Assembly (NCBI GenBank): GCA_016861205.1
Contig: BOKX01000001.1
Coordinates: forward strand, 988,758-1,052,757
DNA from: Patescibacteria group bacterium
GTDB lineage: Bacteria; Patescibacteriota; Microgenomatia; UBA1400; PJMF01
Length of the DNA stretch: 64,000 nucleotides
Direction of reading: 5' to 3'
The position numbers and the translations under genes are program-made. The notes beneath the pieces are model-generated. The model ran no database searches. It was not told the origin of the DNA and saw nothing but the letters and a program-made list of their open reading frames with translations. Below are positions 1 through 64,000 of this stretch, one piece after another. Position 1 is the stretch's first letter, and the number at the start of each line of letters is the position of its first letter.

Positions 1-183
1 CCATCGTTTAATGGTTAAAGGGGAGACTCGCAACAGATCGGCAACTTCACGAACAGTTAACAGGTCTGGCAAGTTGTTGATATCGAGCTTGCTGGCGTCA
101 TCGGCTCGACCAGTGCGCTTGTCATCCAAGTCACCTGGATTGCCGGGTAGGTTTGAGCTGGGTGAAAATGGCTGGTTGACCAT
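1..183 (-). CDS. Partial gene running off the window start. N-terminal helix-turn-helix (excisionase/MerR-type, '...LLTVREVADLLRVSPLTIKRW...') DNA-binding protein.
   Basis: Reverse-strand translation from ATG at 183..181 gives MVNQPFSPSSNLPGNPGDLDDKRTGRADDASKLDINNLPDLLTVREVADLLRVSPLTIKRW with no stop before position 1. The motif matches excisionase-family HTH_17 domains. It is absent from the ORF track only because it is truncated. Confidence 0.4.
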   Translation of the reverse strand, partial: MVNQPFSPSSNLPGNPGDLDDKRTGRADDASKLDINNLPDLLTVREVADLLRVSPLTIKRW

Positions 184-652
184 ACAAATCCTTTCGTGCC
201 AAAAAACGAGTTAGTTGTTGTGTTTACCACCTTCAGCTAGCACAGCTTCACCAGGTTTGGCACAAACCAGGCACAGTGGCTGAAAGGAATAACCGGTGAG
301 AAAGGATGGCAGTCATTGGTCAACTGGTTCACAGTTAGACTTTTGTAAACTCAACAGTAGCAGAGTAGGAAGAACTGGGTCAAGGGGGAGATAGTGTGTA
401 TCAGTCGTTGATAGCAAGCACGTACGGCCGTTACCCAGCCTCAGTAGCAATGTACCCATTATTATTATTGATTCACAATCGTGGTTCGGTTGGTTATCGG
501 GTGTCATCGGTGATGTATGCCAACTTATCCCCATTTTAGACTTATAACTTTTTTGAAAGCAGCCGATAATGTTTGAACTGTGAATAACTTTTACGCGACC
601 AGGCTATAACTAGAGACATAATTAATTGACAACTGGGGACAGCTGGGGAAAC

Positions 653-680
653 AAAAACCCCCGCCGGAGCGGGGGTTTTA
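653..680. terminator. Rho-independent, bidirectional terminator downstream of rplL
   Basis: 7-bp GC stem (ccccgcc/ggcgggg pairing 658-664 with 669-675), 4-nt loop, flanked by an A-run on one side and a T-run on the other. It lies 22 nt past the rplL stop. Confidence 0.7.
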
Positions 681-701
681 ATCTCGATTAAGAGGTTGAG
701 C

Positions 702-1109
702 TTACTTAAGCTCGACCACACAACCGGCTTCTTCGAGGGTTTTCTTGGCAGCTTCAGCAGCTTCCTTCTTGGCCCCTTCGAGCACGGTAGCGGGTAATGC
801 TTCGACGAAGGCTTTGGCCTCACCCAAACCTAGTTCAGGCTTGAGGGTGCGGACAGCCTTGATCGCGCCGATTTTGTTGGCGCCAGCATCTTTGATGATG
901 ACGTCAAACTCGGTTTGTTCTTCAGCTGGGGCAGCAGCGGCTCCGGCGGCAGGCATAGCGCCAGCCATCATCATAGGAGCTGCGGCGGTCACGCCGAACT
1001 TGTCTTCCAGAGCTTTCACCAGGTCTGAAACTTCCATTAAGGAGAGCTCAGCCACGGCGTCGACGATTTTCTGGACTTTTTCCGAGAGTTGTTTTTGGTC
1101 GTCGGTCAT
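702..1109 (-). CDS. rplL: 50S ribosomal protein L7/L12
   Basis: Full-length match to L7/L12: N-terminal dimerisation helix, Ala/Pro hinge, and C-terminal domain ending ...[10 protein letters not shown]. Confidence 0.95.
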
Positions 1110-1130
1110 AGGATTCCTTTCTGATAATTA

Positions 1131-1637
1131 TTATTTTTGTTTATCAGCAATAGCTTGTAAGGCGTACACCAGGTTGCGTTGACTGGCCTTGAGGACGTTG
1201 ACCAAGCCGTAAGCAGGGCCTTGGATACGACTGATCAAGGTGGCAATCAACTCGTCTTTGCCTGGCAATTGACTCAGCTGTTCGACTTCAGCTGCTGACA
1301 AGACTTTGTCAGCCATCATGCCTTGCTTAATAACTAATTTGTCGGTTTCTTTATGAAAAGCGAAGAGTTTCTTGAGAGCTGAAACTTCATCTTCATATGA
1401 CAAAGCCAGAGCATTCATTCCCTCGAGAGAGTCGCTCAGTTTGCCTTTACCCAAAGCGATGTCCATGAGGGTATTTTTGGTCACGAACAGCTCGCCACCC
1501 ACTGACTTCAGCTCGGCGCGGAGTTTGACCTGCTCATTGGCGGTGGTGCCGGCGTACTCGACGACAGCCACTGATTTAGCTTTGCTCAATTTCTCTTGCA
1601 ACAGCTGAACTTGGGTTTGATTGTGTTGGTTTGGCAT
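1131..1637 (-). CDS. rplJ: 50S ribosomal protein L10
   Basis: 168 aa with L10 family features ([19 protein letters not shown]..., C-terminal L7/L12-binding helix). Sits immediately upstream of rplL as in the conserved operon. Confidence 0.9.
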
Positions 1638-2088
1638 ACGATTCCTTATCTAGATCTAAAGTTGAGTGAACTAGGGAAGTGTGCCAGAGGAAACAGTTCA
1701 GGGGAAACTGGTAATGTGACCAGTTTGCATGATTCTGAGGCCTCGGCGCGACTTACAGAGTATCTTGACTCAACCACGCTGTCTTCGGACAGAAGGCTAT
1801 TATACACCAGATTGGAAAGGAAGCAAGATGACACTAAGAGAAAATATGCCAGCCAGTTCTACAGAAATGAGCGACAAGGAACCAGGTCGCTTGGGTCGTT
1901 TTATGATGGGATTTTTCGAGTTATTAGCTAACTCGGCTGTGGGCTATGGGACCAGATCTGAAAACGTCTATGGTCGCGAAAAGGCTCATGATATTTGGCC
2001 GCACCCCCGTCGTGCGAGTGATGTTGGCTCACACCAGGCGATAGACCAAAGTCACAACTAAGTTGCGAGACCTTGCTATACTGACGGC

Positions 2089-2628
2089 ATGGTTGAATTC
2101 CTTCGCCCATTTAAGCGTTTTTGGCAGACCGATGATCGCCAGCCGGTGACCGCCCAGTCGAAGTTTGGTGATGAAAGGTTTTTCAAAAACCCCATCTATG
2201 AGCACAAACTGCCGTTCGAAAAGTCGGTGGCTGTTTTGGCTGAGTTCAAAAGTACCCTCAATGCCTTTTTGAGTGTTGAACATCCTCGAGCGGAGGATTT
2301 TGAACCAGTCAAAAAGTTATGGAGCCACCTTGATTCACTCCGGGCGGCTGAGGCCCAAAATCTCCAAGAGCTGATGTCAGCCGTGTACCAGAAGTATGAG
2401 ACCATGGCTGAGACGATTTACGTCCGGCAAGTGAAGAACTGGTTGCCAGGAATGAGTCAGTTCTACTTAGCCAAGTGTGTCGCCGATCTCAAGTTTTTTG
2501 AAGACAATAGCGTTACAACTCGACCACTGGCCTATAAACTGTACGATGCAGTCCAAAAAGCCCCAGCTATCCACGCTCAAGTCCGTGATACTGATGCCTG
2601 GCACACCCTCATCAAGCTCAGCCGGTAG
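2089..2628 (+). CDS. Hypothetical protein (179 aa)
   Basis: Long ORF with ordinary composition and no recognisable motif. Fills the gap between rplJ and thrS. Confidence 0.45.
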   Translation: MVEFLRPFKRFWQTDDRQPVTAQSKFGDERFFKNPIYEHKLPFEKSVAVLAEFKSTLNAFLSVEHPRAEDFEPVKKLWSHLDSLRAAEAQNLQELMSAVYQKYETMAETIYVRQVKNWLPGMSQFYLAKCVADLKFFEDNSVTTRPLAYKLYDAVQKAPAIHAQVRDTDAWHTLIKLSR

Positions 2629-2812
2629 GTGAGCAGCCTGATGGCATACCAAAACTCCATGATATACTACCCACTATGGTATTCGTCCAAATGACCACTA
2701 CTACCTCAACTACCAACCCGTCGCGGGGGTAATTGTGGTGGCACGTCACCAACTTCACCCCGCCAGCGGCGGGGTTTTTTATTACTAATTCGTATTACAA
2801 TAGAAAGAAACT
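2629..2812 (+). promoter_or_regulatory. Candidate thrS leader with alternative antiterminator/terminator (attenuator, T-box-like element)
   Basis: AATTGTGGTGGCACGTCACC (2731-2750) resembles the T-box consensus AAUUAGGGUGGUACCGCG. gcgggg (2723-2728) can pair with ccccgc (2758-2763), which would sequester the 5' arm of the terminator hairpin 2758-2774. Several ACC (Thr) triplets occur upstream. Confidence 0.3.
2758..2783 (+). terminator. Intrinsic terminator hairpin with T-run, 30 nt upstream of the thrS start
   Basis: ccccgcc-agc-ggcgggg 7-bp stem followed by tttttt att. Confidence 0.6.
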
Positions 2813-4576
2813 ATGTCACAAAATAACGCACCATCCGAATCACTTGATCAACTTCGCCACTCAGCCGCGCACCTGCTGGCAGCCGCGGTTATGGAGCTAT
2901 GGCCAGATACCAAGCCGACGATAGGGCCAGCTATTGAAGATGGTTTTTACTACGACTTCGAGTTTGCTCAGCCGATCTCAGAGGCTGATTTTCCAGCTAT
3001 CGAAGCTAAGATGCATGAGCTGGTCAAAGACTGGTCGAGTTTCGGGCGGGAAGAAGTGTCGGCGGAAGAGGCAAAAAAGCGCTATGCACACAACGAATAC
3101 AAACTGCAATTGATCGAAAAATTTGCTGAGGAAGGGCAGACTTTAAGTCTCTATAAGTCCGGCCAGTTTGTTGATTTGTGCCGTGGTGGCCACGTTGATA
3201 ACCCAGCCAAAGCGTTACAGCACTTTAAGTTGCTGTCCTTGGCAGGTGCCTACTGGCTTGGTGACGAAAAAAATCCGATGTTGTCACGGATTTATGGCAC
3301 AGCTTTCCCAAGTGCCGATGAGTTGGCTGCGTATCTTGAACGCCGTGAACTAGCTAAGCAGCGTGACCACAAAAAACTGGGCAAAGAACTTGACCTATTT
3401 GTGTTCTCCGAAACAGTTGGGAAGGGTTTGCCACTCTGGACCCCCAGAGGTGCCGCCGTCCGTCGGGAGCTAGAACGGTTCATAGTCGACGAAGAGCTCA
3501 AGCGCGGCTATCTGCACGTTTATACACCAGATATCGCGAATTTGGCCCTCTACAAGAAGTCAGGGCACTATCCCTACTACAAGGACTCTATGTATGCGCC
3601 GATCGTCATTGATGATGACGAGTACATGCTGCGCCCGATGACCTGTCCGCACCACTTCGAGCTGTATTTGAGTCGGCCGCACTCGTACAAAGAACTGCCA
3701 ATGCGCTTTGCCGAGTTGGCGAAGCTGTACCGATATGAACAATCAGGTGAACTGAGTGGTTTACTGCGGGTGCGCAGTTTCTGTCTGGCTGATGCGCACA
3801 TTGTGTGTCGGCGTGAGCAAGCAGAGTCTGAGATCAATGGAGTGCTTGATTTGATCGAGTACATCGCGGGTGTCTTTGGCTTGAAAGCCGGTGAAAACTA
3901 CCACTATCGTTTGTCCTTGGGTGACCGAGCAGACGACAAAAAATACTTCAAGGATGACGAGTCTTGGGACTATGCCGAAAATGTCTTGCGCTCAGTGCTC
4001 AAGGCCCGCGAGGCGCACTTCGTAGAAGCTCCTCAAGAAGCAGCGTTCTATGGTCCAAAAATCGACGTCCAGATGAAAAACGTCAATGGAAAAGAAGATA
4101 CGGCCTTTACGGTACAGTATGACTTCGTGATGCCGAAACGATTTGACCTGAAGTACGTCAATGAACAGGGTGCTGAAGAGCAGCCGATTGTGGTCCATCG
4201 ATCATCGATCGGCGCGATTGAGCGGGTAATGGCGTTTTTGATTGAACACTATGGTGGTGCTTTCCCAGTTTGGTTGTCACCGGTTCAGGTCAAGTTGTTG
4301 CCGATCGCAGATCGACATCTCGACTATGCCAAACAAGTTTGGGCCAAGCTCCATGCTTTGGGTATCCGAGTTGAGCTGGACGATCGCTCAGAGCGCTTGT
4401 CGGCTAAAATTCGCGACGCGCAACTTGAGAAGGTGCCCTATATGGCTGTAATTGGTGACAAAGAGATGGCTGAAGACCAACTGACCCTGCGTCAGCGCGG
4501 CCAAAAAGAGCAATCGGTGCTCACCGTTGATGAGTTTGTGAAACAAATTCAGGCAGAGATAGCCAAAAAGCAGTAG
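2813..4576 (+). CDS. thrS: Threonyl-tRNA synthetase (short form lacking the N-terminal TGS domain)
   Basis: 587 aa with an editing/second additional domain (HSAAHLLAAAV), class II catalytic core and a C-terminal anticodon-binding domain. Strong overall ThrRS similarity. Confidence 0.95.
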   Translation: MSQNNAPSESLDQLRHSAAHLLAAAVMELWPDTKPTIGPAIEDGFYYDFEFAQPISEADFPAIEAKMHELVKDWSSFGREEVSAEEAKKRYAHNEYKLQLIEKFAEEGQTLSLYKSGQFVDLCRGGHVDNPAKALQHFKLLSLAGAYWLGDEKNPMLSRIYGTAFPSADELAAYLERRELAKQRDHKKLGKELDLFVFSETVGKGLPLWTPRGAAVRRELERFIVDEELKRGYLHVYTPDIANLALYKKSGHYPYYKDSMYAPIVIDDDEYMLRPMTCPHHFELYLSRPHSYKELPMRFAELAKLYRYEQSGELSGLLRVRSFCLADAHIVCRREQAESEINGVLDLIEYIAGVFGLKAGENYHYRLSLGDRADDKKYFKDDESWDYAENVLRSVLKAREAHFVEAPQEAAFYGPKIDVQMKNVNGKEDTAFTVQYDFVMPKRFDLKYVNEQGAEEQPIVVHRSSIGAIERVMAFLIEHYGGAFPVWLSPVQVKLLPIADRHLDYAKQVWAKLHALGIRVELDDRSERLSAKIRDAQLEKVPYMAVIGDKEMAEDQLTLRQRGQKEQSVLTVDEFVKQIQAEIAKKQ

Positions 4577-4583
4577 CGGCTTG

Positions 4584-4994
4584 CTAAGCTCGTGGTTTAC
4601 CTAGTGCGACCAACGCTTTTGATGTGCGGTCAAACCCCTCGAGAGGTTTTTCGAGCTGAGCTAACATAGCCCTGACTTCGTGATGCTTGGGGTACACAAT
4701 AGCTACCCGTTCAATTTTGGGTTCGTCTTGGAGCTTGATGATCGTATCAAGAGCGGCTGGGGCCAAGCTTTGACACTGTTCGAGATTAAACAGCACTCGG
4801 TTAGGTTTGGGGCCAGCTAGGATACGGGCCGAGACGGCTTCAAGTTCTGTGCCACTTTGCAGGTGGCCATTGATTTCGATAACCCACTTGTGAAACTCGG
4901 GAAAAACATACTGTCGCTCCTGAAGGCGAGAGCGGTGCTGAAGCGCCTCAATTTGCAGTTGGTTGAAATGGCGATTTTTGTCAGGTGGATGCAT
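4584..4994 (-). CDS. Hypothetical protein (136 aa)
   Basis: ORF only; no motif recognised. Confidence 0.4.
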   Translation of the reverse strand: MHPPDKNRHFNQLQIEALQHRSRLQERQYVFPEFHKWVIEINGHLQSGTELEAVSARILAGPKPNRVLFNLEQCQSLAPAALDTIIKLQDEPKIERVAIVYPKHHEVRAMLAQLEKPLEGFDRTSKALVALGKPRA

Positions 4995-5017
4995 GGCAGA
5001 CTCGAGTGTGAAAATAC

Positions 5018-5431
5018 TTACTCTATTGTAGCATCGGCAGCCGCGGCAGCCTCGGCTGTCTCTTGTGCCACGTTTAAGCCAAGCAAAATTTGAGCCGCAT
5101 GAATATCTGGCTGGGTGCCAATTTTTTGGCCCAAACCTGAGGCTTCTAGGAGACTGGCTTGGAAGCTGTCACGGGGCTTGACCAAGGTCATTTTGGCTCC
5201 ATGGCGCACAACGGTTTGCAGATAAATGGCGTGTAGGGCGGTGTAAAACGCAGACCCTATCGACGTGACTTCAGCCAAGTTCATGATGATGTACGTACCA
5301 GCGGCATAGCGCCTGGCTTCAGTTTCTAGTTGACTGGCATTAGTCCAGTTAACTTCACCACTGACCGCAATGCTGGCTACACTGATTCCGTTTTGTTGGA
5401 AAAGTTCAGTTCTGAGTGCTAGGTTTGACAT
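5018..5431 (-). CDS. STAS-domain protein (anti-sigma-factor antagonist-like)
   Basis: About 110-aa core with the STAS/SpoIIAA-like alternation of hydrophobic strands (YIIMNLAEVTSIGSAFYTAL...) and an Ala-rich tail. Confidence 0.45.
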   Translation of the reverse strand: MSNLALRTELFQQNGISVASIAVSGEVNWTNASQLETEARRYAAGTYIIMNLAEVTSIGSAFYTALHAIYLQTVVRHGAKMTLVKPRDSFQASLLEASGLGQKIGTQPDIHAAQILLGLNVAQETAEAAAAADATIE

Positions 5432-5513
5432 AGTTGCGGTTGATTATAAAGGCAGAGCTTCAAACCACAATACGTACCTGTGACCAGTAGACAGAGTGAC
5501 GGTGAAACCGAGG

Positions 5514-6278
5514 TTACTCGATCACCACTTTGACGCTGGGACTCATGCTGGCTGAGATGCTGAGCTTGACCACTTTGCCTTTGAGGGCAGCGAGCAGAGC
5601 TTGCAGATTTTCAACCAAAGCCTTGGTGTCCATGTCAGTTTTGCCGATCGAAACGTGCATCAAAGGAGCTTTCTTTTCGCCCTTGAGGGTCACTTTGCCA
5701 CCTTCGAGCTCTTGTTTTTTGAGCTCAGGGTTGGCAGTGACGGTGCCGTTTTTCGGGTTTGGCATCAAACCTTTAGGACCGAGTACCTTAGCAAACTTGG
5801 CCAATTGAGGCATGAAACGAGGCTCAGTCACCAGCACGTCGAAGTTGAGTTGACCAGCTTCGATCTCTTTCAAAACCTGCTCGTTCACAATAGCAACAGT
5901 TAAGCTGCGACCGGTTGAGTGAGGGAAAGCCATGTTGACTTGGAAACCCTCTTCTTTGAGCACTGCATCAGCAGTGACGGTGCCGGCAAACTTGGTGTAA
6001 CTGAGTTTTTTGACCAGCTCCACTGCGGCAAACACGTCGTACGTTTTGGTCTTGTCGACTTGAGCACGAACAGCTTGATATTGGTGACTGCGAACTCGAG
6101 CGGCCTTCTTTGGCTTGGCGGCAGTTTCGCTGGATTCGACTGCTGGTGCAGCTTCAACAGCTACGACAGTTTCTTCACCGGCTGGAGTAGTTTCGATCAC
6201 GGTTTCTGACGCGACGTCACCCACAATTTTCACGGTGTCTTCAGTCATGGTTTTAACGATGTTTTTTTTGCTTCCCAT
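5514..6278 (-). CDS. rplA: 50S ribosomal protein L1 (with an N-terminal extension of about 45 aa)
   Basis: C-terminal 200 aa match L1 (…GPKGLMPNPKNGTV…MHVSIGKTDM…). Located downstream of rplK as in the rplKA operon. Confidence 0.9.
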   Translation of the reverse strand: MGSKKNIVKTMTEDTVKIVGDVASETVIETTPAGEETVVAVEAAPAVESSETAAKPKKAARVRSHQYQAVRAQVDKTKTYDVFAAVELVKKLSYTKFAGTVTADAVLKEEGFQVNMAFPHSTGRSLTVAIVNEQVLKEIEAGQLNFDVLVTEPRFMPQLAKFAKVLGPKGLMPNPKNGTVTANPELKKQELEGGKVTLKGEKKAPLMHVSIGKTDMDTKALVENLQALLAALKGKVVKLSISASMSPSVKVVIE

Positions 6279-6290
6279 ATAGTCCTTACC

Positions 6291-6713
6291 TTATTTGACA
6301 GCTACTCCCATACTTTTGGCCGTGCCGATGACACTTTGCATGGCTGACTCAACACTAGTGGTGTTGAGGTCAGGCAGTTTTTGCTCGGCGATGGCTTTCA
6401 CTTGATCCATCGTCAAGGTGCCCACGGTTTCGCGACCAGTGGTTTTACTACCTTGTTTTAACTTCAGGGCTTGTTTGATCATTTCTGCCACAGGTGGGAG
6501 TTTCAGGACGAACTTGAATGAGCGATCCTCAAAAATAGTGATCTCAGCTGGAATAACTTGACCTCGTTTGTCTGAGGTTTTGTCATTGTACTGCTTGAGG
6601 AAGTCCATCATGTTAATACCAGCTTGACCCAAAATTGGACCAATTGGAGGGGCAGGGGTAGCTGACCCAGCTGGTAGGTTTAACTTCAGAATATTTACGA
6701 CTTTTTTAGCCAT
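6291..6713 (-). CDS. rplK: 50S ribosomal protein L11
   Basis: 140 aa: MAKKVVNILKLNLPAGSATPAPPIGPILGQAGIN… is the canonical L11 N-terminal domain. Confidence 0.95.
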   Translation of the reverse strand: MAKKVVNILKLNLPAGSATPAPPIGPILGQAGINMMDFLKQYNDKTSDKRGQVIPAEITIFEDRSFKFVLKLPPVAEMIKQALKLKQGSKTTGRETVGTLTMDQVKAIAEQKLPDLNTTSVESAMQSVIGTAKSMGVAVK

Positions 6714-6894
6714 ACAAACTCCTTATTTAATAGTTGCTTATCTTGTGTGACAGGGGAAAGACGACGAAATTGACCACAGGTCAAAAAGTAGATGTGTCGC
6801 CAACCGGCTGTCGGTCGCTCCCTCAATTTTTGAGTCGCCGAGGTGAAGCGAGACCTGTATTGTACCACAAGCTTGGGGAAAATGCGCCGACTAT

Positions 6895-7650
6895 TTAGCG
6901 AAAACTGCTTTTTGGAGTGCTGTGCAAGAAGGTGCCGGTTGGGGTCAGGAGCTGCAGCTGTTCAGGGTAGGTGCTTTTGGGAGGTCCAAAAACGTTGATA
7001 ACGAGCTCGGCCTGCTGCAACACCGGCGGCAGGGGCAGTTGGTAGCCAAAAATGTGGGTGCAAATTTGCACGGTACCTTTTTCGGCTGCCTCGAGAATTG
7101 TTTGGCAGCTCACGATATCGTCATTGAGGTATCGAAGAGAGGTCCAGGTGGCAGGCAGGGTTTGTTGCAATTCGAGAAGTTGGCCAAGCAACTTCTGGTA
7201 TGAAAAGGCATCGTGAAGAACGATTTGCGGGAGAGCAGACTGTTTCTTTCGTAAAAGCAGCAGCAACTCTAGCCAAGCCAGACTCAAGCCGTTTCCTAAA
7301 ATGTCAATTTTTTTATCACCAACTTGCTCTACATGGTGCAGCAAAGTCGGCAGTTGCTCAATAGTTGCGGTCAATGTCCGGCGAGTGATGCCCAAACCAC
7401 CGATTTTTTCTCGACCGGCTGCCTTAGCAGCTATTTTATGTAGTTTCGAATCATCGTACGTGTGAATGTATTGTTGACTCAGGAAAAATGGATCATCAAT
7501 GTTGTCGAGGTACTCCAGCAATTCCTGCCGATTTGGCTCGCCCAACTCAACTTTGAAAGGGGCAAGCGTCAGACCGTAGCTGCCCTCATCGACACTGACT
7601 TGGACACTGCCTTCAGTATCAAGCAAACGGCGCTCACTAAGGGTGGGCAT
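6895..7650 (-). CDS. Hypothetical protein (251 aa) inserted between nusG and rplK; possible degenerate class-I methyltransferase fold
   Basis: ORF with weak motif-I-like KIDILGNGLS and a later acidic VLHDAF segment. No confident family assignment. Confidence 0.4.
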   Translation of the reverse strand: MPTLSERRLLDTEGSVQVSVDEGSYGLTLAPFKVELGEPNRQELLEYLDNIDDPFFLSQQYIHTYDDSKLHKIAAKAAGREKIGGLGITRRTLTATIEQLPTLLHHVEQVGDKKIDILGNGLSLAWLELLLLLRKKQSALPQIVLHDAFSYQKLLGQLLELQQTLPATWTSLRYLNDDIVSCQTILEAAEKGTVQICTHIFGYQLPLPPVLQQAELVINVFGPPKSTYPEQLQLLTPTGTFLHSTPKSSFR

Positions 7651-7659
7651 ACAGGAAAG

Positions 7660-8295
7660 TTAGACTTTTTGCACTTGCAAGAAGTCGAGTTCCACTGGGG
7701 TTTCGCGGCCAAAGATGCTGACCAGCACTTCGACTTTGCCTTTTTCTTCGTTGATGGTTTTGACTGTACCCAAGAAGTCGTTGAACGGGCCATCGACGAT
7801 GCGAACAGCTTCGCCTTCCACAAACTCGGCTTTGTATTGTGGCGTAGCCTGAGTCATGTACTTCTGGATAGCTTCCACTTCGTGGCGGGGCAGAGCGGTG
7901 GGTTTGTTGCCCATACCGACGAAGCCAGTCACGCCTTGAGTGGTGCGAACCGCTAACCATGAGGCGTCAGTCAGTTCCATTTGGACTAACATGTAGCCTG
8001 GGAAAATTTTCTCGTTCACGGTTTTGCGTTGACCACGTTTGATCTGAATTTTCTCTTGAGTTGGGATCAAAACAGCTAAGATGTAGTTGGTCAGGTTGAG
8101 GGTTTCAGCACGCTGCTTCAGAGTTTCAGCCACTTTGTTCTCATGACCTGAGTAGGTGTGCACCACGTACCAACGTGCTTTTTTGTTCTCAACAGGTGAG
8201 ATGACAATCATGTTGGGTGTGTTGACTTGCACTTCCTGAACTTCTGGTGGGGTGAGTGGTTCAGTGATGTCAGTGACAGGGGTGTTTTGATTCAT
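7660..8295 (-). CDS. nusG: Transcription termination/antitermination factor NusG
   Basis: NGN domain (RWYVVHTYSGHENKV…) and C-terminal KOW domain (GEAVRIVDGPFNDFLGTV). Start chosen at the ATG at 8295 (MNQNTPV…) so that it does not overlap secE; the ORF track extends to 8445. Confidence 0.85.
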   Translation of the reverse strand: MNQNTPVTDITEPLTPPEVQEVQVNTPNMIVISPVENKKARWYVVHTYSGHENKVAETLKQRAETLNLTNYILAVLIPTQEKIQIKRGQRKTVNEKIFPGYMLVQMELTDASWLAVRTTQGVTGFVGMGNKPTALPRHEVEAIQKYMTQATPQYKAEFVEGEAVRIVDGPFNDFLGTVKTINEEKGKVEVLVSIFGRETPVELDFLQVQKV

Positions 8296-8312
8296 ATCCG
8301 ATGTATTAAAAA

Positions 8313-8501
8313 TTAAACCTGAGTAATAAGTAAAGTAATGAGTCGCTGGAACACAAAGTCCAACGTTCCCACATACGCCCCAACGACTAAGCTGACGATT
8401 ACCACTAAAGCAGTCATTTCCCAGGTCTGTTGACGACTGGGCCAAGACACTTTTTGCAGTTCGGTCACGACTTCGCGGACGAATGTAGCAGGTTTGACCA
8501 T
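8313..8501 (-). CDS. secE: Preprotein translocase subunit SecE
   Basis: 62 aa with a single TM helix and the conserved SecE N-terminus (…ELQKVSWPSRQQT…). Immediately upstream of nusG. Confidence 0.8.
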   Translation of the reverse strand: MVKPATFVREVVTELQKVSWPSRQQTWEMTALVVIVSLVVGAYVGTLDFVFQRLITLLITQV

Positions 8502-8572
8502 AGATTTGTTATTGTATCAGACAAGCGCAAAATTCGAAATGGCCGACCGTTGAACCAAAATACTGCTAGTAA

Positions 8573-10405
8573 TTAGGGATTTTGAGTGGGGGGTTGAATC
8601 CCGTGCTGGCGAATCCGATCCATCATGGTGGGGGTGGACTGCACGTTAATACTGGGACCAGCCGGTGGGGTGATTGGGGTGGCTGGCTGAACAGGTGTCA
8701 CAGGTGGAGGAGTGATCGGCTGAACAGGTGCCGTCACCGACGTAGTTGAGGTCATTGGAGCTGGGGTACCGCCAAAAGAAACGGGGGGTGGAGTTGGTCG
8801 TAAACCGCCAGTAGGAGGTACCAAGTTGCTTGGTGGTGAGACTTGATTTGACTGGAGCTTGTTAATCTTTTGCTGCAGTTGGGCCTCGTAGGCTGACGAC
8901 GTGGCTGCTCTGGTTCCAGATTGACCACCGCCACCGCCACCACCGCGGCGACGACGCATCAAAATGATAGCGAGGACGATGAGCAAGATTACTGCGCCCA
9001 GTCCCAGTCCGGCGATGCCCAAAATGCTGGGTGATAGACCGAATAGGCCACTGACAGTTTCATCGGGGAGCACGGGTTCACCTGGCAAGGTAGTGTCGGG
9101 CAGTTCACCGCCTGGCAACGAACTTGGTGAGGCGAAGACGAATGGAGTTGGACTCGGGAAACTGCTGGGTGCCACACTAGCTGTCCCAAACGGGTTGGTG
9201 GTGGGCGTGTTAGGAGTTACCACGGCTCCCTTGGGTGCAGTGGTTGTGCCCCCAAATGGGCTAGCCGGGCTACAGGTCGTACTACTGCTGTTGGTAGCCA
9301 AGCGGCAGCGACCACTGACACATCGGAGGTTGGTGGCACACTGGCTATTTGAACTACAGGCTTGGTTACAGCTACGAGCCATAGCTTGCTGCTGAGCTGC
9401 TGTAGGCGCAGAACAGCTGGTGTTGTCTGGATTGTCTGGGCGACGGCAGCGGTTGAAGTAGCAGGTGTAGCTGTTACCACACTCATTACTGTCGGCACAG
9501 TACTCGTTACACTGGCGGTTAAGACCTTGGTCCGCTGGGGCGGCGCAGGTGCTGCTGCCAGTATTGGTTGCTAGGCGACAGCGACCTTCGAAACACCGCA
9601 GCTCGCTAGCACACTCACTATTGCTGCTACAGGTTTCATTACAAACCTTCAAAGTAGTGCCACCAGTTCCTGGAGTGGCCGATGGCGAAGGTGAGGGAGA
9701 GGGTGAGGGACTAGCCTGTGTTTCTGGACTGGGAGTAACTTGAGTACTTGGTGATGGGGTTGGGCTGGGTGTGGGATCAGCAGCGGCTACTACAGTATAG
9801 GTAGAAGCAGCTGCGGTTCGCAAAATATCCTCAGGCGGATTGGCGTTGAAACCAGCTACCAACGAACCATTGGGATCCATAGTTATAGTCAATGAACCAG
9901 CTTGGGTGGGAGTGAAGGTCAACCGAGCCACTGGTTGGGCTGTCGTAGTGGTGAACGGCTGACCAAAAGTTGCCGGCAGGGCCAAAATTCGGACACGAAA
10001 CCCACCGTTTTGCGGAGTAGCTTCAGCCAAAGCGCTCGTTAAGCCACTACTGGTAATCACGCTCGCTGACAGTTGATTGGTGACGTCAGTGTTGACGTTG
10101 AGTGTGAGTTCAACACCGGACGTTTGGGCACCTTGGGTGTTAATGGTTAGATCTATGTTGGTTTCTTGGCCGACCGTCAAATTAGTACTGGTGCCAGGGG
10201 AAACACCCATAGTAACTGTGCCGGTGTCACTAGAAGCAGCCCGGCGTAGATCTTGAGAATCTTGAAGTGGTTTCTGGACCAACAATAAACTTGCCGCACC
10301 AACTACCAACGCCAATCCACCCAAAGCACTGGCTACAAGACCCATCGACTTGGTCCAGGGGCGTTTCTTGACGTGGATGATCTGGTCTTTGACGCTGATT
10401 TCCAT
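8573..10405 (-). CDS. Membrane-anchored surface protein. Order of elements: N-terminal signal/anchor, cohesin-like beta-sandwich region, Pro/Ser linker, three 6-Cys repeats, TM helix, poly-Arg/Gly stretch, Pro-rich cytoplasmic tail.
   Basis: The N-terminus has a hydrophobic segment. A region of about 150 aa (LTVGQETNIDLTINTQG…LTITMDPNGSLVAGFN…TYTVVA) has the alternating strand pattern of cohesin domains. The PSPTPSPS linker is followed by 3x [C-x3-C-x5-C-x5-C-x4-C-x9/10-C]. Then comes a TM helix (ILGIAGLGLGAVILLIVLAIILM), then RRRRGGGGGGG, then a PPxTP-rich tail. Confidence 0.55.
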   Translation of the reverse strand: MEISVKDQIIHVKKRPWTKSMGLVASALGGLALVVGAASLLLVQKPLQDSQDLRRAASSDTGTVTMGVSPGTSTNLTVGQETNIDLTINTQGAQTSGVELTLNVNTDVTNQLSASVITSSGLTSALAEATPQNGGFRVRILALPATFGQPFTTTTAQPVARLTFTPTQAGSLTITMDPNGSLVAGFNANPPEDILRTAAASTYTVVAAADPTPSPTPSPSTQVTPSPETQASPSPSPSPSPSATPGTGGTTLKVCNETCSSNSECASELRCFEGRCRLATNTGSSTCAAPADQGLNRQCNEYCADSNECGNSYTCYFNRCRRPDNPDNTSCSAPTAAQQQAMARSCNQACSSNSQCATNLRCVSGRCRLATNSSSTTCSPASPFGGTTTAPKGAVVTPNTPTTNPFGTASVAPSSFPSPTPFVFASPSSLPGGELPDTTLPGEPVLPDETVSGLFGLSPSILGIAGLGLGAVILLIVLAIILMRRRRGGGGGGGQSGTRAATSSAYEAQLQQKINKLQSNQVSPPSNLVPPTGGLRPTPPPVSFGGTPAPMTSTTSVTAPVQPITPPPVTPVQPATPITPPAGPSINVQSTPTMMDRIRQHGIQPPTQNP

Positions 10406-10407
10406 AC

Positions 10408-11832
10408 TTAACTTTGGGCCCTGAAGGCAGTTACTAAAATTGTGTAATCCAAGATATTAATAACATTATCACAGTTTAGGTCGGCGGCGCTGCTAGCATT
10501 TCCACCAAGGTAAGCAGTAATAAGAGCGGTGTAGTCAAAGAGATTCACTCGGCCATCGCCAGTAATATCAGCCGTCTTGTTGCAGGTACCAGGACTGGCG
10601 CTAGGACTTGGATTCAAGCTTGGGCTGGGGCTAGGGTTGGCTGAAGCTGGTGGGGTAGGACAGGGTAAGAACTGACAGTTACGAGTTGCACTACGGCTGA
10701 CAAAGCTGCCATCTGGACATTGGAAAACATCAGCTGGACAAACCACTGGGCTGGGGCTAGGACTGCTGCTGACAATGATGCTCGGCGAAGGAATGACACT
10801 GGCTGACTGGAGGAACGGTGTTAGGCGAGCGTTAGTCAAGTTAATGGTACCCACAATTGCGCTTTGGTTATCAGAGGTCAAGCTAAGGGTGGGGTAGATG
10901 ACTGGATTGCCGATGGCGTGACTGCCGAAAGCATTACCACTGTAAAAGAGCCAACCACCTGGGTTTTGGCCGTTATAGGTCCGGACTTCGCTGACACTCC
11001 ATGTGTTGTTAACACGTTGGAAGTATATAAAGAGACGCATCTCAACACCTTGCTCTTGCCAGATCATTTCGAGGGTTTGGTTGCTACCGCTGCCTGGATT
11101 GCTTGATACTTGGAAAGCAGTGCCATTATCTGGAATACCGTGGAACGTTCGGTTGCCAATCTGGAGGTTGAAGTCATCAGCCACTAAGCGAGCGTACTGT
11201 GTCTCCCAAATAGCCGCGTGCACGATTGGTGAGGCGCTGGGTGAGGGAGTGGGTGCGGCGACGTTGAACGTGTACTGAGCAGTAAATACACTGCGGAGAA
11301 TGTCTTGGAGTGTGCTGTGTTCGATAGCTTTGCTTTGGCTGGCAGTAGGTTCTGGAACCAAGGTAAAAGAACCGGAAGCTGGGGCGGCATACGATAACGT
11401 GCCGACTGTTACATAGCTGGTACTCGAAAAAGGTTGCGTTGGGTTTTTGGTAATTAACCCTAATCTCAGATAGATGCCATTCTCTGAAGTGGTGATCTGA
11501 GGATTGGCTAGATCGAAGCGACCTGTGCTGACTGGAGTAAACGTCATTGGTGTGGTTGGATAGGTGCCGGTCATGTTGTACACCAACTGCAGACCATCTA
11601 TCTGTCGACCACCAGTGTTGACCTGAAGATTGGTAGTGATAGTTTGGCCGGGGGTGCCGGTTTGGTTGTTGGAGTTCCAGCGGACTTGAACAGGTCCTTG
11701 AGAAACACTAGCTTGATTGCGTGTGTCTTGACTAAAACGACTTAGGAAAACAGCAGCCATTAAACCCAGTAGTAATAGTAGTACTAAACTACCCATCACT
11801 ACCATGCGGAGTGGGATCTTCATGCGGCGCAT
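10408..11832 (-). CDS. Secreted protein with a C-terminal type-I dockerin domain. Also has an N-terminal cohesin-like region and a 4-Cys module.
   Basis: Signal peptide (MRRMKIPLRMVVMGSLVLLLLLGLMA). The C-terminus DITGDGRVNLFDYTALITAYLG…DLNCDNVINILDYTILVTAF contains two 22-residue Ca-binding dockerin repeats (D-x-N/T-x-D-G-x-V-N-x2-D-x-T-x-L). The preceding module is VVCPADVFQCPDGSFVSRSATRNCQFLPCP. Its stop is 3 nt from the next gene, so the two are likely an operon. Confidence 0.6.
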   Translation of the reverse strand: MRRMKIPLRMVVMGSLVLLLLLGLMAAVFLSRFSQDTRNQASVSQGPVQVRWNSNNQTGTPGQTITTNLQVNTGGRQIDGLQLVYNMTGTYPTTPMTFTPVSTGRFDLANPQITTSENGIYLRLGLITKNPTQPFSSTSYVTVGTLSYAAPASGSFTLVPEPTASQSKAIEHSTLQDILRSVFTAQYTFNVAAPTPSPSASPIVHAAIWETQYARLVADDFNLQIGNRTFHGIPDNGTAFQVSSNPGSGSNQTLEMIWQEQGVEMRLFIYFQRVNNTWSVSEVRTYNGQNPGGWLFYSGNAFGSHAIGNPVIYPTLSLTSDNQSAIVGTINLTNARLTPFLQSASVIPSPSIIVSSSPSPSPVVCPADVFQCPDGSFVSRSATRNCQFLPCPTPPASANPSPSPSLNPSPSASPGTCNKTADITGDGRVNLFDYTALITAYLGGNASSAADLNCDNVINILDYTILVTAFRAQS

Positions 11833-11964
11833 ACTTCATCTTAGACAGGTTGCCGTGTAAAATGCAATCACGGACTTACCGTGAGGGTGTATACTCTCTC
11901 AAGTTACTAAGCCCCGCCATTGGCGGGACAGGCCCCACCGTGTCCGGTGGGATGAGGAGATGTC

Positions 11965-12858
11965 ATGTCTGATACTCGTCGTGTTCGCAAAGCCATTATC
12001 ACTGACGCCGGTTTTGCGAGTCGTTATCTGCCTATCACCAAAACCATCCCCAAGGCTATGTTGCCACTCGGCAATCGGCCGATCATGCAGTTTGTAGTTG
12101 AAGAGTGTGTGGAAGCTGGCATCGAAGAGATTATTGTAGTGGCCACACCCGAAGGTAAGCCAATTTACGAAGACTACTTCAACAACAACGTCAACCGGAT
12201 TCGCAAGCAGCTGTCTGCTCAAGGCAAAGAGGACCGCTACGAGCCAGTTCAACATGTCTTAGATTTCCCGAAGATCGTGGTGATTGAGCAAGATCCCAGT
12301 TTGCCGTACGGCAATGGTTCACCCGTGGCTTCAGCCCAAAAGTTTGTGGAGGGTGAAGAAGCTTTTCTGGTTTTGTATAGTGACGACGTAGTGTTTGGTA
12401 CCCCAGGAGACGCCAAAGTTTTGGTTGATCTTTACGAGCAAAACCCCAATGTCGAGGGTATTATTATGGCTCAAGAAGTTAGCCCCGAGGTGGTAGATAA
12501 GTACGGCATTATTTCCTTTAAAGCTGGTTCTGATCGCGAGCTCGATAACATTATTGAAAAGCCTGATAAAGGCACCGAGCCTTCACGATTGGCTTCTTAC
12601 GGTCGTTATTTAGTTAAGCCATCGATTTTCGAGCACCTGAACCCCACCAACTTGGGTAAAGATGCTGAACTCTGGACTGTTGATGCCATCACCAAGATCG
12701 CTGCGACCAAAACTGTTTTGGTGGAGAAGACTCAAGCCATGTGGATGACCACCGGCGACCCAGAAAACTACTTCAAGGCTCACATGATGTTTGCCTTGCA
12801 GCATGAGAAGTACGGCAGCAAAATTGGGGATTGGCTCAGTGAGCTCAGCTCTAGTTAA
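11965..12858 (+). CDS. galU: UTP--glucose-1-phosphate uridylyltransferase
   Basis: N-terminal KAIITDAGFASRYLPITKTIPKAMLPLGNRPIMQ is the GalU nucleotide-binding signature. Length is about 297 aa. SD GAGGAG sits 6 nt upstream. Confidence 0.9.
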   Translation: MSDTRRVRKAIITDAGFASRYLPITKTIPKAMLPLGNRPIMQFVVEECVEAGIEEIIVVATPEGKPIYEDYFNNNVNRIRKQLSAQGKEDRYEPVQHVLDFPKIVVIEQDPSLPYGNGSPVASAQKFVEGEEAFLVLYSDDVVFGTPGDAKVLVDLYEQNPNVEGIIMAQEVSPEVVDKYGIISFKAGSDRELDNIIEKPDKGTEPSRLASYGRYLVKPSIFEHLNPTNLGKDAELWTVDAITKIAATKTVLVEKTQAMWMTTGDPENYFKAHMMFALQHEKYGSKIGDWLSELSSS

Positions 12859-13129
12859 GCGCTCAGTTTCATGCTATAGTTGAGGGTAACATGCCAGTCA
12901 GCATTTGCTAGTGAGGGGTTAGAATTTCCTCGATAATGCTTGACGAAGGGCTGATGGGTTGTCTGGGTACCCCGTGGGGTATTCGGCGCTCTGCCCACCT
13001 GGTTTCCAGGGGGATCAAGTCACCCCTCACTGCCAAGTGCTGACCTTGATCAGGGTCGAGGCTCTTATTGTGAGCCATAGTTTTCCGTTGAGAAAATTCG
13101 CCGAGTAAGGTACACTACACAGGTTCTGT

Positions 13130-13201
13130 GCCCAGATAGTTCAGTGGCAGAACGCCTTCTTGGTAAGAAGGAGGTCGAGGGTCCGATTCCCTCTCTGGGC
13201 T
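13130..13201 (+). tRNA. tRNA-Thr (anticodon GGT)
   Basis: Cloverleaf by hand folding: acceptor GCCCAGA/TCTGGGC, D arm GTTC-AGTGGCA-GAAC, anticodon stem CCTTC/GAAGG with loop TTGGTAA, T arm GAGGG-TCCGATT-CCCTC. No encoded CCA. Confidence 0.8.
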
Positions 13202-13222
13202 CTGAATAGAAAGATACCTTGC

Positions 13223-13558
13223 ATGTCTGAAACAGCAGCCGGTGAAGGCCGAAATCTCAAAACATACACGTTGCTTGGTTTCGCTCCACAAACGCCCGAG
13301 AGTGAAGTGCTGCCGGAAGATGTGGATCAGTTTGTAACTGCAGTTTTGGCACTACCAACCATTCAAACTTGTGAAAAGGTGCTTGGGGAGATCCGAGATT
13401 TTTCAGTCTACACAGCTGTGGTTTTGGTAGTAACTGCAGAGGGCGACGCCCAACAAGTTGGCAATGATATCTTAGAGATGAAGAGAAAAGGTATCCCAAA
13501 CAGTGAAGTAACGTCAAAAACCTTCATTGTTTCGGATTTACCGATTACAATTGAATAA
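13223..13558 (+). CDS. Hypothetical small protein (111 aa) between two tRNA genes
   Basis: ORF beginning MSETAAGEG…. The longer track ORF (13160) would overlap tRNA-Thr, so the internal ATG is preferred. No recognised family. Confidence 0.35.
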   Translation: MSETAAGEGRNLKTYTLLGFAPQTPESEVLPEDVDQFVTAVLALPTIQTCEKVLGEIRDFSVYTAVVLVVTAEGDAQQVGNDILEMKRKGIPNSEVTSKTFIVSDLPITIE

Positions 13559-13571
13559 ACATTAACGACAA

Positions 13572-13657
13572 GCCTGGTTACCCAAGTGGTCAACGGGGGC
13601 AGACTGTAAATCTGCTGACATACGTCTTCGGAGGTTCGAATCCTTCACCAGGCACCC
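13572..13657 (+). tRNA. tRNA-Tyr (anticodon GTA), long variable arm
   Basis: Acceptor GCCTGGT/ACCAGGC, anticodon stem GCAGA/TCTGC with loop CTGTAAA, a 14-nt variable arm (stem gac/gtc), and T arm GGAGG-TTCGAAT-CCTTC. Confidence 0.8.
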
Positions 13658-13820
13658 CTTCACAAACTGTTTTTTCGCACTTCGCACTGACGTGAGGCGT
13701 TCGAAAAGACAGTTTGTTCAGGTTTAGTCGCTTCGCACGAGAGGTGCTCAAACACAAAAGTTTTTGTGCCTTTTACTTTCTTTTTCCCAACCAAGCAATT
13801 AAGTCGTTTGAATCAATGCT

Positions 13821-14333
13821 TTAAAACGGCTCGATTCTGAAGCCGAGATCTTTGCCCAGATAGTCTTGCCAGACCACATAGCTGAGCTCGATAGTGCGAT
13901 GGCCGAAAGCGCGGCCCTCAATGGCGTGGTTTTCGTCGTAGATCACCATTTCTTTGCCACCATCCAGAAACTCCAAGTTGTACTTGCGCTCGCGGAAGCC
14001 AAAGTGGTGCTTCAACTCCAAGTATGAACTGCTCAGCCAGCGACACTCGAGGATGATGTCGCCACGGTGGTAAGTGGTTTCAGCAAACTGAAACTCTTGA
14101 TTAACGTTTTTATTGGCAATTTCGCCAACATACTTCTCGAAGTAGTACTCTTTGGAGTGATACATGTAGTGGGTGATTTTGTAGCTGGTGAAGCGGGGAG
14201 AGATCAGGGGATAGCCCGCGAACTCACTCCCGAACTTTGCCCAAAGCAACGCCATGCCAGCTTCTAGAAAATGATCCATGGGCGAATTATACTGCGGTCC
14301 GGTATAATACCGAAGTGGAGTTCGCTTTGGCAA
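13821..14333 (-). CDS. Hypothetical protein (170 aa)
   Basis: ORF with ordinary composition; no motif recognised. Confidence 0.4.
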   Translation of the reverse strand: MPKRTPLRYYTGPQYNSPMDHFLEAGMALLWAKFGSEFAGYPLISPRFTSYKITHYMYHSKEYYFEKYVGEIANKNVNQEFQFAETTYHRGDIILECRWLSSSYLELKHHFGFRERKYNLEFLDGGKEMVIYDENHAIEGRAFGHRTIELSYVVWQDYLGKDLGFRIEPF

Positions 14334-14343
14334 CTTCGCAGCT

Positions 14344-14396
14344 GCCTCCTTAGCTCAGTGGTTAGAGCATCCCGCTGTAAGCGGGAGGGTCCAGAG
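14344..14396 (+). pseudogene. Truncated tRNA-like sequence. It duplicates the 5' half of the downstream tRNA-Thr(TGT) but has a different anticodon arm and no T-arm 3' strand or acceptor 3' strand.
   Basis: Positions 1-26 (GCCTCCTTAGCTCAGTGGTTAGAGCA) are identical to the tRNA at 14418. The anticodon arm is TCCCG-CTGTAAG-CGGGA (would read GTA). The sequence continues GGGTCCAGAG and then diverges to gtaaacttaacaag. Confidence 0.45.
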
Positions 14397-14417
14397 GTAA
14401 ACTTAACAAGTAAATAT

Positions 14418-14490
14418 GCCTCCTTAGCTCAGTGGTTAGAGCACCTGTTTTGTAAACAGGGGGTCCAGAGTTCGAATCTCTGAGGGGGCT
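14418..14490 (+). tRNA. tRNA-Thr (anticodon TGT)
   Basis: Acceptor GCCTCCT/AGGGGGC (one G-U), D arm GCTC-AGTGGTTA-GAGC, anticodon stem CCTGT/ACAGG with loop TTTGTAA, T arm CAGAG-TTCGAAT-CTCTG. 73 nt. Confidence 0.8.
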
Positions 14491-14597
14491 CAAAAATGCT
14501 CTAAACAGTATATCGGCGTTCAAAGAGTTCCTCTCTAGCAAAACGAGCATTTTTTGTGTATACTACCAGTTCTGTAACGCGAAAAACGTAAAGATAT

Positions 14598-14801
14598 ATG
14601 GCAAAAAAGAAAAAAGGCCCCCGACAAGCAACTGGTTTGAAGTGCAAAGTGTGTAGCAACTTTAACTACATTACTGAGTACAACAAAATGAACGAACAGC
14701 TCAAGAAGCAAACGACCGGCGAGAGTACTTTCCCTCTGATGAAGTACTGCAAACGCTGCCGCAAGAGCACTGAGCACGTCATGTCCAAGAAGTTGAAGTA
14801 A
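14598..14801 (+). CDS. rpmG: 50S ribosomal protein L33
   Basis: 67 aa, Lys-rich, with two CxxC pairs (CKVCSNFNY…CKRCRKSTEH) forming the L33 zinc ribbon. Possible extended -10 (tgtgtatact) about 30 nt upstream. Confidence 0.7.
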   Translation: MAKKKKGPRQATGLKCKVCSNFNYITEYNKMNEQLKKQTTGESTFPLMKYCKRCRKSTEHVMSKKLK

Positions 14802-14845
14802 TAAGACTTCAATTTGGATTTTCCGACGCGCGCGTTTTTGTTTTC

Positions 14846-16171
14846 CTAAGATTTCGACTCTGTCTGTGCCACGTTGGCGATGTTTTTGGCACCTTCCAAG
14901 AAAAGGGGCTCAAGAGTTTGGGCGGTTTGCATGGCTTGCTCAATCCAGGACTGTGCCTGATGATGGGCACTCATTAAGGTTTTCAACTGTTCCCAGATGT
15001 GTTCAGCTTGTGCCTGACGCGCGATGCCTTTTTGTTCAAAAATCGACCGGATATTGTGTTCCCACTCACCCCACTCGTTGAGGGTCAACAAGAAACAGCC
15101 AGCCGCAGCTGCGTCGTAGGCCATGTCGCCTGATGGTTTCGAGATAAAGCCATCAGCCCAAGGGAAGCCGTACTTTATCAGTAGCTCATTGGCATCCACA
15201 ATCTGAGGATGGTAAATCAGGCGGAGTTTCTGGCGGGAGTCGGTCAGAGCACCAATCTTGACGCGGTGTTCCTTAGCTACCTCACGAACAAGATCGCAGA
15301 AATCACTGTTGGTGCCACCATAGACCAGGATTCGCAGCCGACTGTCTGGTTTACGTAACTCTGGCAGGAGTTGCTCCAAAATCGTTTTGATCTCAGTCTT
15401 GTTGGTGCCCAAGCCGCCCGTGGTCAAACACAGCTTCAGCAAGCCACTGCGCCAAGGGTGTTTGCGGCTGCGGACCGCTAAGATGCGTGGGTCAACTGGG
15501 GGACCGGTCACGATGATGCGTTCGGGATCAGGGTGCAGACCACGAATCATGGCCTTTTCCAAAAACTCAATCTTGGTTCGCTCGTCGAACACGCAAAACT
15601 TGATGTTAGGACGATCGGCGTTGTCCAAGTAGTCATCGCGAACGTGCGGATCAGTAATGACCTGAATGACGGACTTGCCTTGTTCGGCCAAGATATTTCC
15701 AGCTGCGATGTGCAGGGACAAAATGGGATGCTTGACGTTTTGGGTCAGGTGCAGCAGCGGCGGGGTGATGCTAGTCAGGATCGGCAGTTTGGAGCGACCA
15801 AACTTGTCGACTAAGTCTTTGACAAACTTGAGAAGTGGATGGCGGGCCAAAGTTCGGCCAACTTGTTGCGTGAACTCCACTTTGCGCCACTCTTTTTGGC
15901 TGACGTAGTTGGTGGGGTCAACGATCCATGCCTTGGTGGGGCGAATTTTATCACCCCAAACAGAGACGGCGATGGCGACCGCCATCGAGTAGTGAGCGCG
16001 TGACAGTACGATATCGGGCTGAGTATTGTTGGCGGGCATGCCATACCAATCTTTCAAGTCTTCTCGGTAACTAGCAGACACCGTGACCATGGGCAACTGG
16101 GTTTGCTCTAGAACTGATTTATCCTTGGCTAAGGCGAGAGTGAGGTGGGGATCAAGCAGGGAAGCGGGCAT
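14846..16171 (-). CDS. Glycosyltransferase family 28-like (MGDG synthase/UgtP-type diacylglycerol glycosyltransferase family)
   Basis: 441 aa. The C-terminal half (…ILVYGGTNSDF…SKPSGDMAYDAAAAGCFLLTLNEWGEWE…) resembles the GT-B C-terminal donor-binding domain of MGDG synthase/MurG-like enzymes. Confidence 0.5.
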   Translation of the reverse strand: MPASLLDPHLTLALAKDKSVLEQTQLPMVTVSASYREDLKDWYGMPANNTQPDIVLSRAHYSMAVAIAVSVWGDKIRPTKAWIVDPTNYVSQKEWRKVEFTQQVGRTLARHPLLKFVKDLVDKFGRSKLPILTSITPPLLHLTQNVKHPILSLHIAAGNILAEQGKSVIQVITDPHVRDDYLDNADRPNIKFCVFDERTKIEFLEKAMIRGLHPDPERIIVTGPPVDPRILAVRSRKHPWRSGLLKLCLTTGGLGTNKTEIKTILEQLLPELRKPDSRLRILVYGGTNSDFCDLVREVAKEHRVKIGALTDSRQKLRLIYHPQIVDANELLIKYGFPWADGFISKPSGDMAYDAAAAGCFLLTLNEWGEWEHNIRSIFEQKGIARQAQAEHIWEQLKTLMSAHHQAQSWIEQAMQTAQTLEPLFLEGAKNIANVAQTESKS

Positions 16172-16289
16172 AGGTACTTGTCAGTGTAACGGTTGGAGCG
16201 GTTGCTGAAAAGTAGTTGCAGGGAGAGCAGCATCTACGTTAGAATCGCCAACATTCAGTACTTACGCCTGCCCGCCCGAGGAGGTCCGT

Positions 16290-16733
16290 GTGCCTGTTTT
16301 CAGAGAAATGAGCCAAGCTCAAGCTGTAATCGAAAAACACTTGGGGATTCCAGCCAACGCTGTGACGCCCGACTACGCTATGTACTTGCTTGAGCAGTAT
16401 TGCGTTGATAACGTCCTGCTACCTGGTGAGGAGTTGGCCATAACTGAAGAGATGCCACAACGGGTGGTTAACGACCCAGTTATCCGGGATGCTATTTTTG
16501 AGGCATTGTCATTCTTAGCGACAGCTTCCGGTACCCATCCTCGTGAAGCTGCCCCTAAAATCAGTGATCGTCGCCGTGGCCGCGCGCTGAGTGAACTTCG
16601 CAACAATGTGCCAGGCCGCCGGTACAAGTTCCGTCCGGGCAGAATGATTGAGGCACAAGATGGGTTTGGCCCCGTGTCTGACAAGTACGCTCAACTGCAC
16701 CGTGGGCAGCTTGATGTGGACGCCAGCGTTTAG
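16290..16733 (+). CDS. Hypothetical protein (147 aa)
   Basis: ORF preceded by a plausible sigma70 promoter (TTGCAG-18 nt-TAGAAT at about 16216-16235). No motif recognised. Confidence 0.4.
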   Translation: MPVFREMSQAQAVIEKHLGIPANAVTPDYAMYLLEQYCVDNVLLPGEELAITEEMPQRVVNDPVIRDAIFEALSFLATASGTHPREAAPKISDRRRGRALSELRNNVPGRRYKFRPGRMIEAQDGFGPVSDKYAQLHRGQLDVDASV

Positions 16734-16756
16734 CCATAGACTCTAATTGTCTAACG

Positions 16757-16776
16757 CTCTCGAGTCACCTATAATG
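16757..16776 (+). promoter_or_regulatory. Putative sigma70-type promoter for the HNH endonuclease gene
   Basis: TTGTCT, 17-nt spacer, TATAAT (16757-16782 region), about 75 nt upstream of the GTG start. Local sequence is AT-rich. Confidence 0.4.
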
Positions 16777-16853
16777 CTGGCCAGCAGCTATCTTGGTAGA
16801 ACGTTGGTCTCCAAATGTTTTATATATTGGAGTCGTAATGATAAAATAAAGGG

Positions 16854-17300
16854 GTGCTCTGTGGGAGATGCAAACTAAACAAAGATATCAATAATTTCTC
16901 GCTAAAGAACAGAGAAAAAGGTCGGTATCATAGTGTTTGCAAGGCATGTCATTCTGAGTATAGAAGGCAGCATTATCTGAGTCACAAAGCGAAGTATCTG
17001 ACGAAGGCGATGCATTGGAATAAACGACAAAAAGAAGTATTAATCCAATATCTCTTTCAAAAGTTGTCGAATTCAAAATGCGTAGATTGTGGTGAAAAAG
17101 ATATTTTGGTTTTGGATTTTGACCACATCAAGGAAAAAGAGTTTAACATCGCTGTGCTATTTAAAAAAAGATGTGCCATAAAAACTCTTGAGAAAGAGTT
17201 GAACAAGTGTGAAGTCCGATGTGCCAACTGTCATCGAAGAAAAACGGCTAAAGAAATTGGTTCTTGGAAGTACAAGATGATAAATGAAATAGGGGCGTAG
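16854..17300 (+). CDS. HNH endonuclease (GTG start). Its last 10 nt overlap the 5' end of tRNA-Trp.
   Basis: CGRCKLNKD…CKAC and C-terminal …DFDHIKEKEFNIAV…NKCEVRCANCHRRK. The D-H-(N)-H catalytic motif is flanked by CxxC pairs. Low-GC, Lys-rich composition. Confidence 0.75.
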   Translation: MLCGRCKLNKDINNFSLKNREKGRYHSVCKACHSEYRRQHYLSHKAKYLTKAMHWNKRQKEVLIQYLFQKLSNSKCVDCGEKDILVLDFDHIKEKEFNIAVLFKKRCAIKTLEKELNKCEVRCANCHRRKTAKEIGSWKYKMINEIGA

Positions 17301-17363
17301 GTTAACGGTAGACCTGATCTCTCCAAAAGATCTAGTGAGGGTTCGACTCCTTCCGCCCCTGCA
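17291..17363 (+). tRNA. tRNA-Trp (anticodon CCA)
   Basis: Acceptor AGGGGCG/CGCCCCT, D arm GGTT-AACGGTA-GACC, anticodon stem GATCT/AGATC with loop CTCCAAA, T arm GAGGG-TTCGACT-CCTTC, discriminator G. Confidence 0.8.
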
Positions 17364-17443
17364 GCATTCTTGATGTCAAAAGCGCCAAGAATGTTCCTCA
17401 AACACGGTTCAACCTCTTTGCCTCCTTTACACTTCCCACAATT

Positions 17444-18736
17444 TTGATTACTTTGGTACTTAGTATGAACGAAGGTCTTTCCCGTCGTGATCTGCTGAAG
17501 CTGGGAGCTGCCGCGGCTGGGGCTTATCTGGCCAGTCGATTTCTAAAAGAAAAGCCCGAGCCTGATTTGGAACAGGTAGATTTTGAGGGTCACGTTTTCT
17601 TGATAGACAAAGAGGGTATTCCTCACTCTTGTCGCACCAAAGAAGGAACTGAAATAACCTTTAACATAGGTGATCTCCGACGGGCTCAGACAGAAGCCAA
17701 AAATCTGAAAGCTGATCGAGTGGGGGAAACATTTGCGGCCCGCCAAGAAAAAGAAGTTCCCGCCGTTGGTGGTGTAGAGCGACCACTGACTACCGAGTTG
17801 CCTGATGATATTGTTCCCGCTGAAAAACTTCAGCAACAGTATGGGATTAAGATTGTGCAGAGTGACATCACCCAGCTGCACATCCGTGAGAGTGCTTTTG
17901 CGCAAGGTGGTTTGCTAGAAGAGTTTGCTCGGGGAGGCAGAGATCTGACTATAGCCCTGATTCAGGCCCCATTTCTTATTCGTAGATACTTTGCCAACGA
18001 GAAGTATCGTGACTTGCCAACTACCAACATTGAAGGTGGGGTGGTGGGTGATTTTGGCAAAGATTTACCCTCTGATCAATTTCCAACGCCAGCTCAGTAC
18101 GAGGAGCTGCGGCAACAAAAAATCTTGGCGTTAAAGAAAATTATTTTGCAAACACAAGACAAATCACAACTTCTTGAGTTACTGGCTGATATTCATGCCT
18201 ATGCGAGTGGCATTGTAACTGATGAAGATTTGCTCTACGAAAGTACGAACGGTAGGATGCTGGCAGCAGGATTGTATGATCAACAGTGGAGTGAAGAAGG
18301 CAGTAAAGATTATATCTTTTTGGCGGTTGATGATCGTTTGCCGCGAGACTTAATGGCGGTGTGTTTTGACAAAGATGGCAAGTTTTTTCCCAAAAAATAC
18401 ACGATGTTGGCGCTACAGAATGCCCGCGTTCGTCCGCCGCAACCATGGCAGTCGCACCCAGATGGTGCTCACGCGTATACATATGCGGCGGCTTCAGATC
18501 AGGAAGGAACCATTGGTTTTAACTTGCGTCATGAGCTGGGGCATGATCGGCTGCGGTTGGATAATTTGAGAGATAGCGAGCAGGGGATAAATGATCAAAC
18601 CAAGCAAAGATTGCAGGCAGACTGGCGTCAGTGGCAAGAGAGTGGTTTTGGACGAACTGACCAAAAAGGCGACGAAGTATATCCTTTTGTTTTTTCAATT
18701 CCACCAGCGTTGGGTGGGGGGTACATTTTAACTTAA
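17444..18736 (+). CDS. Putative secreted zinc metallopeptidase-like protein with a twin-arginine (Tat) signal
   Basis: N-terminal SRRDLLKLGAAAAGAYLAS matches the Tat S/T-R-R-x-F-L-K pattern. An HExxH motif sits in FNLRHELGHDRL. 430 aa. Confidence 0.5.
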   Translation: MITLVLSMNEGLSRRDLLKLGAAAAGAYLASRFLKEKPEPDLEQVDFEGHVFLIDKEGIPHSCRTKEGTEITFNIGDLRRAQTEAKNLKADRVGETFAARQEKEVPAVGGVERPLTTELPDDIVPAEKLQQQYGIKIVQSDITQLHIRESAFAQGGLLEEFARGGRDLTIALIQAPFLIRRYFANEKYRDLPTTNIEGGVVGDFGKDLPSDQFPTPAQYEELRQQKILALKKIILQTQDKSQLLELLADIHAYASGIVTDEDLLYESTNGRMLAAGLYDQQWSEEGSKDYIFLAVDDRLPRDLMAVCFDKDGKFFPKKYTMLALQNARVRPPQPWQSHPDGAHAYTYAAASDQEGTIGFNLRHELGHDRLRLDNLRDSEQGINDQTKQRLQADWRQWQESGFGRTDQKGDEVYPFVFSIPPALGGGYILT

Positions 18737-18803
18737 AGTATAAAAGAGGTTCTCATACTCGCCACCAGTCCCACTTTTCGAGATTGTTTGCTATCATGCA
18801 AAC

Positions 18804-19142
18804 ATGCTGATCACCCAAAGTCTGCCGTTTTCTTCAGATCAAATCAAGCAGCTGGCTGAGCAGTTTGAAGTGTATATCAAAACTGTGATCGATATCGATA
18901 AAAAAGTGTGCTCGGCCGGAATGGACCGACATTTTGAGGGTGAGCAAGTTTTGTTGCAACAAGGTTCCGAACAGAGAAATCTTTGGGGTGGGGGAATTGA
19001 CCTTGAAACGAAGGAAATTGACTTCAACTCATTTATAAATATTCGCCCTCGAGACAACAACACAAAAAATGAAATTCAGAGTGAAGAAATCAAGAAAAAG
19101 TATAAAGAACTAACAGAGTATTTTTTTAAGGAAATACTATGA
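18804..19142 (+). CDS. Hypothetical small protein (112 aa), AT-rich and Lys/Glu-rich
   Basis: ORF only. Overlaps the next ORF by ATGA. Confidence 0.35.
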   Translation: MLITQSLPFSSDQIKQLAEQFEVYIKTVIDIDKKVCSAGMDRHFEGEQVLLQQGSEQRNLWGGGIDLETKEIDFNSFINIRPRDNNTKNEIQSEEIKKKYKELTEYFFKEIL

Positions 19143-19417
19143 CGGACATCGTAATGCTGGCCGGTTCTCTCTCGAATGATTTGTTTCGAGTGGCTTCACT
19201 AGCTCAGCGAGGTGCAAATCAAGCGGCTAGTCGCTTTTTAATTGAGGCACAACGTTGGTCAAATGATTTAGCCAAAGTTGCCCCCCAACCGTACATCAAA
19301 AAAATTGCCCAGGATATTTCTTCAAGAACTCCAGAGGAAATATCAGAGGATGCCGCGGAAAAATATCTGATGTATGGTGTGTTGCTTCAAAATTTTTGTT
19401 TACACAACCAAAAGTAA
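19139..19417 (+). CDS. Hypothetical small protein (92 aa)
   Basis: ORF translationally coupled to the previous one by a 4-nt overlap. No motif recognised. Confidence 0.3.
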   Translation: MTDIVMLAGSLSNDLFRVASLAQRGANQAASRFLIEAQRWSNDLAKVAPQPYIKKIAQDISSRTPEEISEDAAEKYLMYGVLLQNFCLHNQK

Positions 19418-19478
19418 AGTAGATCCCGTTAGTTTGCATGACAAAACAGTTTTATTGCGACAAAAAGAATGTGAGCAT

Positions 19479-19811
19479 ATGACGATCACCCATCTTTCCC
19501 AACTGCCTACCCAGCCAGTGTCCCACGATCCACATCTCTCCAAGCAAGTCATGATCGCGAATGGAGTTGTGCCGCATGTGACCAACTTTTCGCAAGCGGT
19601 CATTCCACCGAACGAAACAGTGACCACTCATCACCATCGGGACATGTGGGAAGTGTTTTTGGTGAGTGAAGGGGAGGGTAGCATCACCATTAATGGCACC
19701 GAACACACACTAACCAAAGGTACCTGTGTGGTGGTGGAACCGGGAGAAGAGCATAGCCTGGTGAACACCGGCAAGAGTGATTTAATCCTGACGTACTTTG
19801 GGGTGGTGTAG
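19479..19811 (+). CDS. Cupin-domain protein
   Basis: The two cupin motifs HHHRDMWEVFLVSEGEG…ING and …PGEEHSLVNTG are present. Start taken at the internal ATG (MTITHL…). Confidence 0.65.
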   Translation: MTITHLSQLPTQPVSHDPHLSKQVMIANGVVPHVTNFSQAVIPPNETVTTHHHRDMWEVFLVSEGEGSITINGTEHTLTKGTCVVVEPGEEHSLVNTGKSDLILTYFGVV

Positions 19812-19827
19812 CTGAACAGCAACCTGA

Positions 19828-20376
19828 CTAGTCAATCTTGCCACCACTGGCCCAGAGGTTGGTCTGGTCGGTCACGAGGTTTTTAGAACCTGAGCCGCCG
19901 TGATTCGCATAAAACTCAATGTAGTCACTCGATCCGTTGCAGTCGACCACGGCTGTGACAGAGGCGATTACACCATTCGTGCTAGCGCCTTCAGCGATCA
20001 TGACACTGTGGAGCTCGGAACCATTTTTGTAAATGGAGGCGATCACCGCGTTGCCACTGCCCACGCCACCACTGGCAAATCGAACAGCGCAGTTCACCAC
20101 ATATTTTCCAGCAACCGTGGGGGTGAAGCGGTAGTTACTGGTGTCAAAATTGCTGTTGGTATCAAATACTTCGGTGTTAAATTGAATTTTGGTTGGCGTT
20201 GAGGCGCTAATTGATTGGCCAGCGGTGCTGTACACAGAGAAGCTGGGTTTGGCGCCGGGTGATCCCCAAGCGGGGAGGCCGCTACTTACAACTAACTGGT
20301 CGCCATTGGATCCGATTGGCAACTTTGCCAGGTTTCCACTCGAGTCTCGGTAGTAGAGGTTTCCGGTATCTGTCAT
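19828..20376 (-). CDS. C1q/TNF-like (tail-fibre-like) jelly-roll domain protein
   Basis: C-terminal about 120 aa show the C1q pattern F-x-a-P-x-a-G-x-Y-x-h-x-h (YRFTPTVAGKYVVNCAVRF…IYKNGSEL…YIEFY), with a Gly/Ser-rich N-terminal half. Confidence 0.45.
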   Translation of the reverse strand: MTDTGNLYYRDSSGNLAKLPIGSNGDQLVVSSGLPAWGSPGAKPSFSVYSTAGQSISASTPTKIQFNTEVFDTNSNFDTSNYRFTPTVAGKYVVNCAVRFASGGVGSGNAVIASIYKNGSELHSVMIAEGASTNGVIASVTAVVDCNGSSDYIEFYANHGGSGSKNLVTDQTNLWASGGKID

Positions 20377-20458
20377 GTCTCAATTTTAGCCGGCGGCCAA
20401 AAAGGAAGGCAAGTGACAATAACTGGATCAGTCAGCCTTTGTTCGCTATGGACGTCTT

Positions 20459-20749
20459 TTGAGGTTGTTTGATAGAATCTCGGCCATGCAACACTCAGAA
20501 GCCCTCCGTCTCATCAAAGAAACCTTTCCCAAGTATCCACCCACCAACGCCCTCGAAGCCAAGAATTTGTTGGCAAAGTATGACCGGGGCGAAGTCCAGT
20601 TTCCAGCAGATCGTCAAGCCGATCTGTATCTGGCCCTTCAACTGGTAGTCATCTCTGAGCAAGGTGCTCACGGTAATGACGCCAAGCGTGCAGATCGATC
20701 AGCTGGCGAGAAACGCCGCCAAAAACGCACCGGTTCTCGCCGGGGCTAG
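20459..20749 (+). CDS. Hypothetical small protein (96 aa) with a basic tail
   Basis: ORF only. Confidence 0.3.
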   Translation: MRLFDRISAMQHSEALRLIKETFPKYPPTNALEAKNLLAKYDRGEVQFPADRQADLYLALQLVVISEQGAHGNDAKRADRSAGEKRRQKRTGSRRG

Positions 20750-20761
20750 TGACACACCCCT

Positions 20762-21049
20762 ATGCCATTTGTTAATCCCGAACAATATGGGCACCATTCA
20801 CGAAGTGACCGTCAACCTGGGCATGAAGTGGTGACAGCTACCACGCAAAGGTATGTTGAAGAGGACGGCAGTGACGTAAGAGTCAATCGTGTCCGAGTGT
20901 ATGACCAGCATGGCAACTTAGTCCGAGTGTACCTACGAGACACTATGGGCGTACCATTTGCCGACGAGCCCCATCTGGCTGATGATGACGGCTATGTAAC
21001 CGCATTGATGTTGGTTAGCCAAGCCCCTCAAGTTATTTCTAATCTGTAG
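20762..21049 (+). CDS. Hypothetical small protein (95 aa)
   Basis: ORF only. Confidence 0.3.
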   Translation: MPFVNPEQYGHHSRSDRQPGHEVVTATTQRYVEEDGSDVRVNRVRVYDQHGNLVRVYLRDTMGVPFADEPHLADDDGYVTALMLVSQAPQVISNL

Positions 21050-21079
21050 CCCAGATCTTGTTTTTGATATCATTTCCGT

Positions 21080-21304
21080 ATGAAACCACCTTCTACCCAG
21101 TGGCAAGTTGTAATTGTGCTCATCATAGTTGCCTTAATCGGCGCAGTCGTTGTTGTGGGGGGACTAGGGATTGGTACACAGTCCCGTCCAGTTCCGCCGG
21201 GCCCAAAAGGAGAGGTTGGCTGCACACTCGAGGCCAGAATTTGTCCTGACGGGACCGCGGTTGGCCGCAGTGGTCCAAACTGTGAGTTCGCGCCTTGCCC
21301 ATGA
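21080..21304 (+). CDS. Small membrane-anchored protein carrying the same 4-Cys module as the dockerin protein
   Basis: N-terminal TM helix (VVIVLIIVALIGAVVVVGGLGIG), then GCTLEARICPDGTAVGRSGPNCEFAPCP. Compare VCPADVFQCPDGSFVSRSATRNCQFLPCP at 10408..11832. Confidence 0.45.
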   Translation: MKPPSTQWQVVIVLIIVALIGAVVVVGGLGIGTQSRPVPPGPKGEVGCTLEARICPDGTAVGRSGPNCEFAPCP

Positions 21305-21375
21305 TGGGGAGCTAACTAGTTCGATTCCATCCGCCTAATTGCATTTCTGGAGTAGGTGAGCTACAGTGGCGGCAT

Positions 21376-22047
21376 ATGACCAAACCCGTGGCCTTGTCCG
21401 TCCTGTTAGCAAGTAGTTTTGCTTTAATGGCTTGTGTGCCAGGCAAAAATGTGATAACTTCTTCGGTTACTCCCACTCCAGTAGCTTCAGCTCAGCCAAC
21501 AGGTGGCTTTAATTTTGCTGATATGGCTAGCCAAATTCGCGGTGGTCAAAGCTACCGATGCACTTTCACAGACAAAACTTCTGGTCAGGCTATGAACTAC
21601 AGTTTCAAAGGTCAAAAAGTTGCCATCATGATGGCTGGGGCCGGCATGCCTGAAGGTGTCAAAGCCATGAACATGATTGGTGACGGTGAGCTCATGTACA
21701 TCTGGGACCCCGCCACCAAAAAGGGTATGAAGATGACCGTGCCCAAAGTTACGCCCAGTCCCGTGGCAAGTGGCCAACCAGCCGCACCCGCCGTCCAAGC
21801 CCAGCCGACTGTGCCTGACCTTGATGACCTGCAAGCGTGGCAGAAGCTGCAGGCACAGTACACAGTGTCGTGTTTACCCGGCGGCGTGAATGACAGCGAG
21901 TTTGTACCACCCACTGATGTTGAGTTCCAAACCTTACCAACTATGATGGGGACAGGGGCAGCAGGGTCGTATCCAGCCGTGCCACCAGCTGCTGGCCAAG
22001 GTTCAGTGCCGGGGTATCCGGGGATGATGGCCAAACCGGCCAACTAG
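21376..22047 (+). CDS. Putative lipoprotein (223 aa), Pro/Ala-rich
   Basis: Signal peptide with lipobox LMAC (…SSFALMACVPGKN). Confidence 0.5.
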   Translation: MTKPVALSVLLASSFALMACVPGKNVITSSVTPTPVASAQPTGGFNFADMASQIRGGQSYRCTFTDKTSGQAMNYSFKGQKVAIMMAGAGMPEGVKAMNMIGDGELMYIWDPATKKGMKMTVPKVTPSPVASGQPAAPAVQAQPTVPDLDDLQAWQKLQAQYTVSCLPGGVNDSEFVPPTDVEFQTLPTMMGTGAAGSYPAVPPAAGQGSVPGYPGMMAKPAN

Positions 22048-22096
22048 TCAGCCGCTCGGTGTGGTAGAAGTCATTTCAAAAAAAACTGACAAGTAG

Positions 22097-22867
22097 TTAG
22101 TTTTGGTCGCCCAAGGCTATGGCCAGAAGGTCAACTTTTTTGGCGCCGGTGATTAGCTCTGTTTCTCGATTTTGAGCTTGGGCTTCGTGAAAGATGTTAC
22201 GCGTCAATGAGCCATACACAAAAATGTTATCGACTTGTTCAGCCACGACGTCATCAGGCAAATGTGGAACTAAGGCACGAATCTGGTTGGCCATCTTTTG
22301 TTCAAGGGCGGCGTGAACAGCCTCTTTGAGGTACTCGATGATGTCTGGTAATGCACCATTGTTTTGAACCATGGTTTGCCGATCGATAACATAGGGAGCA
22401 TTTTTAATGATGCTGGGGTAATTTGTGGCCAGCCATGACACCAGTTGTGACATATCATTCTCAAATTGGTCGGGATTTTTACTGAGGTCAACTTTGAGCA
22501 AGTTGCGGGCTTTAAGCATAGCTATGACCAATGAATCAAAACTCAAGTTCATTTCCGGTCCAAAAAGCTCAAACAGTTCGTTAATGGCTTTATTGGCTGC
22601 TGCAAAGTTCAAGTTGTTCATTTGCAAAAGATCAAGCAACTCGCGTAGACCAGGGCTACGTACGTCGCGAAGTAAACCGCGACTCAAGGCGCTTACGATG
22701 TAGTTGGATAGCGCGTCTTGAAGTTGATAGATTTGTTCATCAGGCAACTGAGGTAGGAGTGGTTTTAAGTAGTCATAGATAGCAACGTAGTCTTTCGAGC
22801 TATGGCTTTCCAGCTCATCGAGTGCGGCATAAAACGACTTTTCGAGATCGGACAGTGGTTCATTCAT
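22097..22867 (-). CDS. Hypothetical protein (256 aa)
   Basis: ORF only. Confidence 0.45.
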   Translation of the reverse strand: MNEPLSDLEKSFYAALDELESHSSKDYVAIYDYLKPLLPQLPDEQIYQLQDALSNYIVSALSRGLLRDVRSPGLRELLDLLQMNNLNFAAANKAINELFELFGPEMNLSFDSLVIAMLKARNLLKVDLSKNPDQFENDMSQLVSWLATNYPSIIKNAPYVIDRQTMVQNNGALPDIIEYLKEAVHAALEQKMANQIRALVPHLPDDVVAEQVDNIFVYGSLTRNIFHEAQAQNRETELITGAKKVDLLAIALGDQN

Positions 22868-22899
22868 ACGAGTATTATATCCCTGGAGCGAACTTTAGG

Positions 22900-23436
22900 C
22901 TAATCCACCTGGGCGGCCACATGTGGCAGCGACCGTTTTTGTCCGCCGACGTCGATTCCAAAACCATAAATGAAGGCGTCGCTGCTAATCACAAAGCCAA
23001 TGTTGGTGGCTTCAACCGGTACTTCTTGGGCTCCATTGCGTGCGAAGAGGCAAGCGATGCCGGCTATTTCCGCAAATCCTGCCACATTCAGCAATTCTGC
23101 GATAATCGCCTGCAATGTATGGCCAGTATCCAAAATGTCCTCAATGATAAAAGCTCGTTGACCAGCAAATTGATTGGGTTTAAATAATGTACTGATCTCG
23201 GGTTCACGCGATGAAGTGGTGGCATCATAACTGTGCGTTTTGATGGAAGTTTGTGGGAAGTCGTAGCCTAACTGACCCATAGCCTGAATAAGGGCAGCGG
23301 CAAACTGCATGGCGCCCTCCATCACAATTACCAAAACCACATTTTCAGGTGTGACAAGTGTGTCAATAATTTCGGTGGCAAGTTGTTTAATCCGTTCGGC
23401 GAGTTGCTCGGGTGTGTAGAGGATGGTTTCAATCAT
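22900..23436 (-). CDS. hpt: Hypoxanthine-guanine phosphoribosyltransferase
   Basis: PRPP-binding motif AFIIEDILDTGHTL, 178 aa, typical HGPRT length and layout. Confidence 0.9.
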   Translation of the reverse strand: MIETILYTPEQLAERIKQLATEIIDTLVTPENVVLVIVMEGAMQFAAALIQAMGQLGYDFPQTSIKTHSYDATTSSREPEISTLFKPNQFAGQRAFIIEDILDTGHTLQAIIAELLNVAGFAEIAGIACLFARNGAQEVPVEATNIGFVISSDAFIYGFGIDVGGQKRSLPHVAAQVD

Positions 23437-23503
23437 GATCTCACAGTACGCTATATCGAGTCATGTTAAAATACGCACCAGCTAAGTAAGGATCAGCTAA
23501 ATC

Positions 23504-25210
23504 ATGGTTTTTGCAGAACTACCAGTCAATTCCGACTATTCGGAATTTCCGAATCAACCACAACAACTGATGCAGTATATGGTTGAGGGTTTGGTGCAGT
23601 GGTATCGGCGATACAACTTGAAGGTTGAGCATTTTCGTGATGTCAAACCAAGATTTATTGGCGAGTTAGAGCTTCAGCAAAAGCTCCGGACGAATCAGTT
23701 GCCGGCTGCTCATAATCCCAGTTTCGTTTACTTACTTAAAGATATTGTTTCCTATGTTGGTGACCAAGAATCGCTTGAAGCGTTGGCTGAGCGAATTTTA
23801 AAACCAAGTGATGAACTATTGGTAATGACAGCGATTGAGCGGTTGGTCGACAAAATTCCGCGTCCAAAGCGGTACCCAACAGACGATTTAGTATCGGAGT
23901 TAGCTGCTCGACTTGAGACTCGTTTGCCCCAAATCATCTTAGCTGGTTATGCGGATTTTATGGACCAGGCGGCAACCCGCCAAACTAAAATCGTGTCTGC
24001 TCTGCGGACAGAAATGATGGGATCAATTGGTCAGGCTGCAAGTGCATTTATTGATCTAGTTTCTGCCGAAGACCAAACCAATTTTTGGACTAACCATGAT
24101 GTGTCGTTAGCCCTGATTACTTTGCCAGAAGTGACGGGTCAGAACGATGAGTTGAGTTGGTCGCTGCGCGTTAATCCACAAGATGCTGCGAGCTGGTGGT
24201 GGCAAGCCGAACAACTGACCCAAGAAGATAATTTAACACTGTTGGATAAGTATCAGAAGTTGATGGAAGCTGAGCGGTTGAAGCCAGAGAACACACTTCG
24301 ATTGACAGGGGAGGCCGCCAGCGAGTTTAGTCAAAAGCTTTTGGATGACCCAGATTTACAGCCAATACTAGAATACTTGGTCATAAGCCAATGCTGGGAA
24401 ATTATGTGGGAGCGGTATCAGTCACTCTCATGGATTTTTCACCATGTGGCAAACAGCAACAACGAGCGAGTGCAGTTGGAAGTGCAAACGATGAACTTAG
24501 ACGTAGCAGTCAAAGGTTTTGAGTTGATTAAGTCTGCCACCCAGGAGGGCCGGCGTTTGCAGCTGGGGACAACCATGTTGTTCACAGCGGATCAAGTGAC
24601 CAGCCTGCGTTACCGACCGCTGGCAGTCGCCTTTGATGATACGCAAGAGATTCCCAAACCGCGGGCCCAGCAGCACCCACTTCAGGAGCGACTTGAACAA
24701 CCGTATGCGACGCATACAGTAGAACCACTACAGTTGTTTGAAGTTAGTTATGATGAGCAGCAACGAGTCGTTCGGTTTGAGTTGCCAGATCACCATCATA
24801 TAGTCTGGGTTAGGGTGACAGAGAATGGAATCATGGAGTACGCGGCTAACTCAGGAACAGATAGTAGTCAGTTGCAATTTTGCCGGCAACCGACTGCTTT
24901 TACTGCAGAGATGCGATATGTGGCGGATTTTTTCTCAAAAATGGCGATAACTGCTTATCAGCTTGATCCTATTGATTTTGAACAACACCATCGTGCGATC
25001 GACCGTAAGTATCGCCAGGTGCTAAAGCAATCTAGCCTGGAAAAATTCTTTGGAGTTCTGAACGTGAGCCAATTTGGCTCACTGTTCACTACCTACTTAC
25101 ATTTACACAATACAGTCATGTATCAGTTCTTTGTAACTGATCAACCAGGCAAGTTTAAACCGCTCAAAAATTTGGAACAACTTAAAGTTGTTGATCGTTC
25201 CCAAAACTAA
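23504..25210 (+). CDS. Hypothetical protein (568 aa)
   Basis: Long ORF with normal composition; no family recognised. Lies 48 nt upstream of the CobA-like gene on the same strand. Confidence 0.5.
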   Translation: MVFAELPVNSDYSEFPNQPQQLMQYMVEGLVQWYRRYNLKVEHFRDVKPRFIGELELQQKLRTNQLPAAHNPSFVYLLKDIVSYVGDQESLEALAERILKPSDELLVMTAIERLVDKIPRPKRYPTDDLVSELAARLETRLPQIILAGYADFMDQAATRQTKIVSALRTEMMGSIGQAASAFIDLVSAEDQTNFWTNHDVSLALITLPEVTGQNDELSWSLRVNPQDAASWWWQAEQLTQEDNLTLLDKYQKLMEAERLKPENTLRLTGEAASEFSQKLLDDPDLQPILEYLVISQCWEIMWERYQSLSWIFHHVANSNNERVQLEVQTMNLDVAVKGFELIKSATQEGRRLQLGTTMLFTADQVTSLRYRPLAVAFDDTQEIPKPRAQQHPLQERLEQPYATHTVEPLQLFEVSYDEQQRVVRFELPDHHHIVWVRVTENGIMEYAANSGTDSSQLQFCRQPTAFTAEMRYVADFFSKMAITAYQLDPIDFEQHHRAIDRKYRQVLKQSSLEKFFGVLNVSQFGSLFTTYLHLHNTVMYQFFVTDQPGKFKPLKNLEQLKVVDRSQN

Positions 25211-25257
25211 GAACTGCGGCCGACAAACACGTAGCTCACCTGTATACTCGGCCTTGT

Positions 25258-26256
25258 ATGATCGATGTTGAGCAGACGTACGTCAAAAATCCACTCAAGT
25301 ATGGGTATGAACTGCCCCCGGCATTATTTACTGATGTAATTGGTGGCACATTAGTTCGAGCTATCGGCAAAAATTGGGTGGTGGCGGTTACCAGCATCGA
25401 CCAAGACAAACTAACACCATGGGAGCGGCTGAGTGAGTTATTGGTCGATCCGAGCCAATTACTACTCTACAAAGTGACTAAATTACCGGTCAACATTGAC
25501 GCCAATCTAGTGATTGGTGAAGGAATGTCTGACCAGCGGCGAGCCATCCTACGGGCTCAGTCAAAATCAAATCATCAACATGTCGTGCTGATTGATCCAG
25601 ATGCGAATTATGATAACTATGATTTGATTTCGTTATTTAGCATTTTTAAACGAAGATTTGATACTGCTAGGGCGACCGCCATTATTGGTTTGGGTAAGGG
25701 CAAAACTACCACTGCTTTGGGCATGGCTCTGGAAGCTGTTTTACAAGGTAAGTCAGTCAAAATTGTCCAGTGGTTCAAGGAGCGGAACACCGGTGACCTG
25801 ACGTGGGCGATCAACGAGCATTTTTTCCCAGCCAAACTTAAAAAGCCAGAACTGATGGAGTTTTATCCTATGGGTTTAGGTTTTTTTGGTTCACCCAACA
25901 TGGACCGAGTTAAGGGTGAACAAGCCTATGCTCAACACCGTGCTAAGGCGTATGAAGGTCTCGAGCTTGCCAAAAAGTTGGTGTTTGAAACCAAGCCGGC
26001 CGTGATTGTGTTGGATGAACTACTGGACACGGTTGCTGAGATTGCCCGCAACATTGAGTACCCATTGATTGAGCTCGATAGCTTGAAGATTTTTTTGGCC
26101 GAGATTACTTCCCAAAACCACACCGAGGTGGTGGTGACCGGTCGTCGGACAATTCCCGAAATTGTGAAGTGGTTTAAACAATCGATCACCATTGATCAAG
26201 TCAAACACCCATGGGATGATGCTCACCAGGGTGCAGTATCAGGGCTTGATTACTAG
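25258..26256 (+). CDS. Two-domain protein: unknown N-terminal domain (about 140 aa) fused to a CobA/CobO/BtuR-type ATP:cob(I)alamin adenosyltransferase-like P-loop domain
   Basis: The C-terminal half aligns with E. coli BtuR across its length: IIGLGKGKTTTALGMALEAVLQGKSVKIVQWFK… (BtuR: FTGNGKGKTTAAFGTAARAVGHGKNVGVVQFIK), …VIVLDELLDTVA…HTEVVVTGRRTIPEIVKWFKQSITIDQVKHPWDDAHQGAVSGLDY (BtuR: …VVLDELTYMVA…HQTVIITGRGCHRDILDLADTVSELRPVKHAFDAGVKAQMGIDY). Confidence 0.6.
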   Translation: MIDVEQTYVKNPLKYGYELPPALFTDVIGGTLVRAIGKNWVVAVTSIDQDKLTPWERLSELLVDPSQLLLYKVTKLPVNIDANLVIGEGMSDQRRAILRAQSKSNHQHVVLIDPDANYDNYDLISLFSIFKRRFDTARATAIIGLGKGKTTTALGMALEAVLQGKSVKIVQWFKERNTGDLTWAINEHFFPAKLKKPELMEFYPMGLGFFGSPNMDRVKGEQAYAQHRAKAYEGLELAKKLVFETKPAVIVLDELLDTVAEIARNIEYPLIELDSLKIFLAEITSQNHTEVVVTGRRTIPEIVKWFKQSITIDQVKHPWDDAHQGAVSGLDY

Positions 26257-26259
26257 GCT

Positions 26260-27936
26260 GTGAGTGTGTTTACCTACAGTATGCGTCAGCATATCGACCG
26301 TTTGATTCCGGCTAAGTGGCAACAAGCCTGGGTGATTGCCCTCATTGTTTTCGTAGTGTACTTGCCATCGTTCTGGAACACTTTCGTGTGGGATGACGAG
26401 CAGTTTATTCAAAGGAATTTGTTTACCACCTCAGTTCGCTATATTCCTCAAATTTTTACCACGAACACCATTGCCGGGGCTGGCGAGTTTAGCAATTACT
26501 ATCGACCGTTCACCACACTCAGTTTCTTAGTTGATAGGTTGATTTGGGGGTTGCGACCATTTGGCTTTCACTTGACGAACACCGCTTTGCACGCTGGGGC
26601 TGCGGTACTCCTTTTTTTCTACTTGTCACGACTTGGTGTTAGGCGGTCGGCAGCTTGGTGGTTGGCGTTGGCTTTTGGTCTCAATCCTTTGCAAACTGAG
26701 GCGGTGGTGTACATGAACTCTCGAGGTGATTCATGGTATGTGCTGTGGCTTATGGCGGCGTTGTTGCTGGCGTTGCGGTGGCTAACAACAGTTGATTGGC
26801 GGTGGTACGTGGCTAGTTTATGTTGTTTTGTGGTTGCCATTTTGAGTAAAGAAATTGCAGTTGCGGGGGCTGGTTTGCTAGGGCTGACCTATCTGCATAT
26901 TTGGTTGAGAGGAGGAGACGGTAGTAAAGTATGGTCAAACAAATGGTGGATCAAAACACGGTGGGGTTGGGCATTGATTTTGGGTTGGGGCAGCGTGGTT
27001 ATCGGATATGTGGGTTTGCGGTTAACTGTTCTTAGCTTTGGGAATTTTCTCAATTTCTATCAGGGGACCAATCTATATACAGATAGTTTGGTGGTGAGAT
27101 TGGTCATGTTTTCGCGGGCGTTGTTTGAGTACTGGCGGTTGTTGATTTTACCGTACCCGCTGCACATGGAGCGTGGCATACCGTTGATAACCGAGTGGTG
27201 GAGTTGGCCCGTGTGGGGAGCGATTTTAGTGGTGGCGAGTGTATTAGGGCTTGGTTGGTGGGAGTGGCGCCAAACCCGACAATCTTGGATTTGGTTTGGC
27301 TTGGCCTGGTTTTTTGTCATGCTTGGACCAGTGTCTGGGGTAGTCCCGATTAATGGCTTGTTGTATGAACACTGGCTCTACTTGCCAATGGTAGGCTGGT
27401 GGATCATGGTCGGTCGAGTCATGCAACTGAGTTTGCAACGACTGCAACGGCAGTGGCTGGACCGAGCAATGAGTTGGCTGGTGGTAATGGTGTTTGTGAT
27501 CTGGACAGGATTGACGATCAGACAAAACTGGATCTGGCGATCTCCATTGAGTTTATACCCGTATACTCTCCAGTTTGCCCAAACCGCTCGCCTCCACAAT
27601 AATCTGGCGATGGCCTATGCAGACGCTGGTGAGGTGGGTCAGGCGATTCATCATTACCAACAAGCGATTGCGCTGGATGATGGTTATCCACAAACCCACT
27701 ACAATCTGGGGCGCACCTATCTAGAACTTAATCAGGTACAACAGGCAGAGGTCGAGTTTAAACGAGCGCTGGAAATTAATCCCCGGTTTGATTTGGCCAA
27801 AGTGGCGTTGCTCGAGTTAGCACTCGAAGCGGAGAACTGGCCGCTCGCCAACCAGTACCTCGATGAGTTGCTTCAACTTTATCCGCGAGAGCCGCAATTA
27901 TTGCAGTTGAAAACTCAGTTGAAAGCCAAGCTATAA
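26260..27936 (+). CDS. Polytopic GT-C-type glycosyltransferase-like membrane protein (PMT/ArnT-like) with C-terminal TPR repeats
   Basis: More than 10 predicted TM helices. A DE motif in the first extracytoplasmic loop (WNTFVWDDEQF) as in GT39/GT83 enzymes. C-terminal TPR units (…LAMAYADAGEVGQAIHHYQQAIALD…NLGRTYLEL…). Confidence 0.55.
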   Translation: MSVFTYSMRQHIDRLIPAKWQQAWVIALIVFVVYLPSFWNTFVWDDEQFIQRNLFTTSVRYIPQIFTTNTIAGAGEFSNYYRPFTTLSFLVDRLIWGLRPFGFHLTNTALHAGAAVLLFFYLSRLGVRRSAAWWLALAFGLNPLQTEAVVYMNSRGDSWYVLWLMAALLLALRWLTTVDWRWYVASLCCFVVAILSKEIAVAGAGLLGLTYLHIWLRGGDGSKVWSNKWWIKTRWGWALILGWGSVVIGYVGLRLTVLSFGNFLNFYQGTNLYTDSLVVRLVMFSRALFEYWRLLILPYPLHMERGIPLITEWWSWPVWGAILVVASVLGLGWWEWRQTRQSWIWFGLAWFFVMLGPVSGVVPINGLLYEHWLYLPMVGWWIMVGRVMQLSLQRLQRQWLDRAMSWLVVMVFVIWTGLTIRQNWIWRSPLSLYPYTLQFAQTARLHNNLAMAYADAGEVGQAIHHYQQAIALDDGYPQTHYNLGRTYLELNQVQQAEVEFKRALEINPRFDLAKVALLELALEAENWPLANQYLDELLQLYPREPQLLQLKTQLKAKL

Positions 27937-27942
27937 TGCGAG

Positions 27943-29019
27943 ATGCAGAAAACTTGGCAACGTTTGAGTCAACAACCTCAGCTACAAGCACCATTTCGTG
28001 TTCGTGAAGTGGTGATTGATACGATTCGAGGCTTTTTTAAAACCCAAGACTTTTTGGAAGTTGAGACCCCACTGTTGGTCCAACGGCCCAGCACCGAGAC
28101 TTTTTTGGATTTTTTTGGATCTGAGTTGCGGATGGCCGAAGGCCAGCGTCGACCGGGTTTTTTGACTACTAGTCCTGAGTACGCCATGAAGAAAATTTTA
28201 GTGGCGGGTTTTCCCAGAGTGTTTCAAGTCTGCAAAAGTTTCCGTAACGGGGAAGGCAGGAGCCCAAAGCACAATCCCGAGTTTACTATTTTGGAGTGGT
28301 ATCGCACCCAAGCCGATTACACCGATATCATGAGGGACTGCGAAGAGCTGATGCTCGAGTTGGTAGCAGCGGTTAACGAGTGGCGTGGTGAGGCAGTTAT
28401 GCCCGATGTGGAGCCTACTTTGCAGTATCAAGGGCGAACCTATCACCTGAATGCACCCTGGCCGCGACTGAGTGTGGCTGAGGCGTTTGAACAGTTTGCG
28501 GGGATTGAAGTTGAGGAACTCTTGGACGAGGTGGCGCTGCCCAAGCGAGCAGCGACGAAGGGATACCAAGTGACTGATGCCACTTCTTGGGAACAAGCCT
28601 ATCATCAAATATTTTTGAATGAGGTCGAGCCAGCGTTAACGCAGTTTGATCGACCGGTGTTCTTGTACGACTATCCAACCAGCCAAGCCGCGCTGTCGCG
28701 CCGGAAAGCTGATGATCCGCGGTTTGCAGAACGGTTTGAGTTGTATCTGGGTGGCATTGAGTTGGGAAACGCATTTTCTGAATTGATTGATGCTGATGAA
28801 CAGGAAGCACGGCTTAAAGCTGACCTGGAACTTCGCCGAAAGGAACAGCGTCCGCCGTTCGAACTCGATACCGACTTTATTGAAGCCTTGCGACTGGGGA
28901 TGCCGCCGACAGGTGGTATAGCAGTAGGGGTGGATCGGTTGGTAATGCTGCTGGCCGATGTGCCAAGCATTAAAGACACATTGTTCTTCCCAGTGGAAGA
29001 TGTGTTTGATCTCGAGTAA
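27943..29019 (+). CDS. epmA: Elongation factor P--(R)-beta-lysine ligase (EpmA/PoxA/GenX; LysRS-like catalytic domain without an anticodon-binding domain)
   Basis: Class II aaRS motifs and an EpmA-specific alignment with E. coli EpmA: TSPEYAMKKILVAGFPRVFQVCKSFRNGEGRSPKHNPEFTILEWY, AERFELYLGGIELGNAFSELIDADEQ, GMPPTGGIAVGVDRLVMLLAD. 358 aa. Immediately upstream of efp. Confidence 0.85.
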   Translation: MQKTWQRLSQQPQLQAPFRVREVVIDTIRGFFKTQDFLEVETPLLVQRPSTETFLDFFGSELRMAEGQRRPGFLTTSPEYAMKKILVAGFPRVFQVCKSFRNGEGRSPKHNPEFTILEWYRTQADYTDIMRDCEELMLELVAAVNEWRGEAVMPDVEPTLQYQGRTYHLNAPWPRLSVAEAFEQFAGIEVEELLDEVALPKRAATKGYQVTDATSWEQAYHQIFLNEVEPALTQFDRPVFLYDYPTSQAALSRRKADDPRFAERFELYLGGIELGNAFSELIDADEQEARLKADLELRRKEQRPPFELDTDFIEALRLGMPPTGGIAVGVDRLVMLLADVPSIKDTLFFPVEDVFDLE

Positions 29020-29039
29020 AAGTGGTATAATACACCCCT

Positions 29040-29609
29040 ATGGCAACAATCAAAGGCGGAAACATCACCAAAGGTAACTACATTTTGTTCAAGGGTGCCC
29101 CTTGGCTTGTCACGAAAACCGAGTTCGTTAGTCCGGGCAAAGGCTCTGCTTTCACTCGAGCGAAACTCAAAAACGCTCGAACTGGTGCTTCCCAAGAGTT
29201 CACGTTCAAATCGACCGAAACAATTGAAGAGCTGGATGTTTCCAGCCGTGAAATGCAGTTCTTATATCTGGATGGCAGTGACGCAGTGTTCATGGATCCA
29301 CGTAGTTATGAACAAGTCTCAGTGCCAGTTGATCTGCTCGATGGCCGTGAAGGTTTCTTGACTCCAGACATCACCGTGTACATTTTGTTTTACAACGAAG
29401 CCGCCATTGGGGTGCGTTTGCCAGCTAGTGTCAAACTCAAAGTCACGTATGCTGAAGATGCCACCGCTGGTAACCGCGTCAATGCTCCCAAGAAGCCAGT
29501 CACGGTTGAAACCGGCTTGATTGTTCAAGCGCCACTGTTCATTAAAGTAGGTGACGTCATCAGTATCGAAACTGATGGTGGCCAATACCAGTCGCGCGTT
29601 AACGAGTAA
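29040..29609 (+). CDS. efp: Elongation factor P
   Basis: 189 aa, MATIKGGNITKGNYILFKGAPWLVTKTEFVSPGKGSAF… The PGKG loop lysine is the EpmA substrate position. Three OB-like domains. Confidence 0.9.
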   Translation: MATIKGGNITKGNYILFKGAPWLVTKTEFVSPGKGSAFTRAKLKNARTGASQEFTFKSTETIEELDVSSREMQFLYLDGSDAVFMDPRSYEQVSVPVDLLDGREGFLTPDITVYILFYNEAAIGVRLPASVKLKVTYAEDATAGNRVNAPKKPVTVETGLIVQAPLFIKVGDVISIETDGGQYQSRVNE

Positions 29610-29623
29610 AAAGCTAGCCTCCT

Positions 29624-30808
29624 ATGTTTCTCCAGACACCAGAAGCCAAACGGCGAGCGGCCGGCCTAACTGCCATCGCTGGTACTTTAGATCTAGCAGT
29701 TACAGCCGGAACTGAACTGCCAACTTGGTCTGATGAGGATCCCACGGCCATAGTTGTTACTGAAGATCAAAAAACCATATTGGCTTCAAGCACTAGCCCA
29801 ACTGAGTTACAACAAGTTTTGGTTTCTCCTGGTGGGGGAGAGTATCCTGGTTTACATGATGTGTCGTTGAGACCGAATGAGTATCTCCGCAAAACCACTG
29901 GGACTGGTTGGGCAATCCTGAGCTATCATCCGGCTGATGCACCCGTAACTTGGAAATTGCGTCATTTATTGACCGGTCAAGAAATGCAAGTTGCAGAAGT
30001 GTGGCCAACCTTTGATCTTGAAGGCAATGCATATATAAATCTGGGGACTGACCAAGCTGGTCTGCCAGTGCTGTTTGTTCAAGTTCACAATGAGGGCTAT
30101 TCAAGAGTAGGTTACCTTGATGGGCGAGTGCAGGTTGTTGATGGTTACATCACCTCGGTTGAGCACGGCCAAGCTGTGACTGTTTTTAACAAAGACACTA
30201 CCGCGATCGCAGTGGTTAATTTGGAAACTACTGAAACGTTTCGTCTGCCAACAGACATGATTACGTCAATTGCCGCTAACTCCGAGTGGGTCGCCTGGAG
30301 TATGGTTGATCAAGACGGGACAGCTATCACTAGTTATGACCGAACGAACGAGGTATATCGGGAAATGCACTTTCCAAATGAGTACCTGGTGGCCGGATTC
30401 GCATTGGAAGGTGACACATTGTTGATAAGCTCAACTGAGCTTGATATTCACAATCAAACCTCGACCAAAACCTATGCTTTGGATCTTAAAACGCAATCAA
30501 TGGAGCTGATAAGTAGACTCGACTTTTTAGCCAATCAAGTCAGCTTTCTTCCTGATGGGAAAACTGCGGTTTTCAACCCACTGGAATGGAATGATGGCGT
30601 GACATCCGTTCTCAATGTAGCGACTGGCCAAGTTACCAGTTTAGATCGAACCTATCTGGGCAGTTTTGACTTGGTTGACTTGCCGAATCGAGCTGAAAAT
30701 GAAACTGTGGAGCCACTGCTCATCGCAATCTTACTCTATATTATTGCTTGGCAACTTCTGGTATCTGCCAAACGCCAAGCCACTCAGCACCAAAACAGCC
30801 GAGGTTAA
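29624..30808 (+). CDS. Hypothetical protein (394 aa) with a C-terminal TM anchor
   Basis: ORF. A hydrophobic helix (PLLIAILLYIIAWQLLV) lies near the C-terminus. No family recognised. Confidence 0.45.
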   Translation: MFLQTPEAKRRAAGLTAIAGTLDLAVTAGTELPTWSDEDPTAIVVTEDQKTILASSTSPTELQQVLVSPGGGEYPGLHDVSLRPNEYLRKTTGTGWAILSYHPADAPVTWKLRHLLTGQEMQVAEVWPTFDLEGNAYINLGTDQAGLPVLFVQVHNEGYSRVGYLDGRVQVVDGYITSVEHGQAVTVFNKDTTAIAVVNLETTETFRLPTDMITSIAANSEWVAWSMVDQDGTAITSYDRTNEVYREMHFPNEYLVAGFALEGDTLLISSTELDIHNQTSTKTYALDLKTQSMELISRLDFLANQVSFLPDGKTAVFNPLEWNDGVTSVLNVATGQVTSLDRTYLGSFDLVDLPNRAENETVEPLLIAILLYIIAWQLLVSAKRQATQHQNSRG

Positions 30809-30825
30809 GAGTTCACAAAGGCTAA

Positions 30826-31593
30826 CTACAGTGTCTCGTAACTGAGTGTCACCGAGTACGTAAAGCTCGTTGAGCCAGGCTCGACATTGGTGGGAGCGCC
30901 ACCACCGGCACCGGCTTTGGCATCCATCATCACTTCTGGTCGAGGATAGTAATCAGAACCGACATTAATCTCCATCACGTTGACGATTTTGCCTAAGCGC
31001 ATGCCAGCCAGTCTTGATAACTCATTGGCTTTGTCTTTGGCGTTATCGATGGCTTCTTTGCGGGCTTGCTCTTCAGTTTCGGCTTTTTTAGTATCGGAGA
31101 GTGAGAAAGTAATCCCGCCAATCTGGTTGGCGCCCGCTCCGGTGGCTGCGTCGATAGCCTGGTTTAGCTTGGCGAAATCGGTCAGGGTGGCCACTAAGTT
31201 GGCGTTGACTGAGTAACCGATGATGCGTTGGCCGCTACCTGATTGGTAGTCATAGTTGGGGTAGAGGGAGTAGTTTTCAGTTTTGAGGTCTTTTTTCTCA
31301 ACACCCAGTTTAGCGAGCTCACCATTTATGTTGTTAATGATGGTGTTGGCTTTGTCCTGAGCGGCCTTGACGGTGGGTTCGTTGACAGTGATGCCGAGTC
31401 GAACTTCAGCCTGGTCGGGGATGGTGGTGATTTTGGACTCACCTGTTACGTCAAAAGTGGCTTGTTTATTGGTTGAAACTTGGTTAATGGCCAAGGAAGG
31501 GCCGCCAAAAAAGCGAGTGACTGCCACCGCACTGCCGACTGCCAACGTCGAGATCAGAATTGTTTGCAGGGCGGGGAGGAGGAGTTTTTGCAT
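30826..31593 (-). CDS. SIMPL/DUF541-family (YggE-like) periplasmic protein
   Basis: Signal peptide, then the characteristic two-lobed DUF541 pattern (…GYSVNANLVATLTDFAKLNQAIDAATGAGANQIGGITFSLSD…EEQARKEAIDNAKDKANELSRLAGMRLGKIVNV…). Confidence 0.7.
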   Translation of the reverse strand: MQKLLLPALQTILISTLAVGSAVAVTRFFGGPSLAINQVSTNKQATFDVTGESKITTIPDQAEVRLGITVNEPTVKAAQDKANTIINNINGELAKLGVEKKDLKTENYSLYPNYDYQSGSGQRIIGYSVNANLVATLTDFAKLNQAIDAATGAGANQIGGITFSLSDTKKAETEEQARKEAIDNAKDKANELSRLAGMRLGKIVNVMEINVGSDYYPRPEVMMDAKAGAGGGAPTNVEPGSTSFTYSVTLSYETL

Positions 31594-31655
31594 AGATGCA
31601 TTGTGTCATAATTTACCTCGAGTGGCAAGCTTGTACCATTTTGATATAATTAGGT

Positions 31656-32024
31656 ATGACAGAAACCTTACCAGCCTCAAGTGAAGTCTTGGCGCTGTTG
31701 CAGATTTTAGACGTTTTCCCTCAAAAAACAGTGGTGCTCGAGAGTGCGTTGCGGCATTTCTTGTCCGTTCCTGACTCATTTCTCGAGGAGACTCACAAGG
31801 GTAGTTCCTCAGATGAAGTCAAGAAACGTGTGCGCCAAGTTCTTGAAGGGTACAATCGCGATTTACCAGGCAAAGCTTGGAAAGAGTTCGTTGACGCCTA
31901 CTTTGAGGCCATGTTGGCCGATGACATTAACTTCCGGGTGGCCCGGACCATTTTGGCCGGCAAAATGAAAACTGTAGGTGTTTTTCCCAGTTACTGGGAG
32001 GCCTACGAGACCTACGTAGGTTAA
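31656..32024 (+). CDS. Hypothetical protein (122 aa)
   Basis: ORF only. Confidence 0.35.
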   Translation: MTETLPASSEVLALLQILDVFPQKTVVLESALRHFLSVPDSFLEETHKGSSSDEVKKRVRQVLEGYNRDLPGKAWKEFVDAYFEAMLADDINFRVARTILAGKMKTVGVFPSYWEAYETYVG

Positions 32025-32641
32025 GTTTCCAATTTGAGTTTTGTTTCCTGTACAGTACTCGCTGGCCCGTGGCCCGCAAAGAACTGCGTGTGATGTGGCA
32101 GTGACAGCAAGTCATGCACAGAGTTACTCAGTTGCAACGCGTTTCCATAACGATGATTACTGCTGCCCACGCTCTCACTGAATAGGGTATCTCCAGTAAA
32201 CAAAATTGATTCATTTTTACTATATAGTGCGATGCTTCCGGGAGTATGTCCTGGCACATTTTTAACTTCAAGAAGGTTGTCTCCCAGCCAAAGGTAGCGA
32301 TTATTTGGGTAAGCTTGGGTGTGGTTGGGGACGGGATCAACAGGATGTTTGAGCCAATGTTCGGCTCGGTTTTGGGCCGTGTTAATCAGAAACTGATCGG
32401 CAGGGTCCAGATATATGGGTACCGGAAAGTTGAGACTCACCTCCAGTAGCCCCAACACATGGTCGAAGTGGCCATGGGTGAGGGCAATGCCGACAGGGTG
32501 CAAACCCAGCTCCAGAAGTCGAGTAGTGATGCTGTCGCCGCTGTCGGCTGGATCGATGATCAGAGCGTCACGGGTTTTAGTGTCGAAGACAAGGTAGCAG
32601 TTCGTTTGTAACTCGCCCAAGACTAAAGTTTCAATTTCCAT
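32021..32641 (-). CDS. MBL-fold metallo-hydrolase (hydroxyacylglutathione hydrolase-like)
   Basis: THGHFDH metal-binding motif plus downstream His/Asp ligands (…NVPGHTPGS…). Start taken at MEIETL…. Confidence 0.8.
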   Translation of the reverse strand: MEIETLVLGELQTNCYLVFDTKTRDALIIDPADSGDSITTRLLELGLHPVGIALTHGHFDHVLGLLEVSLNFPVPIYLDPADQFLINTAQNRAEHWLKHPVDPVPNHTQAYPNNRYLWLGDNLLEVKNVPGHTPGSIALYSKNESILFTGDTLFSESVGSSNHRYGNALQLSNSVHDLLSLPHHTQFFAGHGPASTVQETKLKLET

Positions 32642-32705
32642 GCGGTGATTGTGCCACTGCCAAGTGGGTGGGTACAATAGGACCATTGAAAATCCGAAGG
32701 TGAGA

Positions 32706-33365
32706 ATGATTGTTTACTTTGATGTCGATTACACTCTGTTTAACAATGGTAGGTTCCGTGAACTCATGGATCCAGCCTTGGCTCGAGTGGCTGGAGTTGA
32801 GGTGTCCCAACTGCAGGCAGCCAGCCTGGCATACTCTCAATCACTCGACTCATTTACCGATTTTGAACCAGATGCATATGTAACCTCGTTGGCAACGGCA
32901 TTTCATTTGGATTCGGATCACCAAGCTCAACTGAAAAGCACCTTTTGGTCGGCAGAAATTTTCGCAGCCTCGTTGTTTGATGATGTCAAACCAGCTTTAA
33001 CCCGACTCAACGAGCGGGGTGTGCGGCTCGGTATTTTCTCGGAAGCCATTGAATCTTGGCAGCAAAAAAAGCTTGAATTGTTGGGTATAAAATCATTTTT
33101 TGAGCAAAATTTAATGCTTATCGAAAGACGCAAGGAAACACCCGAAGCAGTCACGAAGCTAGAGTCCGGTAGTTGGATTGTTGATGACAAGCCAAGCGTG
33201 GTCACTTTGCTCGCTGAGCAACCGGCTTTGCATCCCGTTTGGTTACATCGTTCAACAGCTAAACACCAGCCCACTTCAGCTGAACAGGGAGTCATTTCCA
33301 CCAAAGCGGCCCGAGTCACATCGCTGACGGAGTTTGCTGATCTGGTACTCCAAGCGGTCAGTTAA
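32706..33365 (+). CDS. HAD-superfamily hydrolase
   Basis: Motif I FDVDYTL at the N-terminus, later …IVDDKPS… (motif IV-like). Start taken at MIVYFDVDYTL. Confidence 0.6.
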   Translation: MIVYFDVDYTLFNNGRFRELMDPALARVAGVEVSQLQAASLAYSQSLDSFTDFEPDAYVTSLATAFHLDSDHQAQLKSTFWSAEIFAASLFDDVKPALTRLNERGVRLGIFSEAIESWQQKKLELLGIKSFFEQNLMLIERRKETPEAVTKLESGSWIVDDKPSVVTLLAEQPALHPVWLHRSTAKHQPTSAEQGVISTKAARVTSLTEFADLVLQAVS

Positions 33366-33985
33366 GGCAAAAGTAGACCACTGAGCAGACTCACCACCGG
33401 TCCAACCAGGTAACTAACTGGGGCTGATCCACCAGCCCAAGGAAAGATCAGTAGTAACAAGACCAGCATGCCAAACTGGCGCATGGTCTCTTCGTACTCG
33501 ATCGCTAATTGAGGCGGCAAGACGGCCAGGATAATTTTGCTGCCATCGAGTGGATAAACTGGAATCAGGTTAAAAACGGCCAGCACCAAGTTAATGATCA
33601 GTAGTTGTGCCAAGCCGATCTGCAGCCACAGCCAAGGAGCCAGTCCTAGGTGCATAACAATGGAGAGAACCAGAGCGATGGTGATGTTAGTCAAAGGGCC
33701 AGCCACCGCGATAATGGCTGTATCCTTGAGCGGATGTCGTAAATTATATGGGTCAAACTGAACTGGTTTGCCCCAACCGAATCGGGTCAATAGCAAAGCC
33801 AGTGTCCCGAGTGGATCGAGGTGGGCCAGCGGGTTAAGTGTGACTCGGCCTTGGACACGGGGAGTGGGATCTCCCAACCGGTCAGCCGTCCAAGCATGGG
33901 CGAACTCATGCAGGGCTAGCGAGATGAGCAGGCCTGGAAACAGAAACAAAAAAGCCAAGGGGTCGCTGAAGAAGAGACTGATCAT
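33362..33985 (-). CDS. Site-2 protease family (peptidase M50B) membrane metalloprotease
   Basis: HEFAHAW (HExxH within a TM helix) and the downstream NLIPVYPLDGSKI motif typical of SpoIVFB/RseP-like M50 proteases. Multi-TM, 207 aa. Confidence 0.7.
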   Translation of the reverse strand: MISLFFSDPLAFLFLFPGLLISLALHEFAHAWTADRLGDPTPRVQGRVTLNPLAHLDPLGTLALLLTRFGWGKPVQFDPYNLRHPLKDTAIIAVAGPLTNITIALVLSIVMHLGLAPWLWLQIGLAQLLIINLVLAVFNLIPVYPLDGSKIILAVLPPQLAIEYEETMRQFGMLVLLLLIFPWAGGSAPVSYLVGPVVSLLSGLLLP

Positions 33986-34108
33986 ACCTGGACAATTTTA
34001 CACTATTGAGGCTGAAGGTAATCTGAAGATCAACCGCGCCCTGGTTTGTATCACCCACTTGAGTATCTGCCTTGCCTATCTGGACCAAAACTGGTATACT
34101 ACCCGTCT

Positions 34109-34321
34109 ATGTCGTCTTTCGCCTTCAAATATCCTCGAGTAGCCAGTGTTGGTAATCGAGTTTCTCACGCCAAAAACCGAACCAAGCACGCTTTCAAGTA
34201 CAACTTGCACACCGTGACTGTGGTCATGGATGGCACCAAACAACGTTTACGTGTGCCAACTAAAGTGCTCCGCAAGTTGAAAAAAGCCGGTGTGACCACT
34301 CACTACCGCGCTGAAAAATAA
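34109..34321 (+). CDS. rpmB: 50S ribosomal protein L28
   Basis: …VGNRVSHAKNRTKHAFKYNLHTVTV…DGTKQRLRVPTKVLRKL… matches the L28 core (GNNVSHANNKTKRRF…NLQ…). Start taken at the ATG at 34109, directly after a TGgTATACT -10-like element. An alternative start is at 34046. Confidence 0.7.
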   Translation: MSSFAFKYPRVASVGNRVSHAKNRTKHAFKYNLHTVTVVMDGTKQRLRVPTKVLRKLKKAGVTTHYRAEK

Positions 34322-34368
34322 TTTCATTTTAGAATTTTCTCAGTCAAACCTTGGCTAGTGTGCCAGGG

Positions 34369-35343
34369 CTAGTTGCGTTGCCAAACTGATTTGAGTTGAG
34401 CCCAGGAACTGGGTTGTTTACCTTCAAGTTGAACGGTATCGAGTACCAACCGGCCGTGATCAAGATGGGTAGCCAGAATCTTGAGTCGCTGGTCACCTTT
34501 GGCAGTGGGAAGCAAGGTCCATAGTCCTGGCCAGGGTGAGAAAGCTCGGGTAGCTCGTTCCAAGACGGTTGGCCAATCAGCAGTCTCTGCGTTTACCTCA
34601 GCCAGCAGGTTTGATGAAGCGGCAATCCCATCAGGAGGCAGCAGCCCAGCCGCGGCGGCCAGAATTGGCCACTCGATGAAGCTGTCAGTTTTGTTGAGTC
34701 GCTTGGCAATGGGAGTTGGTGAAGTGGCAGGCTGGGACGTGCTCACAGGTTGGGCGGCAAACTGCTTAACCAAATCTGGTAGGCGAGTAGCCATTAGCGC
34801 GAAACTTTCCCGATAGTAGTCAATGCTAGTCCAAGTGGGGTCTACAGCAATCGGCAAGGTCGCGATGATCGGTCCCTCATCCAGTCCGGCACTCATGATC
34901 ATCAAGGTGACAGCGCTGGTTGAGTCGCCAAACAGCAGACAAAACTGTGCCGGCGAACTGCCGCGCCAGCGCGGCAGATCCGAAGGGTGAATGTTTAAGG
35001 GCGCAATTTTAGGCAACTTGAGCAACCAGTCCGGGACCAGATACCCAAAATCAACAACCAATAGGATATCAATCGGTTGGTTGGTGTTGAGAGCCATTAC
35101 TTGTGTTTCAACCTCTGCATCGAGTTTAGTCTGGACATGAACAACTGGAATACCTTGGGCTTGCGACCATAGCTCCACCGGGTTGGTAGTCATTATTTGT
35201 TGGCGGCCAATTGGTTGGGGTGGTGGGGTGAGAGTCCAGACGATTTGGAACACTGGATCAGCAGTTAATGATTCGGCCATCAGGCGAGTTCGTTCCGTGC
35301 TGCCAGCAAGGCCGACTGAGATGGTTTTTGATGGGCTGGTCAT
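34369..35343 (-). CDS. fmt: Methionyl-tRNA formyltransferase
   Basis: N-terminal formyltransferase domain with NIHPSDLPRWRGSSP (SLLPRWRG motif), about 320 aa. Downstream of def as in the def-fmt operon. Confidence 0.9.
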   Translation of the reverse strand: MTSPSKTISVGLAGSTERTRLMAESLTADPVFQIVWTLTPPPQPIGRQQIMTTNPVELWSQAQGIPVVHVQTKLDAEVETQVMALNTNQPIDILLVVDFGYLVPDWLLKLPKIAPLNIHPSDLPRWRGSSPAQFCLLFGDSTSAVTLMIMSAGLDEGPIIATLPIAVDPTWTSIDYYRESFALMATRLPDLVKQFAAQPVSTSQPATSPTPIAKRLNKTDSFIEWPILAAAAGLLPPDGIAASSNLLAEVNAETADWPTVLERATRAFSPWPGLWTLLPTAKGDQRLKILATHLDHGRLVLDTVQLEGKQPSSWAQLKSVWQRN

Positions 35344-35346
35344 ACG

Positions 35347-35925
35347 TTAAAAACCTAGTGCGACAGAACGGTCAATCTCTATCAATTTGCTACTGCGTGA
35401 GGTCCCGCGGAAAAGCGGCAAGTCATACTGCAGAATGTAGTCGGTGAATAAAACCCCGTTCAAGTGGTCCAGCTCGTGCTGAATGACACGGGCGGCAAAG
35501 TCGCTGGCTCGCATGCGACGATTGACGAGTTTGTCACCTTCGACGGTTTGATACTCCAACTCCACCCAGCTCCATCGAGGAACTGGTCCGTAGAGATCGG
35601 GAATCGACAAACAGCCTTCCAAAACCTCCTCACCAGCTCGTGGCCCAAGAACAGGAGTTGCGCTGGTTTTGGTTATAACCGGGTTGATGTACAGGACCAT
35701 CTGGCTAGGTGCAGATTCATCATTATCCAGAGCCACATGGGTCACAAACATGCGCCAAGACTGATTTACCTGGGGAGCCGCCAAGCCAACACCGGGAGGG
35801 TTGTTTTGGGCCAAAAGGGTTTTGGGGAGCTCGGTGCTGAGTTGCCACAGCTCGTCAGTGAGCTTGGTCACTGGCTGGGCAGTAGCTCGCAGAGTTGCAT
35901 GGGGAACCGAGATAATCTTCATCAT
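35347..35925 (-). CDS. def: Peptide deformylase
   Basis: All three PDF motifs are present: GVGLAAPQV, EGCLSIP, QHELDHLNG. Start taken at MMKIIS…. Confidence 0.9.
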   Translation of the reverse strand: MMKIISVPHATLRATAQPVTKLTDELWQLSTELPKTLLAQNNPPGVGLAAPQVNQSWRMFVTHVALDNDESAPSQMVLYINPVITKTSATPVLGPRAGEEVLEGCLSIPDLYGPVPRWSWVELEYQTVEGDKLVNRRMRASDFAARVIQHELDHLNGVLFTDYILQYDLPLFRGTSRSSKLIEIDRSVALGF

Positions 35926-35966
35926 GTGCGACACTATTATACTAGAGCATACGTTAAAACCATCCA

Positions 35967-38192
35967 CTAGCGTGTTTGGGGCTGAGCGCTGAGTGTGGCT
36001 TGCAACTGCTCCAGTCGATCGCGAATCGCGTCATTCTTCGGATTCTTGGTCAAGATGTACTGGTACTCAGCCATTGCTTCGGTCCAGTTCTTTTGTTGTT
36101 CAAACAACTTACCAAGCTCAGCCCGCGCAGACTCATAGTTGGGGCGCAACTGGATGGCCGTCTCGAGCAGTTCTTGGCCTTTTGCTGTTTGGCCCTGGCT
36201 TAGTACAACCAGTGCAAGGTTGTAGACTAGTTTGGCATCCGTTGGTGAGAGTTTGAGTGCTTGTTCTAAAACGTGTTGGGCAGCTGGGATTTTACTTGCA
36301 TCAAAACTCCCGAGAGTGATAAAGAGTCGTGCTCGGGTTTTGTAAAAGTTCAGGTGCCGAGGGTTGCGACGCAGAGCTTCGTCACTGAACGCTTCAGCAG
36401 AAGTAGCAAACTGAGCGGCCGCGGTCGACTCATGTTGTAGCTCCAAAGCGGCTGAGATTTGTCCATAGGTCCCAGCTAGTTCGTCGTAGAACAGGGCTTC
36501 AGCTGGTGAAAGTCTGACAGCCATTTCCAAATTTTGGATTCCGAGCTCAACTAAGCCAGATTTTATGGCGTTTTTACCTTGTGCGTAGCGATAATCTGCT
36601 TGCCATTGAGTTCGAACCAACCACAACCACCAGATTAAACAGAGAGCCAGTAGAATCAGCCCAATGGTTTGGGCTGGATGCCAGTCATCAGATTGTGTGG
36701 CTTGGTACTTGGTATCAGGTATGGCAAGGAGACTGAGGCCTGCCATATATAAATAGAGTAAGACCGTGACCATGACGGTCGAGAAACCAAAAAAGTTGGA
36801 TACGCTCAAAGCGATGACACCACTGCCCCAAGCCAAGATTTGAAGCACTGAAGCGTTCTCATCCGGTTTTGCAGTGAAAATTTGTTTGAAGCCGAGCCAA
36901 CCACCCATTCCCAAAACAGCGAGATAGGTGACGAGACCAATCAAGCCTGTAGTAGCTAAATAGTTCAAAAATTCGTTGTGAGCCTTGTTATACAAGAAGT
37001 CCCATTCTGAGACATTATTGTGTTCAACTGGTCGATCTTGGTAGTAACTATAGGCAAAAGTTTCTACGCCTGATCCGAAGATGGGATAGCGTTGCCAAAC
37101 CTTGATTGCTCCTTGCCAGACAATTTTGCGGATTTCACCGGAATCGGTGCCACCTTCACCAAGTCGGTCAACTGAACCAGTTTCAGCCGGAGTAGCTGGT
37201 GACGGTACGACTGACAGGGTGCTGTTGCTTAGTAGAGATTGAAGCGACGGTGAAAAAGGGGTGCCACTATATAGACTAACACTGACTATAATCGCCATCG
37301 CTGCGCCAACGAAGATTGAGAGAGGTTTCCAACTTGAGTGGGGAGAGTGACCGCGCAGTCGATGCCAGAGTTGCCAGCCAATCCAGCCACCAATGTATAC
37401 ACCAAGCCCCAGCCCCAGACCGAGGATACCAGACCGAGATCTTGTGTAAAGGGTGGTGGCAGTAAATAATCCCACCACACTACAACCAACTGTGGCCCAA
37501 CCCAATTTTTGTGCCAAGGTCCAGTGACTGGTTTTTGCCCATTGCCGACTCCACATCGAAATCGTGAGTGGAATAATCATGATTAAGTACGCTGCCAACC
37601 AGTTTGGTTGCCCAAACGTACCGAACACCCGACTTTTGACATCCTGAATCCAGCAGTCGACACCGAAACTTTGGCCGTTAGTAATTAACCAGCAACTTGG
37701 AGAATGACCAAAATGTTCAGGAGCAGCATATAACGAGGCCCCGATGGCTCCCACGATGACACTCCACCATAAACCTTGTAGGCTCCGGCGAGTAAATGTG
37801 TTGACAGCGGTGTAGTACAGCAACAGGTAAGCGACAGTGGAGGCTAACCCACCATGGAAGCGAGAGTAGTAACCCCAAACTGATGTATACGGGTGAATTG
37901 ACAAGACGGTCGAGAGAACTTGTGAAGCAGCAAAGGCAGCCAACACCCAATCAAGGGGTGTTTTGCGCCAGATGAAGCGTTGCTGCAACAGCATCCGGCC
38001 TACCCAAGTACTAACAATCAAGCCAGTCAAAGCATAGACCGCAATCATCTTGTTAAACTCAAACAACTCATCGTTTATCCAGGTGAACAAAAAAGGTACC
38101 AGCAGCACGAGGAGGTGGAACAGGCCAATCCCAGCCACGCGCCAGTGCTCAGGATTCAAGAAAGAATTTTGTGTCTTCACCGCAGTGCTCAT
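35967..38192 (-). CDS. O-antigen ligase/polymerase-like polytopic membrane protein fused to C-terminal TPR repeats
   Basis: About 12 TM helices in the N-terminal 450 aa with a Wzy_C-like pattern. The C-terminal 250 aa contain multiple TPR units (…AEYQYILTKNPKNDAIRDRLEQL…). Confidence 0.5.
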   Translation of the reverse strand: MSTAVKTQNSFLNPEHWRVAGIGLFHLLVLLVPFLFTWINDELFEFNKMIAVYALTGLIVSTWVGRMLLQQRFIWRKTPLDWVLAAFAASQVLSTVLSIHPYTSVWGYYSRFHGGLASTVAYLLLYYTAVNTFTRRSLQGLWWSVIVGAIGASLYAAPEHFGHSPSCWLITNGQSFGVDCWIQDVKSRVFGTFGQPNWLAAYLIMIIPLTISMWSRQWAKTSHWTLAQKLGWATVGCSVVGLFTATTLYTRSRSGILGLGLGLGVYIGGWIGWQLWHRLRGHSPHSSWKPLSIFVGAAMAIIVSVSLYSGTPFSPSLQSLLSNSTLSVVPSPATPAETGSVDRLGEGGTDSGEIRKIVWQGAIKVWQRYPIFGSGVETFAYSYYQDRPVEHNNVSEWDFLYNKAHNEFLNYLATTGLIGLVTYLAVLGMGGWLGFKQIFTAKPDENASVLQILAWGSGVIALSVSNFFGFSTVMVTVLLYLYMAGLSLLAIPDTKYQATQSDDWHPAQTIGLILLALCLIWWLWLVRTQWQADYRYAQGKNAIKSGLVELGIQNLEMAVRLSPAEALFYDELAGTYGQISAALELQHESTAAAQFATSAEAFSDEALRRNPRHLNFYKTRARLFITLGSFDASKIPAAQHVLEQALKLSPTDAKLVYNLALVVLSQGQTAKGQELLETAIQLRPNYESARAELGKLFEQQKNWTEAMAEYQYILTKNPKNDAIRDRLEQLQATLSAQPQTR

Positions 38193-38214
38193 AAGTTGCT
38201 ATAGTATAAGGGTT

Positions 38215-38865
38215 ATGACAGATCCTGCCCAGTCAAATTCTTACGTAGATTCGTACGCACCACCAAGCTCTCAAGCTGCCACTGCGCCTGCCTCTTTTGC
38301 TGAGCCAGCGCCCATGACCCCGAGCGCGCCAGCTATGCCAACTCAAAGTCAGCCAGTCATGCCTGCTGATAATGCGACACCAGCTTCTGACGCATCACCC
38401 GCAGCTGATATGTTTGATGCTAACGATCCAGAAGCCCTCGAGAACCAAAATATTTTCGAACTTCTTGGTGTGGTGGATGGGACTGAGGCCGAGCGTGAGT
38501 CGTTCCTGGATGAACTACAACAAGTGATCTGGGAAGACATGTTGGAGAACGATGTTCCGCAGCTGATTACAGCTGAAGAACTCACCCAGCTTGATGGTAT
38601 TAAAGCCCAAACGTTTGCCAGTGAGCTGGAGAAGCAAGAAGCGATCATTACCTTTTTGGAGAAGATTATTCCTGATCTTGAAGAGATCATGCTCGAAAAA
38701 GCACTGGAACTCAAAGAAGACATGATGCGCGAGCGAATTAGCGGCATGCGCGAGTACTATGTTAACCAGGCTGAACCGCTGCAAAAAATAGCTTCGGCTG
38801 AAGAGCTGATTAATAGTGATAAGTGGCGTTCTGCAGCCACAATTTTGAACGCACTCCAGTCATAG
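38215..38865 (+). CDS. Hypothetical acidic protein (216 aa)
   Basis: Start at the internal ATG 38215 (MTDPAQS…) to avoid antisense overlap. Pro/Ala-rich N-terminus and an acidic C-terminal half. Confidence 0.45.
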   Translation: MTDPAQSNSYVDSYAPPSSQAATAPASFAEPAPMTPSAPAMPTQSQPVMPADNATPASDASPAADMFDANDPEALENQNIFELLGVVDGTEAERESFLDELQQVIWEDMLENDVPQLITAEELTQLDGIKAQTFASELEKQEAIITFLEKIIPDLEEIMLEKALELKEDMMRERISGMREYYVNQAEPLQKIASAEELINSDKWRSAATILNALQS

Positions 38866-38950
38866 GAGTTGCCAAACTGGTTCCAGCAACGTCAGGTTTT
38901 TTACATACCGCCTGGTAACAAGGTGTGATATTCTCGTCACAACAGCGACT

Positions 38951-39973
38951 ATGAGTTCTATTAAATTACCATTCTGGGATCGGTGGCAGCCAGAGGCAGT
39001 GTATCTCGATTGGGGTTCCCGAAGTTTCAAGTATCAGGTCGGGCAACGTGCGATTCAATCTCAAGCGGGTTGTGTGGTGTATCACCCAGGGAAGCAAAGT
39101 GTCGTCAGTTGGGGAACTGCAGCTGTAGGTTGGACCGGCAAGCTACCACCAGGACTTCGGCAAGTTTGGCCAGTCAAGCAGGGGGCAGTAGTGGATATCG
39201 AAGCGGCTACTTTGCTGATGCGAAGTTGGTGGCAAAGCTGGCCGCACGCAAAAGGCCAGCGATACCATTTATATGTGGCTGTGCCGACGCTGGCTTCGCC
39301 AGTCGAGCGCAGTATTATGAGTGATGCCTTCGGTTCAGCTGGTATTCACGCTGTCAAGTTGGTGAATCAGGCGGATTGTTTAGTCTATGCTGCTCAACAC
39401 AGTGGGCGAGCTATGCACACTGGTTTACTGATCATGATTGGCTCGACGTACAGTGAAGTGGTGGTGCTGCACGACAACCAAATCAAAGCCCAACGAACCT
39501 GGCGATGGGGCAGCGACAACATTACCACCGAGTTACAAAAACTATTGCACACAGAGTACCAATGCCAAGTAAGTTGGCAGACCATTCAAGCAGCTCAATG
39601 GTCGATAGCTCAATTACCGGTTATGAGCACTGGGGTAGCTGGCGAACAACAAGTGACAATGCGGGGCAAGCATGCTTTGACGCATCTACCGGTGACGCTA
39701 ACCCTCACCAATGTGATGTGCCAACCGGTGTTAGATACTTGGAGTTTACAAGTCAGACAAGAGCTCGTGTCATTTTTAGCAACCCTGCCGGCAACTGTAC
39801 GGGAGTCAGTGCTCGCTCAAGGTGTGTGGCTGACGGGCGGTGGAAGTCGAGTGAAAAAAGTTGAGCAGTACTTGGCTGATATTCTTGATTGTTCGGTGTC
39901 TACTGCGCTACAACCAGAACTAAGCGTGTTACAAGGTTTGCAAGGAGTGATGAATGGATCCCAGAAAGATTGA
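38951..39973 (+). CDS. mreB: Divergent actin-like ATPase, probably rod-shape protein MreB-like
   Basis: Weak actin-fold motifs (YLDWGSRSFKY phosphate-1-like; GVWLTGGGSRVKKVEQYLADIL adenosine motif). Genomic position directly upstream of mreC/mreD/PBP2. Confidence 0.55.
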   Translation: MSSIKLPFWDRWQPEAVYLDWGSRSFKYQVGQRAIQSQAGCVVYHPGKQSVVSWGTAAVGWTGKLPPGLRQVWPVKQGAVVDIEAATLLMRSWWQSWPHAKGQRYHLYVAVPTLASPVERSIMSDAFGSAGIHAVKLVNQADCLVYAAQHSGRAMHTGLLIMIGSTYSEVVVLHDNQIKAQRTWRWGSDNITTELQKLLHTEYQCQVSWQTIQAAQWSIAQLPVMSTGVAGEQQVTMRGKHALTHLPVTLTLTNVMCQPVLDTWSLQVRQELVSFLATLPATVRESVLAQGVWLTGGGSRVKKVEQYLADILDCSVSTALQPELSVLQGLQGVMNGSQKD

Positions 39974-40754
39974 GTATCCCAGCTTTTTTCAAGCTTTGCG
40001 CGCCGAAAAGTTGCAGCTAGTTGTAGTTGTGGCAGGTATTTGGTTTTTTGAGTGGCTGGGAATGACCACGAACCTGACTGTTTTTTTGGGATGGCTTGCC
40101 AACCCGCTGCTAACCACTAGTCACCAGTTGGTGATGACAGCAGCTTGGCCATATCAAATTTTGCGCACTAGCCATCGCGCTGCCCGACGAATACAAGACT
40201 TAGAGCTCAAGTATGCGGTCAGTCAGGCACAATTATCAGACTTAGCCGCATTGCAAGCGGAGAATCAGGCTTTGCGGGCATTGTTGGAGAGCTCAACCCG
40301 TGCCAGCGGCAGTGGAGTTGTGGCGGCCCCAATTGTGTCGCTGACAGACCCAGCCATTGCGGCCGGCTCTGAAGCCGGGGTGAAGCCAGGTTATTTAGTG
40401 ACTGCTAGTGGTACTTTACTGGGTATTGTGCAAGCGACCGGCCCGTATCAATCCGAGATCTCACTCTTGTCACAACGAGATGGCGTGTTGATTGTGGCGC
40501 GGACTGAAACAGGCGTAGAAGGTCTTATCAAAGGTGATGGCCGACGGGTGTTGCTGACTGAAGTCCCGTTGGATCAACCACTTGAGGTGGGGCAGAAACT
40601 GGTGACGGTTGGGCAGATAGGAGTCACGCCCCAGTTGTTTATTGGTCAGATTCAAAGTATCAAGGCGGATCCGACCGCCGCAACTCAAGTGGCTGTAGTT
40701 GATCAGTTAGTGTCGTTTTATCAAACAGTGATAGTAGAGGTTCAGTCACCATGA
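39954..40754 (+). CDS. mreC: Rod shape-determining protein MreC
   Basis: N-terminal TM helix, coiled coil (…LAALQAENQALRALLE…), C-terminal beta-rich domain (…GYLVTASGTLLGIV…VGQKLVTVGQ…). Confidence 0.7.
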   Translation: MDPRKIEYPSFFQALRAEKLQLVVVVAGIWFFEWLGMTTNLTVFLGWLANPLLTTSHQLVMTAAWPYQILRTSHRAARRIQDLELKYAVSQAQLSDLAALQAENQALRALLESSTRASGSGVVAAPIVSLTDPAIAAGSEAGVKPGYLVTASGTLLGIVQATGPYQSEISLLSQRDGVLIVARTETGVEGLIKGDGRRVLLTEVPLDQPLEVGQKLVTVGQIGVTPQLFIGQIQSIKADPTAATQVAVVDQLVSFYQTVIVEVQSP

Positions 40755-41215
40755 TACTGAAAATAGTCACGCAACTTGGTTGGTTTGTTGGTTTAGCATT
40801 CGTGGCGACTTTAGAGCGAGTGGTGGGCTTGCCGGGTTGGTACTTTTTGGGTATGTGGTGGTGGACTACGCAACTACCGGCCGGTTGGGTGCGGGTTTTA
40901 GCGTTGGTAGCTGGAGGGTTGTGGTTAGCTGTGGTGTTCAATGTCCCGTTGAGCTGGGGCGTAGCGTTGTTAGCAAGTTGGTACTTAGCAGGTACGTTGT
41001 TACCGACACAAGCTAGCTGGCAAACAGTCAGACTCTGTTTGTTGGTTTTGGTGTGGATGTTGCTGGTGGCGGTGTTGGCAAAAGTTCCGTGGTCTTGGCT
41101 CAGTGTGGGGTACACCTTGGGTGTGCTGGCGGTGGTGGTAATTGTTAGTCGAGCAGTGGTGATTTGGGATCAGCGGTTGCAGTTATCGGCTTGGTGGAAA
41201 TACCGATCAATATGA
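40751..41215 (+). CDS. mreD: MreD-like small polytopic membrane protein
   Basis: 154 aa with about 4-5 TM helices, in the mreD position between mreC and PBP2. 4-nt overlaps with both neighbours. Confidence 0.45.
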   Translation: MILKIVTQLGWFVGLAFVATLERVVGLPGWYFLGMWWWTTQLPAGWVRVLALVAGGLWLAVVFNVPLSWGVALLASWYLAGTLLPTQASWQTVRLCLLVLVWMLLVAVLAKVPWSWLSVGYTLGVLAVVVIVSRAVVIWDQRLQLSAWWKYRSI

Positions 41216-43038
41216 CAAACACTTCTACGCGGCCACTGGCTGTCAGAACTCGGATCCTGACGGGGGTGTGGGTGTCATTGCTGAGTTTATTGGGGGTGAG
41301 GTTGATTGATGTGCAACTGCATAAAGGGAGTGAGTTTCGAGTTCAAGCCGATGACAATCGTTTTTTTACCCAACGTCTCGTTGCCAATCGAGGGGTTTTG
41401 CTTGATCGATATGGTGAGCCATTAGTTTGGAACCAGCGACGTTACTACACCGTCGCTGATCCACAATCACTCCATCCTACCAAGCAATTTATCGATCGAG
41501 AAACTGCGTTGGTGTTGCTGGCAACTCGCTCTGCAGAGGTTGGGTTTACGACCGAGCGGGAGTATCGCTACCCAGAGGTTTTAGCCCAAGTAGTAGGCTA
41601 TGTAGCCCCCGTGACGGTGGAAGATTTGGAGCAAGATCCCACCTTGTCATCACAACATCAAGTAGGCAAGTTGGGTTTGGAAAAAAGTTTTGACGAGCGA
41701 TTGCGAGGGATTGATGGTAAAGAAGTGGTGGAAATTAATGCTCTGGGTCAAAAACAACGGGTGATCAAACACGTTGAGCCACAATCTGGTCAAGCGATCC
41801 AAACTACGCTCGATCCAGAACTAGCTCAAGTAGCCTGGCAGGCTTTGGGTGATCATCCCGGGGCGGTGGTGATCAGTGACGCTAGTAGTGGAGCCCTACT
41901 GGCGGTTGTCAACAAACCGAGTTTTGATGCAAACCTTATTAGTCAGGTGCCAATCGATGATCAAGAGCGGCAAAGCCGCGCCAGCCAGCTGTCAACTCTT
42001 TTTACCGATCCACGAAAGTTGTTTTTTAATCGAGCTGTCGCCGGTGCATATCCGCCGGGTTCTGTTTTCAAGCTGGTCACCGCATTGGCTGGTTTGGAAT
42101 CGGGGGCAATTACGGCTGAGACCTCTGTCGTCGACGAAGGTATTTTAAAAGTTGGCGAATACGAGTATCGCAACTGGTACTTTACCCAATATGGGCGTAC
42201 AGAGGGGGAAATTTCACTGGTGCGAGCACTAGCACGCAGTAATGATATTTACTTCTACAAAGCGGCTGAGTTTATCGGGCCGAGCAAGTTGGCCGAGTTT
42301 GCCCGCATTTTTGGGTTTGGAAAAGCACCTGGCAGCCAGCTGAGTGGCGAGGCTGTCGGGCTTGTTCCGGATCCAGAGTGGAAAGAGCAAAAGCTAGGTG
42401 AGCGGTGGTTTTTAGGTAACACGTATCACTTTGGGATCGGCCAAGGCGATCTCCTAGTCTCTCCGTTGCAAATTGCATCGCTAGGTCAAGCTATTGCTAA
42501 CAACGGCATGCAATGTCAGCCAAGTTTTACCCCACAACAAATTCCGGATTGTCGGGAGATTAGTGTCCATACCGAAAACATGGAACTGATTTTGCAGGGG
42601 ATGCTCGACGCTTGTAGCCCAGGGGGAACCGCGTTCCCGTTTTTCGCTTTCAATCAAGCTCGAAGGGTGACTGATCAGGATGCAAAGGCTGATTTAGAAT
42701 CTGGTGCTGTAGCTTGTAAGACTGGTACCGCGGAGTTTGGGGGAGCCGATGCCAATGGCCATAGACGGACTCACGGTTGGTTTTTGGCTATCGTTGAGCC
42801 CAAGCTCAGCAGTACAGCACCAAGTGATCCGCAGCAACTCAAGTGGTGGGAGCGGGCGCGTGCTCAAGGTTTCCCACGTCGGTTGGTGATCACTGTTTTA
42901 ACAGAAAGTAATGATCAGATTCCTTTCAAAGAAGGTTCTCGTGAAGCCGCCCCAGTGGCTAAGTCAATTGTGGACTGGTTGAATGGAGCGGCAGCGCCAA
43001 CTGCCACGGCTTCTGCTGGGCCCGCTTCTTCTCGTTGA
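41212..43038 (+). CDS. mrdA: Penicillin-binding protein 2 (peptidoglycan D,D-transpeptidase)
   Basis: N-terminal TM, PBP dimerisation domain, transpeptidase motifs SVFK (SxxK), SND (SxN) and KTGTA (KTG). Start at ATG 41212 (MTNTST…), overlapping the mreD stop. Confidence 0.85.
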   Translation: MTNTSTRPLAVRTRILTGVWVSLLSLLGVRLIDVQLHKGSEFRVQADDNRFFTQRLVANRGVLLDRYGEPLVWNQRRYYTVADPQSLHPTKQFIDRETALVLLATRSAEVGFTTEREYRYPEVLAQVVGYVAPVTVEDLEQDPTLSSQHQVGKLGLEKSFDERLRGIDGKEVVEINALGQKQRVIKHVEPQSGQAIQTTLDPELAQVAWQALGDHPGAVVISDASSGALLAVVNKPSFDANLISQVPIDDQERQSRASQLSTLFTDPRKLFFNRAVAGAYPPGSVFKLVTALAGLESGAITAETSVVDEGILKVGEYEYRNWYFTQYGRTEGEISLVRALARSNDIYFYKAAEFIGPSKLAEFARIFGFGKAPGSQLSGEAVGLVPDPEWKEQKLGERWFLGNTYHFGIGQGDLLVSPLQIASLGQAIANNGMQCQPSFTPQQIPDCREISVHTENMELILQGMLDACSPGGTAFPFFAFNQARRVTDQDAKADLESGAVACKTGTAEFGGADANGHRRTHGWFLAIVEPKLSSTAPSDPQQLKWWERARAQGFPRRLVITVLTESNDQIPFKEGSREAAPVAKSIVDWLNGAAAPTATASAGPASSR

Positions 43039-43096
43039 TCGCTCGGCATCGTTGTCAAGCAAGCTTCGTGCAAGCTCAACTGCGTATAGTCAAAGT

Positions 43097-44017
43097 ATGG
43101 GATTTGAGAGTCGTTATCGAACTGAGCCAACTCATCTTATTTCTACTACAGACCAAGCGTATCCCGAATGGTTGCGAAGGTGCTCAGACCATCCAGAGCA
43201 GTTGTTTGTCAAAGGTACCTGGCCTTGGGGTGAGCCCCAACTCGATAGACCAAGTTTGGCAGTGATTGGAACTCGTCATCCTACCGTGTATGGTGCCACT
43301 GCGACTCAAACACTGATCCGGCAGCTAGCCCACGTTCGGCCAATTATTGTGTCTGGCGCAATGGTGGGGATTGATAGCCTATCTCACCATGCAGCTTTAG
43401 CACAGAAGCTTACTACGGTCGGAGTATTAGGATACGGGTTTGAGCATTGTTATCCGAGTTCTCAACTTGAGTTGTTTGAGACAATTTTAGCCAATGGAGG
43501 CTGTTTAGTTAGTGAGTACCCACCAGCTGTTGGGCCGCGCAAACACCAGTTTGTGCATCGCAACCGAATCATTGCAGGTTTGGCGCAGATGGTGATTGTA
43601 GTAGAGGCTGCCGAACAGAGTGGAACGATGATCACAGTCCAGTACGCACTCGACTACGGGCGAAGCGTGGGAGCAGTGCCAGGCCCCATTACAAATCCCT
43701 ACAGTGTTGGTACGAGTTGCTTACTAAATCAGGGGGCGGTGTGTGTCATCAATGGTCAAAGTGTTTTAGCCGAGATTGGCTGGGAAGGCAAGCCATTGTT
43801 AGCAGGGTCCAGTCAAGGTGAGCATCCGCACCAGCCGGTTCTGAGTGAGCCAGTGTCAGCCAAACTTTGGGAAACACTGCAGGCGCAGCCCCAGTCAATT
43901 GACCAACTCGCCGCAGTGGTGTCAGCCCCGCTCGATCAAATCTTAGTGGTTCTCAGCGGTTGGGAACTGGCTGGCTGGGTGATGTTTGCTCATGGTGTTT
44001 GGATGCCTGCTCGCTGA
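43097..44017 (+). CDS. dprA: DNA-processing protein DprA (Smf)
   Basis: Rossmann-like DprA core: LAVIGTRHPTVYG…IIVSGAMVGIDSLSHHAAL…IIAGL…VVVEAAEQSGTMIT. C-terminal winged-helix-like region. Confidence 0.8.
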   Translation: MGFESRYRTEPTHLISTTDQAYPEWLRRCSDHPEQLFVKGTWPWGEPQLDRPSLAVIGTRHPTVYGATATQTLIRQLAHVRPIIVSGAMVGIDSLSHHAALAQKLTTVGVLGYGFEHCYPSSQLELFETILANGGCLVSEYPPAVGPRKHQFVHRNRIIAGLAQMVIVVEAAEQSGTMITVQYALDYGRSVGAVPGPITNPYSVGTSCLLNQGAVCVINGQSVLAEIGWEGKPLLAGSSQGEHPHQPVLSEPVSAKLWETLQAQPQSIDQLAAVVSAPLDQILVVLSGWELAGWVMFAHGVWMPAR

Positions 44018-44050
44018 AGAAGTTGCATGAGTGTGTCATAATGCCGGGAT

Positions 44051-46303
44051 ATGTCGTTGGTTATCGTAGAATCTCCTACCAAAGCTCGCAAGTTGGCCGA
44101 ATACTTGGGCAGCAAGTACACAGTTATGGCTTCTGTGGGTCACGTTCGTGACTTGCCGAAGAGCGAGTTGGGTATTGATATCGATCATGATTTCGAGCCC
44201 ACGTACGTGGTTGATGCTGGTAAGCGCGACGTCGTTAAAAAACTGCGTGATTTGGCCGAACGTAACGAAGTTGTGTACTTAGCTACTGACCCTGACCGAG
44301 AAGGCGAAGCCATTGCTTGGCACGTTCAATACTTGTTAACAAACCAATCTGGTAGCAAATCAAAGAGGTCAAACGATCCCAAGTTCTATCGGGCTGTTTT
44401 CCACGAGATTACCAAGCAAGCTGTGCAGTCGGCGATTGCCAATCCGATTCAGCTCAATCAAGATTTAGTTAATGCGCAGCAAGCGAGACGGGTAGTTGAT
44501 CGCCTGGTGGGTTACCAAGTTTCACCGGTGTTGTGGCGAAAAGTCCGACGCGGTCTTTCAGCTGGTCGTGTTCAGTCGGTGGCGTTGCGTCTGATTGTCG
44601 AGCGTGAGCGAGAGATTCAAGCTTTCGTGCCCGAAGAGTATTGGGAACTGGATGTGTTGTTGTCACTCAATGGAGGCCAACTTGGTATTTCAGTCAGCGG
44701 TGATCCGTTGACCAAACCTGCGTGGCTAGATAATCCACCCGCCGACACATTGGTCGCCCGAGTCATCAAAATCGATGAGAAAAACTTTGAACCGCAGTCG
44801 GCTGCCATGGCTGAACCAATTTTACGGTGGTTGCCAGGAGCGCAGTATCAAGTTTCGAGCATCGAGCGCAAACGCCGCGAACGAGTCAGTTTGCCGCCAT
44901 TTACGACCTCAACGTTACAGCAAGCAGCCGCGAATCGATTGGGTTTTACCAGTAAGCAGACCATGAGTTTGGCTCAGCAGCTATACGAAGAAGGTCTGAT
45001 TACGTATCACCGGACTGATGCGGTGGCTTTGTCGCAGTCAGCTATTGAAATGGCTCGTGCGCACATTGCTCATCACTATGGCTCAGAGTACGTGCCGGTG
45101 CAACCGCGTCGATTTTCAACCAAGTCCAAAAACGCCCAAGAGGCTCACGAAGCCATCCGGGTGACCGACGTCAAAATCAGTGCCAACGCAGTGGCTGGGC
45201 GAGGGGCAAAATTGGGTGACCGACATGCTAAGCTGTACGACTTAATTTGGCGACGCTTTGTGGCCAGTCAAATGGCGGCCTCAGTTTCAGATCAAACCAC
45301 TATTCTGATCGAAGCTCGAGGTGGGGCAGCTGACGGACAACCAAGTTCGGCCCAACTGAAAGCTACTGGCTCAGTAATGACTTTTGATGGCTGGACAAAG
45401 TTGTTTCCGGCCAGCGATGATCGCCTGCTGCCAGCAGTTCAAGATAACCAAGCCCTACAGTACCAAGTTCATCATGGTGCCCAAAAGTTTACCCAGCCAC
45501 CAGCTCGGTACAACGATGCCTCGTTAGTCAAAGAGTTGGAAAAACGGGGAATTGGCCGCCCGAGTACATATGCTTCAATCATCTCTGTTTTGGTCGATCG
45601 TGGATATGTGGAACGGCTAGAGAAAAGGTTTGTGCCTACGGCTGTTGGTATGGCTGTCGCAGATTTTCTGCTGCAGCATTTCCGAGTTTTTATGGAGTAC
45701 GATTTTACGGCTGAAATGGAAGAAGATCTGGACCGAATTGCCCGAGGTGAACGCGAGTGGCACAAGGTGGTCAAAGCTTTTTATCAACCACTAGCCCAGA
45801 TCATCGCCCAGGTGACAAAACAAGCCGAACGAGTCCAGATTCCGGTTGAAGAGACTGGCGAGAGTTGTCCGACTTGCGGTGCCACAGAGGGTGGGCGAGT
45901 GGTTATTCGCTCTGGTCGTTTTGGCAAGTTCCGCAGTTGCAATCGATTCCCTGAGTGCGATTACACTGAAAACATTGTTGAAAAAGTGGCTGATCAAAAG
46001 TGTCCGCTGTGTCAAAAAGGGGAAGTGATTATCAAGCCCAGTCGATGGGGTAAATCATTTTTTGGCTGCTCCCGCTATCCAGAATGTAAGTGGGCGAGTT
46101 GGAAAAAACCTGAACCAGGATTGGTAATTACGGAGGCTGAGTGGGCGGATATGCAGGCAGAACGAGAAGCTAAAAAGGCTGCCAAGTTAGCTAAGAATGG
46201 TGGTAAGCCCGCATCAAAAACTGCCGGTCGAAGCACATCATCTGCGAAAAAAACACCTAAAAAAAGCCCGCGGTCAAAGTCGACGAAGGCGGCCAAAGCG
46301 TAA
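44051..46303 (+). CDS. topA: DNA topoisomerase I
   Basis: N-terminal Toprim (LVIVESPTKARKLAEYLG…), TOP1A core, C-terminal Cys4 zinc ribbons (CPTCG…, CPLCQ…C) and a Lys-rich tail. 750 aa. Confidence 0.95.
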   Translation: MSLVIVESPTKARKLAEYLGSKYTVMASVGHVRDLPKSELGIDIDHDFEPTYVVDAGKRDVVKKLRDLAERNEVVYLATDPDREGEAIAWHVQYLLTNQSGSKSKRSNDPKFYRAVFHEITKQAVQSAIANPIQLNQDLVNAQQARRVVDRLVGYQVSPVLWRKVRRGLSAGRVQSVALRLIVEREREIQAFVPEEYWELDVLLSLNGGQLGISVSGDPLTKPAWLDNPPADTLVARVIKIDEKNFEPQSAAMAEPILRWLPGAQYQVSSIERKRRERVSLPPFTTSTLQQAAANRLGFTSKQTMSLAQQLYEEGLITYHRTDAVALSQSAIEMARAHIAHHYGSEYVPVQPRRFSTKSKNAQEAHEAIRVTDVKISANAVAGRGAKLGDRHAKLYDLIWRRFVASQMAASVSDQTTILIEARGGAADGQPSSAQLKATGSVMTFDGWTKLFPASDDRLLPAVQDNQALQYQVHHGAQKFTQPPARYNDASLVKELEKRGIGRPSTYASIISVLVDRGYVERLEKRFVPTAVGMAVADFLLQHFRVFMEYDFTAEMEEDLDRIARGEREWHKVVKAFYQPLAQIIAQVTKQAERVQIPVEETGESCPTCGATEGGRVVIRSGRFGKFRSCNRFPECDYTENIVEKVADQKCPLCQKGEVIIKPSRWGKSFFGCSRYPECKWASWKKPEPGLVITEAEWADMQAEREAKKAAKLAKNGGKPASKTAGRSTSSAKKTPKKSPRSKSTKAAKA

Positions 46304-46321
46304 CTACCAATCATCAGGCTT

Positions 46322-46906
46322 ATGAAAATTGGTTTATTCGGAGCTGCTTTTGATCCACCACATCTTGGTCATCAACATTTGATTGCTGAGTTATTGAAAG
46401 CCAACCTGGTTGATCAGGTATGGGTTGTGCCTGTCAAAAGTCACCCCTTTGCCAAACCTCTTAGCCCAGTCGAACACCGCTTGGCTATGGTGAAGCTGAT
46501 GCTCGCTGCTTTGCAGACAGAGGGCTGGGGCCCTGAGCAAGTACGTCTTGAGACGTATGAACTGGATCAACCCGGGGTAAGTTACTCGTACCAAACACTA
46601 CAGTACTTTGCAGGCGCTTATCCAGACCACACCTTTAGCTGGATCATAGGGGCTGATAACGTAGCCAATTTTGCCAAGTGGCATCACTACCAAGAATTAC
46701 TCGCTCAACATCAGGTGTTAATCTACCCACGACCAGGTTACAGCATGGAACCACTCTTGCCAGGCATGGTGCCACTGGACGCAGTGACGCCCATGGCGGC
46801 CTCATCAACAGAGGCTCGAAAAGTACTGGCTGAAGCAGCTAGCGACACGACGAAGCTTGTATTACCAGAGGTTGCCCAGTATAGTAAGCAGCATCAGCTC
46901 TATTGA
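46322..46906 (+). CDS. nadD: Nicotinate-nucleotide adenylyltransferase
   Basis: GLFGAAFDPPHLGH (HxGH nucleotidyltransferase motif), …WIIGADN… ISxDxR-like region. 194 aa. Confidence 0.85.
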   Translation: MKIGLFGAAFDPPHLGHQHLIAELLKANLVDQVWVVPVKSHPFAKPLSPVEHRLAMVKLMLAALQTEGWGPEQVRLETYELDQPGVSYSYQTLQYFAGAYPDHTFSWIIGADNVANFAKWHHYQELLAQHQVLIYPRPGYSMEPLLPGMVPLDAVTPMAASSTEARKVLAEAASDTTKLVLPEVAQYSKQHQLY

Positions 46907-46909
46907 GAC

Positions 46910-47722
46910 ATGGCACCCTTTATGACCCTTCACCTTTCCAGTCCCGATCAAACCCTCAACGCTTTAGTTGAGTTTATTCGCCACACTTTTGACACCCAAA
47001 AAAAACAGCTTGCAGTGGTTGCTGTTTCTGGTGGCATCGACTCAGCTCTAGCTCTGACCCTAGTGACGCGCGCGTTGGGTACAGCTCGAGTTCGACCACT
47101 TTTTTTGCCATACCAAAATCAGAGCACTGCCGATGCCGAGTTGATTTGCACTTGGAATCAAATACCGACGAGCCAATGGCAAGTGACTAACATTGAACCG
47201 ATCGTTCGCGCAGCGGCTGGCGCAGTTGGACTTGATCTGGAAGCCGGCGACGGACAGCCGATAGCCATGGAGCAAGTTAGGGTTGGCAACCTGATGGCTC
47301 GTGCCCGAATGATGGTGGTTTTTGACGTGGCCAAAAAATGGGATGCCCTGGTTTGCGGCACTGAAAACAAGTCAGAGCATTACTTGGGTTACTTCACTCG
47401 GTTTGGTGATGCAGCCTCAGATTTAGAACCCATTAGCACCCTCTACAAGACGCAGGTTCGCCAGTTAGCGACACATCTTGGTTTACCGGAGCAGTTGATC
47501 ACGAAACCGCCCTCAGCTGGTTTGTGGCAGCATCAAACAGATGAAGACGAGTTGGGTTTCACTTATGAACAAGCTGATCAGGTTTTGCAACAAGTGATCG
47601 ATGAAGGGACGCTGTCAGCTCCCAAGGTGGTGCCGGGCATAGATCCCGACATCCAAGCCAAAGTGATTGGCCAAGTTAAGTCATCTGCTTTTAAGCGGGT
47701 GGTGCCGTATGTGCTAGAGTAA
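46910..47722 (+). CDS. nadE: NH3-dependent NAD+ synthetase
   Basis: PP-loop SGGIDS, about 270 aa, adjacent to nadD. Confidence 0.85.
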   Translation: MAPFMTLHLSSPDQTLNALVEFIRHTFDTQKKQLAVVAVSGGIDSALALTLVTRALGTARVRPLFLPYQNQSTADAELICTWNQIPTSQWQVTNIEPIVRAAAGAVGLDLEAGDGQPIAMEQVRVGNLMARARMMVVFDVAKKWDALVCGTENKSEHYLGYFTRFGDAASDLEPISTLYKTQVRQLATHLGLPEQLITKPPSAGLWQHQTDEDELGFTYEQADQVLQQVIDEGTLSAPKVVPGIDPDIQAKVIGQVKSSAFKRVVPYVLE

Positions 47723-47747
47723 AGCAAGAGAGTACGAAGAAAGTTCC

Positions 47748-48365
47748 ATGACACCCGCACCGTTGCACTCACAAATCGTGACCGAGTTTACCGAGCTTGC
47801 ACCACTGGTGGAGCGTTTTCGCCAAGCAGGCCAGCGCATTGTGCTGACCCAAGGCGTTTTTGACCTGGTTCATATTGGTCATGCCCGCTATTGCCAAGTC
47901 GCAAAGCAGTTTGGTGATGTACTGATTGTGGGCGTGGACAGTGATGAGAAAGTGCGCACTCGCAAAGGGCCGGACCGACCGGTCGTTCCCCAAGCAGAAC
48001 GGATGGAGATGGTGGCTCATCTGGCGGCAGTTGATGTGGTAGTGCTCAAACAGCTAGACGAGCCAAAGTGGAAACTAATCAAGACGGTCAAACCGGATGT
48101 CTTAGTGGCGACCCAGGATACCTACACACCTGAGCAAGTGGCGGAGTTGCAGAAAATCTGTGGTCGAGTGGTGGTGTTGGAGCCCATGGCCACCACCAGT
48201 ACCAGTGCTAAGTTGCGCCGTCTGCAGATCGGCGCTGCCCAAAAAATTTCTGATCAACTGAGTCAAAAACTGATTGAAACCATCGAAAATGTGTTAGCCG
48301 AGTTGAAAGGGGAACGACCACATGTCCGCAAGACCCGCCGACCGCGCGCCAAAGCCAAACGGTAA
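47748..48365 (+). CDS. Cytidylyltransferase-like nucleotidyltransferase (RfaE domain II/HldE-adenylyltransferase-like) with a basic C-terminal tail
   Basis: VLTQGVFDLVHIGHARYCQVAKQFGDVLIVGVDSDEKVRTRKGPDRPVVPQAERMEMVAHLAAVDVVV matches the (T/H)xGH…GVNSDxSV…RP…ER core of this family. Confidence 0.55.
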   Translation: MTPAPLHSQIVTEFTELAPLVERFRQAGQRIVLTQGVFDLVHIGHARYCQVAKQFGDVLIVGVDSDEKVRTRKGPDRPVVPQAERMEMVAHLAAVDVVVLKQLDEPKWKLIKTVKPDVLVATQDTYTPEQVAELQKICGRVVVLEPMATTSTSAKLRRLQIGAAQKISDQLSQKLIETIENVLAELKGERPHVRKTRRPRAKAKR

Positions 48366-49206
48366 AACTATCTTGATTGCGTACGTGCCGGTGGTTCACA
48401 CGGGGTACTTAGAGTGGTTTGCCCGGTTTCCTGAGGTTACGGAACTGTGGCTGTTGGGCCGGGAGTTGATTCCCGAGTACAGAGCGTTACTCAAAGATCT
48501 GCGGGCCATCGAACCAACTGCCATGGTGTCTCTGTTACACAGTTTACAACGCTTTTCGAACATCCAAGTGGCCACGCCGGCAGACTTAACCCAACTGGCT
48601 GCCAGTGGGTATCATGTGATTGCCCCAGACGAGGATATTTCCAGACAAGTTATCTTGCAGTACTTCTCGCCCGACCAAGTCACGTTTGACACGGTTTTCT
48701 TGCGCTGGGAAGCAGTGCGAACCACGGTCGCTCACGAATTAGAACCAGACGTTGAGGTGTCCGAAGCCGAGTTTGATCGCCAGATGATGCAGGCGGCGCG
48801 CGATGCCGCTCAGCACAGCTCAGACTGGTGGCGACAAGTAGGTGCGGCTTTGGTGATTGGTGAAGAGCTGAAGCTGGTGGTGCGTAATCGTCACTTGCCT
48901 CAGGACCTGCAGCACTACAGCGATGGCGATCCGCGGGCTCTGTTCCAAAGCGGCGAACAGATTGAGTTCACAAGTTCCATTCATGCCGAGGCGGAGTTGA
49001 TTGCTCAAGTAGCCAAACAAGGTCTCAAAATTGAGGGAGCGAGTGTGTACTGTACCACTTTTCCTTGTCCGGTTTGTGCCAAGTTGCTGGCTCGGGCGGG
49101 GATAGCCAAACTGTACTACAGTGATGGCTATAGCTTGCTGGATGGTGAAAATGTGCTCAAGAATGCCGGGGTGCAAGTAGTGAAAGTAGTTAGCACTCCA
49201 AAGTAG
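48322..49206 (+). CDS. dCMP/CMP deaminase (zinc-dependent) fused to an uncharacterised N-terminal domain of about 150 aa
   Basis: C-terminal HAEAELI…CTTFPCPVCAKLL is the cytidine/deoxycytidylate deaminase H(A)E…PCxxC zinc site. The N-terminal half has no recognised motif. The start overlaps the preceding gene by about 44 nt, so it may be later. Confidence 0.7.
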   Translation: MSARPADRAPKPNGKTILIAYVPVVHTGYLEWFARFPEVTELWLLGRELIPEYRALLKDLRAIEPTAMVSLLHSLQRFSNIQVATPADLTQLAASGYHVIAPDEDISRQVILQYFSPDQVTFDTVFLRWEAVRTTVAHELEPDVEVSEAEFDRQMMQAARDAAQHSSDWWRQVGAALVIGEELKLVVRNRHLPQDLQHYSDGDPRALFQSGEQIEFTSSIHAEAELIAQVAKQGLKIEGASVYCTTFPCPVCAKLLARAGIAKLYYSDGYSLLDGENVLKNAGVQVVKVVSTPK

Positions 49207-49235
49207 GTGCGCAACTCGCCAACCAAGCCGGGGAT

Positions 49236-49700
49236 TTACTTCCGATTTTTGCCAAGTTTGACGCGGACCGGTTCAAAATCAGGGTCAGTGATTTCTGGCA
49301 CAATGAGTTGAGCGTGCAGGTGTGCCACTGTCCCAGCCGAAAACTGAGTGTCACCAAACCGCAGCGACAAGCCACCGCCGGGGAGGTCATAGCGCTCAGC
49401 CACTTGCCGAAGTAACTCAAACAACTCACCACCCATCTCAGTTGTTACCTCAGAGATGTGGGTAAGGTGCGCTTTGGAAATAATCATGAATTGGTGCCGA
49501 GTATGTTTGTATGGCCATTGGTTGGTAGTGACGAGCCAGTGTTTTCCCTCAAGCAAAGTGGGCTGATGATGATACTTGGCCAGATTCTCCAAGCAAAACG
49601 GGCACTCGCCGGCGGCCACAATCTCGGTCATGACCGCGTGTTGCTCGGGCAAGCGAGTGTTATCGATATCGACGAGTTGTGTGGATTTGGTTGGTGACAT
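49236..49700 (-). CDS. HIT-family protein (nucleotide hydrolase/transferase)
   Basis: Histidine triad …VAHLHAQLIV… (HxHxHxx) near the C-terminus. 154 aa. Confidence 0.65.
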   Translation of the reverse strand: MSPTKSTQLVDIDNTRLPEQHAVMTEIVAAGECPFCLENLAKYHHQPTLLEGKHWLVTTNQWPYKHTRHQFMIISKAHLTHISEVTTEMGGELFELLRQVAERYDLPGGGLSLRFGDTQFSAGTVAHLHAQLIVPEITDPDFEPVRVKLGKNRK

Positions 49701-49706
49701 GTTGGT

Positions 49707-50675
49707 TTAGATCGCCACGGGAATGGCGCGAATTCCTGGGTGTGGGTGATAGTCATGGAGCTCAAAATCATCGTAGCGAAAGGCGAACAAATCTTTTTTG
49801 GTCGGATCTTTGATGGTGACGGTGGGCAGCGGTCGCGGCTCGCGGCTGAGCATGGTTTGAACAGCTTCCACTTGGTCTACATAAATGTGGGCATCTGAGA
49901 AACTGTGAATGTACTCATCTGGTTCGAGTCCGGTTACCTGGGCGATCATCAACAGTAAGGCAGCATACTGGACCATGTTGGCTGGTACCCCTACCGGCAC
50001 ATCAGCCGAGCGTTGCATCATGTGGAGGGTCAGTTTGCCATCCAGCACGCGCAAGTGAATCCAGCCGTGGCAGGGAGCCACGACCACTTTTTGCTGTTTG
50101 CCCGTGCCGCGAATGGTGTACTGCGGAATCCAAGGGGTGATGTAGTGAGTTCGCAGGTGGGGGAACTCTTTAATCTGTTCAACGATGTTTTGAAATTGGT
50201 TGTAGGTGGGACCTTCGGTGGTGGGGAAGTCGTGGAAGGCGGCCCCATACGAGCCTGGACCCAGGTCGCCAGTCTCCAAACCCCGTTTGCGACACTTGGC
50301 TTCCGTGCCCCAAGGCGCCCACCAGTAGCAGCCAAAATTTTCCAGCTGTTCCAAAGTGCGCGCGCCGTTGATAAAACCACAAATCTCACCAATGGCTTGA
50401 TGCCAAATAGTCACGGGCAACCGCTCAGAGGTGGCGGGACTCATGTTGCGCTCGGTAATCATCGGGAATGCTTCACGGACCTTAAATCGCATTGGAGGTG
50501 GCGCCATCAGCGTAATCGCATCAGTTTCTTGTTGAGTCTGGGTTCGGTGACCATAGTCCAAGATAGTTTGCAGCACTTGTCGGTACTGGCCTTCGGGAGC
50601 GGTGTCAAAGTTGGCGTACCCGCTGGGCGAAGTTGTTTTAGTAGTGGGTTGGGTGGTTTTGTCGGAGTGGATCAT
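49707..50675 (-). CDS. thyA: Thymidylate synthase (ThyA family) with an N-terminal extension of about 30 aa
   Basis: Catalytic Cys in APCHGW. MQRSADVPVGVPANMVQYAALLLMIA (cf. [21 protein letters not shown]). C-terminal LSREPRPLPTV…YDDFELHDYHPHPGIRAIPVAI matches the E. coli ThyA C-terminus nearly residue-for-residue. Confidence 0.85.
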   Translation of the reverse strand: MIHSDKTTQPTTKTTSPSGYANFDTAPEGQYRQVLQTILDYGHRTQTQQETDAITLMAPPPMRFKVREAFPMITERNMSPATSERLPVTIWHQAIGEICGFINGARTLEQLENFGCYWWAPWGTEAKCRKRGLETGDLGPGSYGAAFHDFPTTEGPTYNQFQNIVEQIKEFPHLRTHYITPWIPQYTIRGTGKQQKVVVAPCHGWIHLRVLDGKLTLHMMQRSADVPVGVPANMVQYAALLLMIAQVTGLEPDEYIHSFSDAHIYVDQVEAVQTMLSREPRPLPTVTIKDPTKKDLFAFRYDDFELHDYHPHPGIRAIPVAI

Positions 50676-50722
50676 AAGCGTTCTAGTGTTATCTCGGTTC
50701 TCATGCTACTCTAACAACCGAC

Positions 50723-51151
50723 ATGTCACAAGTCAAAATCAAACAGTTCGACCCAAGTTTGCCATTTCCGGCGTATCAGTCACCTCGAGCAGCGGCGTTT
50801 GACTTGGTAGCGCGAGTCTCAGTTGAGATTAAACCTGGCCAGGTCGAACGAGTGCCATTGAATGTAGCTATTCAAGTCCCACCCAACCACTGGGTGCTCT
50901 TGGCAGCCCGCAGTTCACTCTACAAAAAGGGCCTGACTATGATCAACGGGATTGGGATTGGCGATGAAGATTTTGCGGGTAACGATGACGAGTACCAGGC
51001 AGCTTTGCAAAACTTTACAACTGAACCGGTGACGGTTCAAAAAGGCGACAGAATTGCCCAAGCCATTATTTTACCTCGAGAACAAATGGAGCTAGTGGCT
51101 GTGTCACAGCTTGACCAACCCAATCGAGGTGGGTTTGGGAGCACGGGGTGA
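50723..51151 (+). CDS. dut: dUTP pyrophosphatase
   Basis: 142 aa with dUTPase motifs (…AAFDLVA…, …RSSL…GL…, …GDRIAQ…, C-terminal …RGGFGSTG). Confidence 0.85.
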   Translation: MSQVKIKQFDPSLPFPAYQSPRAAAFDLVARVSVEIKPGQVERVPLNVAIQVPPNHWVLLAARSSLYKKGLTMINGIGIGDEDFAGNDDEYQAALQNFTTEPVTVQKGDRIAQAIILPREQMELVAVSQLDQPNRGGFGSTG

Positions 51152-51675
51152 GTATGAACTGTTTTTTAATTGCCGCGGTGACGGCTGATGGCTTTATCGC
51201 TCGACATCCTGACGATCGGTCGTTTGACTGGACCAGCTTGGAAGACAAAAAGTTTTATGTGGACATGATTAAGCAGGCGGGGACCGTGGTGATGGGTCGC
51301 CAGACTTTTGGCACATTCACTCGCTACCCCAAAGGGCTGCAGTTTGTGATTTATACGCGCGAGCCAGCTAGTTTCCAAAACCCGAAGCCCGAGGTGATTG
51401 ACGCTTGGGCCACCCAACAAAGTCCAGCCGAACTGTTGGCCGACCTAGCCAAAAAAGGTTGTACAAATGTGGCTATTTGTGGCGGATCATCAATCTATAC
51501 TATGTTTATGAAAAGTGGACTGGTAACCAAGTTGTACCTGACCGTAGAGCCAGTTCTGTTCGGGCAGGGAGTAAGCTTATTTTCAGACAGTTTGGATCAG
51601 AACTTACAGTTGGTAGAGGTGAAAAAACTCTCCGACCAGACCATCGTCTTAGAGTACGATGTGCTGAAAGCTTAG
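51148..51675 (+). CDS. folA: Dihydrofolate reductase
   Basis: NCFLIAAVTADGFIAR…TVVMGRQTFG…ICGGSSIYTMFM…KLYLT aligns with DHFR beta-alpha-beta motifs. Start overlaps the dut stop (ATGA). Confidence 0.7.
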   Translation: MSMNCFLIAAVTADGFIARHPDDRSFDWTSLEDKKFYVDMIKQAGTVVMGRQTFGTFTRYPKGLQFVIYTREPASFQNPKPEVIDAWATQQSPAELLADLAKKGCTNVAICGGSSIYTMFMKSGLVTKLYLTVEPVLFGQGVSLFSDSLDQNLQLVEVKKLSDQTIVLEYDVLKA

Positions 51676-51698
51676 CGACAGAGACGGCTACTAGCGAG

Positions 51699-52343
51699 TT
51701 ACCGACTGCTGGAAGATTTGCGCCAGTCGCCGGTGGTGAATCGGTTTTTGCCTTTGACGTGCCAGTCGTTGGGATTGGACTCTTGAATGGCGTAAAAGAA
51801 CTCGCGGGCGGTTTCAGTGTACAGTTTGGTTTGGGCCACGTATTGGCGGCCGTCAAACGTGTCTTCGCCGAGACGAACTCCTCGGAACTCTTGTTCCTTC
51901 AACTCCAAGTCCACGTCCAGGGTGTCTGCGTCTTTGACGATCTTGGCTTCGATGGAGTCGCGTTCTTCATACTCTTTCCAGATAGCCATGAACTCCTCAC
52001 GCACAGCTGTTTCATGGAGAGTATCTTCCAAAGCTTCTTCTTCAAATCGTTCCACGTATTGGCGCGAGATATAGTGGGAGTCAACTGAGCGACTTTCTGA
52101 CAAGTCATGAATGAGTGCCATCTTGATGATTTTTTCAGTATTTTTAACCCCTTCATACCGGGCCAAAACTAAAGAAATCCAGATCACACGCAGAATGTGC
52201 TCACTCAAATTTTGAAAATCAGGATTCAAAAATTGTTTCCAAGTCCGCTGAATATGCCGCAAGCAGCCGATTTCGTACAAGAACTCGAGGTCACGAGCCA
52301 TGTCAAAGTCGGGAAGTGAAGGGGCAGAAGTTGTACTCATCAT
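51699..52343 (-). CDS. HD-domain 5'-deoxynucleotidase (YfbR-like)
   Basis: …NLSEHILRVIWISLVLA…MALIHDLSES… matches the YfbR H…HD…D metal-binding pattern. 214 aa. Confidence 0.6.
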   Translation of the reverse strand: MMSTTSAPSLPDFDMARDLEFLYEIGCLRHIQRTWKQFLNPDFQNLSEHILRVIWISLVLARYEGVKNTEKIIKMALIHDLSESRSVDSHYISRQYVERFEEEALEDTLHETAVREEFMAIWKEYEERDSIEAKIVKDADTLDVDLELKEQEFRGVRLGEDTFDGRQYVAQTKLYTETAREFFYAIQESNPNDWHVKGKNRFTTGDWRKSSSSR

Positions 52344-52459
52344 AACTATATTATACTGCTACAGCCATTTTAAAGCCAGTTGGCCCGCGAAAACACCACA
52401 TCTTGTTGAGCCTATAGTTGCCAACCACAACATCTGGGGTTCTGAGCTAGTTTGTCATA

Positions 52460-54121
52460 TTGCAGGCGAGTCCAATTCTGCGTAACCTGTCACCTTATAG
52501 CCAACAGATAAATAAAAGATGTGTAAGTATGGTTGCCGTTAAAGAAGTAAAACCACCAGTTTATGAAGGTTCAGGGTTAAAACTCATCAACCCCCTAGAC
52601 TTAACCGACGCAGGAGGCGTGTCGCCAAAATCACATCATGTTGAGATTAAACCCCGAGACCTAAAGTTTAGGCCAGATGGATTTCTTGATTTGCCAGATC
52701 ATAATGATCGAGAATTCTGGGGGGACTATCCACCCAGTTTTATTTTAATCACCTCGGGTAGCTATCGCAAAACGTTGATGTTGCTGTTGTTGCATCATGG
52801 CTTAACTTTTCCAGCTATGACCGAGAGACAGCAGAAAATCAATCGCGATCGAGCGCCTGTAAAACGGCGCAAATCTAAATCACGCTACGTACCTGAGAAT
52901 CGAACAGCCGCAGAATCACCAGATAGCTACGCCCAGTATATCTCTCGGTACATTTCCAACGGTAACAGTGAACGCAAGCAAGGCATGCAGTTGCTGGGAT
53001 ACTTGCACGGGGTACCAATTTTATCGGCTCCCCAGATCGGTGAGACAGATAAAAACGACGACCCAGTCCGGGAAGCCAATAACAAGATCTGGTTTTGGAA
53101 AGAAGTCCTGGAGGGGCAGAACGGGATTCTGATTTCAACCGATACTGTTGACGGCCCAGATAGCACGTATGAAAAGCTAGGGAAACCGGCTAACCGCATT
53201 GATTACCCTCGGTCAGATAGTCTTGATGAAGAGGAGTACGCAAAAATTTTGGATCACTACCAATACTGGTTCTTTGATGTTCGCCATGAACATACGGCGG
53301 ATTACTTGTTAGCTATGCCGAAAGTAACTGGTTTCCGCGATGAGGAAGAACTCAAGATCGCTCGGGAGGCTTACCTGCGGTTATACCTAGCGCGTTTTTA
53401 TCCTCCAGGTACCGAGATCGAGCACACAAATGGCTTGGCCATCTATGACACGTTGGTATCTGGTCGAGTTCTTCAGGATACCCATCTGGATTTTTTTGCT
53501 GACACGGAAAGTGGCCGAGTATGGGGTGATTGGCAGATTACCCAAATGTTTTTCAAAATATTGGAAAGTCACAACTTAAAACCTGACCCTGAATCTGGTG
53601 GTGGCGGCATGAGCCAGCAGACAGTGGACTTTGAACAAGGCAAGATCTACGAAGAGCTACTCGCTTGGGCAGCGACTCTTGATCCGGAAAATGCAGCTTT
53701 AGCTCAGAGCTTGGTCCAAGCAGCAGAATCTGGATTGACAGTGGCCTATGATTACTACCTGAGTCTTGGTGACACGATTGCTCAGGAGGCTTGGAAAGAC
53801 CTATCGCTCAATCAACTGCGCTGGGCAGTGTACTGTCAGATCGCTGGGATGCCATGGGCAGTGTTTGTAAACGCGTTAGGACATCTTAAGTACAGTGCGC
53901 AGCGGGCCGAGGTGGTCGAACAGCTGAAGCGAGAGGCATTAGATCGTGAAATAACTATTCGAGCCGCACGTGCTGGCGAAGTTGATCAAGAAGTATCTCA
54001 CGCCAACACACCAGGGCTACTATTCGGAAAAAAATTACTGTCTCCGCCTCAAATTCCCAAACGACCACAACCAGTCCCAATCCCAGCTGATGTGGCATCG
54101 TTAGCAGCCGTCGGTGACTAA
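52460..54121 (+). CDS. Hypothetical protein (553 aa; TTG start in the track, with an alternative ATG at 52529)
   Basis: Long ORF embedded in the dTTP-metabolism cluster; no motif recognised. Confidence 0.5.
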   Translation: MQASPILRNLSPYSQQINKRCVSMVAVKEVKPPVYEGSGLKLINPLDLTDAGGVSPKSHHVEIKPRDLKFRPDGFLDLPDHNDREFWGDYPPSFILITSGSYRKTLMLLLLHHGLTFPAMTERQQKINRDRAPVKRRKSKSRYVPENRTAAESPDSYAQYISRYISNGNSERKQGMQLLGYLHGVPILSAPQIGETDKNDDPVREANNKIWFWKEVLEGQNGILISTDTVDGPDSTYEKLGKPANRIDYPRSDSLDEEEYAKILDHYQYWFFDVRHEHTADYLLAMPKVTGFRDEEELKIAREAYLRLYLARFYPPGTEIEHTNGLAIYDTLVSGRVLQDTHLDFFADTESGRVWGDWQITQMFFKILESHNLKPDPESGGGGMSQQTVDFEQGKIYEELLAWAATLDPENAALAQSLVQAAESGLTVAYDYYLSLGDTIAQEAWKDLSLNQLRWAVYCQIAGMPWAVFVNALGHLKYSAQRAEVVEQLKREALDREITIRAARAGEVDQEVSHANTPGLLFGKKLLSPPQIPKRPQPVPIPADVASLAAVGD

Positions 54122-54220
54122 GAGACAAAAAGTAGTCTTGACCTCAATGGGGGGTTTGCTATGCTCAAGTTTGCTTGCCCGGCTTATTTAGATACGTTTG
54201 TTTTCTGAACCGAGGCATCT

Positions 54221-54994
54221 ATGGCTCTGCAACCTGACTACCTTCGCCACTCTACACCCACCAACCTTGCCCAGCCTGATGTCCTACCCACCGGTTTTTA
54301 CGCCGCCGTGGTTGGCCCCACTGGTAGTGGCAAAAGCCAACTCATCAATGTTCTGGAAGCGGGTGGGTATCCAGTCAAGCGTGAGGTGCCGCCCGCCGAA
54401 AATCCTTACTTAGCTGATTTTTATGACCAAATGGCCACTCGAAAACCAGACCAATCATTGGAAGTAGCCCTGCTGTCGCAGTTGTGTTTCTTAGAAGCCT
54501 CGCTTGCACAAAGTGCGCAGATCAAAGACCGAGTAGCGCATGGTGAAACAGTGTTCCATGAAATGCCTTGGTATGGCCACGAGATGTATGCGTATTTGCT
54601 CTGGCAAAGTGGAGTTCTGGATGACGAGATGTGGAATTTGTACCGGGCAACCGTCGCACAGCAGTTGCCAAACCTCATAGTGCCTGAAGTGACCCTTGTG
54701 GTGGTGCCACCGACGATTGAGCATCTACATGGCCAAATTCTGGGGCGCGCCAGGGAGGATGAATCAAGACAGAAAGAAGCCCAGGTCGATGTGCGTTACT
54801 GGGCATCACAATTGAGATATTGGCAAGCTAAGTTGATTCAGAACCAACGCCCATACGGCTCACCACTTTATCCGATGCGACCAGATAAACACAACTGGCT
54901 CACTGAGGCAGGTGCACACTCGGCATTGGCTGAGTGTCGGCAGGTGTTGATGGGAATTGGCCGGTCAAAATCAACCGGTCGACACTGGCAGTAG
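54221..54994 (+). CDS. Deoxynucleoside kinase family protein
   Basis: P-loop VVGPTGSGKS, then the dNK-family segment …REVPPAENPYLADFYDQ… (cf. EPVxxW…LLxxFYxDPxRW) and an ERS-like region. 257 aa. Confidence 0.6.
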   Translation: MALQPDYLRHSTPTNLAQPDVLPTGFYAAVVGPTGSGKSQLINVLEAGGYPVKREVPPAENPYLADFYDQMATRKPDQSLEVALLSQLCFLEASLAQSAQIKDRVAHGETVFHEMPWYGHEMYAYLLWQSGVLDDEMWNLYRATVAQQLPNLIVPEVTLVVVPPTIEHLHGQILGRAREDESRQKEAQVDVRYWASQLRYWQAKLIQNQRPYGSPLYPMRPDKHNWLTEAGAHSALAECRQVLMGIGRSKSTGRHWQ

Positions 54995-55054
54995 GTTTAC
55001 GAAGCTTTAAAAAAGTAGTGTAAGATGAAATCAACAATTCATCGGAAAGTTGTC

Positions 55055-55684
55055 ATGGCAAAAAAAGGACTGTTAATTACATTCGAAGGTGGTGAGGGCT
55101 GCGGCAAAAGTACCCAGATTGTGCAGTTGCGTGATGTTCTGACCAAAGCCGGTCAAGATGTGGTGGTGCTGCGTGAGCCAGGTGGGACGGTGATTTCAGA
55201 GCAAATTCGCGAAGTTGTGTTATCGAGCAAAAATATTGGTATTGCGTTTACTACCGAAGTATTGCTGTTTCAAGCTGCTCGGGCCCAGATTTATCGAGAA
55301 ATTGTGCTGCCTTCACTCGAGGCTGGCAAAGTGGTGCTGATGGACCGATCACGCGACAGTTCGGTGGTGTATCAGGGTAAGGTGCGTGGTTTTGGTGTAG
55401 AGCTCATTGAACAGCTGAACAACTTGTCGACCAAAGACACTTTTCCTGATCTGACCATTTTGCTTGATGTTCCTGTGGAAATTGGCTTGAGCCGTCGTAG
55501 CAAAACTGGCAAGATGGATCGTCTTGACATGGAAGCCCAAGACTTTCATCAAAAAGTTCGAGATGCTTACCTGGCATTGGCCAAAGCCAATGACCGGAAA
55601 CGTTGGCTGGTGATCGATGCTACGCTGAGTATTGAAGCAGTCGCAGAAGCAGTGACCAAGGCCGTCCTCAAGCACATTAAGTGA
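55055..55684 (+). CDS. tmk: Thymidylate kinase
   Basis: LITFEGGEGCGKSTQ P-loop, DRxxxSSxxYQG (DRSRDSSVVYQG) and LID region. Start taken at MAKKGLL…. Confidence 0.9.
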   Translation: MAKKGLLITFEGGEGCGKSTQIVQLRDVLTKAGQDVVVLREPGGTVISEQIREVVLSSKNIGIAFTTEVLLFQAARAQIYREIVLPSLEAGKVVLMDRSRDSSVVYQGKVRGFGVELIEQLNNLSTKDTFPDLTILLDVPVEIGLSRRSKTGKMDRLDMEAQDFHQKVRDAYLALAKANDRKRWLVIDATLSIEAVAEAVTKAVLKHIK

Positions 55685-55760
55685 GGGCAGCGTATAAACC
55701 AAAAAATAGCTCGTCTGGTCGACACAATTTGACCTGATGTGGTAAGCTGAGAACACGTCT

Positions 55761-57683
55761 ATGATAATTGAAGGCACTAACCCCGGTTCTGGTGAACAAC
55801 ATCAGAGTGTTGGCGAGAGAATGGCAAAAATTCGTCAAAACCTTCTGCGCAAGGGCCACAACAAAGATGAGATTCGCGCAAAAATGAACGATGCAGTAGC
55901 CCGCAAAGAAGCAGAAGAAAACCAGAGAGAGCGGGAGCACAAGATGCTGGCAAGAGCTGAACATCAAGGTAAAGTTCTGAGTAATCTTGACAGTAGTTTG
56001 TGGAATCTGGTGGAGACTTTTTCTGAACAACAGCCAGAAGCAATTCGGTTAGCTGAACAGGCTACCTTAAGTGCCTTATCGCAAGTAGCTGAGCAACTGG
56101 ACAGTCTTGACCCAGATTCTGGTGATGGCAGTCTGTACGTTGAACAAATCTGGCAAAAGTTGTCAAAACTGGCTCGGACCATTAATATTCCCAAAGAGTC
56201 ACCAGTTACCAAAATGTTGAACCGTTTATCTATTAAAGCTGCCTTTGCGCACGAGCGCGTGATGGCGGCCGTTCAACCTGACTACGATTTGTTGCAAGAG
56301 GACTTCAACAAAGCATTAGCCAACCTGGAAGATAGACCCAAGTTATTAATTAACAACTTGGATTTTGCTTTTGCAGTTGGGCGAATGGCGGCCCTTATTG
56401 ATAGTCTGGATGCAGCTAACAACCGGGAGTTTCTGGAAAAACGCGGCGAGGACCTGGAAAAAATTATTAAAGAACTTCGACCTGAGGTAATCAACCGACA
56501 ATTTGATGACGAGGGTCGAGTGACCAAAACAATTTGGGGTCCCAATCGATATTCGGACACATTTGTCTTTCTGCCGTTGGCTGAGCTTGATGACGTGATT
56601 GCCCGCAAACTGGGACAAGTATCAACCGCCCGACATTTGCCTAGTGTTCACGACAGATACCAGTTAGGTGCTGAAGTTCCGCCATATCAAGGAGAAGCCG
56701 ATTCGCCAAGACCCACAAAGGATAACCCTCTCAATTTGCGGCAGAGCGGGCAAGCTCCAGACCTGACTGACATGATATCTGGCCAGTACAAGCATTACCT
56801 TGAGAAATGGGCTGAGCATCGAGCAGAGGAACTTGTAAAAATAGCGGGAACACCAGCTCAGCGAGCTGAGAGAGACAAAAAAGAACGAACGGCACTTGGG
56901 GCGCCGAGAGAGTTGCCTGAAAACATGGTTATCAAGGGGGGCGAATGGGGCTTAGGTAGTGCTGCTGATCGAATCCAACAAATCAAAAACGAAGCTGATG
57001 CGCGCTATGGTCAAGCGAGAACCGAGTGGTATCGTGAGCTGAGTGCGGCAAGAAAGCAATCACCTCCCGACACTGAGACGATGAAGAGATTACAACGACA
57101 AATTGATGTCTCTCGGGCTCAAGAAGCTGCCGAGGTTATGGCCGAGATCAGTAAATTGAAGCAAGAAGCGGGCCTTCCTCAGCTAGAGGCAGCACTAAGA
57201 AACTCCAGATTGCCACAGTTTTTGCGAGAACTAGTCTTGGGTGATCCACAAAAAGGCGAAGAACCACTTGAGATCAAGTTCAAAGCGGGTGGAGGAACAA
57301 ATTGGGATATACAGCATCTGTTACATCAAGTCCAAAGTCAGGACCCAATGGACTATGAATCAGCCAAAAATCCATTGCCGAGAGTCAATGTTCGGGTTCA
57401 CAATGTATCTGAAACACCAAAAAGAGTCTTCCGAGGTGAAGCGAAGCCTGTTCGCCCAGTTGAGTCTATTGAAGGTCCCACGGACGAGGCTACACAAGTT
57501 GAGCAAGGTATGGCCATTATTAGAGCTCTTTTAGAGCAAGGTAGTGTGGAGAATAGTGAAACACCTACTCTGGGTGGTGGTCTGATTATTGACGATATAG
57601 ATCTAGGCGCCTTGAACCTCGATGAGATCGATTTTGGAGATCCTGGATCGCTTGCGGGGTTTGATTTTGAAGATATTGCCTAG
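55761..57683 (+). CDS. Hypothetical protein (640 aa), helical/coiled-coil-rich, with an acidic C-terminal D-[IL]-D repeat tail
   Basis: Long ORF with the C-terminus …LIIDDIDLGALNLDEIDFGDPGSLAGFDFEDIA. No family recognised. Confidence 0.5.
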   Translation: MIIEGTNPGSGEQHQSVGERMAKIRQNLLRKGHNKDEIRAKMNDAVARKEAEENQREREHKMLARAEHQGKVLSNLDSSLWNLVETFSEQQPEAIRLAEQATLSALSQVAEQLDSLDPDSGDGSLYVEQIWQKLSKLARTINIPKESPVTKMLNRLSIKAAFAHERVMAAVQPDYDLLQEDFNKALANLEDRPKLLINNLDFAFAVGRMAALIDSLDAANNREFLEKRGEDLEKIIKELRPEVINRQFDDEGRVTKTIWGPNRYSDTFVFLPLAELDDVIARKLGQVSTARHLPSVHDRYQLGAEVPPYQGEADSPRPTKDNPLNLRQSGQAPDLTDMISGQYKHYLEKWAEHRAEELVKIAGTPAQRAERDKKERTALGAPRELPENMVIKGGEWGLGSAADRIQQIKNEADARYGQARTEWYRELSAARKQSPPDTETMKRLQRQIDVSRAQEAAEVMAEISKLKQEAGLPQLEAALRNSRLPQFLRELVLGDPQKGEEPLEIKFKAGGGTNWDIQHLLHQVQSQDPMDYESAKNPLPRVNVRVHNVSETPKRVFRGEAKPVRPVESIEGPTDEATQVEQGMAIIRALLEQGSVENSETPTLGGGLIIDDIDLGALNLDEIDFGDPGSLAGFDFEDIA

Positions 57684-57722
57684 GGTGGCACAAGATACGT
57701 TTCGATAGTATAGTACTCCAAT

Positions 57723-58340
57723 ATGGCAGCCAAACTTCCTCGGGCCGTGTCCCGATTGATCGAGCAGTTTGAACGTTTACCAGGTGTGGGTCCCAAGTCT
57801 GCCCAAAGACTGGTCTTTTACTTGTTGCACAACCCAGAACACCAACTCCAAGAGTTTGCTGATCGGTTAGTGGCGCTCAAGCGTGAGACCGTGCTGTGCA
57901 GTCGTTGTCACAACGTCAGTGAAACTGATCCGTGTAGTATTTGTGATGACACCAGCCGAGATGAAGCCCAGCTGTGTGTGGTGGAACAACCTCTTGATCT
58001 GTTAGCGATTGAGCGATCAGAGCGGTTTACTGGCCGCTATCATGTGTTGCACGGTGCGATTTCGCCGCTTAATCATATTGGGCCAGACCAATTATTTCTG
58101 CACGATATTTTGAAACGTTTAGAACCAGTCGAGGAGCTGATCATTGCCACCAATCCCACCATGGAAGGGGAGTCAACAGCCCTCTACATCACTGAGCTGA
58201 TCAAGCAATCGCTACCGCCTGAACAAGCGGCTTCATTGAAAATTACCCGGATTGGTCACGGTTTACCGATCGGAGCTGACATTGAGTACGCCGATGGCGT
58301 GACGTTAGCTCGCGCTCTCGAGGGGCGTCGGCAGATGTAA
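57723..58340 (+). CDS. recR: Recombination protein RecR
   Basis: HhH (RLPGVGPKSAQRL), C4 zinc finger (CSRCHN…CSIC), Toprim domain. 205 aa. Confidence 0.9.
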   Translation: MAAKLPRAVSRLIEQFERLPGVGPKSAQRLVFYLLHNPEHQLQEFADRLVALKRETVLCSRCHNVSETDPCSICDDTSRDEAQLCVVEQPLDLLAIERSERFTGRYHVLHGAISPLNHIGPDQLFLHDILKRLEPVEELIIATNPTMEGESTALYITELIKQSLPPEQAASLKITRIGHGLPIGADIEYADGVTLARALEGRRQM

Positions 58341-58457
58341 AAGCGGACCCTCAAAAAGGTCGAGTTTTAGCCACTTTGTACTACTCTGTAACCTTGCTGT
58401 TTTGGCTTTTCTTTGCTAGTATGAACAGTGTCATGCAGATGTTGCTGACAAGAGGTG

Positions 58458-58496
58458 CCCTGGGTCCAGCTCGATGAGTTGGCTAGGGTTTTTTTG
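58458..58496 (+). terminator. Intrinsic terminator-like hairpin with a 7-T run, between recR and hpf
   Basis: ccctgg-gt-ccagctc-gat-gagttgg-ctaggg (interrupted 13-bp stem), then ttttttt. Confidence 0.5.
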
Positions 58497-58552
58497 TACT
58501 AACAGGTTCTAATTAGCCTCTCGTTAGAGCCCAAGGGAAGAAAGGAGCCTCG

Positions 58553-58936
58553 ATGCAAATCCTGGTTCAGTCCAAAACCTTGAGTATTACTGCCGCGCTG
58601 CGGGCGTTCATCGAACGCCAAGCACGCAAACTCAGTCGCCGGGGCGAACGCGTCCAAGCGGTGACCGTGTTTGTGGAAACCGTCGGCAAAAAGAAGAACG
58701 ATGTCCAGTCGGCCATCGCCAAGATGAAGGTGAGTCTGCCCGGTCGCGACCTGATGGTCGAGCGCCGAGCGCAAGACCTCTACGAAGCCGTCATCGACGT
58801 GACTGCCCGGGCTGCCCGGCAAATTCGCAAAACGAAAGAGCGTCGTATCCAGTTTAAACGCAGTTGGCGTTTACCCAGTTCCCAAGGGATTTGGGAAGAC
58901 AGATTAGCTGAAGTCCGCGAGCCAGCTCGCACCTAG
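58553..58936 (+). CDS. hpf: Ribosome hibernation-promoting factor / ribosome-associated inhibitor A (short HPF)
   Basis: MQILVQSKTLSITAALRAFIERQARKLSRRGERV…AVIDVTARAARQIRKTKERR follows the YfiA/HPF beta-alpha-beta-beta-beta-alpha pattern (NIxITGKNIEITPALREYVEKKL…RQLRKHKE). Confidence 0.7.
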   Translation: MQILVQSKTLSITAALRAFIERQARKLSRRGERVQAVTVFVETVGKKKNDVQSAIAKMKVSLPGRDLMVERRAQDLYEAVIDVTARAARQIRKTKERRIQFKRSWRLPSSQGIWEDRLAEVREPART

Positions 58937-58987
58937 TTGTCCAGACGACACTTGCAGAGTACCCCCGGGGCTTGCTATGGTTAGGTC

Positions 58988-59455
58988 ATGACCGATAGCA
59001 CCACCCCGGGGGGTGTTGGTTCTCCAGCTCCCGCACCGGTTTCCAGTGATCCAGCCAGCCAGCCGGCTCCAACCCCAGCTCCAACTCAACCAGCTGCTGC
59101 AGATAGTGCCAAAAAAAGCCCTCTCGATATCTTGGAAGAAATTTTGAATGAAACCCAAAATCAACAAGCCGGAGGCAAGGCGGCAGCTCCAGCTGCGGCT
59201 CCCGCTCCTGACCCAGCAGTTAGTGCTGAGGCTCAGGCTGCTGAACTAGCTCGCATTCAGGCTGAAAATGAGGCGCGCGCTGCGCGCGATCAAGCCGCTG
59301 CTCAAGCTAAGCTCGCTGACATCAAGGCTCAAACCAACTCGCCAGAGTACCAAGCCGCGGTTCAACAACAAACCTCCGAACAGCAAGCTCATGACCAGCA
59401 CACCCAAGCCCAAGAAGGATTTGAAATTGTTCAGCTGGGACACACTAAGCTGTAA
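58988..59455 (+). CDS. Hypothetical low-complexity protein (Ala/Pro/Gln-rich, 155 aa)
   Basis: ORF in GC-rich sequence; compositionally biased. Confidence 0.4.
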   Translation: MTDSTTPGGVGSPAPAPVSSDPASQPAPTPAPTQPAAADSAKKSPLDILEEILNETQNQQAGGKAAAPAAAPAPDPAVSAEAQAAELARIQAENEARAARDQAAAQAKLADIKAQTNSPEYQAAVQQQTSEQQAHDQHTQAQEGFEIVQLGHTKL

Positions 59456-59492
59456 ACCGTAATCGACGCCAGTAGCGAGTACTGAACTGCCT

Positions 59493-60131
59493 ATGATTGG
59501 ACCCAAACCCGCTTTTCGACCGCGCCCTGGAGGGGGTTTTAACCCTGGTTTTGGGCAGATGAACGAACACTTGGATGAGTCGGCGGTTCAGGCAGCTTCA
59601 CAGCAAAAAGCCCTCCAGCAAACAGCTGGCTCAGTCTCAGCCAACCCACCTAGTGGCCCGGGTGCAGCCGCCCCAGGTGGCCTGCCAGCTGGTCCCAGTT
59701 CTGAACCCGTCAAACCCCGAGCCATGGGTAGCATTCCGGAAGAGCTGGTCGTGCGACCGGCCAAAGATATTGTCAAAGGACTGGCAAGTTTGTTTGATTT
59801 GAATGCCTGGCTCGGGATTCCTAAACAGGTTGACGACCCTCAAACTCAAGCCCGCAAGCAACAGATGCTGCAACGGTTCAATCGGCTGACCGATGAGCAG
59901 CAGGCTGAGGCGAAGCGTCGCTACGACTTGAATCTCAAGAAGAAGCAACAGGCTGAGCAGGAAAAGCAAGCTCGTGAACAGCAGCAGCGTCAGCAAGAAG
60001 CGCAAAGTTTGGAGATGCCAAGTAGTCCGCAAAAAGGCCCGGTTGGCCCAGGCAGCTCCAAGAAACAAAAAGCGGCCAATAAACTCCAGCAAGATCGCAA
60101 AACCTTGAGCGGGCCGTCGAGCGTAGGGTAG
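59493..60131 (+). CDS. Hypothetical low-complexity protein (Gln/Ala/Pro-rich, 212 aa)
   Basis: ORF with a Q/K/E-rich helical C-terminal half (…KKKQQAEQEKQAREQQQRQQEAQ…). Confidence 0.4.
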   Translation: MIGPKPAFRPRPGGGFNPGFGQMNEHLDESAVQAASQQKALQQTAGSVSANPPSGPGAAAPGGLPAGPSSEPVKPRAMGSIPEELVVRPAKDIVKGLASLFDLNAWLGIPKQVDDPQTQARKQQMLQRFNRLTDEQQAEAKRRYDLNLKKKQQAEQEKQAREQQQRQQEAQSLEMPSSPQKGPVGPGSSKKQKAANKLQQDRKTLSGPSSVG

Positions 60132-60283
60132 GGGGATACTTTTAAACTGTACCAACAGCACTTCCACAGAAGCACTGTATCGTTAGAGTCTTTCACCAAC
60201 CTTACCTCTGATTCATTGCACCCTTGATCTTTGCCCCTAATTCGCGGAGAATTGCACCACCATAAAATCAGGCAAGGAGTGCC

Positions 60284-61741
60284 ATGAAGCTGTACAACAC
60301 CCTCACCCGTCAAATCGATGTGGTTGAGCCGATCCAACCCCCGCGCGTCGGCCTGTATGCGTGTGGATTGACGGTGTACGACTTCACTCACTTGGGGCAC
60401 TTGCGCAAGTACACCATGGACGATGTCCTGATTCGCACGCTGCGCCGAGCTGGCTATCAAGTCACCTTTGTGCAAAACGTGACCGATGTCGGCCACCTGA
60501 CCTCTGATAGTGACACAGGTGAAGACAAGTTGGAGAAGGGCGCTCGTAAGTATGGCAAAACAGCTTGGGATGTAGCCAAGGAGTTTGAAGAGTATTTCTG
60601 GCGGTCGATGGATGCCATGGGCAATGTGCGACCCGATGTCAGCTGCCGAGCCACTGAACACATTCCAGAACAGCTGGAGATGGTCAAAACCCTCGAAGCC
60701 AAAGGTTTTGCCTACGTGATTGACGATGACGGTGTGTACTTTGATACATCCAAACTTGATGACTATGGCAAGTTAGCTCTGATCGATATTGAACAACTGC
60801 GCGAAGGAGCCCGGGTCGAGCGCGTGGCTGGCAAACGTAATCCAACTGACTTTGCGCTGTGGAAGTTTGAGCGGCCGGGTGAAAACCGGGCCATGGCCTG
60901 GCCGAGCCCTTGGGCAGAGCGGAGCTTTCCGGGTTGGCATATCGAGTGTTCAGCTATGTCCATGAAGTACTTGGGTGAGCAGTTTGAGATTCACACCGGC
61001 GGCATTGATCACATCAACGTTCACCACACCAATGAGATTGCACAAGCCGAAGCAGCTACTGGCAAAAAACCTTTCGTGAAGTACTGGGTGCATCACAACT
61101 TTTTGCGAGTTGATGGCGAAAAAATGAGCAAGTCGCTCGGCAACTTTTTTACCATTGATGACATTGAAAAAAGAGGGTTGTCACCGAGAGCTCTGCGGCT
61201 GCTGTTTTTGACGACGCATTATCGCTCAGAGATGAACTTCACTTGGGGCAACTTAGAGGGTATGCAAAAAACTTGGGAACGGTTGATCCGCCAAGTGGTG
61301 CAACTGAAAGCTGAGACCGGACGAACGACTCTCTCCGAAGAGAAGCTCGACCAACTGAACGAGTATCGCCAGCGATTTGTGACTGCTATGGAAAACGATC
61401 TCGACACCCCAACCGCTGTGGCGGTGATGTGGGAAATGCTGAAGTCAAATATTCCCAGTCCCGATAAATACGATTTACTGATAGAGCTCGACGAACTGAT
61501 GGGGCTGGGTTTGAGGCAAGCGGACAGTTATCTGGCTGAAATTGAAGCTAAGCACCACGCACAGTCAGTGCGCGTCGAGGAGCTATCCGCCGAGCTCCAA
61601 CAAGTGGTCCAAGATCGCCAAACGGCCCGAGCCAACCAGGATTGGGCAGCGGCTGACGCAGCGCGAGATACGCTGCTCGCGGCTGGTTACACCATTAAGG
61701 ATACACCGCAAGGGCCTGTCCTTACCAAGACATCAATCTAA
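60284..61741 (+). CDS. cysS: Cysteinyl-tRNA synthetase
   Basis: HIGH-type motif (FTHLGH), zinc-binding Cys residues, KMSKS. 485 aa with a C-terminal helical anticodon-binding domain. Confidence 0.95.
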   Translation: MKLYNTLTRQIDVVEPIQPPRVGLYACGLTVYDFTHLGHLRKYTMDDVLIRTLRRAGYQVTFVQNVTDVGHLTSDSDTGEDKLEKGARKYGKTAWDVAKEFEEYFWRSMDAMGNVRPDVSCRATEHIPEQLEMVKTLEAKGFAYVIDDDGVYFDTSKLDDYGKLALIDIEQLREGARVERVAGKRNPTDFALWKFERPGENRAMAWPSPWAERSFPGWHIECSAMSMKYLGEQFEIHTGGIDHINVHHTNEIAQAEAATGKKPFVKYWVHHNFLRVDGEKMSKSLGNFFTIDDIEKRGLSPRALRLLFLTTHYRSEMNFTWGNLEGMQKTWERLIRQVVQLKAETGRTTLSEEKLDQLNEYRQRFVTAMENDLDTPTAVAVMWEMLKSNIPSPDKYDLLIELDELMGLGLRQADSYLAEIEAKHHAQSVRVEELSAELQQVVQDRQTARANQDWAAADAARDTLLAAGYTIKDTPQGPVLTKTSI

Positions 61742-61808
61742 TTCGGTGAGAACTCTGGCCATCGACTACCGCGTTTGCTTCGGGGGAAGCTCTCCAGTAT
61801 AATGAGAT

Positions 61809-62195
61809 TTACTCAAGCACGCGACAGAGGGTGGCGTAGATTTCGTCCGTACTGCTCAACGCGTGAATGACGCCAATTTTGCGACCCCAGTCAGTGCCTG
61901 GCACTACCGAGATAGGAGTCAAAAAATTGATAACAAACATGACTGGAATCAAGTGGTCGGTGGAGAGTTGTTTGACTCGCTCCAACACGCGAACTTGATC
62001 CTGAATCGGCAAGCTGGTGCTCAGCAGAACCAAGTCTGGTTTATCGCTGAGCTCTTTGAGTGCAGTTTGCAGATCGGAGTAGCGAGACAGTTTTTTGGCC
62101 GCCATAAACAGCTTATATGGTGACACCAAAGTTCGGTCCGTTTCGACGATAGCAACATGATTTGGTATCGGAGGCATTTGAGTCATCATAGACAA
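61809..62195 (-). CDS. Receiver (REC)-like domain protein lacking the canonical phospho-acceptor Asp (pseudo-receiver)
   Basis: The beta/alpha pattern VAIVETD…DLVLLSTSLP…IPVMFV mirrors CheY-like receivers, but LLSTS replaces LLDxxMP. Confidence 0.4.
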   Translation of the reverse strand: MSMMTQMPPIPNHVAIVETDRTLVSPYKLFMAAKKLSRYSDLQTALKELSDKPDLVLLSTSLPIQDQVRVLERVKQLSTDHLIPVMFVINFLTPISVVPGTDWGRKIGVIHALSSTDEIYATLCRVLE

Positions 62196-62242
62196 AATGA
62201 TCTTTATAAGGTAGATTTAATTCTACAAACGAAGGAAGCAAA

Positions 62243-62548
62243 ATGTCAAATCCAAAACAGCTCACTTTAGGACAAAAAATCCGTATGGCCCGTCGCGAGA
62301 AGGGTTTGTCGCAGCGCGAAGTGGCCGACCACCTCAAGTTGAGTGACAAAGCGATCAGTTCTTACGAAGTTGACCGCAGTGAGCCAACTTTGGGTAATCT
62401 GAAAGAAATTGGCAAACTAACCGATAAACCGATCATGTACTTCGTCGATGATGATGCTAACTTTGAAGAGATGGCTTTGAAAAGCAAAATCATGACCATT
62501 GAGCGTGAGTTGAGAGCCATCAAGGATATCTTGACCAAGAAGAAGTAA
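62243..62548 (+). CDS. XRE-family helix-turn-helix transcriptional regulator
   Basis: LGQKIRMARREKGLSQREVADHLKLSDKAISSYE is a canonical HTH_3 (Cro/C1-type) motif. 101 aa. Confidence 0.7.
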   Translation: MSNPKQLTLGQKIRMARREKGLSQREVADHLKLSDKAISSYEVDRSEPTLGNLKEIGKLTDKPIMYFVDDDANFEEMALKSKIMTIERELRAIKDILTKKK

Positions 62549-62587
62549 GGGCTGCACTTCGAGCCAAATCAGACTGTTTCATCGCGC

Positions 62588-64000
62588 TTAGCGCCGTTTA
62601 AACATTTTTTCCAGCTCCAGAATAGTGATTTCGATTTGGGTGGGCCGACCGTGAGGGCATGTGGTGTGGTTTGGTGTTTGCCACAGTTTTAGCAGTAATT
62701 CTTGCCGCTGGGCTGGTGCTACAAAGTCACCGGCTTTAATAGCTTGATGACAAGCCAAATACGCGGCGGTTCGTTCAGCCTGTGAATCAAGTCCGACGAG
62801 CGGTTTACCACTTTCAATGTCGTGTAGCACTTCGTGCAGCACTGTTTCGATCGAGTGATCGAGCAACAGTTGTGGTACCTGACTGACCTGAAAAGTGTGT
62901 GGCCCAAACTCATTAATTTCCCAGCCCAGCTGAGAGAGGTCAGCCAGATGATCTTGTAGGAGCTGAGCATAGCTTGGTTCGAGCTGAATCAGGATTGGCT
63001 CGGAGAGAGTAGCCGATGTTGCGTGACCAGCTAGTTGGTTAAGTTGACTGATGTACTGCTCAAATAAAATTCGCTCGTGCACAGCATGCTGGTCAAACAA
63101 ACTTAAGCCGTGGGGAGTGGCCACTGCTAGATAGGTTCGATCAATCTGCATAATTTCAGGTGGTTGCTCAGAATCGAACTTCCATGGCAGGGTCACATTT
63201 TGTAGTTGGTCGCGAGTGTGGAGCGAAGTCAGCCGAGGTAACGGCTGCCAGTTTGGTCCTGAGTCTGCCAGAGATAATGGCAATGATGCAGGGCGGGGTA
63301 GTGTTGGATAACGTTGGGGTGGTGTATGAAGAGCATCGCTTAGTGCCTGGCGGAGGGTTTTCCAGATAGTGTCATCATCCATGATGCGCACGGTGGTTTT
63401 ACGTGGGTGGGTATTTACATCGAGAAACTGAGGCGGCAGTTCGATGTTGAGCATCAACCATGGTTCAAGTTTCGGTGGTAGCAAACTGCCGTAGACTTCT
63501 TTGCAGAGCTGGCTGAGCTGTGGCAGGCTGACTGGGCGATGATTTACGGCCAGAAAATGGTGCCGGCGATGGGGTTTGGCTAGCTGTGGCGAGCCGAGCC
63601 AACCTTGGAGTTTGACGGGCCAGGCTTCAAATGTGAGGGGATGGAGTTTGGTGGTGACTGTTTGGCCAAAAACATCGGTTAGCCGGGTGGCTGCGGTTTG
63701 GCCAGCTGGGACGAGTAACAGAATTTTATTCTGATGATAAAGGCTAAATCCGACATGCGGATGATGAATGGCCAACTGAGTCACGATCTCGACGCTGCGA
63801 CGCAGCTCGGTGCTGAGTTTTTTTAGAAACTTGAGCCGGGCGGGTTGGCGTTCGAATAAACCCAACACTTCAACTTGGGTGCCGGGCATCATGGCCTGAG
63901 GGTGCGGTGTGCTCAGCTGACCTTCGGTCACACGAATTTGAGTGCCGACAGCGCTCCCAGGTGGCCGGCTGGCCAGGACTACGTCTGCCACGCTGACCAG
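62588..64000 (-). CDS. mutL: DNA mismatch repair protein MutL (C-terminal about 470 aa; the N-terminus lies beyond the window end)
   Basis: C-terminal dimerisation domain ending …TTCPHGRPTQIEITILELEKMFKRR (conserved CPHGRP motif). The upstream part (…LFERQPARLKFLKK…) matches the MutL transducer region. The ORF is open at 64000. Confidence 0.85.
   Translation of the reverse strand: MVSVADVVLASRPPGSAVGTQIRVTEGQLSTPHPQAMMPGTQVEVLGLFERQPARLKFLKKLSTELRRSVEIVTQLAIHHPHVGFSLYHQNKILLLVPAGQTAATRLTDVFGQTVTTKLHPLTFEAWPVKLQGWLGSPQLAKPHRRHHFLAVNHRPVSLPQLSQLCKEVYGSLLPPKLEPWLMLNIELPPQFLDVNTHPRKTTVRIMDDDTIWKTLRQALSDALHTPPQRYPTLPRPASLPLSLADSGPNWQPLPRLTSLHTRDQLQNVTLPWKFDSEQPPEIMQIDRTYLAVATPHGLSLFDQHAVHERILFEQYISQLNQLAGHATSATLSEPILIQLEPSYAQLLQDHLADLSQLGWEINEFGPHTFQVSQVPQLLLDHSIETVLHEVLHDIESGKPLVGLDSQAERTAAYLACHQAIKAGDFVAPAQRQELLLKLWQTPNHTTCPHGRPTQIEITILELEKMFKRR

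Follow-up and report, generated by a model that had tools for sequence, protein, structure and literature searches.

What does a corrinoid adenosyltransferase-like gene, bearing an extra N-terminal region and standing directly behind a large orphan gene, do in a stretch of patescibacterial DNA that holds no other cobalamin gene? The stretch analysed here (the window) covers 64 kb out of a genome of at least ~1.15 Mb. The original prediction, made from the sequence, had proposed a CobA/BtuR-type domain fused to an unknown N-terminal domain and paired with the orphan, and had suggested that both the fusion partner and the orphan could be corrinoid uptake or handling components of a new type. The two-gene arrangement holds, since the 568-aa ORF lies upstream of the 332-aa ORF on the same strand, with a gap of 47 nt:

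23504..25210, + strand: 568-aa ORF (ORF call) encoding an acidic soluble orphan, pI 5.2
25258..26256, + strand: predicted long-family CobA-type ATP:corrinoid adenosyltransferase gene, 332 aa, two domains

As had also been predicted, a scan of 47 window ORFs, among them 45 of the 61 mechanical ORFs that reach 150 aa, brought up no other cobalamin gene. An AdoCbl-dependent enzyme was likewise absent from these ORFs, and a search of the whole 64-kb window detected no cobalamin riboswitch. The CobA-like gene sits within a co-directional string that includes EpmA and EF-P, with intergenic gaps of 3 to 47 nt; the genome being so compact, adjacency is a poor guide to function. A promoter/terminator scan of positions 22800-31000 returned sites no more frequent than in shuffled sequences, and operon boundaries therefore cannot be drawn.

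The assignment of the C-terminal half to the CobA/BtuR type was borne out. Against Pfam PF02572 (CobA_CobO_BtuR), aa 142-332 scored 88.3 bits (cut-off 25.7; E 9e-25), spanning positions 8-172 of the 172-position profile, and phmmer aligned the same residues with Salmonella CobA 34-196, reaching the C-terminus (1g5r/4hut, E 1e-5). In the Pfam and NCBIfam scans, PduO-type and EutT-type models gave no match, all significant matches being to the CobA family. Column-by-column comparison with 45 canonical CobA sequences placed the following elements, where "long family" denotes the homologues of the 332-aa protein:

25660..26253, + strand: C-terminal CobA/CobO/BtuR domain, aa 135-332 (PF02572; PDB 1g5r/4hut alignment; column comparison with canonical CobA)
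25687..25710, + strand: P-loop G144-L-G-K-G-K-T-T151, GLGKGKTT (canonical G36-T43)
25882..25890, + strand: F209-F210-G211 (canonical F91-T92-W93), with F91 kept and W93 replaced by Gly
26011..26019, + strand: Walker-B-like LDE, L252-D253-E254 (canonical L126-D127-E128), invariant in the long family and canonical CobA
26137..26145, + strand: T294-G295-R296 (canonical T159-G160-R161), with little or no variation in either group
26203..26253, + strand: C-terminal motif K316-H317-P…G329-L-D331-Y332 (canonical K181-H182…G193-I-D195-Y196), with H, G and D invariant in both

P-loop residues G144, G146, K147, G148 and K149, which canonical CobA shares, vary little or not at all, the G, K, G and K of the motif being invariant across 68 long-family members and 45 canonical sequences, and the terminal VKHPWDDAHQGAVSGLDY is found in the 332-aa protein. 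The canonical invariants kept in this half comprise G36, G38, K39, G40, K41, G47, Q63, K66, E73, G90 and F91, together with D97, L126, D127, E128, T159, G160, R161, H182, G193 and D195. With its catalytic motifs intact and both K147 and K149 kept, this half is not a pseudo-enzyme. The positions changed with respect to canonical CobA are W93, Y135, W109, G187, R51 and D172. While the F91 equivalent, F209, is present in 100% of the long family (F in 98% of canonical CobA), the W93 position is W in 89% of canonical CobA and G in 93% of the long family, the neighbouring position 210 being F, Y or V. A 2012 study by Moore et al. reportedly found that W93 of CobA helps to form four-coordinate cob(II)alamin, and its title names F91 and W93 as critical for this species.

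Ahead of the catalytic half lies the extra region, which is about as long as had been claimed (134-140 aa) and is conserved across ~70 homologues:

25258..25659, + strand: N-terminal domain, aa 1-134, a degenerate CobA duplicate without P-loop, with a predicted RecA-like alpha/beta fold

Global hhalign of this domain against canonical CobA (95.5%, E 4.9e-9) was collinear over 126 columns, pairing N-domain 1-133 with CobA 18-181. Local profile-profile alignment gave 91.8% and E 7e-7, a score reached by none of 60 column shuffles, and the same register was recovered independently in two other comparisons. Judging from these alignments, the extra 134 aa are a degenerate CobA duplicate and not a new domain, which takes the place of the earlier idea of a fusion partner devoted to corrinoid uptake or handling. 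The predicted structure of the N-terminal half is a confident RecA-like model, and that of the whole chain has a pTM of 0.92, thereby indicating a fixed arrangement of the two domains.

The two halves differ in a telling pair of residues, whose N-terminal counterparts are:

25357..25359, + strand: R34, counterpart of canonical CobA R51, invariant in family alignments and aligned to R51 repeatedly
25621..25626, + strand: D122-L123 of the YDLIS motif, counterpart of canonical D172-L173 (ADLVTE) by global hhalign

R51 and D172 are each 100% conserved in canonical CobA (45 sequences). In the catalytic half their equivalents are the variable E159 (37%) and K307 (31%), whereas in the N-domain R34 is conserved in 100% and D122 in at least 91% of sequences, with L123 invariant. 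This pattern, with R51 and D172 surviving in the dead N-terminal half only, is in keeping with two fused, unequal halves that form a pseudo-dimer with a single active site. In our view, the most likely reading of the 332-aa protein is an asymmetric pseudo-dimer, within one chain, of the CobA/BtuR-type ATP:co(I)rrinoid adenosyltransferase, with a probability of roughly 65%. Such a protein would have arisen by tandem duplication of an ancestral cobA, followed by fusion of the copies. The C-terminal copy still has the P-loop, the LDE and TGR motifs, the KH…G.DY tail and the F91-equivalent Phe; with MgATP bound, it would adenosylate reduced cobalt and so yield adenosylcobalamin. The N-terminal copy, which has lost the P-loop and with it canonical ATP binding, and which retains R51 (as R34) and D172 (as D122), would stand in for the second subunit of the homodimer and complete or cover the single active site, possibly through R34 and D122 acting in trans, so that one chain may do the work of the two identical chains in Salmonella. 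The two sites of the CobA dimer in the 4HUT structure reportedly behave asymmetrically. In an organism whose genome shows no corrin synthesis genes within the 64-kb window, the enzyme would activate salvaged corrinoids. If this is true, the protein represents a natural single-chain form of an enzyme that otherwise works as a symmetric dimer, and the split between the halves, with the R51 and D172 counterparts in the dead one and the catalytic motifs in the live one, predicts that in classical CobA these two residues act across the interface between subunits.

A link to corrinoids is seen in related loci. In the archaeon (L098 and L093), an AdoCbl-II riboswitch (RF01689; 44.1 bits, gathering score 36.5) stands at the head of an operon that encodes, in order, a 1135-aa protein without known family, the long CobA, an ECF S-component (PF07155, 27.1 bits), a DUF4430 protein (37 bits) and a 454-aa protein without known family. 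In transcobalamins, DUF4430 forms the C-terminal domain (PMC4350170). This archaeal operon, with its riboswitch, ECF S-component and DUF4430 gene, supports a corrinoid role of the long CobA. A second AdoCbl-II riboswitch adjoins the long-family gene in L097. The riboswitch link concerns only 2 of 10 distinct long-family contexts, most contexts being devoid of B12 genes. Adjacency to a carbamoyltransferase, also seen in 2 of 10 contexts, was set aside as insufficient for a functional clue.

The long family, ~70 proteins in all, forms a rare clade found in Patescibacteria, Ktedonobacteraceae and one archaeon. It matters for annotation, as its members are called plain CobA wherever they are named, with no domain annotated in their N-terminal half. 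A genome contig search with the long-family alignment, which has a generic P-loop pattern, gave only canonical short CobA and no long-family loci among the matches listed; these included short forms from Patescibacteria and from contigs whose titles name Woesearchaeota or Nanoarchaeota, which shows that corrinoid adenosyltransferase genes do occur in organisms with reduced genomes. Searching metagenome contigs with a C-domain alignment without the P-loop yielded 3 real loci, all duplicates of known contexts. A literature search on cobalamin, adenosyltransferase or RNR in Patescibacteria/Saccharibacteria returned nothing relevant. The long family would mark the B12-activating step in Patescibacteria and one archaeon, which are thought to depend on neighbours for cofactors, and cobamide dependence thereby becomes directly testable.

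Could the catalytic half have taken on another task? A neofunctionalised CobA homologue, which binds ATP but serves another acceptor, or acts as a corrinoid chaperone or sensor and not as an AdoCbl synthase, would agree with scores well under the NCBIfam cut-offs, both for the TIGR00708 cobA equivalog (65.6 against 167.75) and for the NF004637 subfamily (77 against 185), the archaeal member reaching 74.2 and 84.4, respectively. It would also agree with the loss of canonical W93, Y135, W109 and G187, the gain of family-specific invariants E175, H188, R217, H227 and D257, the insertion around aa 211-230, the sharp gap between the long family and canonical CobA (E 1e-40 vs 1e-8), the occurrence of two paralogues on one Patescibacteria contig, and the lack of B12 genes in most contexts. 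However, the F91 equivalent and every motif for nucleotide and Mg binding are invariant, the L098/L093 operon with riboswitch, ECF-S and DUF4430 is the setting one would expect of a B12 salvage enzyme, and the conserved neighbours point to no alternative substrate; we thus regard a change of function as unlikely.

A more elaborate proposal sees more in the long form than a fused dimer. The long form would be a functionally distinct adenosyltransferase of ultra-small symbionts, with a lower-face pocket remodelled by W93 to G, Y135 to E and the new invariants H188, R217, H227 and D257, so that it might admit corrinoids that are scavenged, unusual or incomplete. The fast-evolving large proteins encoded directly upstream, of 568 aa here, 616 aa in L002 and, behind a riboswitch, 1135 aa in L098, would be its lineage-specific partners in corrinoid capture; separately, the loss pattern would reveal that classical R51 and D172 act in trans across the dimer. 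Taken as a whole, this seems quite unlikely.

That the N-terminal half is no CobA duplicate but an unrelated RecA-like module (e.g. helicase-derived) gained by fusion is very unlikely; its sequence signal goes to CobA and not to helicases.

As to the upstream gene, the 568-aa protein had no match in Pfam, NCBIfam, PHROG or PADLOC, and a PDB sequence search gave a single, non-significant match (E 0.039). Its homologues, in searches of 5.8e9 and 1.8e9 proteins, amount to two clusters, at 98% and 70% identity. Comparison with the 70% orthologue gave pN 0.174 and pS 0.745 (dN/dS about 0.05), which means that the gene is under purifying selection and is a real gene. A supposed third homologue found by phmmer (P0127) proved spurious, as BLASTP reduced it to a 24-aa motif on many repeat copies. 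Synteny of the 568-aa and CobA-like genes is kept in the close relatives L089 and L099 only. All-vs-all BLASTP disclosed no similarity of the 568-aa protein to the 404-, 495- and 454-aa neighbours of long-family genes. Between the 404-aa and 616-aa proteins, only a weak Cys-rich motif was common (E 0.017), and their relatedness was taken as unproven.

Under the original suggestion, the enzyme would have two partners of a new type for corrinoid uptake or handling, the 568-aa protein and its own N-terminal domain. This is scarcely credible. In its favour, the 568-aa gene does lie just upstream in the same orientation, an orthologue at 70-80% identity preserves the pair, and L002 and L098 likewise have large unannotated proteins encoded immediately upstream, of 616 aa and, behind the riboswitch, of 1135 aa, respectively. 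Against it, the 568-aa protein shows no TM-like segment in a simple hydropathy scan, has no homologues beyond close relatives and no similarity detectable by BLASTP to the 616-aa and 1135-aa proteins, none of the nine other long-family contexts examined has the pairing, the gene string runs on into EpmA and EF-P, so that co-direction is uninformative, and the N-domain is accounted for as a CobA duplicate. With its relatives all at least 70% identical and the pairing so restricted, the suggestion of a corrinoid component is not supported; the 568-aa gene is a lineage-specific orphan that most likely adjoins the CobA-like gene by chance, and we found no evidence of corrinoid handling by its product.

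Compared with known systems, the single-chain pseudo-dimer that we favour differs from Salmonella CobA (1G5R/1G64/4HUT; PF02572), a homodimer of one-domain subunits of ~190 aa, in that one chain carries two CobA-derived domains. With respect to the CobA/BtuR/CobO enzymes, it has G for W93, E for Y135 and an extra insertion at about aa 211-230, bears the R51 and D172 counterparts in its inactive half only, and stays under the TIGR00708 and NF004637 cut-offs. The two-domain ATPases of helicase superfamilies SF1/SF2 also have two RecA domains; the 332-aa protein is devoid of helicase motifs, its sequence signal leads to CobA, and the domain order is reversed, the P-loop domain coming second. NF005647 (PRK07413, a 382-position model) likewise describes two CobA-like modules in one polypeptide. 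Residues 143-297 of the 332-aa protein align with positions 207-347, in the second half of this model, at 20.7 bits against a cut-off of 426, and the protein is therefore not a member. The first half of the model is unmatched by the N-terminal half, the lengths differ (332 vs ~382 aa), and the two are set apart by model score. Unlike these tandem proteins, which we take to be cyanobacterial, the long family has its hosts in Patescibacteria, Ktedonobacteraceae and one archaeon. The 332-aa protein is thus a known enzyme type in a variant form, and not a new kind of system.

Both open reading frames called at this locus, of 568 and 332 aa, lie where the original prediction placed them and are separated by 47 nt:

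23504-25210, forward strand: 568-aa ORF
25258-26256, forward strand: CobA-like gene, 332 aa
within 26260-29609, first gene downstream of the CobA-like gene: polytopic membrane protein, 558 aa, with TPR repeats at its C-terminus
within 26260-29609, after the membrane protein: EpmA/PoxA-like class II lysyl-tRNA-synthetase paralogue, then EF-P

The window, which carries ribosomal proteins, NusG, tRNAs, several aminoacyl-tRNA synthetases, MreB/MreC, PBP2, topoisomerase I and many ORFs without a family, is cellular DNA of a small-genome bacterium. The pair opens a co-directional string (568-aa ORF, CobA-like gene, TPR membrane protein, EpmA-like paralogue, EF-P, 394-aa ORF) with intergenic gaps of 3-47 nt, those immediately 3' of the CobA-like gene (26260-29609) being 3-20 nt throughout; EpmA with EF-P is the classic pair for EF-P modification. 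Scanning 22800-31000 for promoters and terminators gave no more sites than shuffles. Within the 64-kb window, Pfam scans of 47 ORFs, among them 45 of the 61 that reach 150 aa, and a riboswitch search found no cobalamin enzyme, transporter or riboswitch, and no ribonucleotide reductase is present, while a deoxynucleotide salvage set is: ThyA, dCMP deaminase, deoxynucleoside kinase, thymidylate kinase, a purine-type phosphoribosyltransferase and an HD-domain protein with a sub-threshold match to YfbR-type 5'-deoxynucleotidase. Nucleotide and NAD salvage genes (among them NAD synthase and two cytidylyltransferase-like proteins) are dense at 46322-55684 and 22900-23436, and the phosphoribosyltransferase adjoins the 568-aa/CobA-like pair. 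Elsewhere on the reverse strand are an acidic 256-aa protein without a family (22097-22867), whose weak PADLOC matches (QatB, E 0.0017; PDC-S28, E 0.0021) are probably due to chance, a 474-aa protein with a C-terminal dockerin type I domain beside a 610-aa protein without a family (8573-11832), and a 182-aa ORF (19828-20376) starting MTDTGNLYYRDSSGNLAKLPIGSNGDQLV….

The assignment of the C-terminal half of the 332-aa protein (catalytic half, aa 135-332) to the CobA type was upheld. Pfam PF02572 (CobA_CobO_BtuR) covers aa 142-332, nearly the entire model (E 9e-25; 88.3 bits against a cut-off of 25.7), and phmmer aligns the same residues with Salmonella CobA 34-196, including GLGKGKTT and the terminal VKHPW…GAVSGLDY. 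The score against the NCBIfam cobA equivalog is well under its cut-off (65.6 versus 167.75), so that the protein is a divergent CobA member; it also fails the cut-off of the tandem PRK07413 model in NCBIfam.

In a search of 5.8 billion proteins, about 70 full-length homologues (282-368 aa; E 1e-218 to 1e-40) were followed by a sharp break, after which ordinary CobA proteins (~185 aa) appear at E 1e-8 or weaker and cover only the C-terminal 57% of the query. All members of this long family share the N-terminal extension. The named hosts are Patescibacteria and one Ktedonobacteraceae bacterium; two full-length homologues named "Patescibacteria group bacterium" both come from a single assembly, and an NCBI contig of 1.15 Mb carries a nearly identical copy. 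One member is on an archaeal contig, which encodes aCPSF1 (893.8 bits against the equivalog model), an archaeal proteasome beta subunit and TrmB. Two paralogues, ~40% identical, occur on one 510-kb Patescibacteria contig (GCA_039934415.1):

L001, 8001-8957: adjoins pentose-phosphate genes and a D-Ala-D-Ala ligase
L006, 8001-9008: adjoins a CN-hydrolase and a carbamoyltransferase

When 67 long-family and 45 canonical CobA sequences were compared column by column (Salmonella numbering), the catalytic half of the long family was found to retain the canonical invariants G36, G38, K39, G40, K41, G47, Q63, K66, E73, G90, F91, D97, L126-D127-E128, T159-G160-R161, H182, G193 and D195. R51 and D172, each 100% conserved in canonical CobA, are variable; W93 is replaced by G and Y135 by E, and W109 and G187 are lost or changed. 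Invariants peculiar to the long family are W172, E175, H188, R217, H227 and D257 (numbering of the 332-aa protein). AF2 models the full-length chain with confidence (pLDDT 92.1, pTM 0.92). The P-loop lysine and the catalytic residues, whose loss would on the original prediction have argued for a pseudo-enzyme, are thus kept, and this half does not resemble one.

The N-terminal half (N-domain, aa 1-134), originally proposed as a new corrinoid-handling domain, turns out otherwise. Modelled alone (pLDDT 93.7) it is a RecA-like alpha/beta domain, and in the AF2 model its order of secondary structure mirrors that of the catalytic half. All its Foldseek matches are weak, CobA being in the top six with the best target-normalised TM-score, so that structure by itself supports just "RecA-like". 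Where structure does not settle its origin, sequence profiles do: the N-domain profile matches that of canonical CobA locally with 91.8% probability (E 7e-7, score 44.2, compared with 11.6±2.0 and a maximum of 18.4 for 60 column-shuffled profiles) and globally with 95.5% (E 4.9e-9; 126 collinear columns, N-domain 1-133 on CobA 18-181), and the matched motifs are CobA-specific.

Motifs matched between the N-domain and canonical CobA
N-domain LEYlY: canonical GLl.VyTG
N-domain LLGS.vRAlGKgW.V.V: canonical AALG...RAlG.G..V.vV
N-domain dLvl.D: canonical dLVVLDE
N-domain HvMv: canonical hVVVTGR
N-domain YDLIS: canonical ADLVTE

The identical register was recovered, more weakly, against the long family's own C-domain and the PDB sequence of CobA. 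As the P-loop position is occupied by non-conserved residues, these profiles identify the N-domain as a decayed duplicate of CobA that has no P-loop, rather than a new handling domain.

The proposal that the 568-aa neighbour is a corrinoid partner found no support. Its ORF is a real gene, since comparison with a 70%-identical orthologue (pN 0.174, pS 0.745) gives a dN/dS of ~0.05, with dS near saturation. The product is acidic, shows no TM-like segment in a simple hydropathy scan, matches nothing in Pfam, NCBIfam, PHROG or PADLOC, and has a single, non-significant match among PDB sequences (E 0.039). A word-indexed search and exhaustive HMMER against 1.84 billion representatives recovered close relatives only, and solely in these is the pairing with the CobA-like gene retained; an extra match in a 3125-aa protein was spurious (a 24-aa motif against many repeat copies). 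BLASTP revealed no similarity to the large unannotated proteins encoded upstream of other long-family genes (616 aa in region L002, 1135 aa in L098). Apart from its place beside the CobA-like gene in a tightly packed string, nothing connects the gene with corrinoids.

Long-family neighbourhoods are not conserved across 10 distinct contexts, two of which are informative:

L098 (archaeal contig), 2404-2483, forward strand: AdoCbl-II riboswitch, RF01689
L093 (its twin), 3882-3961, forward strand: AdoCbl-II riboswitch, RF01689
L097, 6846-8227, reverse strand: 404-aa gene with AdoCbl-II riboswitch

In L098 and L093 the riboswitch (44.1 bits against a gathering score of 36.5) precedes by 48 nt a closely packed run of genes on one strand. 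Their products are, in order, an unknown protein of 1135 aa, the long CobA, an S-component of ECF type (PF07155, 27.1 bits versus 26.7), a DUF4430 protein (37 bits) with an N-terminal membrane segment and lipobox-like Cys, and a 454-aa protein with hydrophobic segments at both termini. Transcobalamins carry DUF4430 as their C-terminal domain (PMC4350170). This putative operon looks like a unit that captures, takes up and adenosylates B12. Reports of cobalamin riboswitches in archaea are rare, if there are any, so this one may have come from bacteria by lateral transfer. A second AdoCbl-II riboswitch (42.6 bits), in L097, stands at the head of a 404-aa gene that is convergent with the long CobA gene and overlaps it by 4 nt; a relative lacks the CobA gene at that spot. 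The product, from a tiny family of 7 clusters, one named Candidatus Dojkabacteria, would count as an uncharacterised protein under B12 control. It is acidic, without a Pfam domain, and has a Cys-rich C-terminus (…GGCELCVSCHH…); a Cys motif in it weakly matches (E 0.017) the 616-aa protein whose gene precedes that of the long CobA in L002. Canonical short CobA occurs in contigs titled Saccharibacteria, Peribacteria, Nealsonbacteria, Woesearchaeota and Nanoarchaeota, so that corrinoid adenosyltransferase genes are not unusual in reduced genomes. Two distant genomes have a NodU/CmcH-type carbamoyltransferase beside the long CobA gene:

L006, 9749-11782: on the Patescibacteria contig
L008, 6045-7706: the CobA-like protein clusters at at least 90% identity with the Ktedonobacteraceae-named protein

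The carbamoyltransferases are 60% identical, the CobA-like genes only 43%. DDE transposase and Replic_Relax genes beside the L006 copy suggest a mobile island; in L008 a B12-binding radical SAM gene is two genes off.

Overall, the 332-aa protein is probably an active, corrinoid-related CobA-type enzyme. R51 and D172, the two canonical invariants lost by its catalytic half, are precisely those that persist in the N-domain as R34 (invariant) and D122 (at least 91%), and the simplest reading of this pattern is a sub-functionalised fused homodimer, in which the catalytic half would retain ATP binding and chemistry and the dead N-terminal half the contribution of a partner subunit, R34 and D122 presumably acting in trans. 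In crystal structures of CobA the N-terminal helix of the neighbouring subunit reportedly completes the corrinoid site, and the two sites of the dimer in 4HUT are reportedly asymmetric in behaviour; a one-site pseudo-dimer would therefore be plausible. In its predicted geometry the protein would be a pseudo-dimer in a single chain, and we class it as a new structural form of a known kind of enzyme.

Follow-up and report, generated by a model that had tools for sequence, protein, structure and literature searches.

An epmA–efp gene pair in a Microgenomatia genome: predicted β-lysylation of EF-P and the likely place of epmB

The 64-kb window, by which we mean the whole stretch of DNA analysed here, encodes EpmA and elongation factor P (EF-P) side by side and has no epmB. 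The question raised by this locus is whether the two proteins belong to the standard EpmA/EF-P system and where the β-lysine would come from. In our judgement the standard pathway is probably at work, EpmA β-lysylating EF-P with β-lysine from an EpmB-like enzyme encoded outside the window. That enzyme, a KamA-family lysine 2,3-aminomutase, would make (R)-β-lysine, which EpmA would ligate onto the ε-amino group of Lys34 of EF-P; the modified loop would then reach the peptidyl-transferase centre and relieve ribosome stalling at polyproline motifs. We infer this chemistry, and likewise that this genome has an epmB.

Layout and conservation of the epmA–efp pair

The initial annotation placed epmA directly upstream of efp, and both open reading frames lie where it put them, on the + strand with a spacer of 20 nt. 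The genes and the promoter-like elements before them are as follows.

27932-27937, + strand: TATAAT hexamer that may serve as the -10 box of a leaderless transcript; the epmA ATG follows after 5 nt
27943-29019, + strand: epmA, predicted EF-P-lysine (R)-β-lysine ligase, a 358-aa ORF with an ATG start
29023-29031, + strand: TGgTATAAT, extended -10-like element (putative promoter); the efp ATG follows 8 nt after its end
29040-29609, + strand: efp, elongation factor P with three domains, a 189-aa ORF

The TATAAT upstream of epmA overlaps the stop codon of the preceding TPR gene, the element of efp sits inside the 20-nt spacer, and no Shine-Dalgarno sequence is visible upstream of the efp ATG. The window contains 15 exact TATAAT hexamers, eight of which lie 5–11 nt ahead of the start ATG of an ORF of at least 120 aa [+ strand: 27932-27937 (epmA), 29026-29031 (efp) and 31645-31650; - strand: 52355, 35941, 22879, 14291 and 5448], and at none of these eight genes is a Shine-Dalgarno sequence visible. 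The pattern suggests that leaderless mRNAs may be widespread in this organism and that epmA and efp may have separate promoters.

A scan of GTDB species genomes identifies 80 related loci (best match 69% identical) in Pace-, Woese-, Gottesman- and Amesbacteria-type genomes (Microgenomatia). In 71 of these epmA-centred loci efp is present, adjoining epmA in most, and the exceptions are mostly loci that stop at the end of a contig. Across the 80 loci conservation is limited to epmA and efp, other neighbours being shared no further than the closest relative (L009); a third conserved gene that might replace EpmB was considered and rejected for this reason. Two genes upstream of epmA stands a CobA/CobO/BtuR-like gene (25195-26256, + strand). 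In its 353-aa product the match to PF02572 (ATP:corrinoid adenosyltransferase) covers the C-terminal half. Among the relatives only the closest has this gene, which is thus not a conserved partner of the pair.

The close homologues of the window EpmA are without exception from Patescibacteria/CPR MAGs, and NCBI already gives some of them the name ‘EF-P lysine aminoacylase EpmA/GenX’. The closed chromosomes or largest contigs of their genomes measure about 1.0–1.3 Mb, consistent with the reduced genome that had been proposed for this organism. Many of the CPR-type epmA–efp records in GTDB (L009, L011, L012, L014 and others) are titled ‘uncultured Pseudomonadales/Gammaproteobacteria bacterium’; these titles (binchicken TPA assemblies) seem to be placeholders or mistaken taxonomic labels. 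The rest of the window holds housekeeping genes, including those for ThrRS, MreB, PBP2, DprA, TopA, NadE, ThyA and MutL, as well as four tRNAs and many proteins without a Pfam match. On the - strand (10411-11835) a 475-aa protein has a dockerin type I domain at its C terminus (PF00404, 27.5 bits), which is unusual for CPR. Of the 32 two-kb intervals of the window, 31 have a positive GC skew, and the cumulative skew climbs steadily over the 64 kb. A strong compositional asymmetry between the strands is reported for a Microgenomates genome (PMC7143001).

Our literature search found no paper linking EF-P modification to CPR, and a broad EF-P survey leaves Patescibacteria unmentioned (PMC11388002). 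Both proteins already receive their names from automated annotation (NCBI PGAP, JGI), and for that reason the pair is no discovery in itself; it is a correct, routine annotation within the known EpmA/EF-P system. Its interest is that a large CPR clade retains the system as a tight epmA–efp pair whose catalytic and gating residues are intact. The sole result that would raise its significance is an EpmA without any KamA-family gene genome-wide.

The source of β-lysine

The initial annotation reported epmB to be missing from the 64 kb. This holds: tblastn with E. coli EpmB and with nine CPR-type EpmB proteins gives zero matches in the window, that is, over the 28 kb upstream and 34 kb downstream of the pair, and no ORF of at least 100 aa in the window has a CxxxCxxC motif besides one Cys-rich ORF of 151 aa. 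This ORF (16845-17300, + strand; motif CEVRCANC) ends right at the tRNA-Trp gene (17291-17362) and is smaller than radical-SAM proteins. EpmC, which had also been proposed as a target, gave zero tblastn matches in the window and in 1.6 Mb of CPR loci. This hydroxylase is optional, occurs in only some Gammaproteobacteria and is not required for the EpmA/EF-P class (PMC11388002).

The absence of epmB from the 64 kb would fit a lineage that has EpmA and EF-P but no EpmB, and that takes β-lysine from its host or environment or uses α-lysine or another amine at low efficiency. CPR bacteria have a reduced metabolism and depend on hosts, which also speaks for such a lineage. We nevertheless regard it as unlikely. 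Absence of epmB from the window is no evidence of its absence from the genome: the window is only about 5–6% of a roughly 1-Mb genome, and the result says little because relatives carry epmB beside the pair or in neighbourhoods that the window does not cover. None of the 24 genes that neighbour epmB in relatives is present in the window, so the syntenic sites of epmB lie outside it.

Relatives in the class Microgenomatia carry a KamA-family EpmB-like gene that is either linked or unlinked to epmA–efp. In one of the 80 loci (L029) a 358-aa KamA-family gene lies 1 kb upstream of epmA, and its product used as a query retrieves more than 130 CPR-type homologues. EpmB-like genes occur 0.7–5 kb from the pair in three relatives (L029, L089 and L090). 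Relatives with an EpmA 62–63% identical to that of the window do encode epmB, which argues against an EpmB-less lineage: in GCA_052035325.1 (EpmA 62% identical) epmB is 5 kb from epmA–efp and on a Logan contig (63% identical) it is 0.7 kb away. A short metagenome contig (L155) has epmA, efp and epmB in a row. In five cases the matches to EpmA and EpmB fall on longest contigs of equal size, including one of 1,227,131 bp. Unlinked CPR epmB genes are found in two arrangements, dnaJ-x-epmB-nusA-infB and the recurrent typA-radC-PDDEXK-epmB-rluD-like-YibE_F. The second block, with typA/bipA, radC, PD-(D/E)XK, an RluD-like pseudouridine synthase and YibE_F, is seen at L089 5803-11053, L097 6479-11816, L108 3885-6800 and L106 1239-4226.

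Besides the absence of epmB from the window, three observations on epmB count against the standard pathway. The first is that only one of the 80 related genomes has an epmB less than about 10 kb away from epmA and the other 79 do not, a count that would favour an EpmB-less lineage. It is uninformative, however, because about 1.2 chance matches are expected anyway in the 1.24 Mb of flanking sequence if each roughly 1-Mb genome has one randomly placed copy. The second, which likewise favours an EpmB-less lineage, is that the organism's own epmB was not found. The exact window EpmA is present on Logan contigs of samples DRR258780-2, SRR23814898-9 and SRR27676189, and candidate EpmBs were ranked on two measures, resemblance to the EpmBs of the closest relatives and a GC-like amino-acid composition; the six candidates (P0178, P0164, P0241, P0165, P0192 and P0210) do not include the organism's own, all being from other samples. 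The third is that TIGR00238, the broad KamA-family model, is the only one whose cut-off the CPR EpmB-like proteins exceed. Their highest score is with TIGR03822 and the next with TIGR03821 (the EpmB equivalog; about 260 bits, cut-off 369), below both equivalog cut-offs. Three of the CPR EpmB/KamA homologues, P0157 (482 aa), P0160 (468 aa) and P0163 (483 aa), have an extra PF01687 domain and are aminomutase-flavokinase (riboflavin kinase) fusions. Most of the genes retrieved by a metagenome scan with a CPR EpmB profile were KamA genes from outside CPR, and the scan was of no use for co-occurrence in CPR.

Residues of EpmA itself bear on the choice of substrate. In E. coli EpmA, A298 supports activation of (R)-β-lysine and the change A298G turns the enzyme to α-lysine (bioRxiv 10.64898/2026.07.07.736966). 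The corresponding codon of the window epmA is:

28921-28923, + strand: Ala327 codon (= E. coli EpmA A298; the α/β-lysine gate), located by the translation PTGGIAVGVDR and by alignment columns

In the alignment the gate position is Ala in 119 of 119 CPR homologues and in 29 of 29 non-CPR EpmAs (E. coli EpmA and 28 from metagenome loci), and Gly in four of four LysRS. We mapped onto the window EpmA fifteen residues of E. coli LysU, which we take to be its Lys/ATP-binding active-site residues. All fifteen are kept, and the replacement of LysU G476 by A327 is the sole change near them. By this comparison the window EpmA carries the β-lysine signature. The strict conservation of the gate Ala disfavours use of α-lysine by EpmA.

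The initial annotation left two options for the missing epmB, that it lies elsewhere or that EpmA uses α-lysine or another substrate; the former is favoured, since relatives carry the gene, and α-lysine is disfavoured by the conserved gate. It is doubtful, in fact rather improbable, that a lysine 2,3-aminomutase is truly missing from this lineage of Microgenomatia, and perhaps from many of the CPR genomes that carry epmA–efp. If it were, activation of EF-P would depend on β-lysine from the host or community or on a different EpmA substrate, and translation of polyproline proteins would be tied to the symbiotic lifestyle. A lack of the aminomutase in many epmA-bearing CPR genomes would make EF-P activation dependent on an external metabolite, which no finding here requires.

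The EF-P loop and the class of the 358-aa protein

The product of efp exceeds the cut-offs of TIGR00038 (199.4 bits, cut-off 185.8) and NF001810 (204.7 bits, cut-off 161) and has the domains PF08207, PF01132 and PF09285. It aligns with E. coli EF-P without a single gap (35% identity), so its K34 matches E. coli K34:

29139-29141, + strand: EF-P Lys34 codon, at the loop tip (loop VSPGKGSAF, aligned to E. coli K34), predicted β-lysyl acceptor

The loop SPGKGSAF with Lys at the modified position had been read correctly from the start, as had the assignment to the Lys34 type. A PGKG(S/A) loop with a Lys tip is found in 78 of 78 EF-Ps from CPR loci, nearly all of them adjoining epmA, and the Arg32/EarP type is excluded because the tip is Lys and not Arg. 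Bacillus EF-P also has a PGKG loop, and the closest solved structure to the window EF-P is entry 6rji, ahead of E. coli EF-P. Both points would suit an EF-P that is unmodified or modified otherwise (for example with 5-aminopentanol, as in Firmicutes) beside a vestigial EpmA. This is very unlikely: the EpmA is intact with every catalytic residue conserved, and across a wide clade it is kept next to efp at 41–69% identity to the window EpmA, which indicates purifying selection. Modification of Lys34 by EpmA remains our reading of the pair.

The 358-aa protein exceeds the cut-offs of both EpmA equivalog models among the NCBIfam HMMs (TIGR00462, 339.2 bits, cut-off 286.9; NF006828, 283.6 bits, cut-off 264). 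The LysRS models cover no more of it than the catalytic domain and all score well below their cut-offs, the best of them with 284 bits against 339 bits for the EpmA profile on the same domain. Its sole Pfam domain is PF00152 (class II catalytic core, residues 5-351); no anticodon-binding domain is detected by Pfam, and the protein aligns to LysRS residues from about 184 to 499. Identity to E. coli EpmA is 36%. In pairwise phmmer comparisons with PDB sequences LysRS catalytic domains (203 bits) come slightly above E. coli EpmA (184 bits), a further point against the standard pathway, and the placement between EpmA and LysRS was therefore tested. The window protein has 12 derived residues in common with E. 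coli EpmA and 8 with LysRS.

A first NJ tree (342 columns, 200 bootstraps), built from E. coli EpmA, 22 CPR proteins and the catalytic domains of four LysRS with AspRS/AsnRS as the outgroup, joins the CPR proteins with E. coli EpmA in 93% of bootstraps, recovers LysRS in 98.5% and joins CPR with LysRS in 4.5%. The second added 28 non-CPR EpmAs from metagenome loci with an EpmB-like match, most of them with efp, which came from the metagenome scan described above; here the clade of all EpmAs has 77% support against 16% for CPR with LysRS. Both are simple NJ trees whose LysRS sampling is small (four catalytic domains), and this too counts against the standard pathway. A bona fide LysRS for the tree was sought in the CPR loci by tblastn with E. 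coli LysS, and none was found.

On these sequence comparisons the 358-aa protein belongs to the EpmA family, within a deep branch formed by CPR proteins. Its naming as EpmA in the initial annotation is supported by the equivalog HMMs, the trees, the gate Ala and the association with efp in relatives, and the grouping with a truncated LysRS that would have spoken against this name is not seen, the EpmA clade having 93% and 77% support. That the protein is instead a LysRS that was truncated independently and whose function has nothing to do with EF-P, such as activating an amino acid for another acceptor, is the least probable of the alternatives, the slight phmmer preference for LysRS being set against the higher EpmA profile score, the clustering with EpmA in the NJ trees, the derived residues in common with E. 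coli EpmA, the β-lysine gate Ala, the efp adjacency kept in relatives and the EpmB-like gene beside epmA–efp in L029, L089 and L090.

Two homologues stand out. A metagenome contig that looks non-CPR (Ga0233430_1018200, GC 57%; L116 683-3575) has an epmA-epmB-efp cluster whose EpmA, 42% identical to that of the window, branches with the CPR clade and not with proteobacterial-type EpmAs; it could bridge these groups. On a Patescibacteria contig (L083 3076-4320) the tblastn alignment with E. coli LysS begins at LysS residue 67 and reaches about 70 codons further upstream than the match to EpmA, and this EpmA homologue may have an N-terminal extension.

Comparison with known systems

The closest counterpart is the EpmA (YjeA/PoxA/GenX)–EpmB (YjeK)–EF-P K34 pathway of E. 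coli and Salmonella. As there, a catalytic LysRS paralogue without an anticodon-binding domain has all mapped Lys/ATP-binding residues and Ala at the A298 gate, EF-P has Lys34 in a PGKG loop, and a KamA-family aminomutase is encoded in CPR relatives, at times in the same cluster. The window proteins are only 36% (EpmA) and 35% (EF-P) identical to those of E. coli, and the CPR EpmAs form their own deep branch in the family. The window EpmA is about 30 aa longer than E. coli EpmA between motifs 2 and 3. Gene order also differs: epmA is fixed beside efp here, whereas in E. coli epmB adjoins efp and epmA is about 6 kb away. Unlike in E. coli and Salmonella, EpmC was not found in the window or in the 1.6 Mb of CPR loci.

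With class II LysRS (LysS/LysU) the window EpmA has in common the catalytic fold and the lysine/ATP-binding residues, at 31% identity over the catalytic domain. It differs in having no N-terminal anticodon-binding OB domain, in having Ala in place of LysU G476, in scoring below all LysRS cut-offs and in lying outside the LysRS clade. The CPR EpmB-like proteins, at about 350 aa and with the CxxxCxxC motif CRFCFRR, resemble the short KamA aminomutases of the TIGR03822 ‘AblA_like_2’/EpmB type; they differ from the TIGR03822 and TIGR03821 families in falling below the cut-offs and passing only the general KamA model, and none is encoded in the window. The window EF-P has a Lys-tip loop like that of the Bacillus subtilis EF-P modified with 5-aminopentanol at K32, but here the adjoining conserved EpmA points to β-lysylation. 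The same Lys at the loop tip, where the EarP type has the Arg32 that is rhamnosylated, sets the window EF-P apart from that type.

Follow-up and report, generated by a model that had tools for sequence, protein, structure and literature searches.

In phages of the T4 type, the genes for dNTP synthesis are clustered, and the enzymes encoded include those of cd, td and frd, a dNMP kinase and dCTPase/dUTPase. Several of the proteins considered below also have described counterparts. In ECT (3elb/4xsv), the tandem CT domains form a pseudo-dimer, and degenerate CT domains such as those of ECT are known to be non-catalytic. Defence dCTP deaminases carry a kinase-like domain. Members of the Maf/YhdE subfamily (PF02545; B. 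subtilis Maf 1ex2/4heb, E. coli YhdE) are proteins of ~190 aa, with the signatures S-R-E-K-D-K and R-T-Q (Tchigvintsev et al. 2013, PMC3899018). The canonical allosteric motif of dCMP deaminases, a family that comprises DCTD, T4 Cd (1vq2) and the enzymes of S. mutans (2hvv) and cyanophage S-TIM5 (4p9c), is G(Y/W)N(A/G) (PMC12088426).

We analysed a window (i.e., the whole 64,000-nucleotide stretch of DNA) from a Patescibacteria/CPR bacterium. With a probability of roughly 0.75, the locus at 47748-57683 is a thymidylate (dTMP/dTTP) supply region made of two old phylum-level modules and of recent local additions. Its enzyme set is that of the T4-type cluster: dCMP deaminase, ThyA, DHFR, (d)NTP pyrophosphatase/dUTPase and dTMP kinase. 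However, this locus is cellular, chromosomal and phylum-wide, it contains additional HIT-like and cytidylyltransferase-like genes, and a physical enzyme complex would be conjectural here.

Gene Content of the Locus

A previous sequence-only reading had proposed eleven genes here. All eleven ORFs are present, and their order is confirmed by the ORFs themselves and by Pfam:

47748..48365, + strand: cytidylyltransferase-like nucleotidyltransferase of the HldC/ECT/TagD type, 205 aa (Pfam CTP_transf_like, 75 bits)
48322..49206, + strand: two-domain deaminase, 294 aa (Pfam dCMP_cyt_deam_1, aa 151-266 only)
49236..49700, - strand: divergent HIT-superfamily protein, 154 aa (CPFC zinc-type motif, H-L-H-A-Q-L-I histidine-triad variant)
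49707..50675, - strand: thymidylate synthase ThyA, 322 aa (Pfam Thymidylat_synt, 214 bits)
50723..51151, + strand: dUTPase (dut), 142 aa (Pfam dUTPase, 80 bits)
51148..51675, + strand: DHFR-like reductase (folA), 175 aa (Pfam RibD_C 63.6 bits, DHFR_1 36.2 bits)
51699..52343, - strand: HD-domain, YfbR-like 5'-deoxynucleotidase, 214 aa (Pfam HD_3 79.7 bits, YfbR-like 30.6 bits)
52529..54121, + strand: divergent Maf/YhdE-like NTP pyrophosphatase, 530 aa (hhalign against B. subtilis Maf, conserved signature)
54221..54994, + strand: divergent deoxynucleoside-kinase-like (dNK-like) P-loop kinase, 257 aa (Pfam dNK, weak: 30.6 bits, cut-off 27)
55025..55684, + strand: thymidylate kinase, tmk (Pfam Thymidylate_kin, 148 bits)
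55761..57683, + strand: orphan protein between tmk and recR, 640 aa (no family match)

ThyA conserves the catalytic Cys motif PCHGW and the Asn of GVPANM, which we take to indicate the dUMP-specific type (ThyA as opposed to dCMP hydroxymethylase). The DHFR-like gene has a GTG start and overlaps dut by 4 nt, and the NCBIfam DHFR families score weakly on its product. The label "HIT" is weak for the copy in the window, which matches Pfam HIT at E=0.04, below threshold, and GalT/HIT entries of the PDB at E 0.03-1 (phmmer). It holds for the family: among 89 orthologues, CxxC and H-phi-H are invariant, the third position being H in 52, Q in 26 and N in 11, and seven of eight sampled orthologues match Pfam HIT or DcpS_C near threshold.

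Conservation of the Two Modules

The deaminase homologues and the 80 related loci sampled for synteny all come from Patescibacteria MAGs or metagenome contigs. In all 80 loci, the two-domain deaminase is immediately preceded by the cytidylyltransferase-like gene. Just downstream of the deaminase, on the opposite strand, come the HIT-like gene (75/80), beside thyA, and thyA itself (73/80); dut and folA are present in 45 and 43 of the loci, respectively, often adjacent to this core. No partners of the deaminase and thyA are conserved more tightly than the cytidylyltransferase-like and HIT-like genes, whose importance the sequence-only reading missed. The first module is a phylum-wide divergent gene pair, [cytidylyltransferase-like -> two-domain deaminase] and [HIT-like <- thyA], and the second is folA-dut-X-tmk, X being the "553-aa unknown" of the sequence-only reading, a Maf-like gene. 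The latter order is kept in distant Maf-like members that are only 22-32% identical. Chance does not account for the cluster, whose core genes are found in the same order throughout the phylum.

The idea of a consolidated "super-cluster" stands for this core and not for the whole region, which is partly a recent local accretion around it, since no dNK-like gene was detected in the 80 related loci and just six of them have the HD gene. The nearest outgroup locus (L008) carries an HD copy, 87% identical, and lacks the dNK-like gene; there, the Maf-like gene abuts tmk. The dNK-like kinase is a lineage-specific addition, for whose product we found no viral relative and which PDB dNK 8puu matches at only E 0.15. 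The HD 5'-deoxynucleotidase is, like the kinase, an addition in this lineage, and both fit the same metabolic theme.

The Maf-Like Protein

Two large unknowns had been put forward as candidate pathway components, and they fared differently. Both are under purifying selection and neither is foreign in composition. The first was listed as a 553-aa ORF (52460-54121) beginning at a TTG, whereas gene callers and homologues favour the ATG at 52529, which gives 530 aa. The product matches no Pfam or NCBIfam family; hhalign nevertheless aligns it with the verified B. subtilis Maf. The residues S78, R80/K81, E172, K186, D205 and K219, together with T206 and Q363, match both Maf signatures and are conserved in 45-62 of the 62 members. 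By its sequence, this protein belongs with the Maf/YhdE-like NTP pyrophosphatases and has every catalytic signature residue, and its place beside tmk is conserved in distant relatives, which supports the pathway link that had been proposed for it. It differs from described Maf proteins by its length (most members of this family have 310-420 aa), by three insertions (~aa 88-150, 222-290 and 365-425) and a C-terminal extension, by the replacement of Maf Arg13 by Lys81 and by its fixed operon position, folA-dut-X-tmk; Pfam and NCBIfam are blind to the window copy. We propose that it converts pyrimidine (d)NTPs (dTTP, dCTP, UTP or modified forms) into (d)NMP and PPi, thereby replenishing or trimming the same thymidylate pool.

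It is also possible, although unlikely, that the protein is not a dTTP-pathway enzyme and serves either as a cell-division modulator or as a house-cleaning enzyme, a pyrophosphatase of modified nucleotides, both being roles proposed for canonical Maf; its adjacency to tmk would then be inherited synteny with no functional link. CPR bacteria rely on salvage, and a bacterium salvaging degraded nucleic acids would encounter modified nucleotides. Moreover, m5UTP, pseudo-UTP and m5CTP are the preferred substrates of canonical Maf proteins, which have also been linked to division arrest (PMC3899018). On the other hand, the persistence of the folA-dut-X-tmk order at such low identity argues against mere inheritance of position, and YhdE acts on dTTP/UTP in vivo (PMC3899018), so that the two roles are not mutually exclusive.

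The Two-Domain Deaminase

The deaminase gene starts within the cytidylyltransferase-like gene, which it overlaps by 44 nt. Such closeness is common: of 61 loci in which the two motifs could be placed, 58 have 10-57 nt between the stop codon of the upstream gene and the first motif conserved in the deaminase. The upstream protein keeps intact HIGH and ATTSTSAKIR motifs; NCBIfam rfaE_dom_II matches it at 124 bits, below cut-off, and its closest PDB entries are ECT 3elb (1.4e-17) and HldC 5x9q.

The first ~150 aa of the deaminase match no Pfam family. The N-terminal domain (aa ~15-148, nt ~48364-48765) has a cytidylyltransferase fold, and the C-terminal dCMP-deaminase domain occupies aa ~151-290. 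The former, noticed earlier as an extra domain, is indeed a distinct module with its own invariant residues, 12 in number among sequences that are 29-44% identical (including H26, G28, Y29, K58, R61, R128 and W129). It has HxGY in place of HxGH, lacks the second nucleotidyltransferase motif (ISTT-type) and is not significantly similar in sequence to the family of its cytidylyltransferase-like neighbour (hhalign probability 0.3%). In the deaminase, HAE and PCxxC are invariant. Compared with the dCMP deaminases of the DCTD type, this protein thus has an extra N-terminal domain of ~135 aa, a family-specific S-x-D-W-W-R motif and a degenerate allosteric motif (V-R-N-R in the window, [A/G][H/R/Y]N[R/H/Q] in the family).

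The C-terminal domain, catalytically intact by sequence, would make dUMP for ThyA. Since the second nucleotidyltransferase motif is missing, we only infer that the N-terminal domain binds nucleotide. It may be a sensor that replaces the degenerate allosteric site and/or a dock pairing with the translationally coupled cytidylyltransferase-like protein, on the model of the ECT pseudo-dimer. Unlike in ECT, the two CT-fold units are here separate polypeptides, the second is fused to a deaminase, and the heterodimer is putative. We consider it quite improbable that the N-terminal domain is, instead of regulatory or docking, itself catalytic, e.g., a dCTP pyrophosphohydrolase or a nucleotidyltransferase passing dCMP to the deaminase domain. 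The retention of the 12 invariant residues would fit such an activity, as would the placement of HxG[Y] where the first helix begins, which in this fold is the site where HxGH binds NTP phosphates in nucleotidyltransferases; but the second His is replaced, the ISTT-type motif is absent, Pfam does not recognise the domain, and degenerate CT domains have a non-catalytic precedent in ECT.

The 640-Residue Orphan

Purifying selection (dN/dS 0.15 at dS 0.70) marks the 640-aa ORF as a genuine gene; its GC content is 0.473. Among 5.8 billion proteins, the only homologues found were the protein itself and an 81%-identical relative; it has no match in Pfam, NCBIfam, PADLOC, PHROGs or PDB, no viral relative was found, and the gene is absent from 80/80 related loci. 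At the tmk-recR junction, related genomes have nothing or other genes, and most syntenic relatives show recR immediately next to tmk. The gene is a lineage-specific insertion, a genus-level orphan, and its proposed role as a conserved pathway component is not borne out. Of the two marks of a random insertion named by the sequence-only reading, absence in relatives is found and foreign composition is not.

The protein is hydrophilic and cysteine-free, without any hydrophobic stretch (40-aa windows), and the acidic D-[IL]-D tail noticed earlier is present, in an acidic/hydrophobic end whose last 40 aa have a net charge of -10 and include DDIDL, LDEIDF and FDFEDIA. It is most likely non-enzymatic, largely helical or disordered, and would bind partners via this tail; it probably lies outside the thymidylate pathway. 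A pathway or replication-linked function, e.g., as a recombination/replisome adaptor working with the adjacent RecR via an SSB-like acidic tail, appears very doubtful. Such a role would agree with the shared strand and tight spacing (gaps of 76 nt to tmk and 39 nt to recR), with the purifying selection and with the conserved C-terminal ...F-[DN]-FEDIA, which presumably resembles acidic protein-docking tails; it is opposed by the lack of homologues in other lineages, the tmk-recR adjacency in relatives and the faster evolution of this gene than of its neighbours.

Defence or Housekeeping

Finally, the deaminase fusion is almost certainly not an anti-phage effector that depletes nucleotides in the manner of the dCTP deaminase defence proteins, nor is the cluster a defence island. 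The top NCBIfam match of the fusion is "anti-phage dCTP deaminase" NF041025 (79.9 bits, above ComEB at 49 bits), and PADLOC dCTPase scores 83.7 bits. We nevertheless rejected this reading: both matches are confined to ~70 catalytic-core residues (aa 209-282), over which the proteins are alike, and the one to NF041025 falls far short of its cut-off of 400; where defence enzymes have their kinase-like domain, this protein has a cytidylyltransferase fold; and the neighbours are housekeeping genes. No other gene of the region has a significant PADLOC match. The fusion is near-universal in the phylum, with at least 554 species-level genomes, and sits beside the cytidylyltransferase-like, HIT-like and thyA genes at the frequencies given above. 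The housekeeping dTMP/dTTP metabolism that the sequence-only reading had preferred to defence is supported.

Organization and Conservation of the Cluster

Every ORF listed in the sequence-only reading, which had proposed a dTTP synthesis and salvage super-cluster at 47748-57683, was found in the window, in the order described. Pfam confirms ThyA, dUTPase, a RibD_C/DHFR-type reductase, an HD_3/YfbR-like phosphohydrolase, and thymidylate kinase; the dNK-like kinase passes the PF01712 gathering threshold marginally (30.6 bits for a threshold of 27) and reaches a dNK in the PDB at E 0.15 only. No family was matched in Pfam or NCBIfam by the ORFs 52460-54121 and 55761-57683. The flanking genes are ordinary cellular ones, i.e., dprA, topA, nadD, and nadE upstream, and recR, hpf, and cysS downstream. 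Promoter and terminator counts over 46-59 kb are not above those of shuffled sequence, so that operon boundaries are drawn from strand and spacing alone; Rfam and tRNA scans of the region gave no matches. A literature search on this module in CPR bacteria returned nothing relevant.

Relatives were collected by scanning one genome per species, which gave at least 554 carriers of the fused deaminase, and the best 80 loci, which are Patescibacteria MAGs spanning many classes, were taken for comparison. The lineage of the window itself lies outside this collection, where its best match is 45-51% identical; the Logan assemblies contain the window's organism plus a strain-level relative of identical gene order. 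Conservation was counted by tblastn of the window proteins against the best 80 loci.

Genes of the cluster and their occurrence in the best 80 loci
Cytidylyltransferase-like gene: 47748-48365, Pfam match; 80/80, directly upstream of the deaminase
Deaminase: 48322-49206, Pfam match restricted to aa 151-266
HIT-like gene: 75/80, just downstream of the deaminase, opposite strand
thyA: 73/80, just downstream of the deaminase, opposite strand
dut: 45/80
folA: 43/80
HD gene: 6/80
530-aa protein (ORF listed as 52460-54121): 8/80
dNK-like gene: 0/80
tmk: 18/80
640-aa protein (55761-57683): 0/80

The term super-cluster is therefore justified for an old, phylum-level core, whereas the HD gene (6/80), the dNK-like gene (0/80), and the 640-aa orphan (0/80) are recent local additions. 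No relatives of the dNK-like gene were found among viral contigs.

Several features of these loci were seen in passing. The pair nadD and nadE (NH3-dependent NAD synthetase family; 46322-47722) lies directly 5' of the cytidylyltransferase-like gene and the ammonia-releasing deaminase, as it does in about 10-16 syntenic loci. The titles of many MAG records (L009, L010, L016, L025, L037, and others) read "uncultured Pseudomonadales", "Gammaproteobacteria", or "Bdellovibrionales" despite a Patescibacteria-type locus, and these public taxonomies look mislabelled. In one distant relative (L090:2203-3933), the cytidylyltransferase-like/deaminase pair is separated from folA by genes for a Fic-domain protein and a LemA protein together with small ORFs, and PIN-domain genes are inserted near recR; the conserved modules can thus accommodate inserted genes of mobile or toxin type.

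The Two-Domain Deaminase and Its Partners

Full-length homologues of the fused deaminase number about 2000 (270-320 aa), and those that bear a name are "deaminase" from Patescibacteria. Its AF2 model has a pLDDT of 90.5, and its closest structural relatives are dCMP deaminases. The zinc and catalytic motifs HxE (HAE) and PCxxC are kept in the family alignment (H221 in 105 of 106 sequences; E223, C249, and C252 in all 106). On the other hand, the dCMP deaminase DCTD is a single-domain protomer of about 20 kDa that forms homohexamers, whereas the window protein has two domains and 294 aa. The allosteric-site motif of dCMP deaminases, G(Y/W)N(A/G) (PMC12088426), is degenerate: by our reading of the alignment, it corresponds to V-R-N-R at 187-190 in the window protein. 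Across the family, position 187 is A (42) or G (27), position 188 is H (35), R (26), or Y (22), N189 is invariant, and position 190 is R, H, or Q, A/G never being the majority.

Deaminase fusions are also known as anti-phage nucleotide-depletion effectors, and the anti-phage dCTP deaminase models do touch this protein (NF041025 at aa 209-280 with 79.9 bits for a cut-off of 400; PADLOC dCTPase at aa 213-282). We reject a role in defence because these best NCBIfam and PADLOC matches span about 70 residues, far under cut-off, and because the context is housekeeping throughout: neither a defence-type context nor a sporadic distribution was seen, at least 554 genomes carrying the fusion and 80/80 loci having housekeeping neighbours. 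The preference of the sequence-only reading for metabolism over an anti-phage effector is thereby borne out for the deaminase.

The N-terminal domain (aa 1-150) is matched by nothing in Pfam, and neither phmmer nor profile searches against the PDB returned anything relevant; its predicted structure has a HUP/nucleotidyltransferase fold, i.e., that of the cytidylyltransferases (PF01467). Y21, P23, H26, G28, Y29, K58, R61, and L127-R128-W129 are invariant. The HxGH of cytidylyltransferases has become HxGY, with an invariant Y29, and the RTxGISTT/ISTT-type motif is absent, KDIRAL, PDED, and FLRWD being conserved instead. From these features we infer a putative nucleotide-binding domain with a regulatory and/or docking function; the rival reading of the same conserved residues is that the domain would be catalytic. 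The idea that the domain could be recognised as a paralogue of the adjacent cytidylyltransferase gene was considered and rejected, hhalign against that family giving a probability of 0.3%, which is not significant.

The 205-aa cytidylyltransferase-like protein matches PF01467 with 75 bits, and its nearest solved structures are ECT and HldC. Its HIGH (HxGH) and ATTSTSAKIR (ISTT-type) motifs are conserved across 69 orthologues. In the window, the deaminase start overlaps this gene by 44 nt. The cytidylyltransferase-like stop codon and the deaminase's first conserved motif could both be located in 61 loci; in 58 of these, the motif follows the stop at a distance of 10-57 nt, so that the deaminase start must abut or overlap this stop. 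Such an arrangement points to translational coupling of the two genes across the phylum.

Taken alone, the 154-aa ORF on the minus strand resembles HIT proteins only weakly (14.9 bits for a cut-off of 21.5); most of its orthologues reach HIT or DcpS_C models at or near threshold. In place of the histidine triad H-phi-H-phi-H-phi-phi, the window protein has H-L-H-A-Q-L-I, and among the 89 orthologues, in which CxxC and H-phi-H-phi-[H/Q/N] are invariant, the third position is H in 52, Q in 26, and N in 11. The dCMP deaminase of the phylum bears a domain of predicted nucleotidyltransferase fold and is tightly linked to cytidylyltransferase-like (80/80) and HIT-like (75/80) genes.

A Divergent Maf-Like Protein Next to tmk

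Homologues and gene callers agree that the gene listed at 52460-54121 starts at ATG 52529 and encodes 530 aa instead of the 553 first proposed. A word-indexed search with this protein recovered 3 proteins only; a full HMM search recovered at least 73 representative clusters, mostly of 310-420 aa. The window protein has nothing above the Pfam gathering threshold and no match in the sequence-only libraries (Pfam, NCBIfam, PADLOC, and PHROGs). Among family members, Maf (PF02545) is the top Pfam family, in only 4 of 62 and at a best E of 7e-4, and PDB profile searches from alignments of 3 and 62 sequences did not retrieve Maf. Its identity was reached only through predicted structure, motif analysis, and hhalign. 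The predicted structure has the Maf/ITPase alpha-beta fold, and the order of the Maf motifs was recognised by eye in the family alignment. Using hhalign against B. subtilis Maf, whose sequence was verified as 1ex2, we obtained an E of 0.0015 and matched K186 to the Maf Lys, D205 to the Asp of GADT, and K219 to the Lys of GKP; under a relaxed alignment, all Maf motifs fall in order.

The Maf signature S-R-E-K-D-K corresponds to S10, R13, E33, K52, D70, and K82 of YhdE, and the YhdE-subfamily motif R-T-Q to R12, T71, and Q153 (PMC3899018). Both are found in the family. For the signature, we observed S78 in 62 of 62 sequences, R80 and K81 in 60 each, E172 in 61, K186 and D205 in 62, and K219 in 60, the equivalent of R13 being K81 (R to K); K186, D205, and K219 were equated by hhalign and the remaining positions by the relaxed alignment. 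For R-T-Q, we observed R80 (60/62), T206 (45/62), and Q363 (59/62), the last placed by relaxed alignment and motif order alone.

In every locus that has it, the Maf-like gene adjoins tmk, usually as folA-dut-X-tmk and including distant members found independently, and it is strongly constrained (dN/dS 0.047). The suggestion that this gene is a pathway component is upheld by this constant neighbourhood. We conclude that the 530-aa protein is a divergent Maf/YhdE-like protein enlarged by insertions, with a predicted NTP pyrophosphatase activity; it would most likely cleave pyrimidine (d)NTPs and so act on the pool that the cluster serves. No canonical Maf was found in the window or in the fetched loci.

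Patescibacteria have tiny genomes, rely on nucleotide salvage, and, to our knowledge, lack de novo nucleotide synthesis; the balancing of dNTP pools is thus a central matter for both their biology and their host dependence. The family annotated "hypothetical", which comprises at least 73 clusters, would be a Maf-type pyrophosphatase tied to the tmk operon, and this family and the deaminase are targets for biochemistry and for a better annotation of thousands of MAGs.

Where the dut-X-tmk slot lacks the Maf-like gene, it holds an unrelated helical protein of about 280-356 aa.

Slot proteins replacing the Maf-like gene in relatives' loci
L009:14476-15471
L012:7421-8275
L018:7217-8248
L044:7192-8241
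L076:7116-8141
L085:7156-8226

Several of these show E..E...ELAD.L.F, which is MazG-like by eye. Pfam does not support a MazG-like identity, and hhalign shows the proteins to be unrelated to the Maf-like family; if they were truly MazG-like, this would be a non-homologous swap of one NTP pyrophosphatase for another.

A Tentative Thymidylate Machine

What is new here is a Maf subfamily so far unrecognised, a dCMP deaminase joined to a domain of cytidylyltransferase fold, and its tightly conserved cytidylyltransferase-like and HIT-like partners; every fold involved is already known, and the system itself is not of a new kind. One could go further and see in the cytidylyltransferase-like protein, the deaminase, the HIT-like protein, and ThyA an undescribed, Patescibacteria-specific thymidylate machine, which we consider unlikely, at roughly one chance in seven. 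The active cytidylyltransferase protein would pair with the degenerate domain of the deaminase as an ECT-like pseudo-dimer. The cytidylyltransferase and HIT enzymes would process a cytidine nucleotide by way of an intermediate that is nucleotidylated (e.g., dCTP to dCMP-X to dCMP), and the dCMP would be channelled to deamination and then methylation. The divergent Maf-like enzyme would supply a second entry from (d)NTP to (d)NMP.

The 640-Residue Orphan and the tmk-recR Junction

A search of 5.8 billion proteins with the 640-aa protein found only itself and one relative 81% identical, and Pfam, NCBIfam, PADLOC, PHROGs, and the PDB gave no match; none of the 80 related loci encodes it, and no relatives were found among viral contigs. 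The gene is present in the samples DRR258780-82. The ORF is a real gene (dN/dS 0.15 at dS 0.70, without stops) under weaker constraint than its neighbours. Its product is hydrophilic and cysteine-free, without any hydrophobic stretch in 40-aa windows, without internal repeat or paralogue in the window, and with a conserved acidic/hydrophobic C-terminal tail.

The metabolic reading holds for both the cluster and the 553-aa gene and fails for this one, which is missing at tmk-recR in syntenic relatives and has no homologue in 80 loci. Of the two marks by which the sequence-only reading would have known a random insertion, absence from this position in relatives is observed and foreign composition is not, its GC of 0.473 lying inside the local range. 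The description that suits the gene best is that of an orphan of genus level, inserted between tmk and recR. Syntenic relatives have these two genes side by side, or with unrelated HD-like proteins or GlyA between them.

Genes in the tmk-recR slot of relatives' loci (HD-like or GlyA)
L012:5610-6629
L016:4988-6265
L076:5201-6292
L018:5068-6381
L044:5072-6373

The HD-like proteins (340-425 aa) show H..HD.G motifs and reach Pfam HD only at E 0.17. GlyA, a serine hydroxymethyltransferase by sequence appearance, would be the third enzyme of the thymidylate cycle. Kinship of the 640-aa protein with the HD-like slot proteins or with the Maf-like family was rejected, hhalign showing no relation.

Strain-Level Variation

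Synonymous divergence between positions 46322-59455 of the window and two strain-level relatives, L004 and L006, is a mosaic. Most genes have a dS of 0-0.1. Higher values are seen in thyA, folA, or the HIT-like gene with one relative or the other (0.24-0.35), in tmk, the 640-aa gene, and recR (0.47-0.95), and, with L006 only, in the Maf-like gene (1.17). This mosaic suggests that coexisting strains often undergo homologous recombination with one another. At the dut-folA junction, some strain-level relatives (L004, and also L005 and L007) carry about 400 extra nt (L004:4976-5376), which contain two short ORFs, 35 and 73 aa long, on the minus strand. The window and L006 have dut and folA overlapping or abutting. 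Finally, after hpf, the genes at 58988-59455 (155 aa) and 59493-60131 (212 aa) match no family; in the order recR-hpf-u155-u212-cysS, both are kept at 30-48% identity at the same position in 7-10 syntenic Patescibacteria loci.
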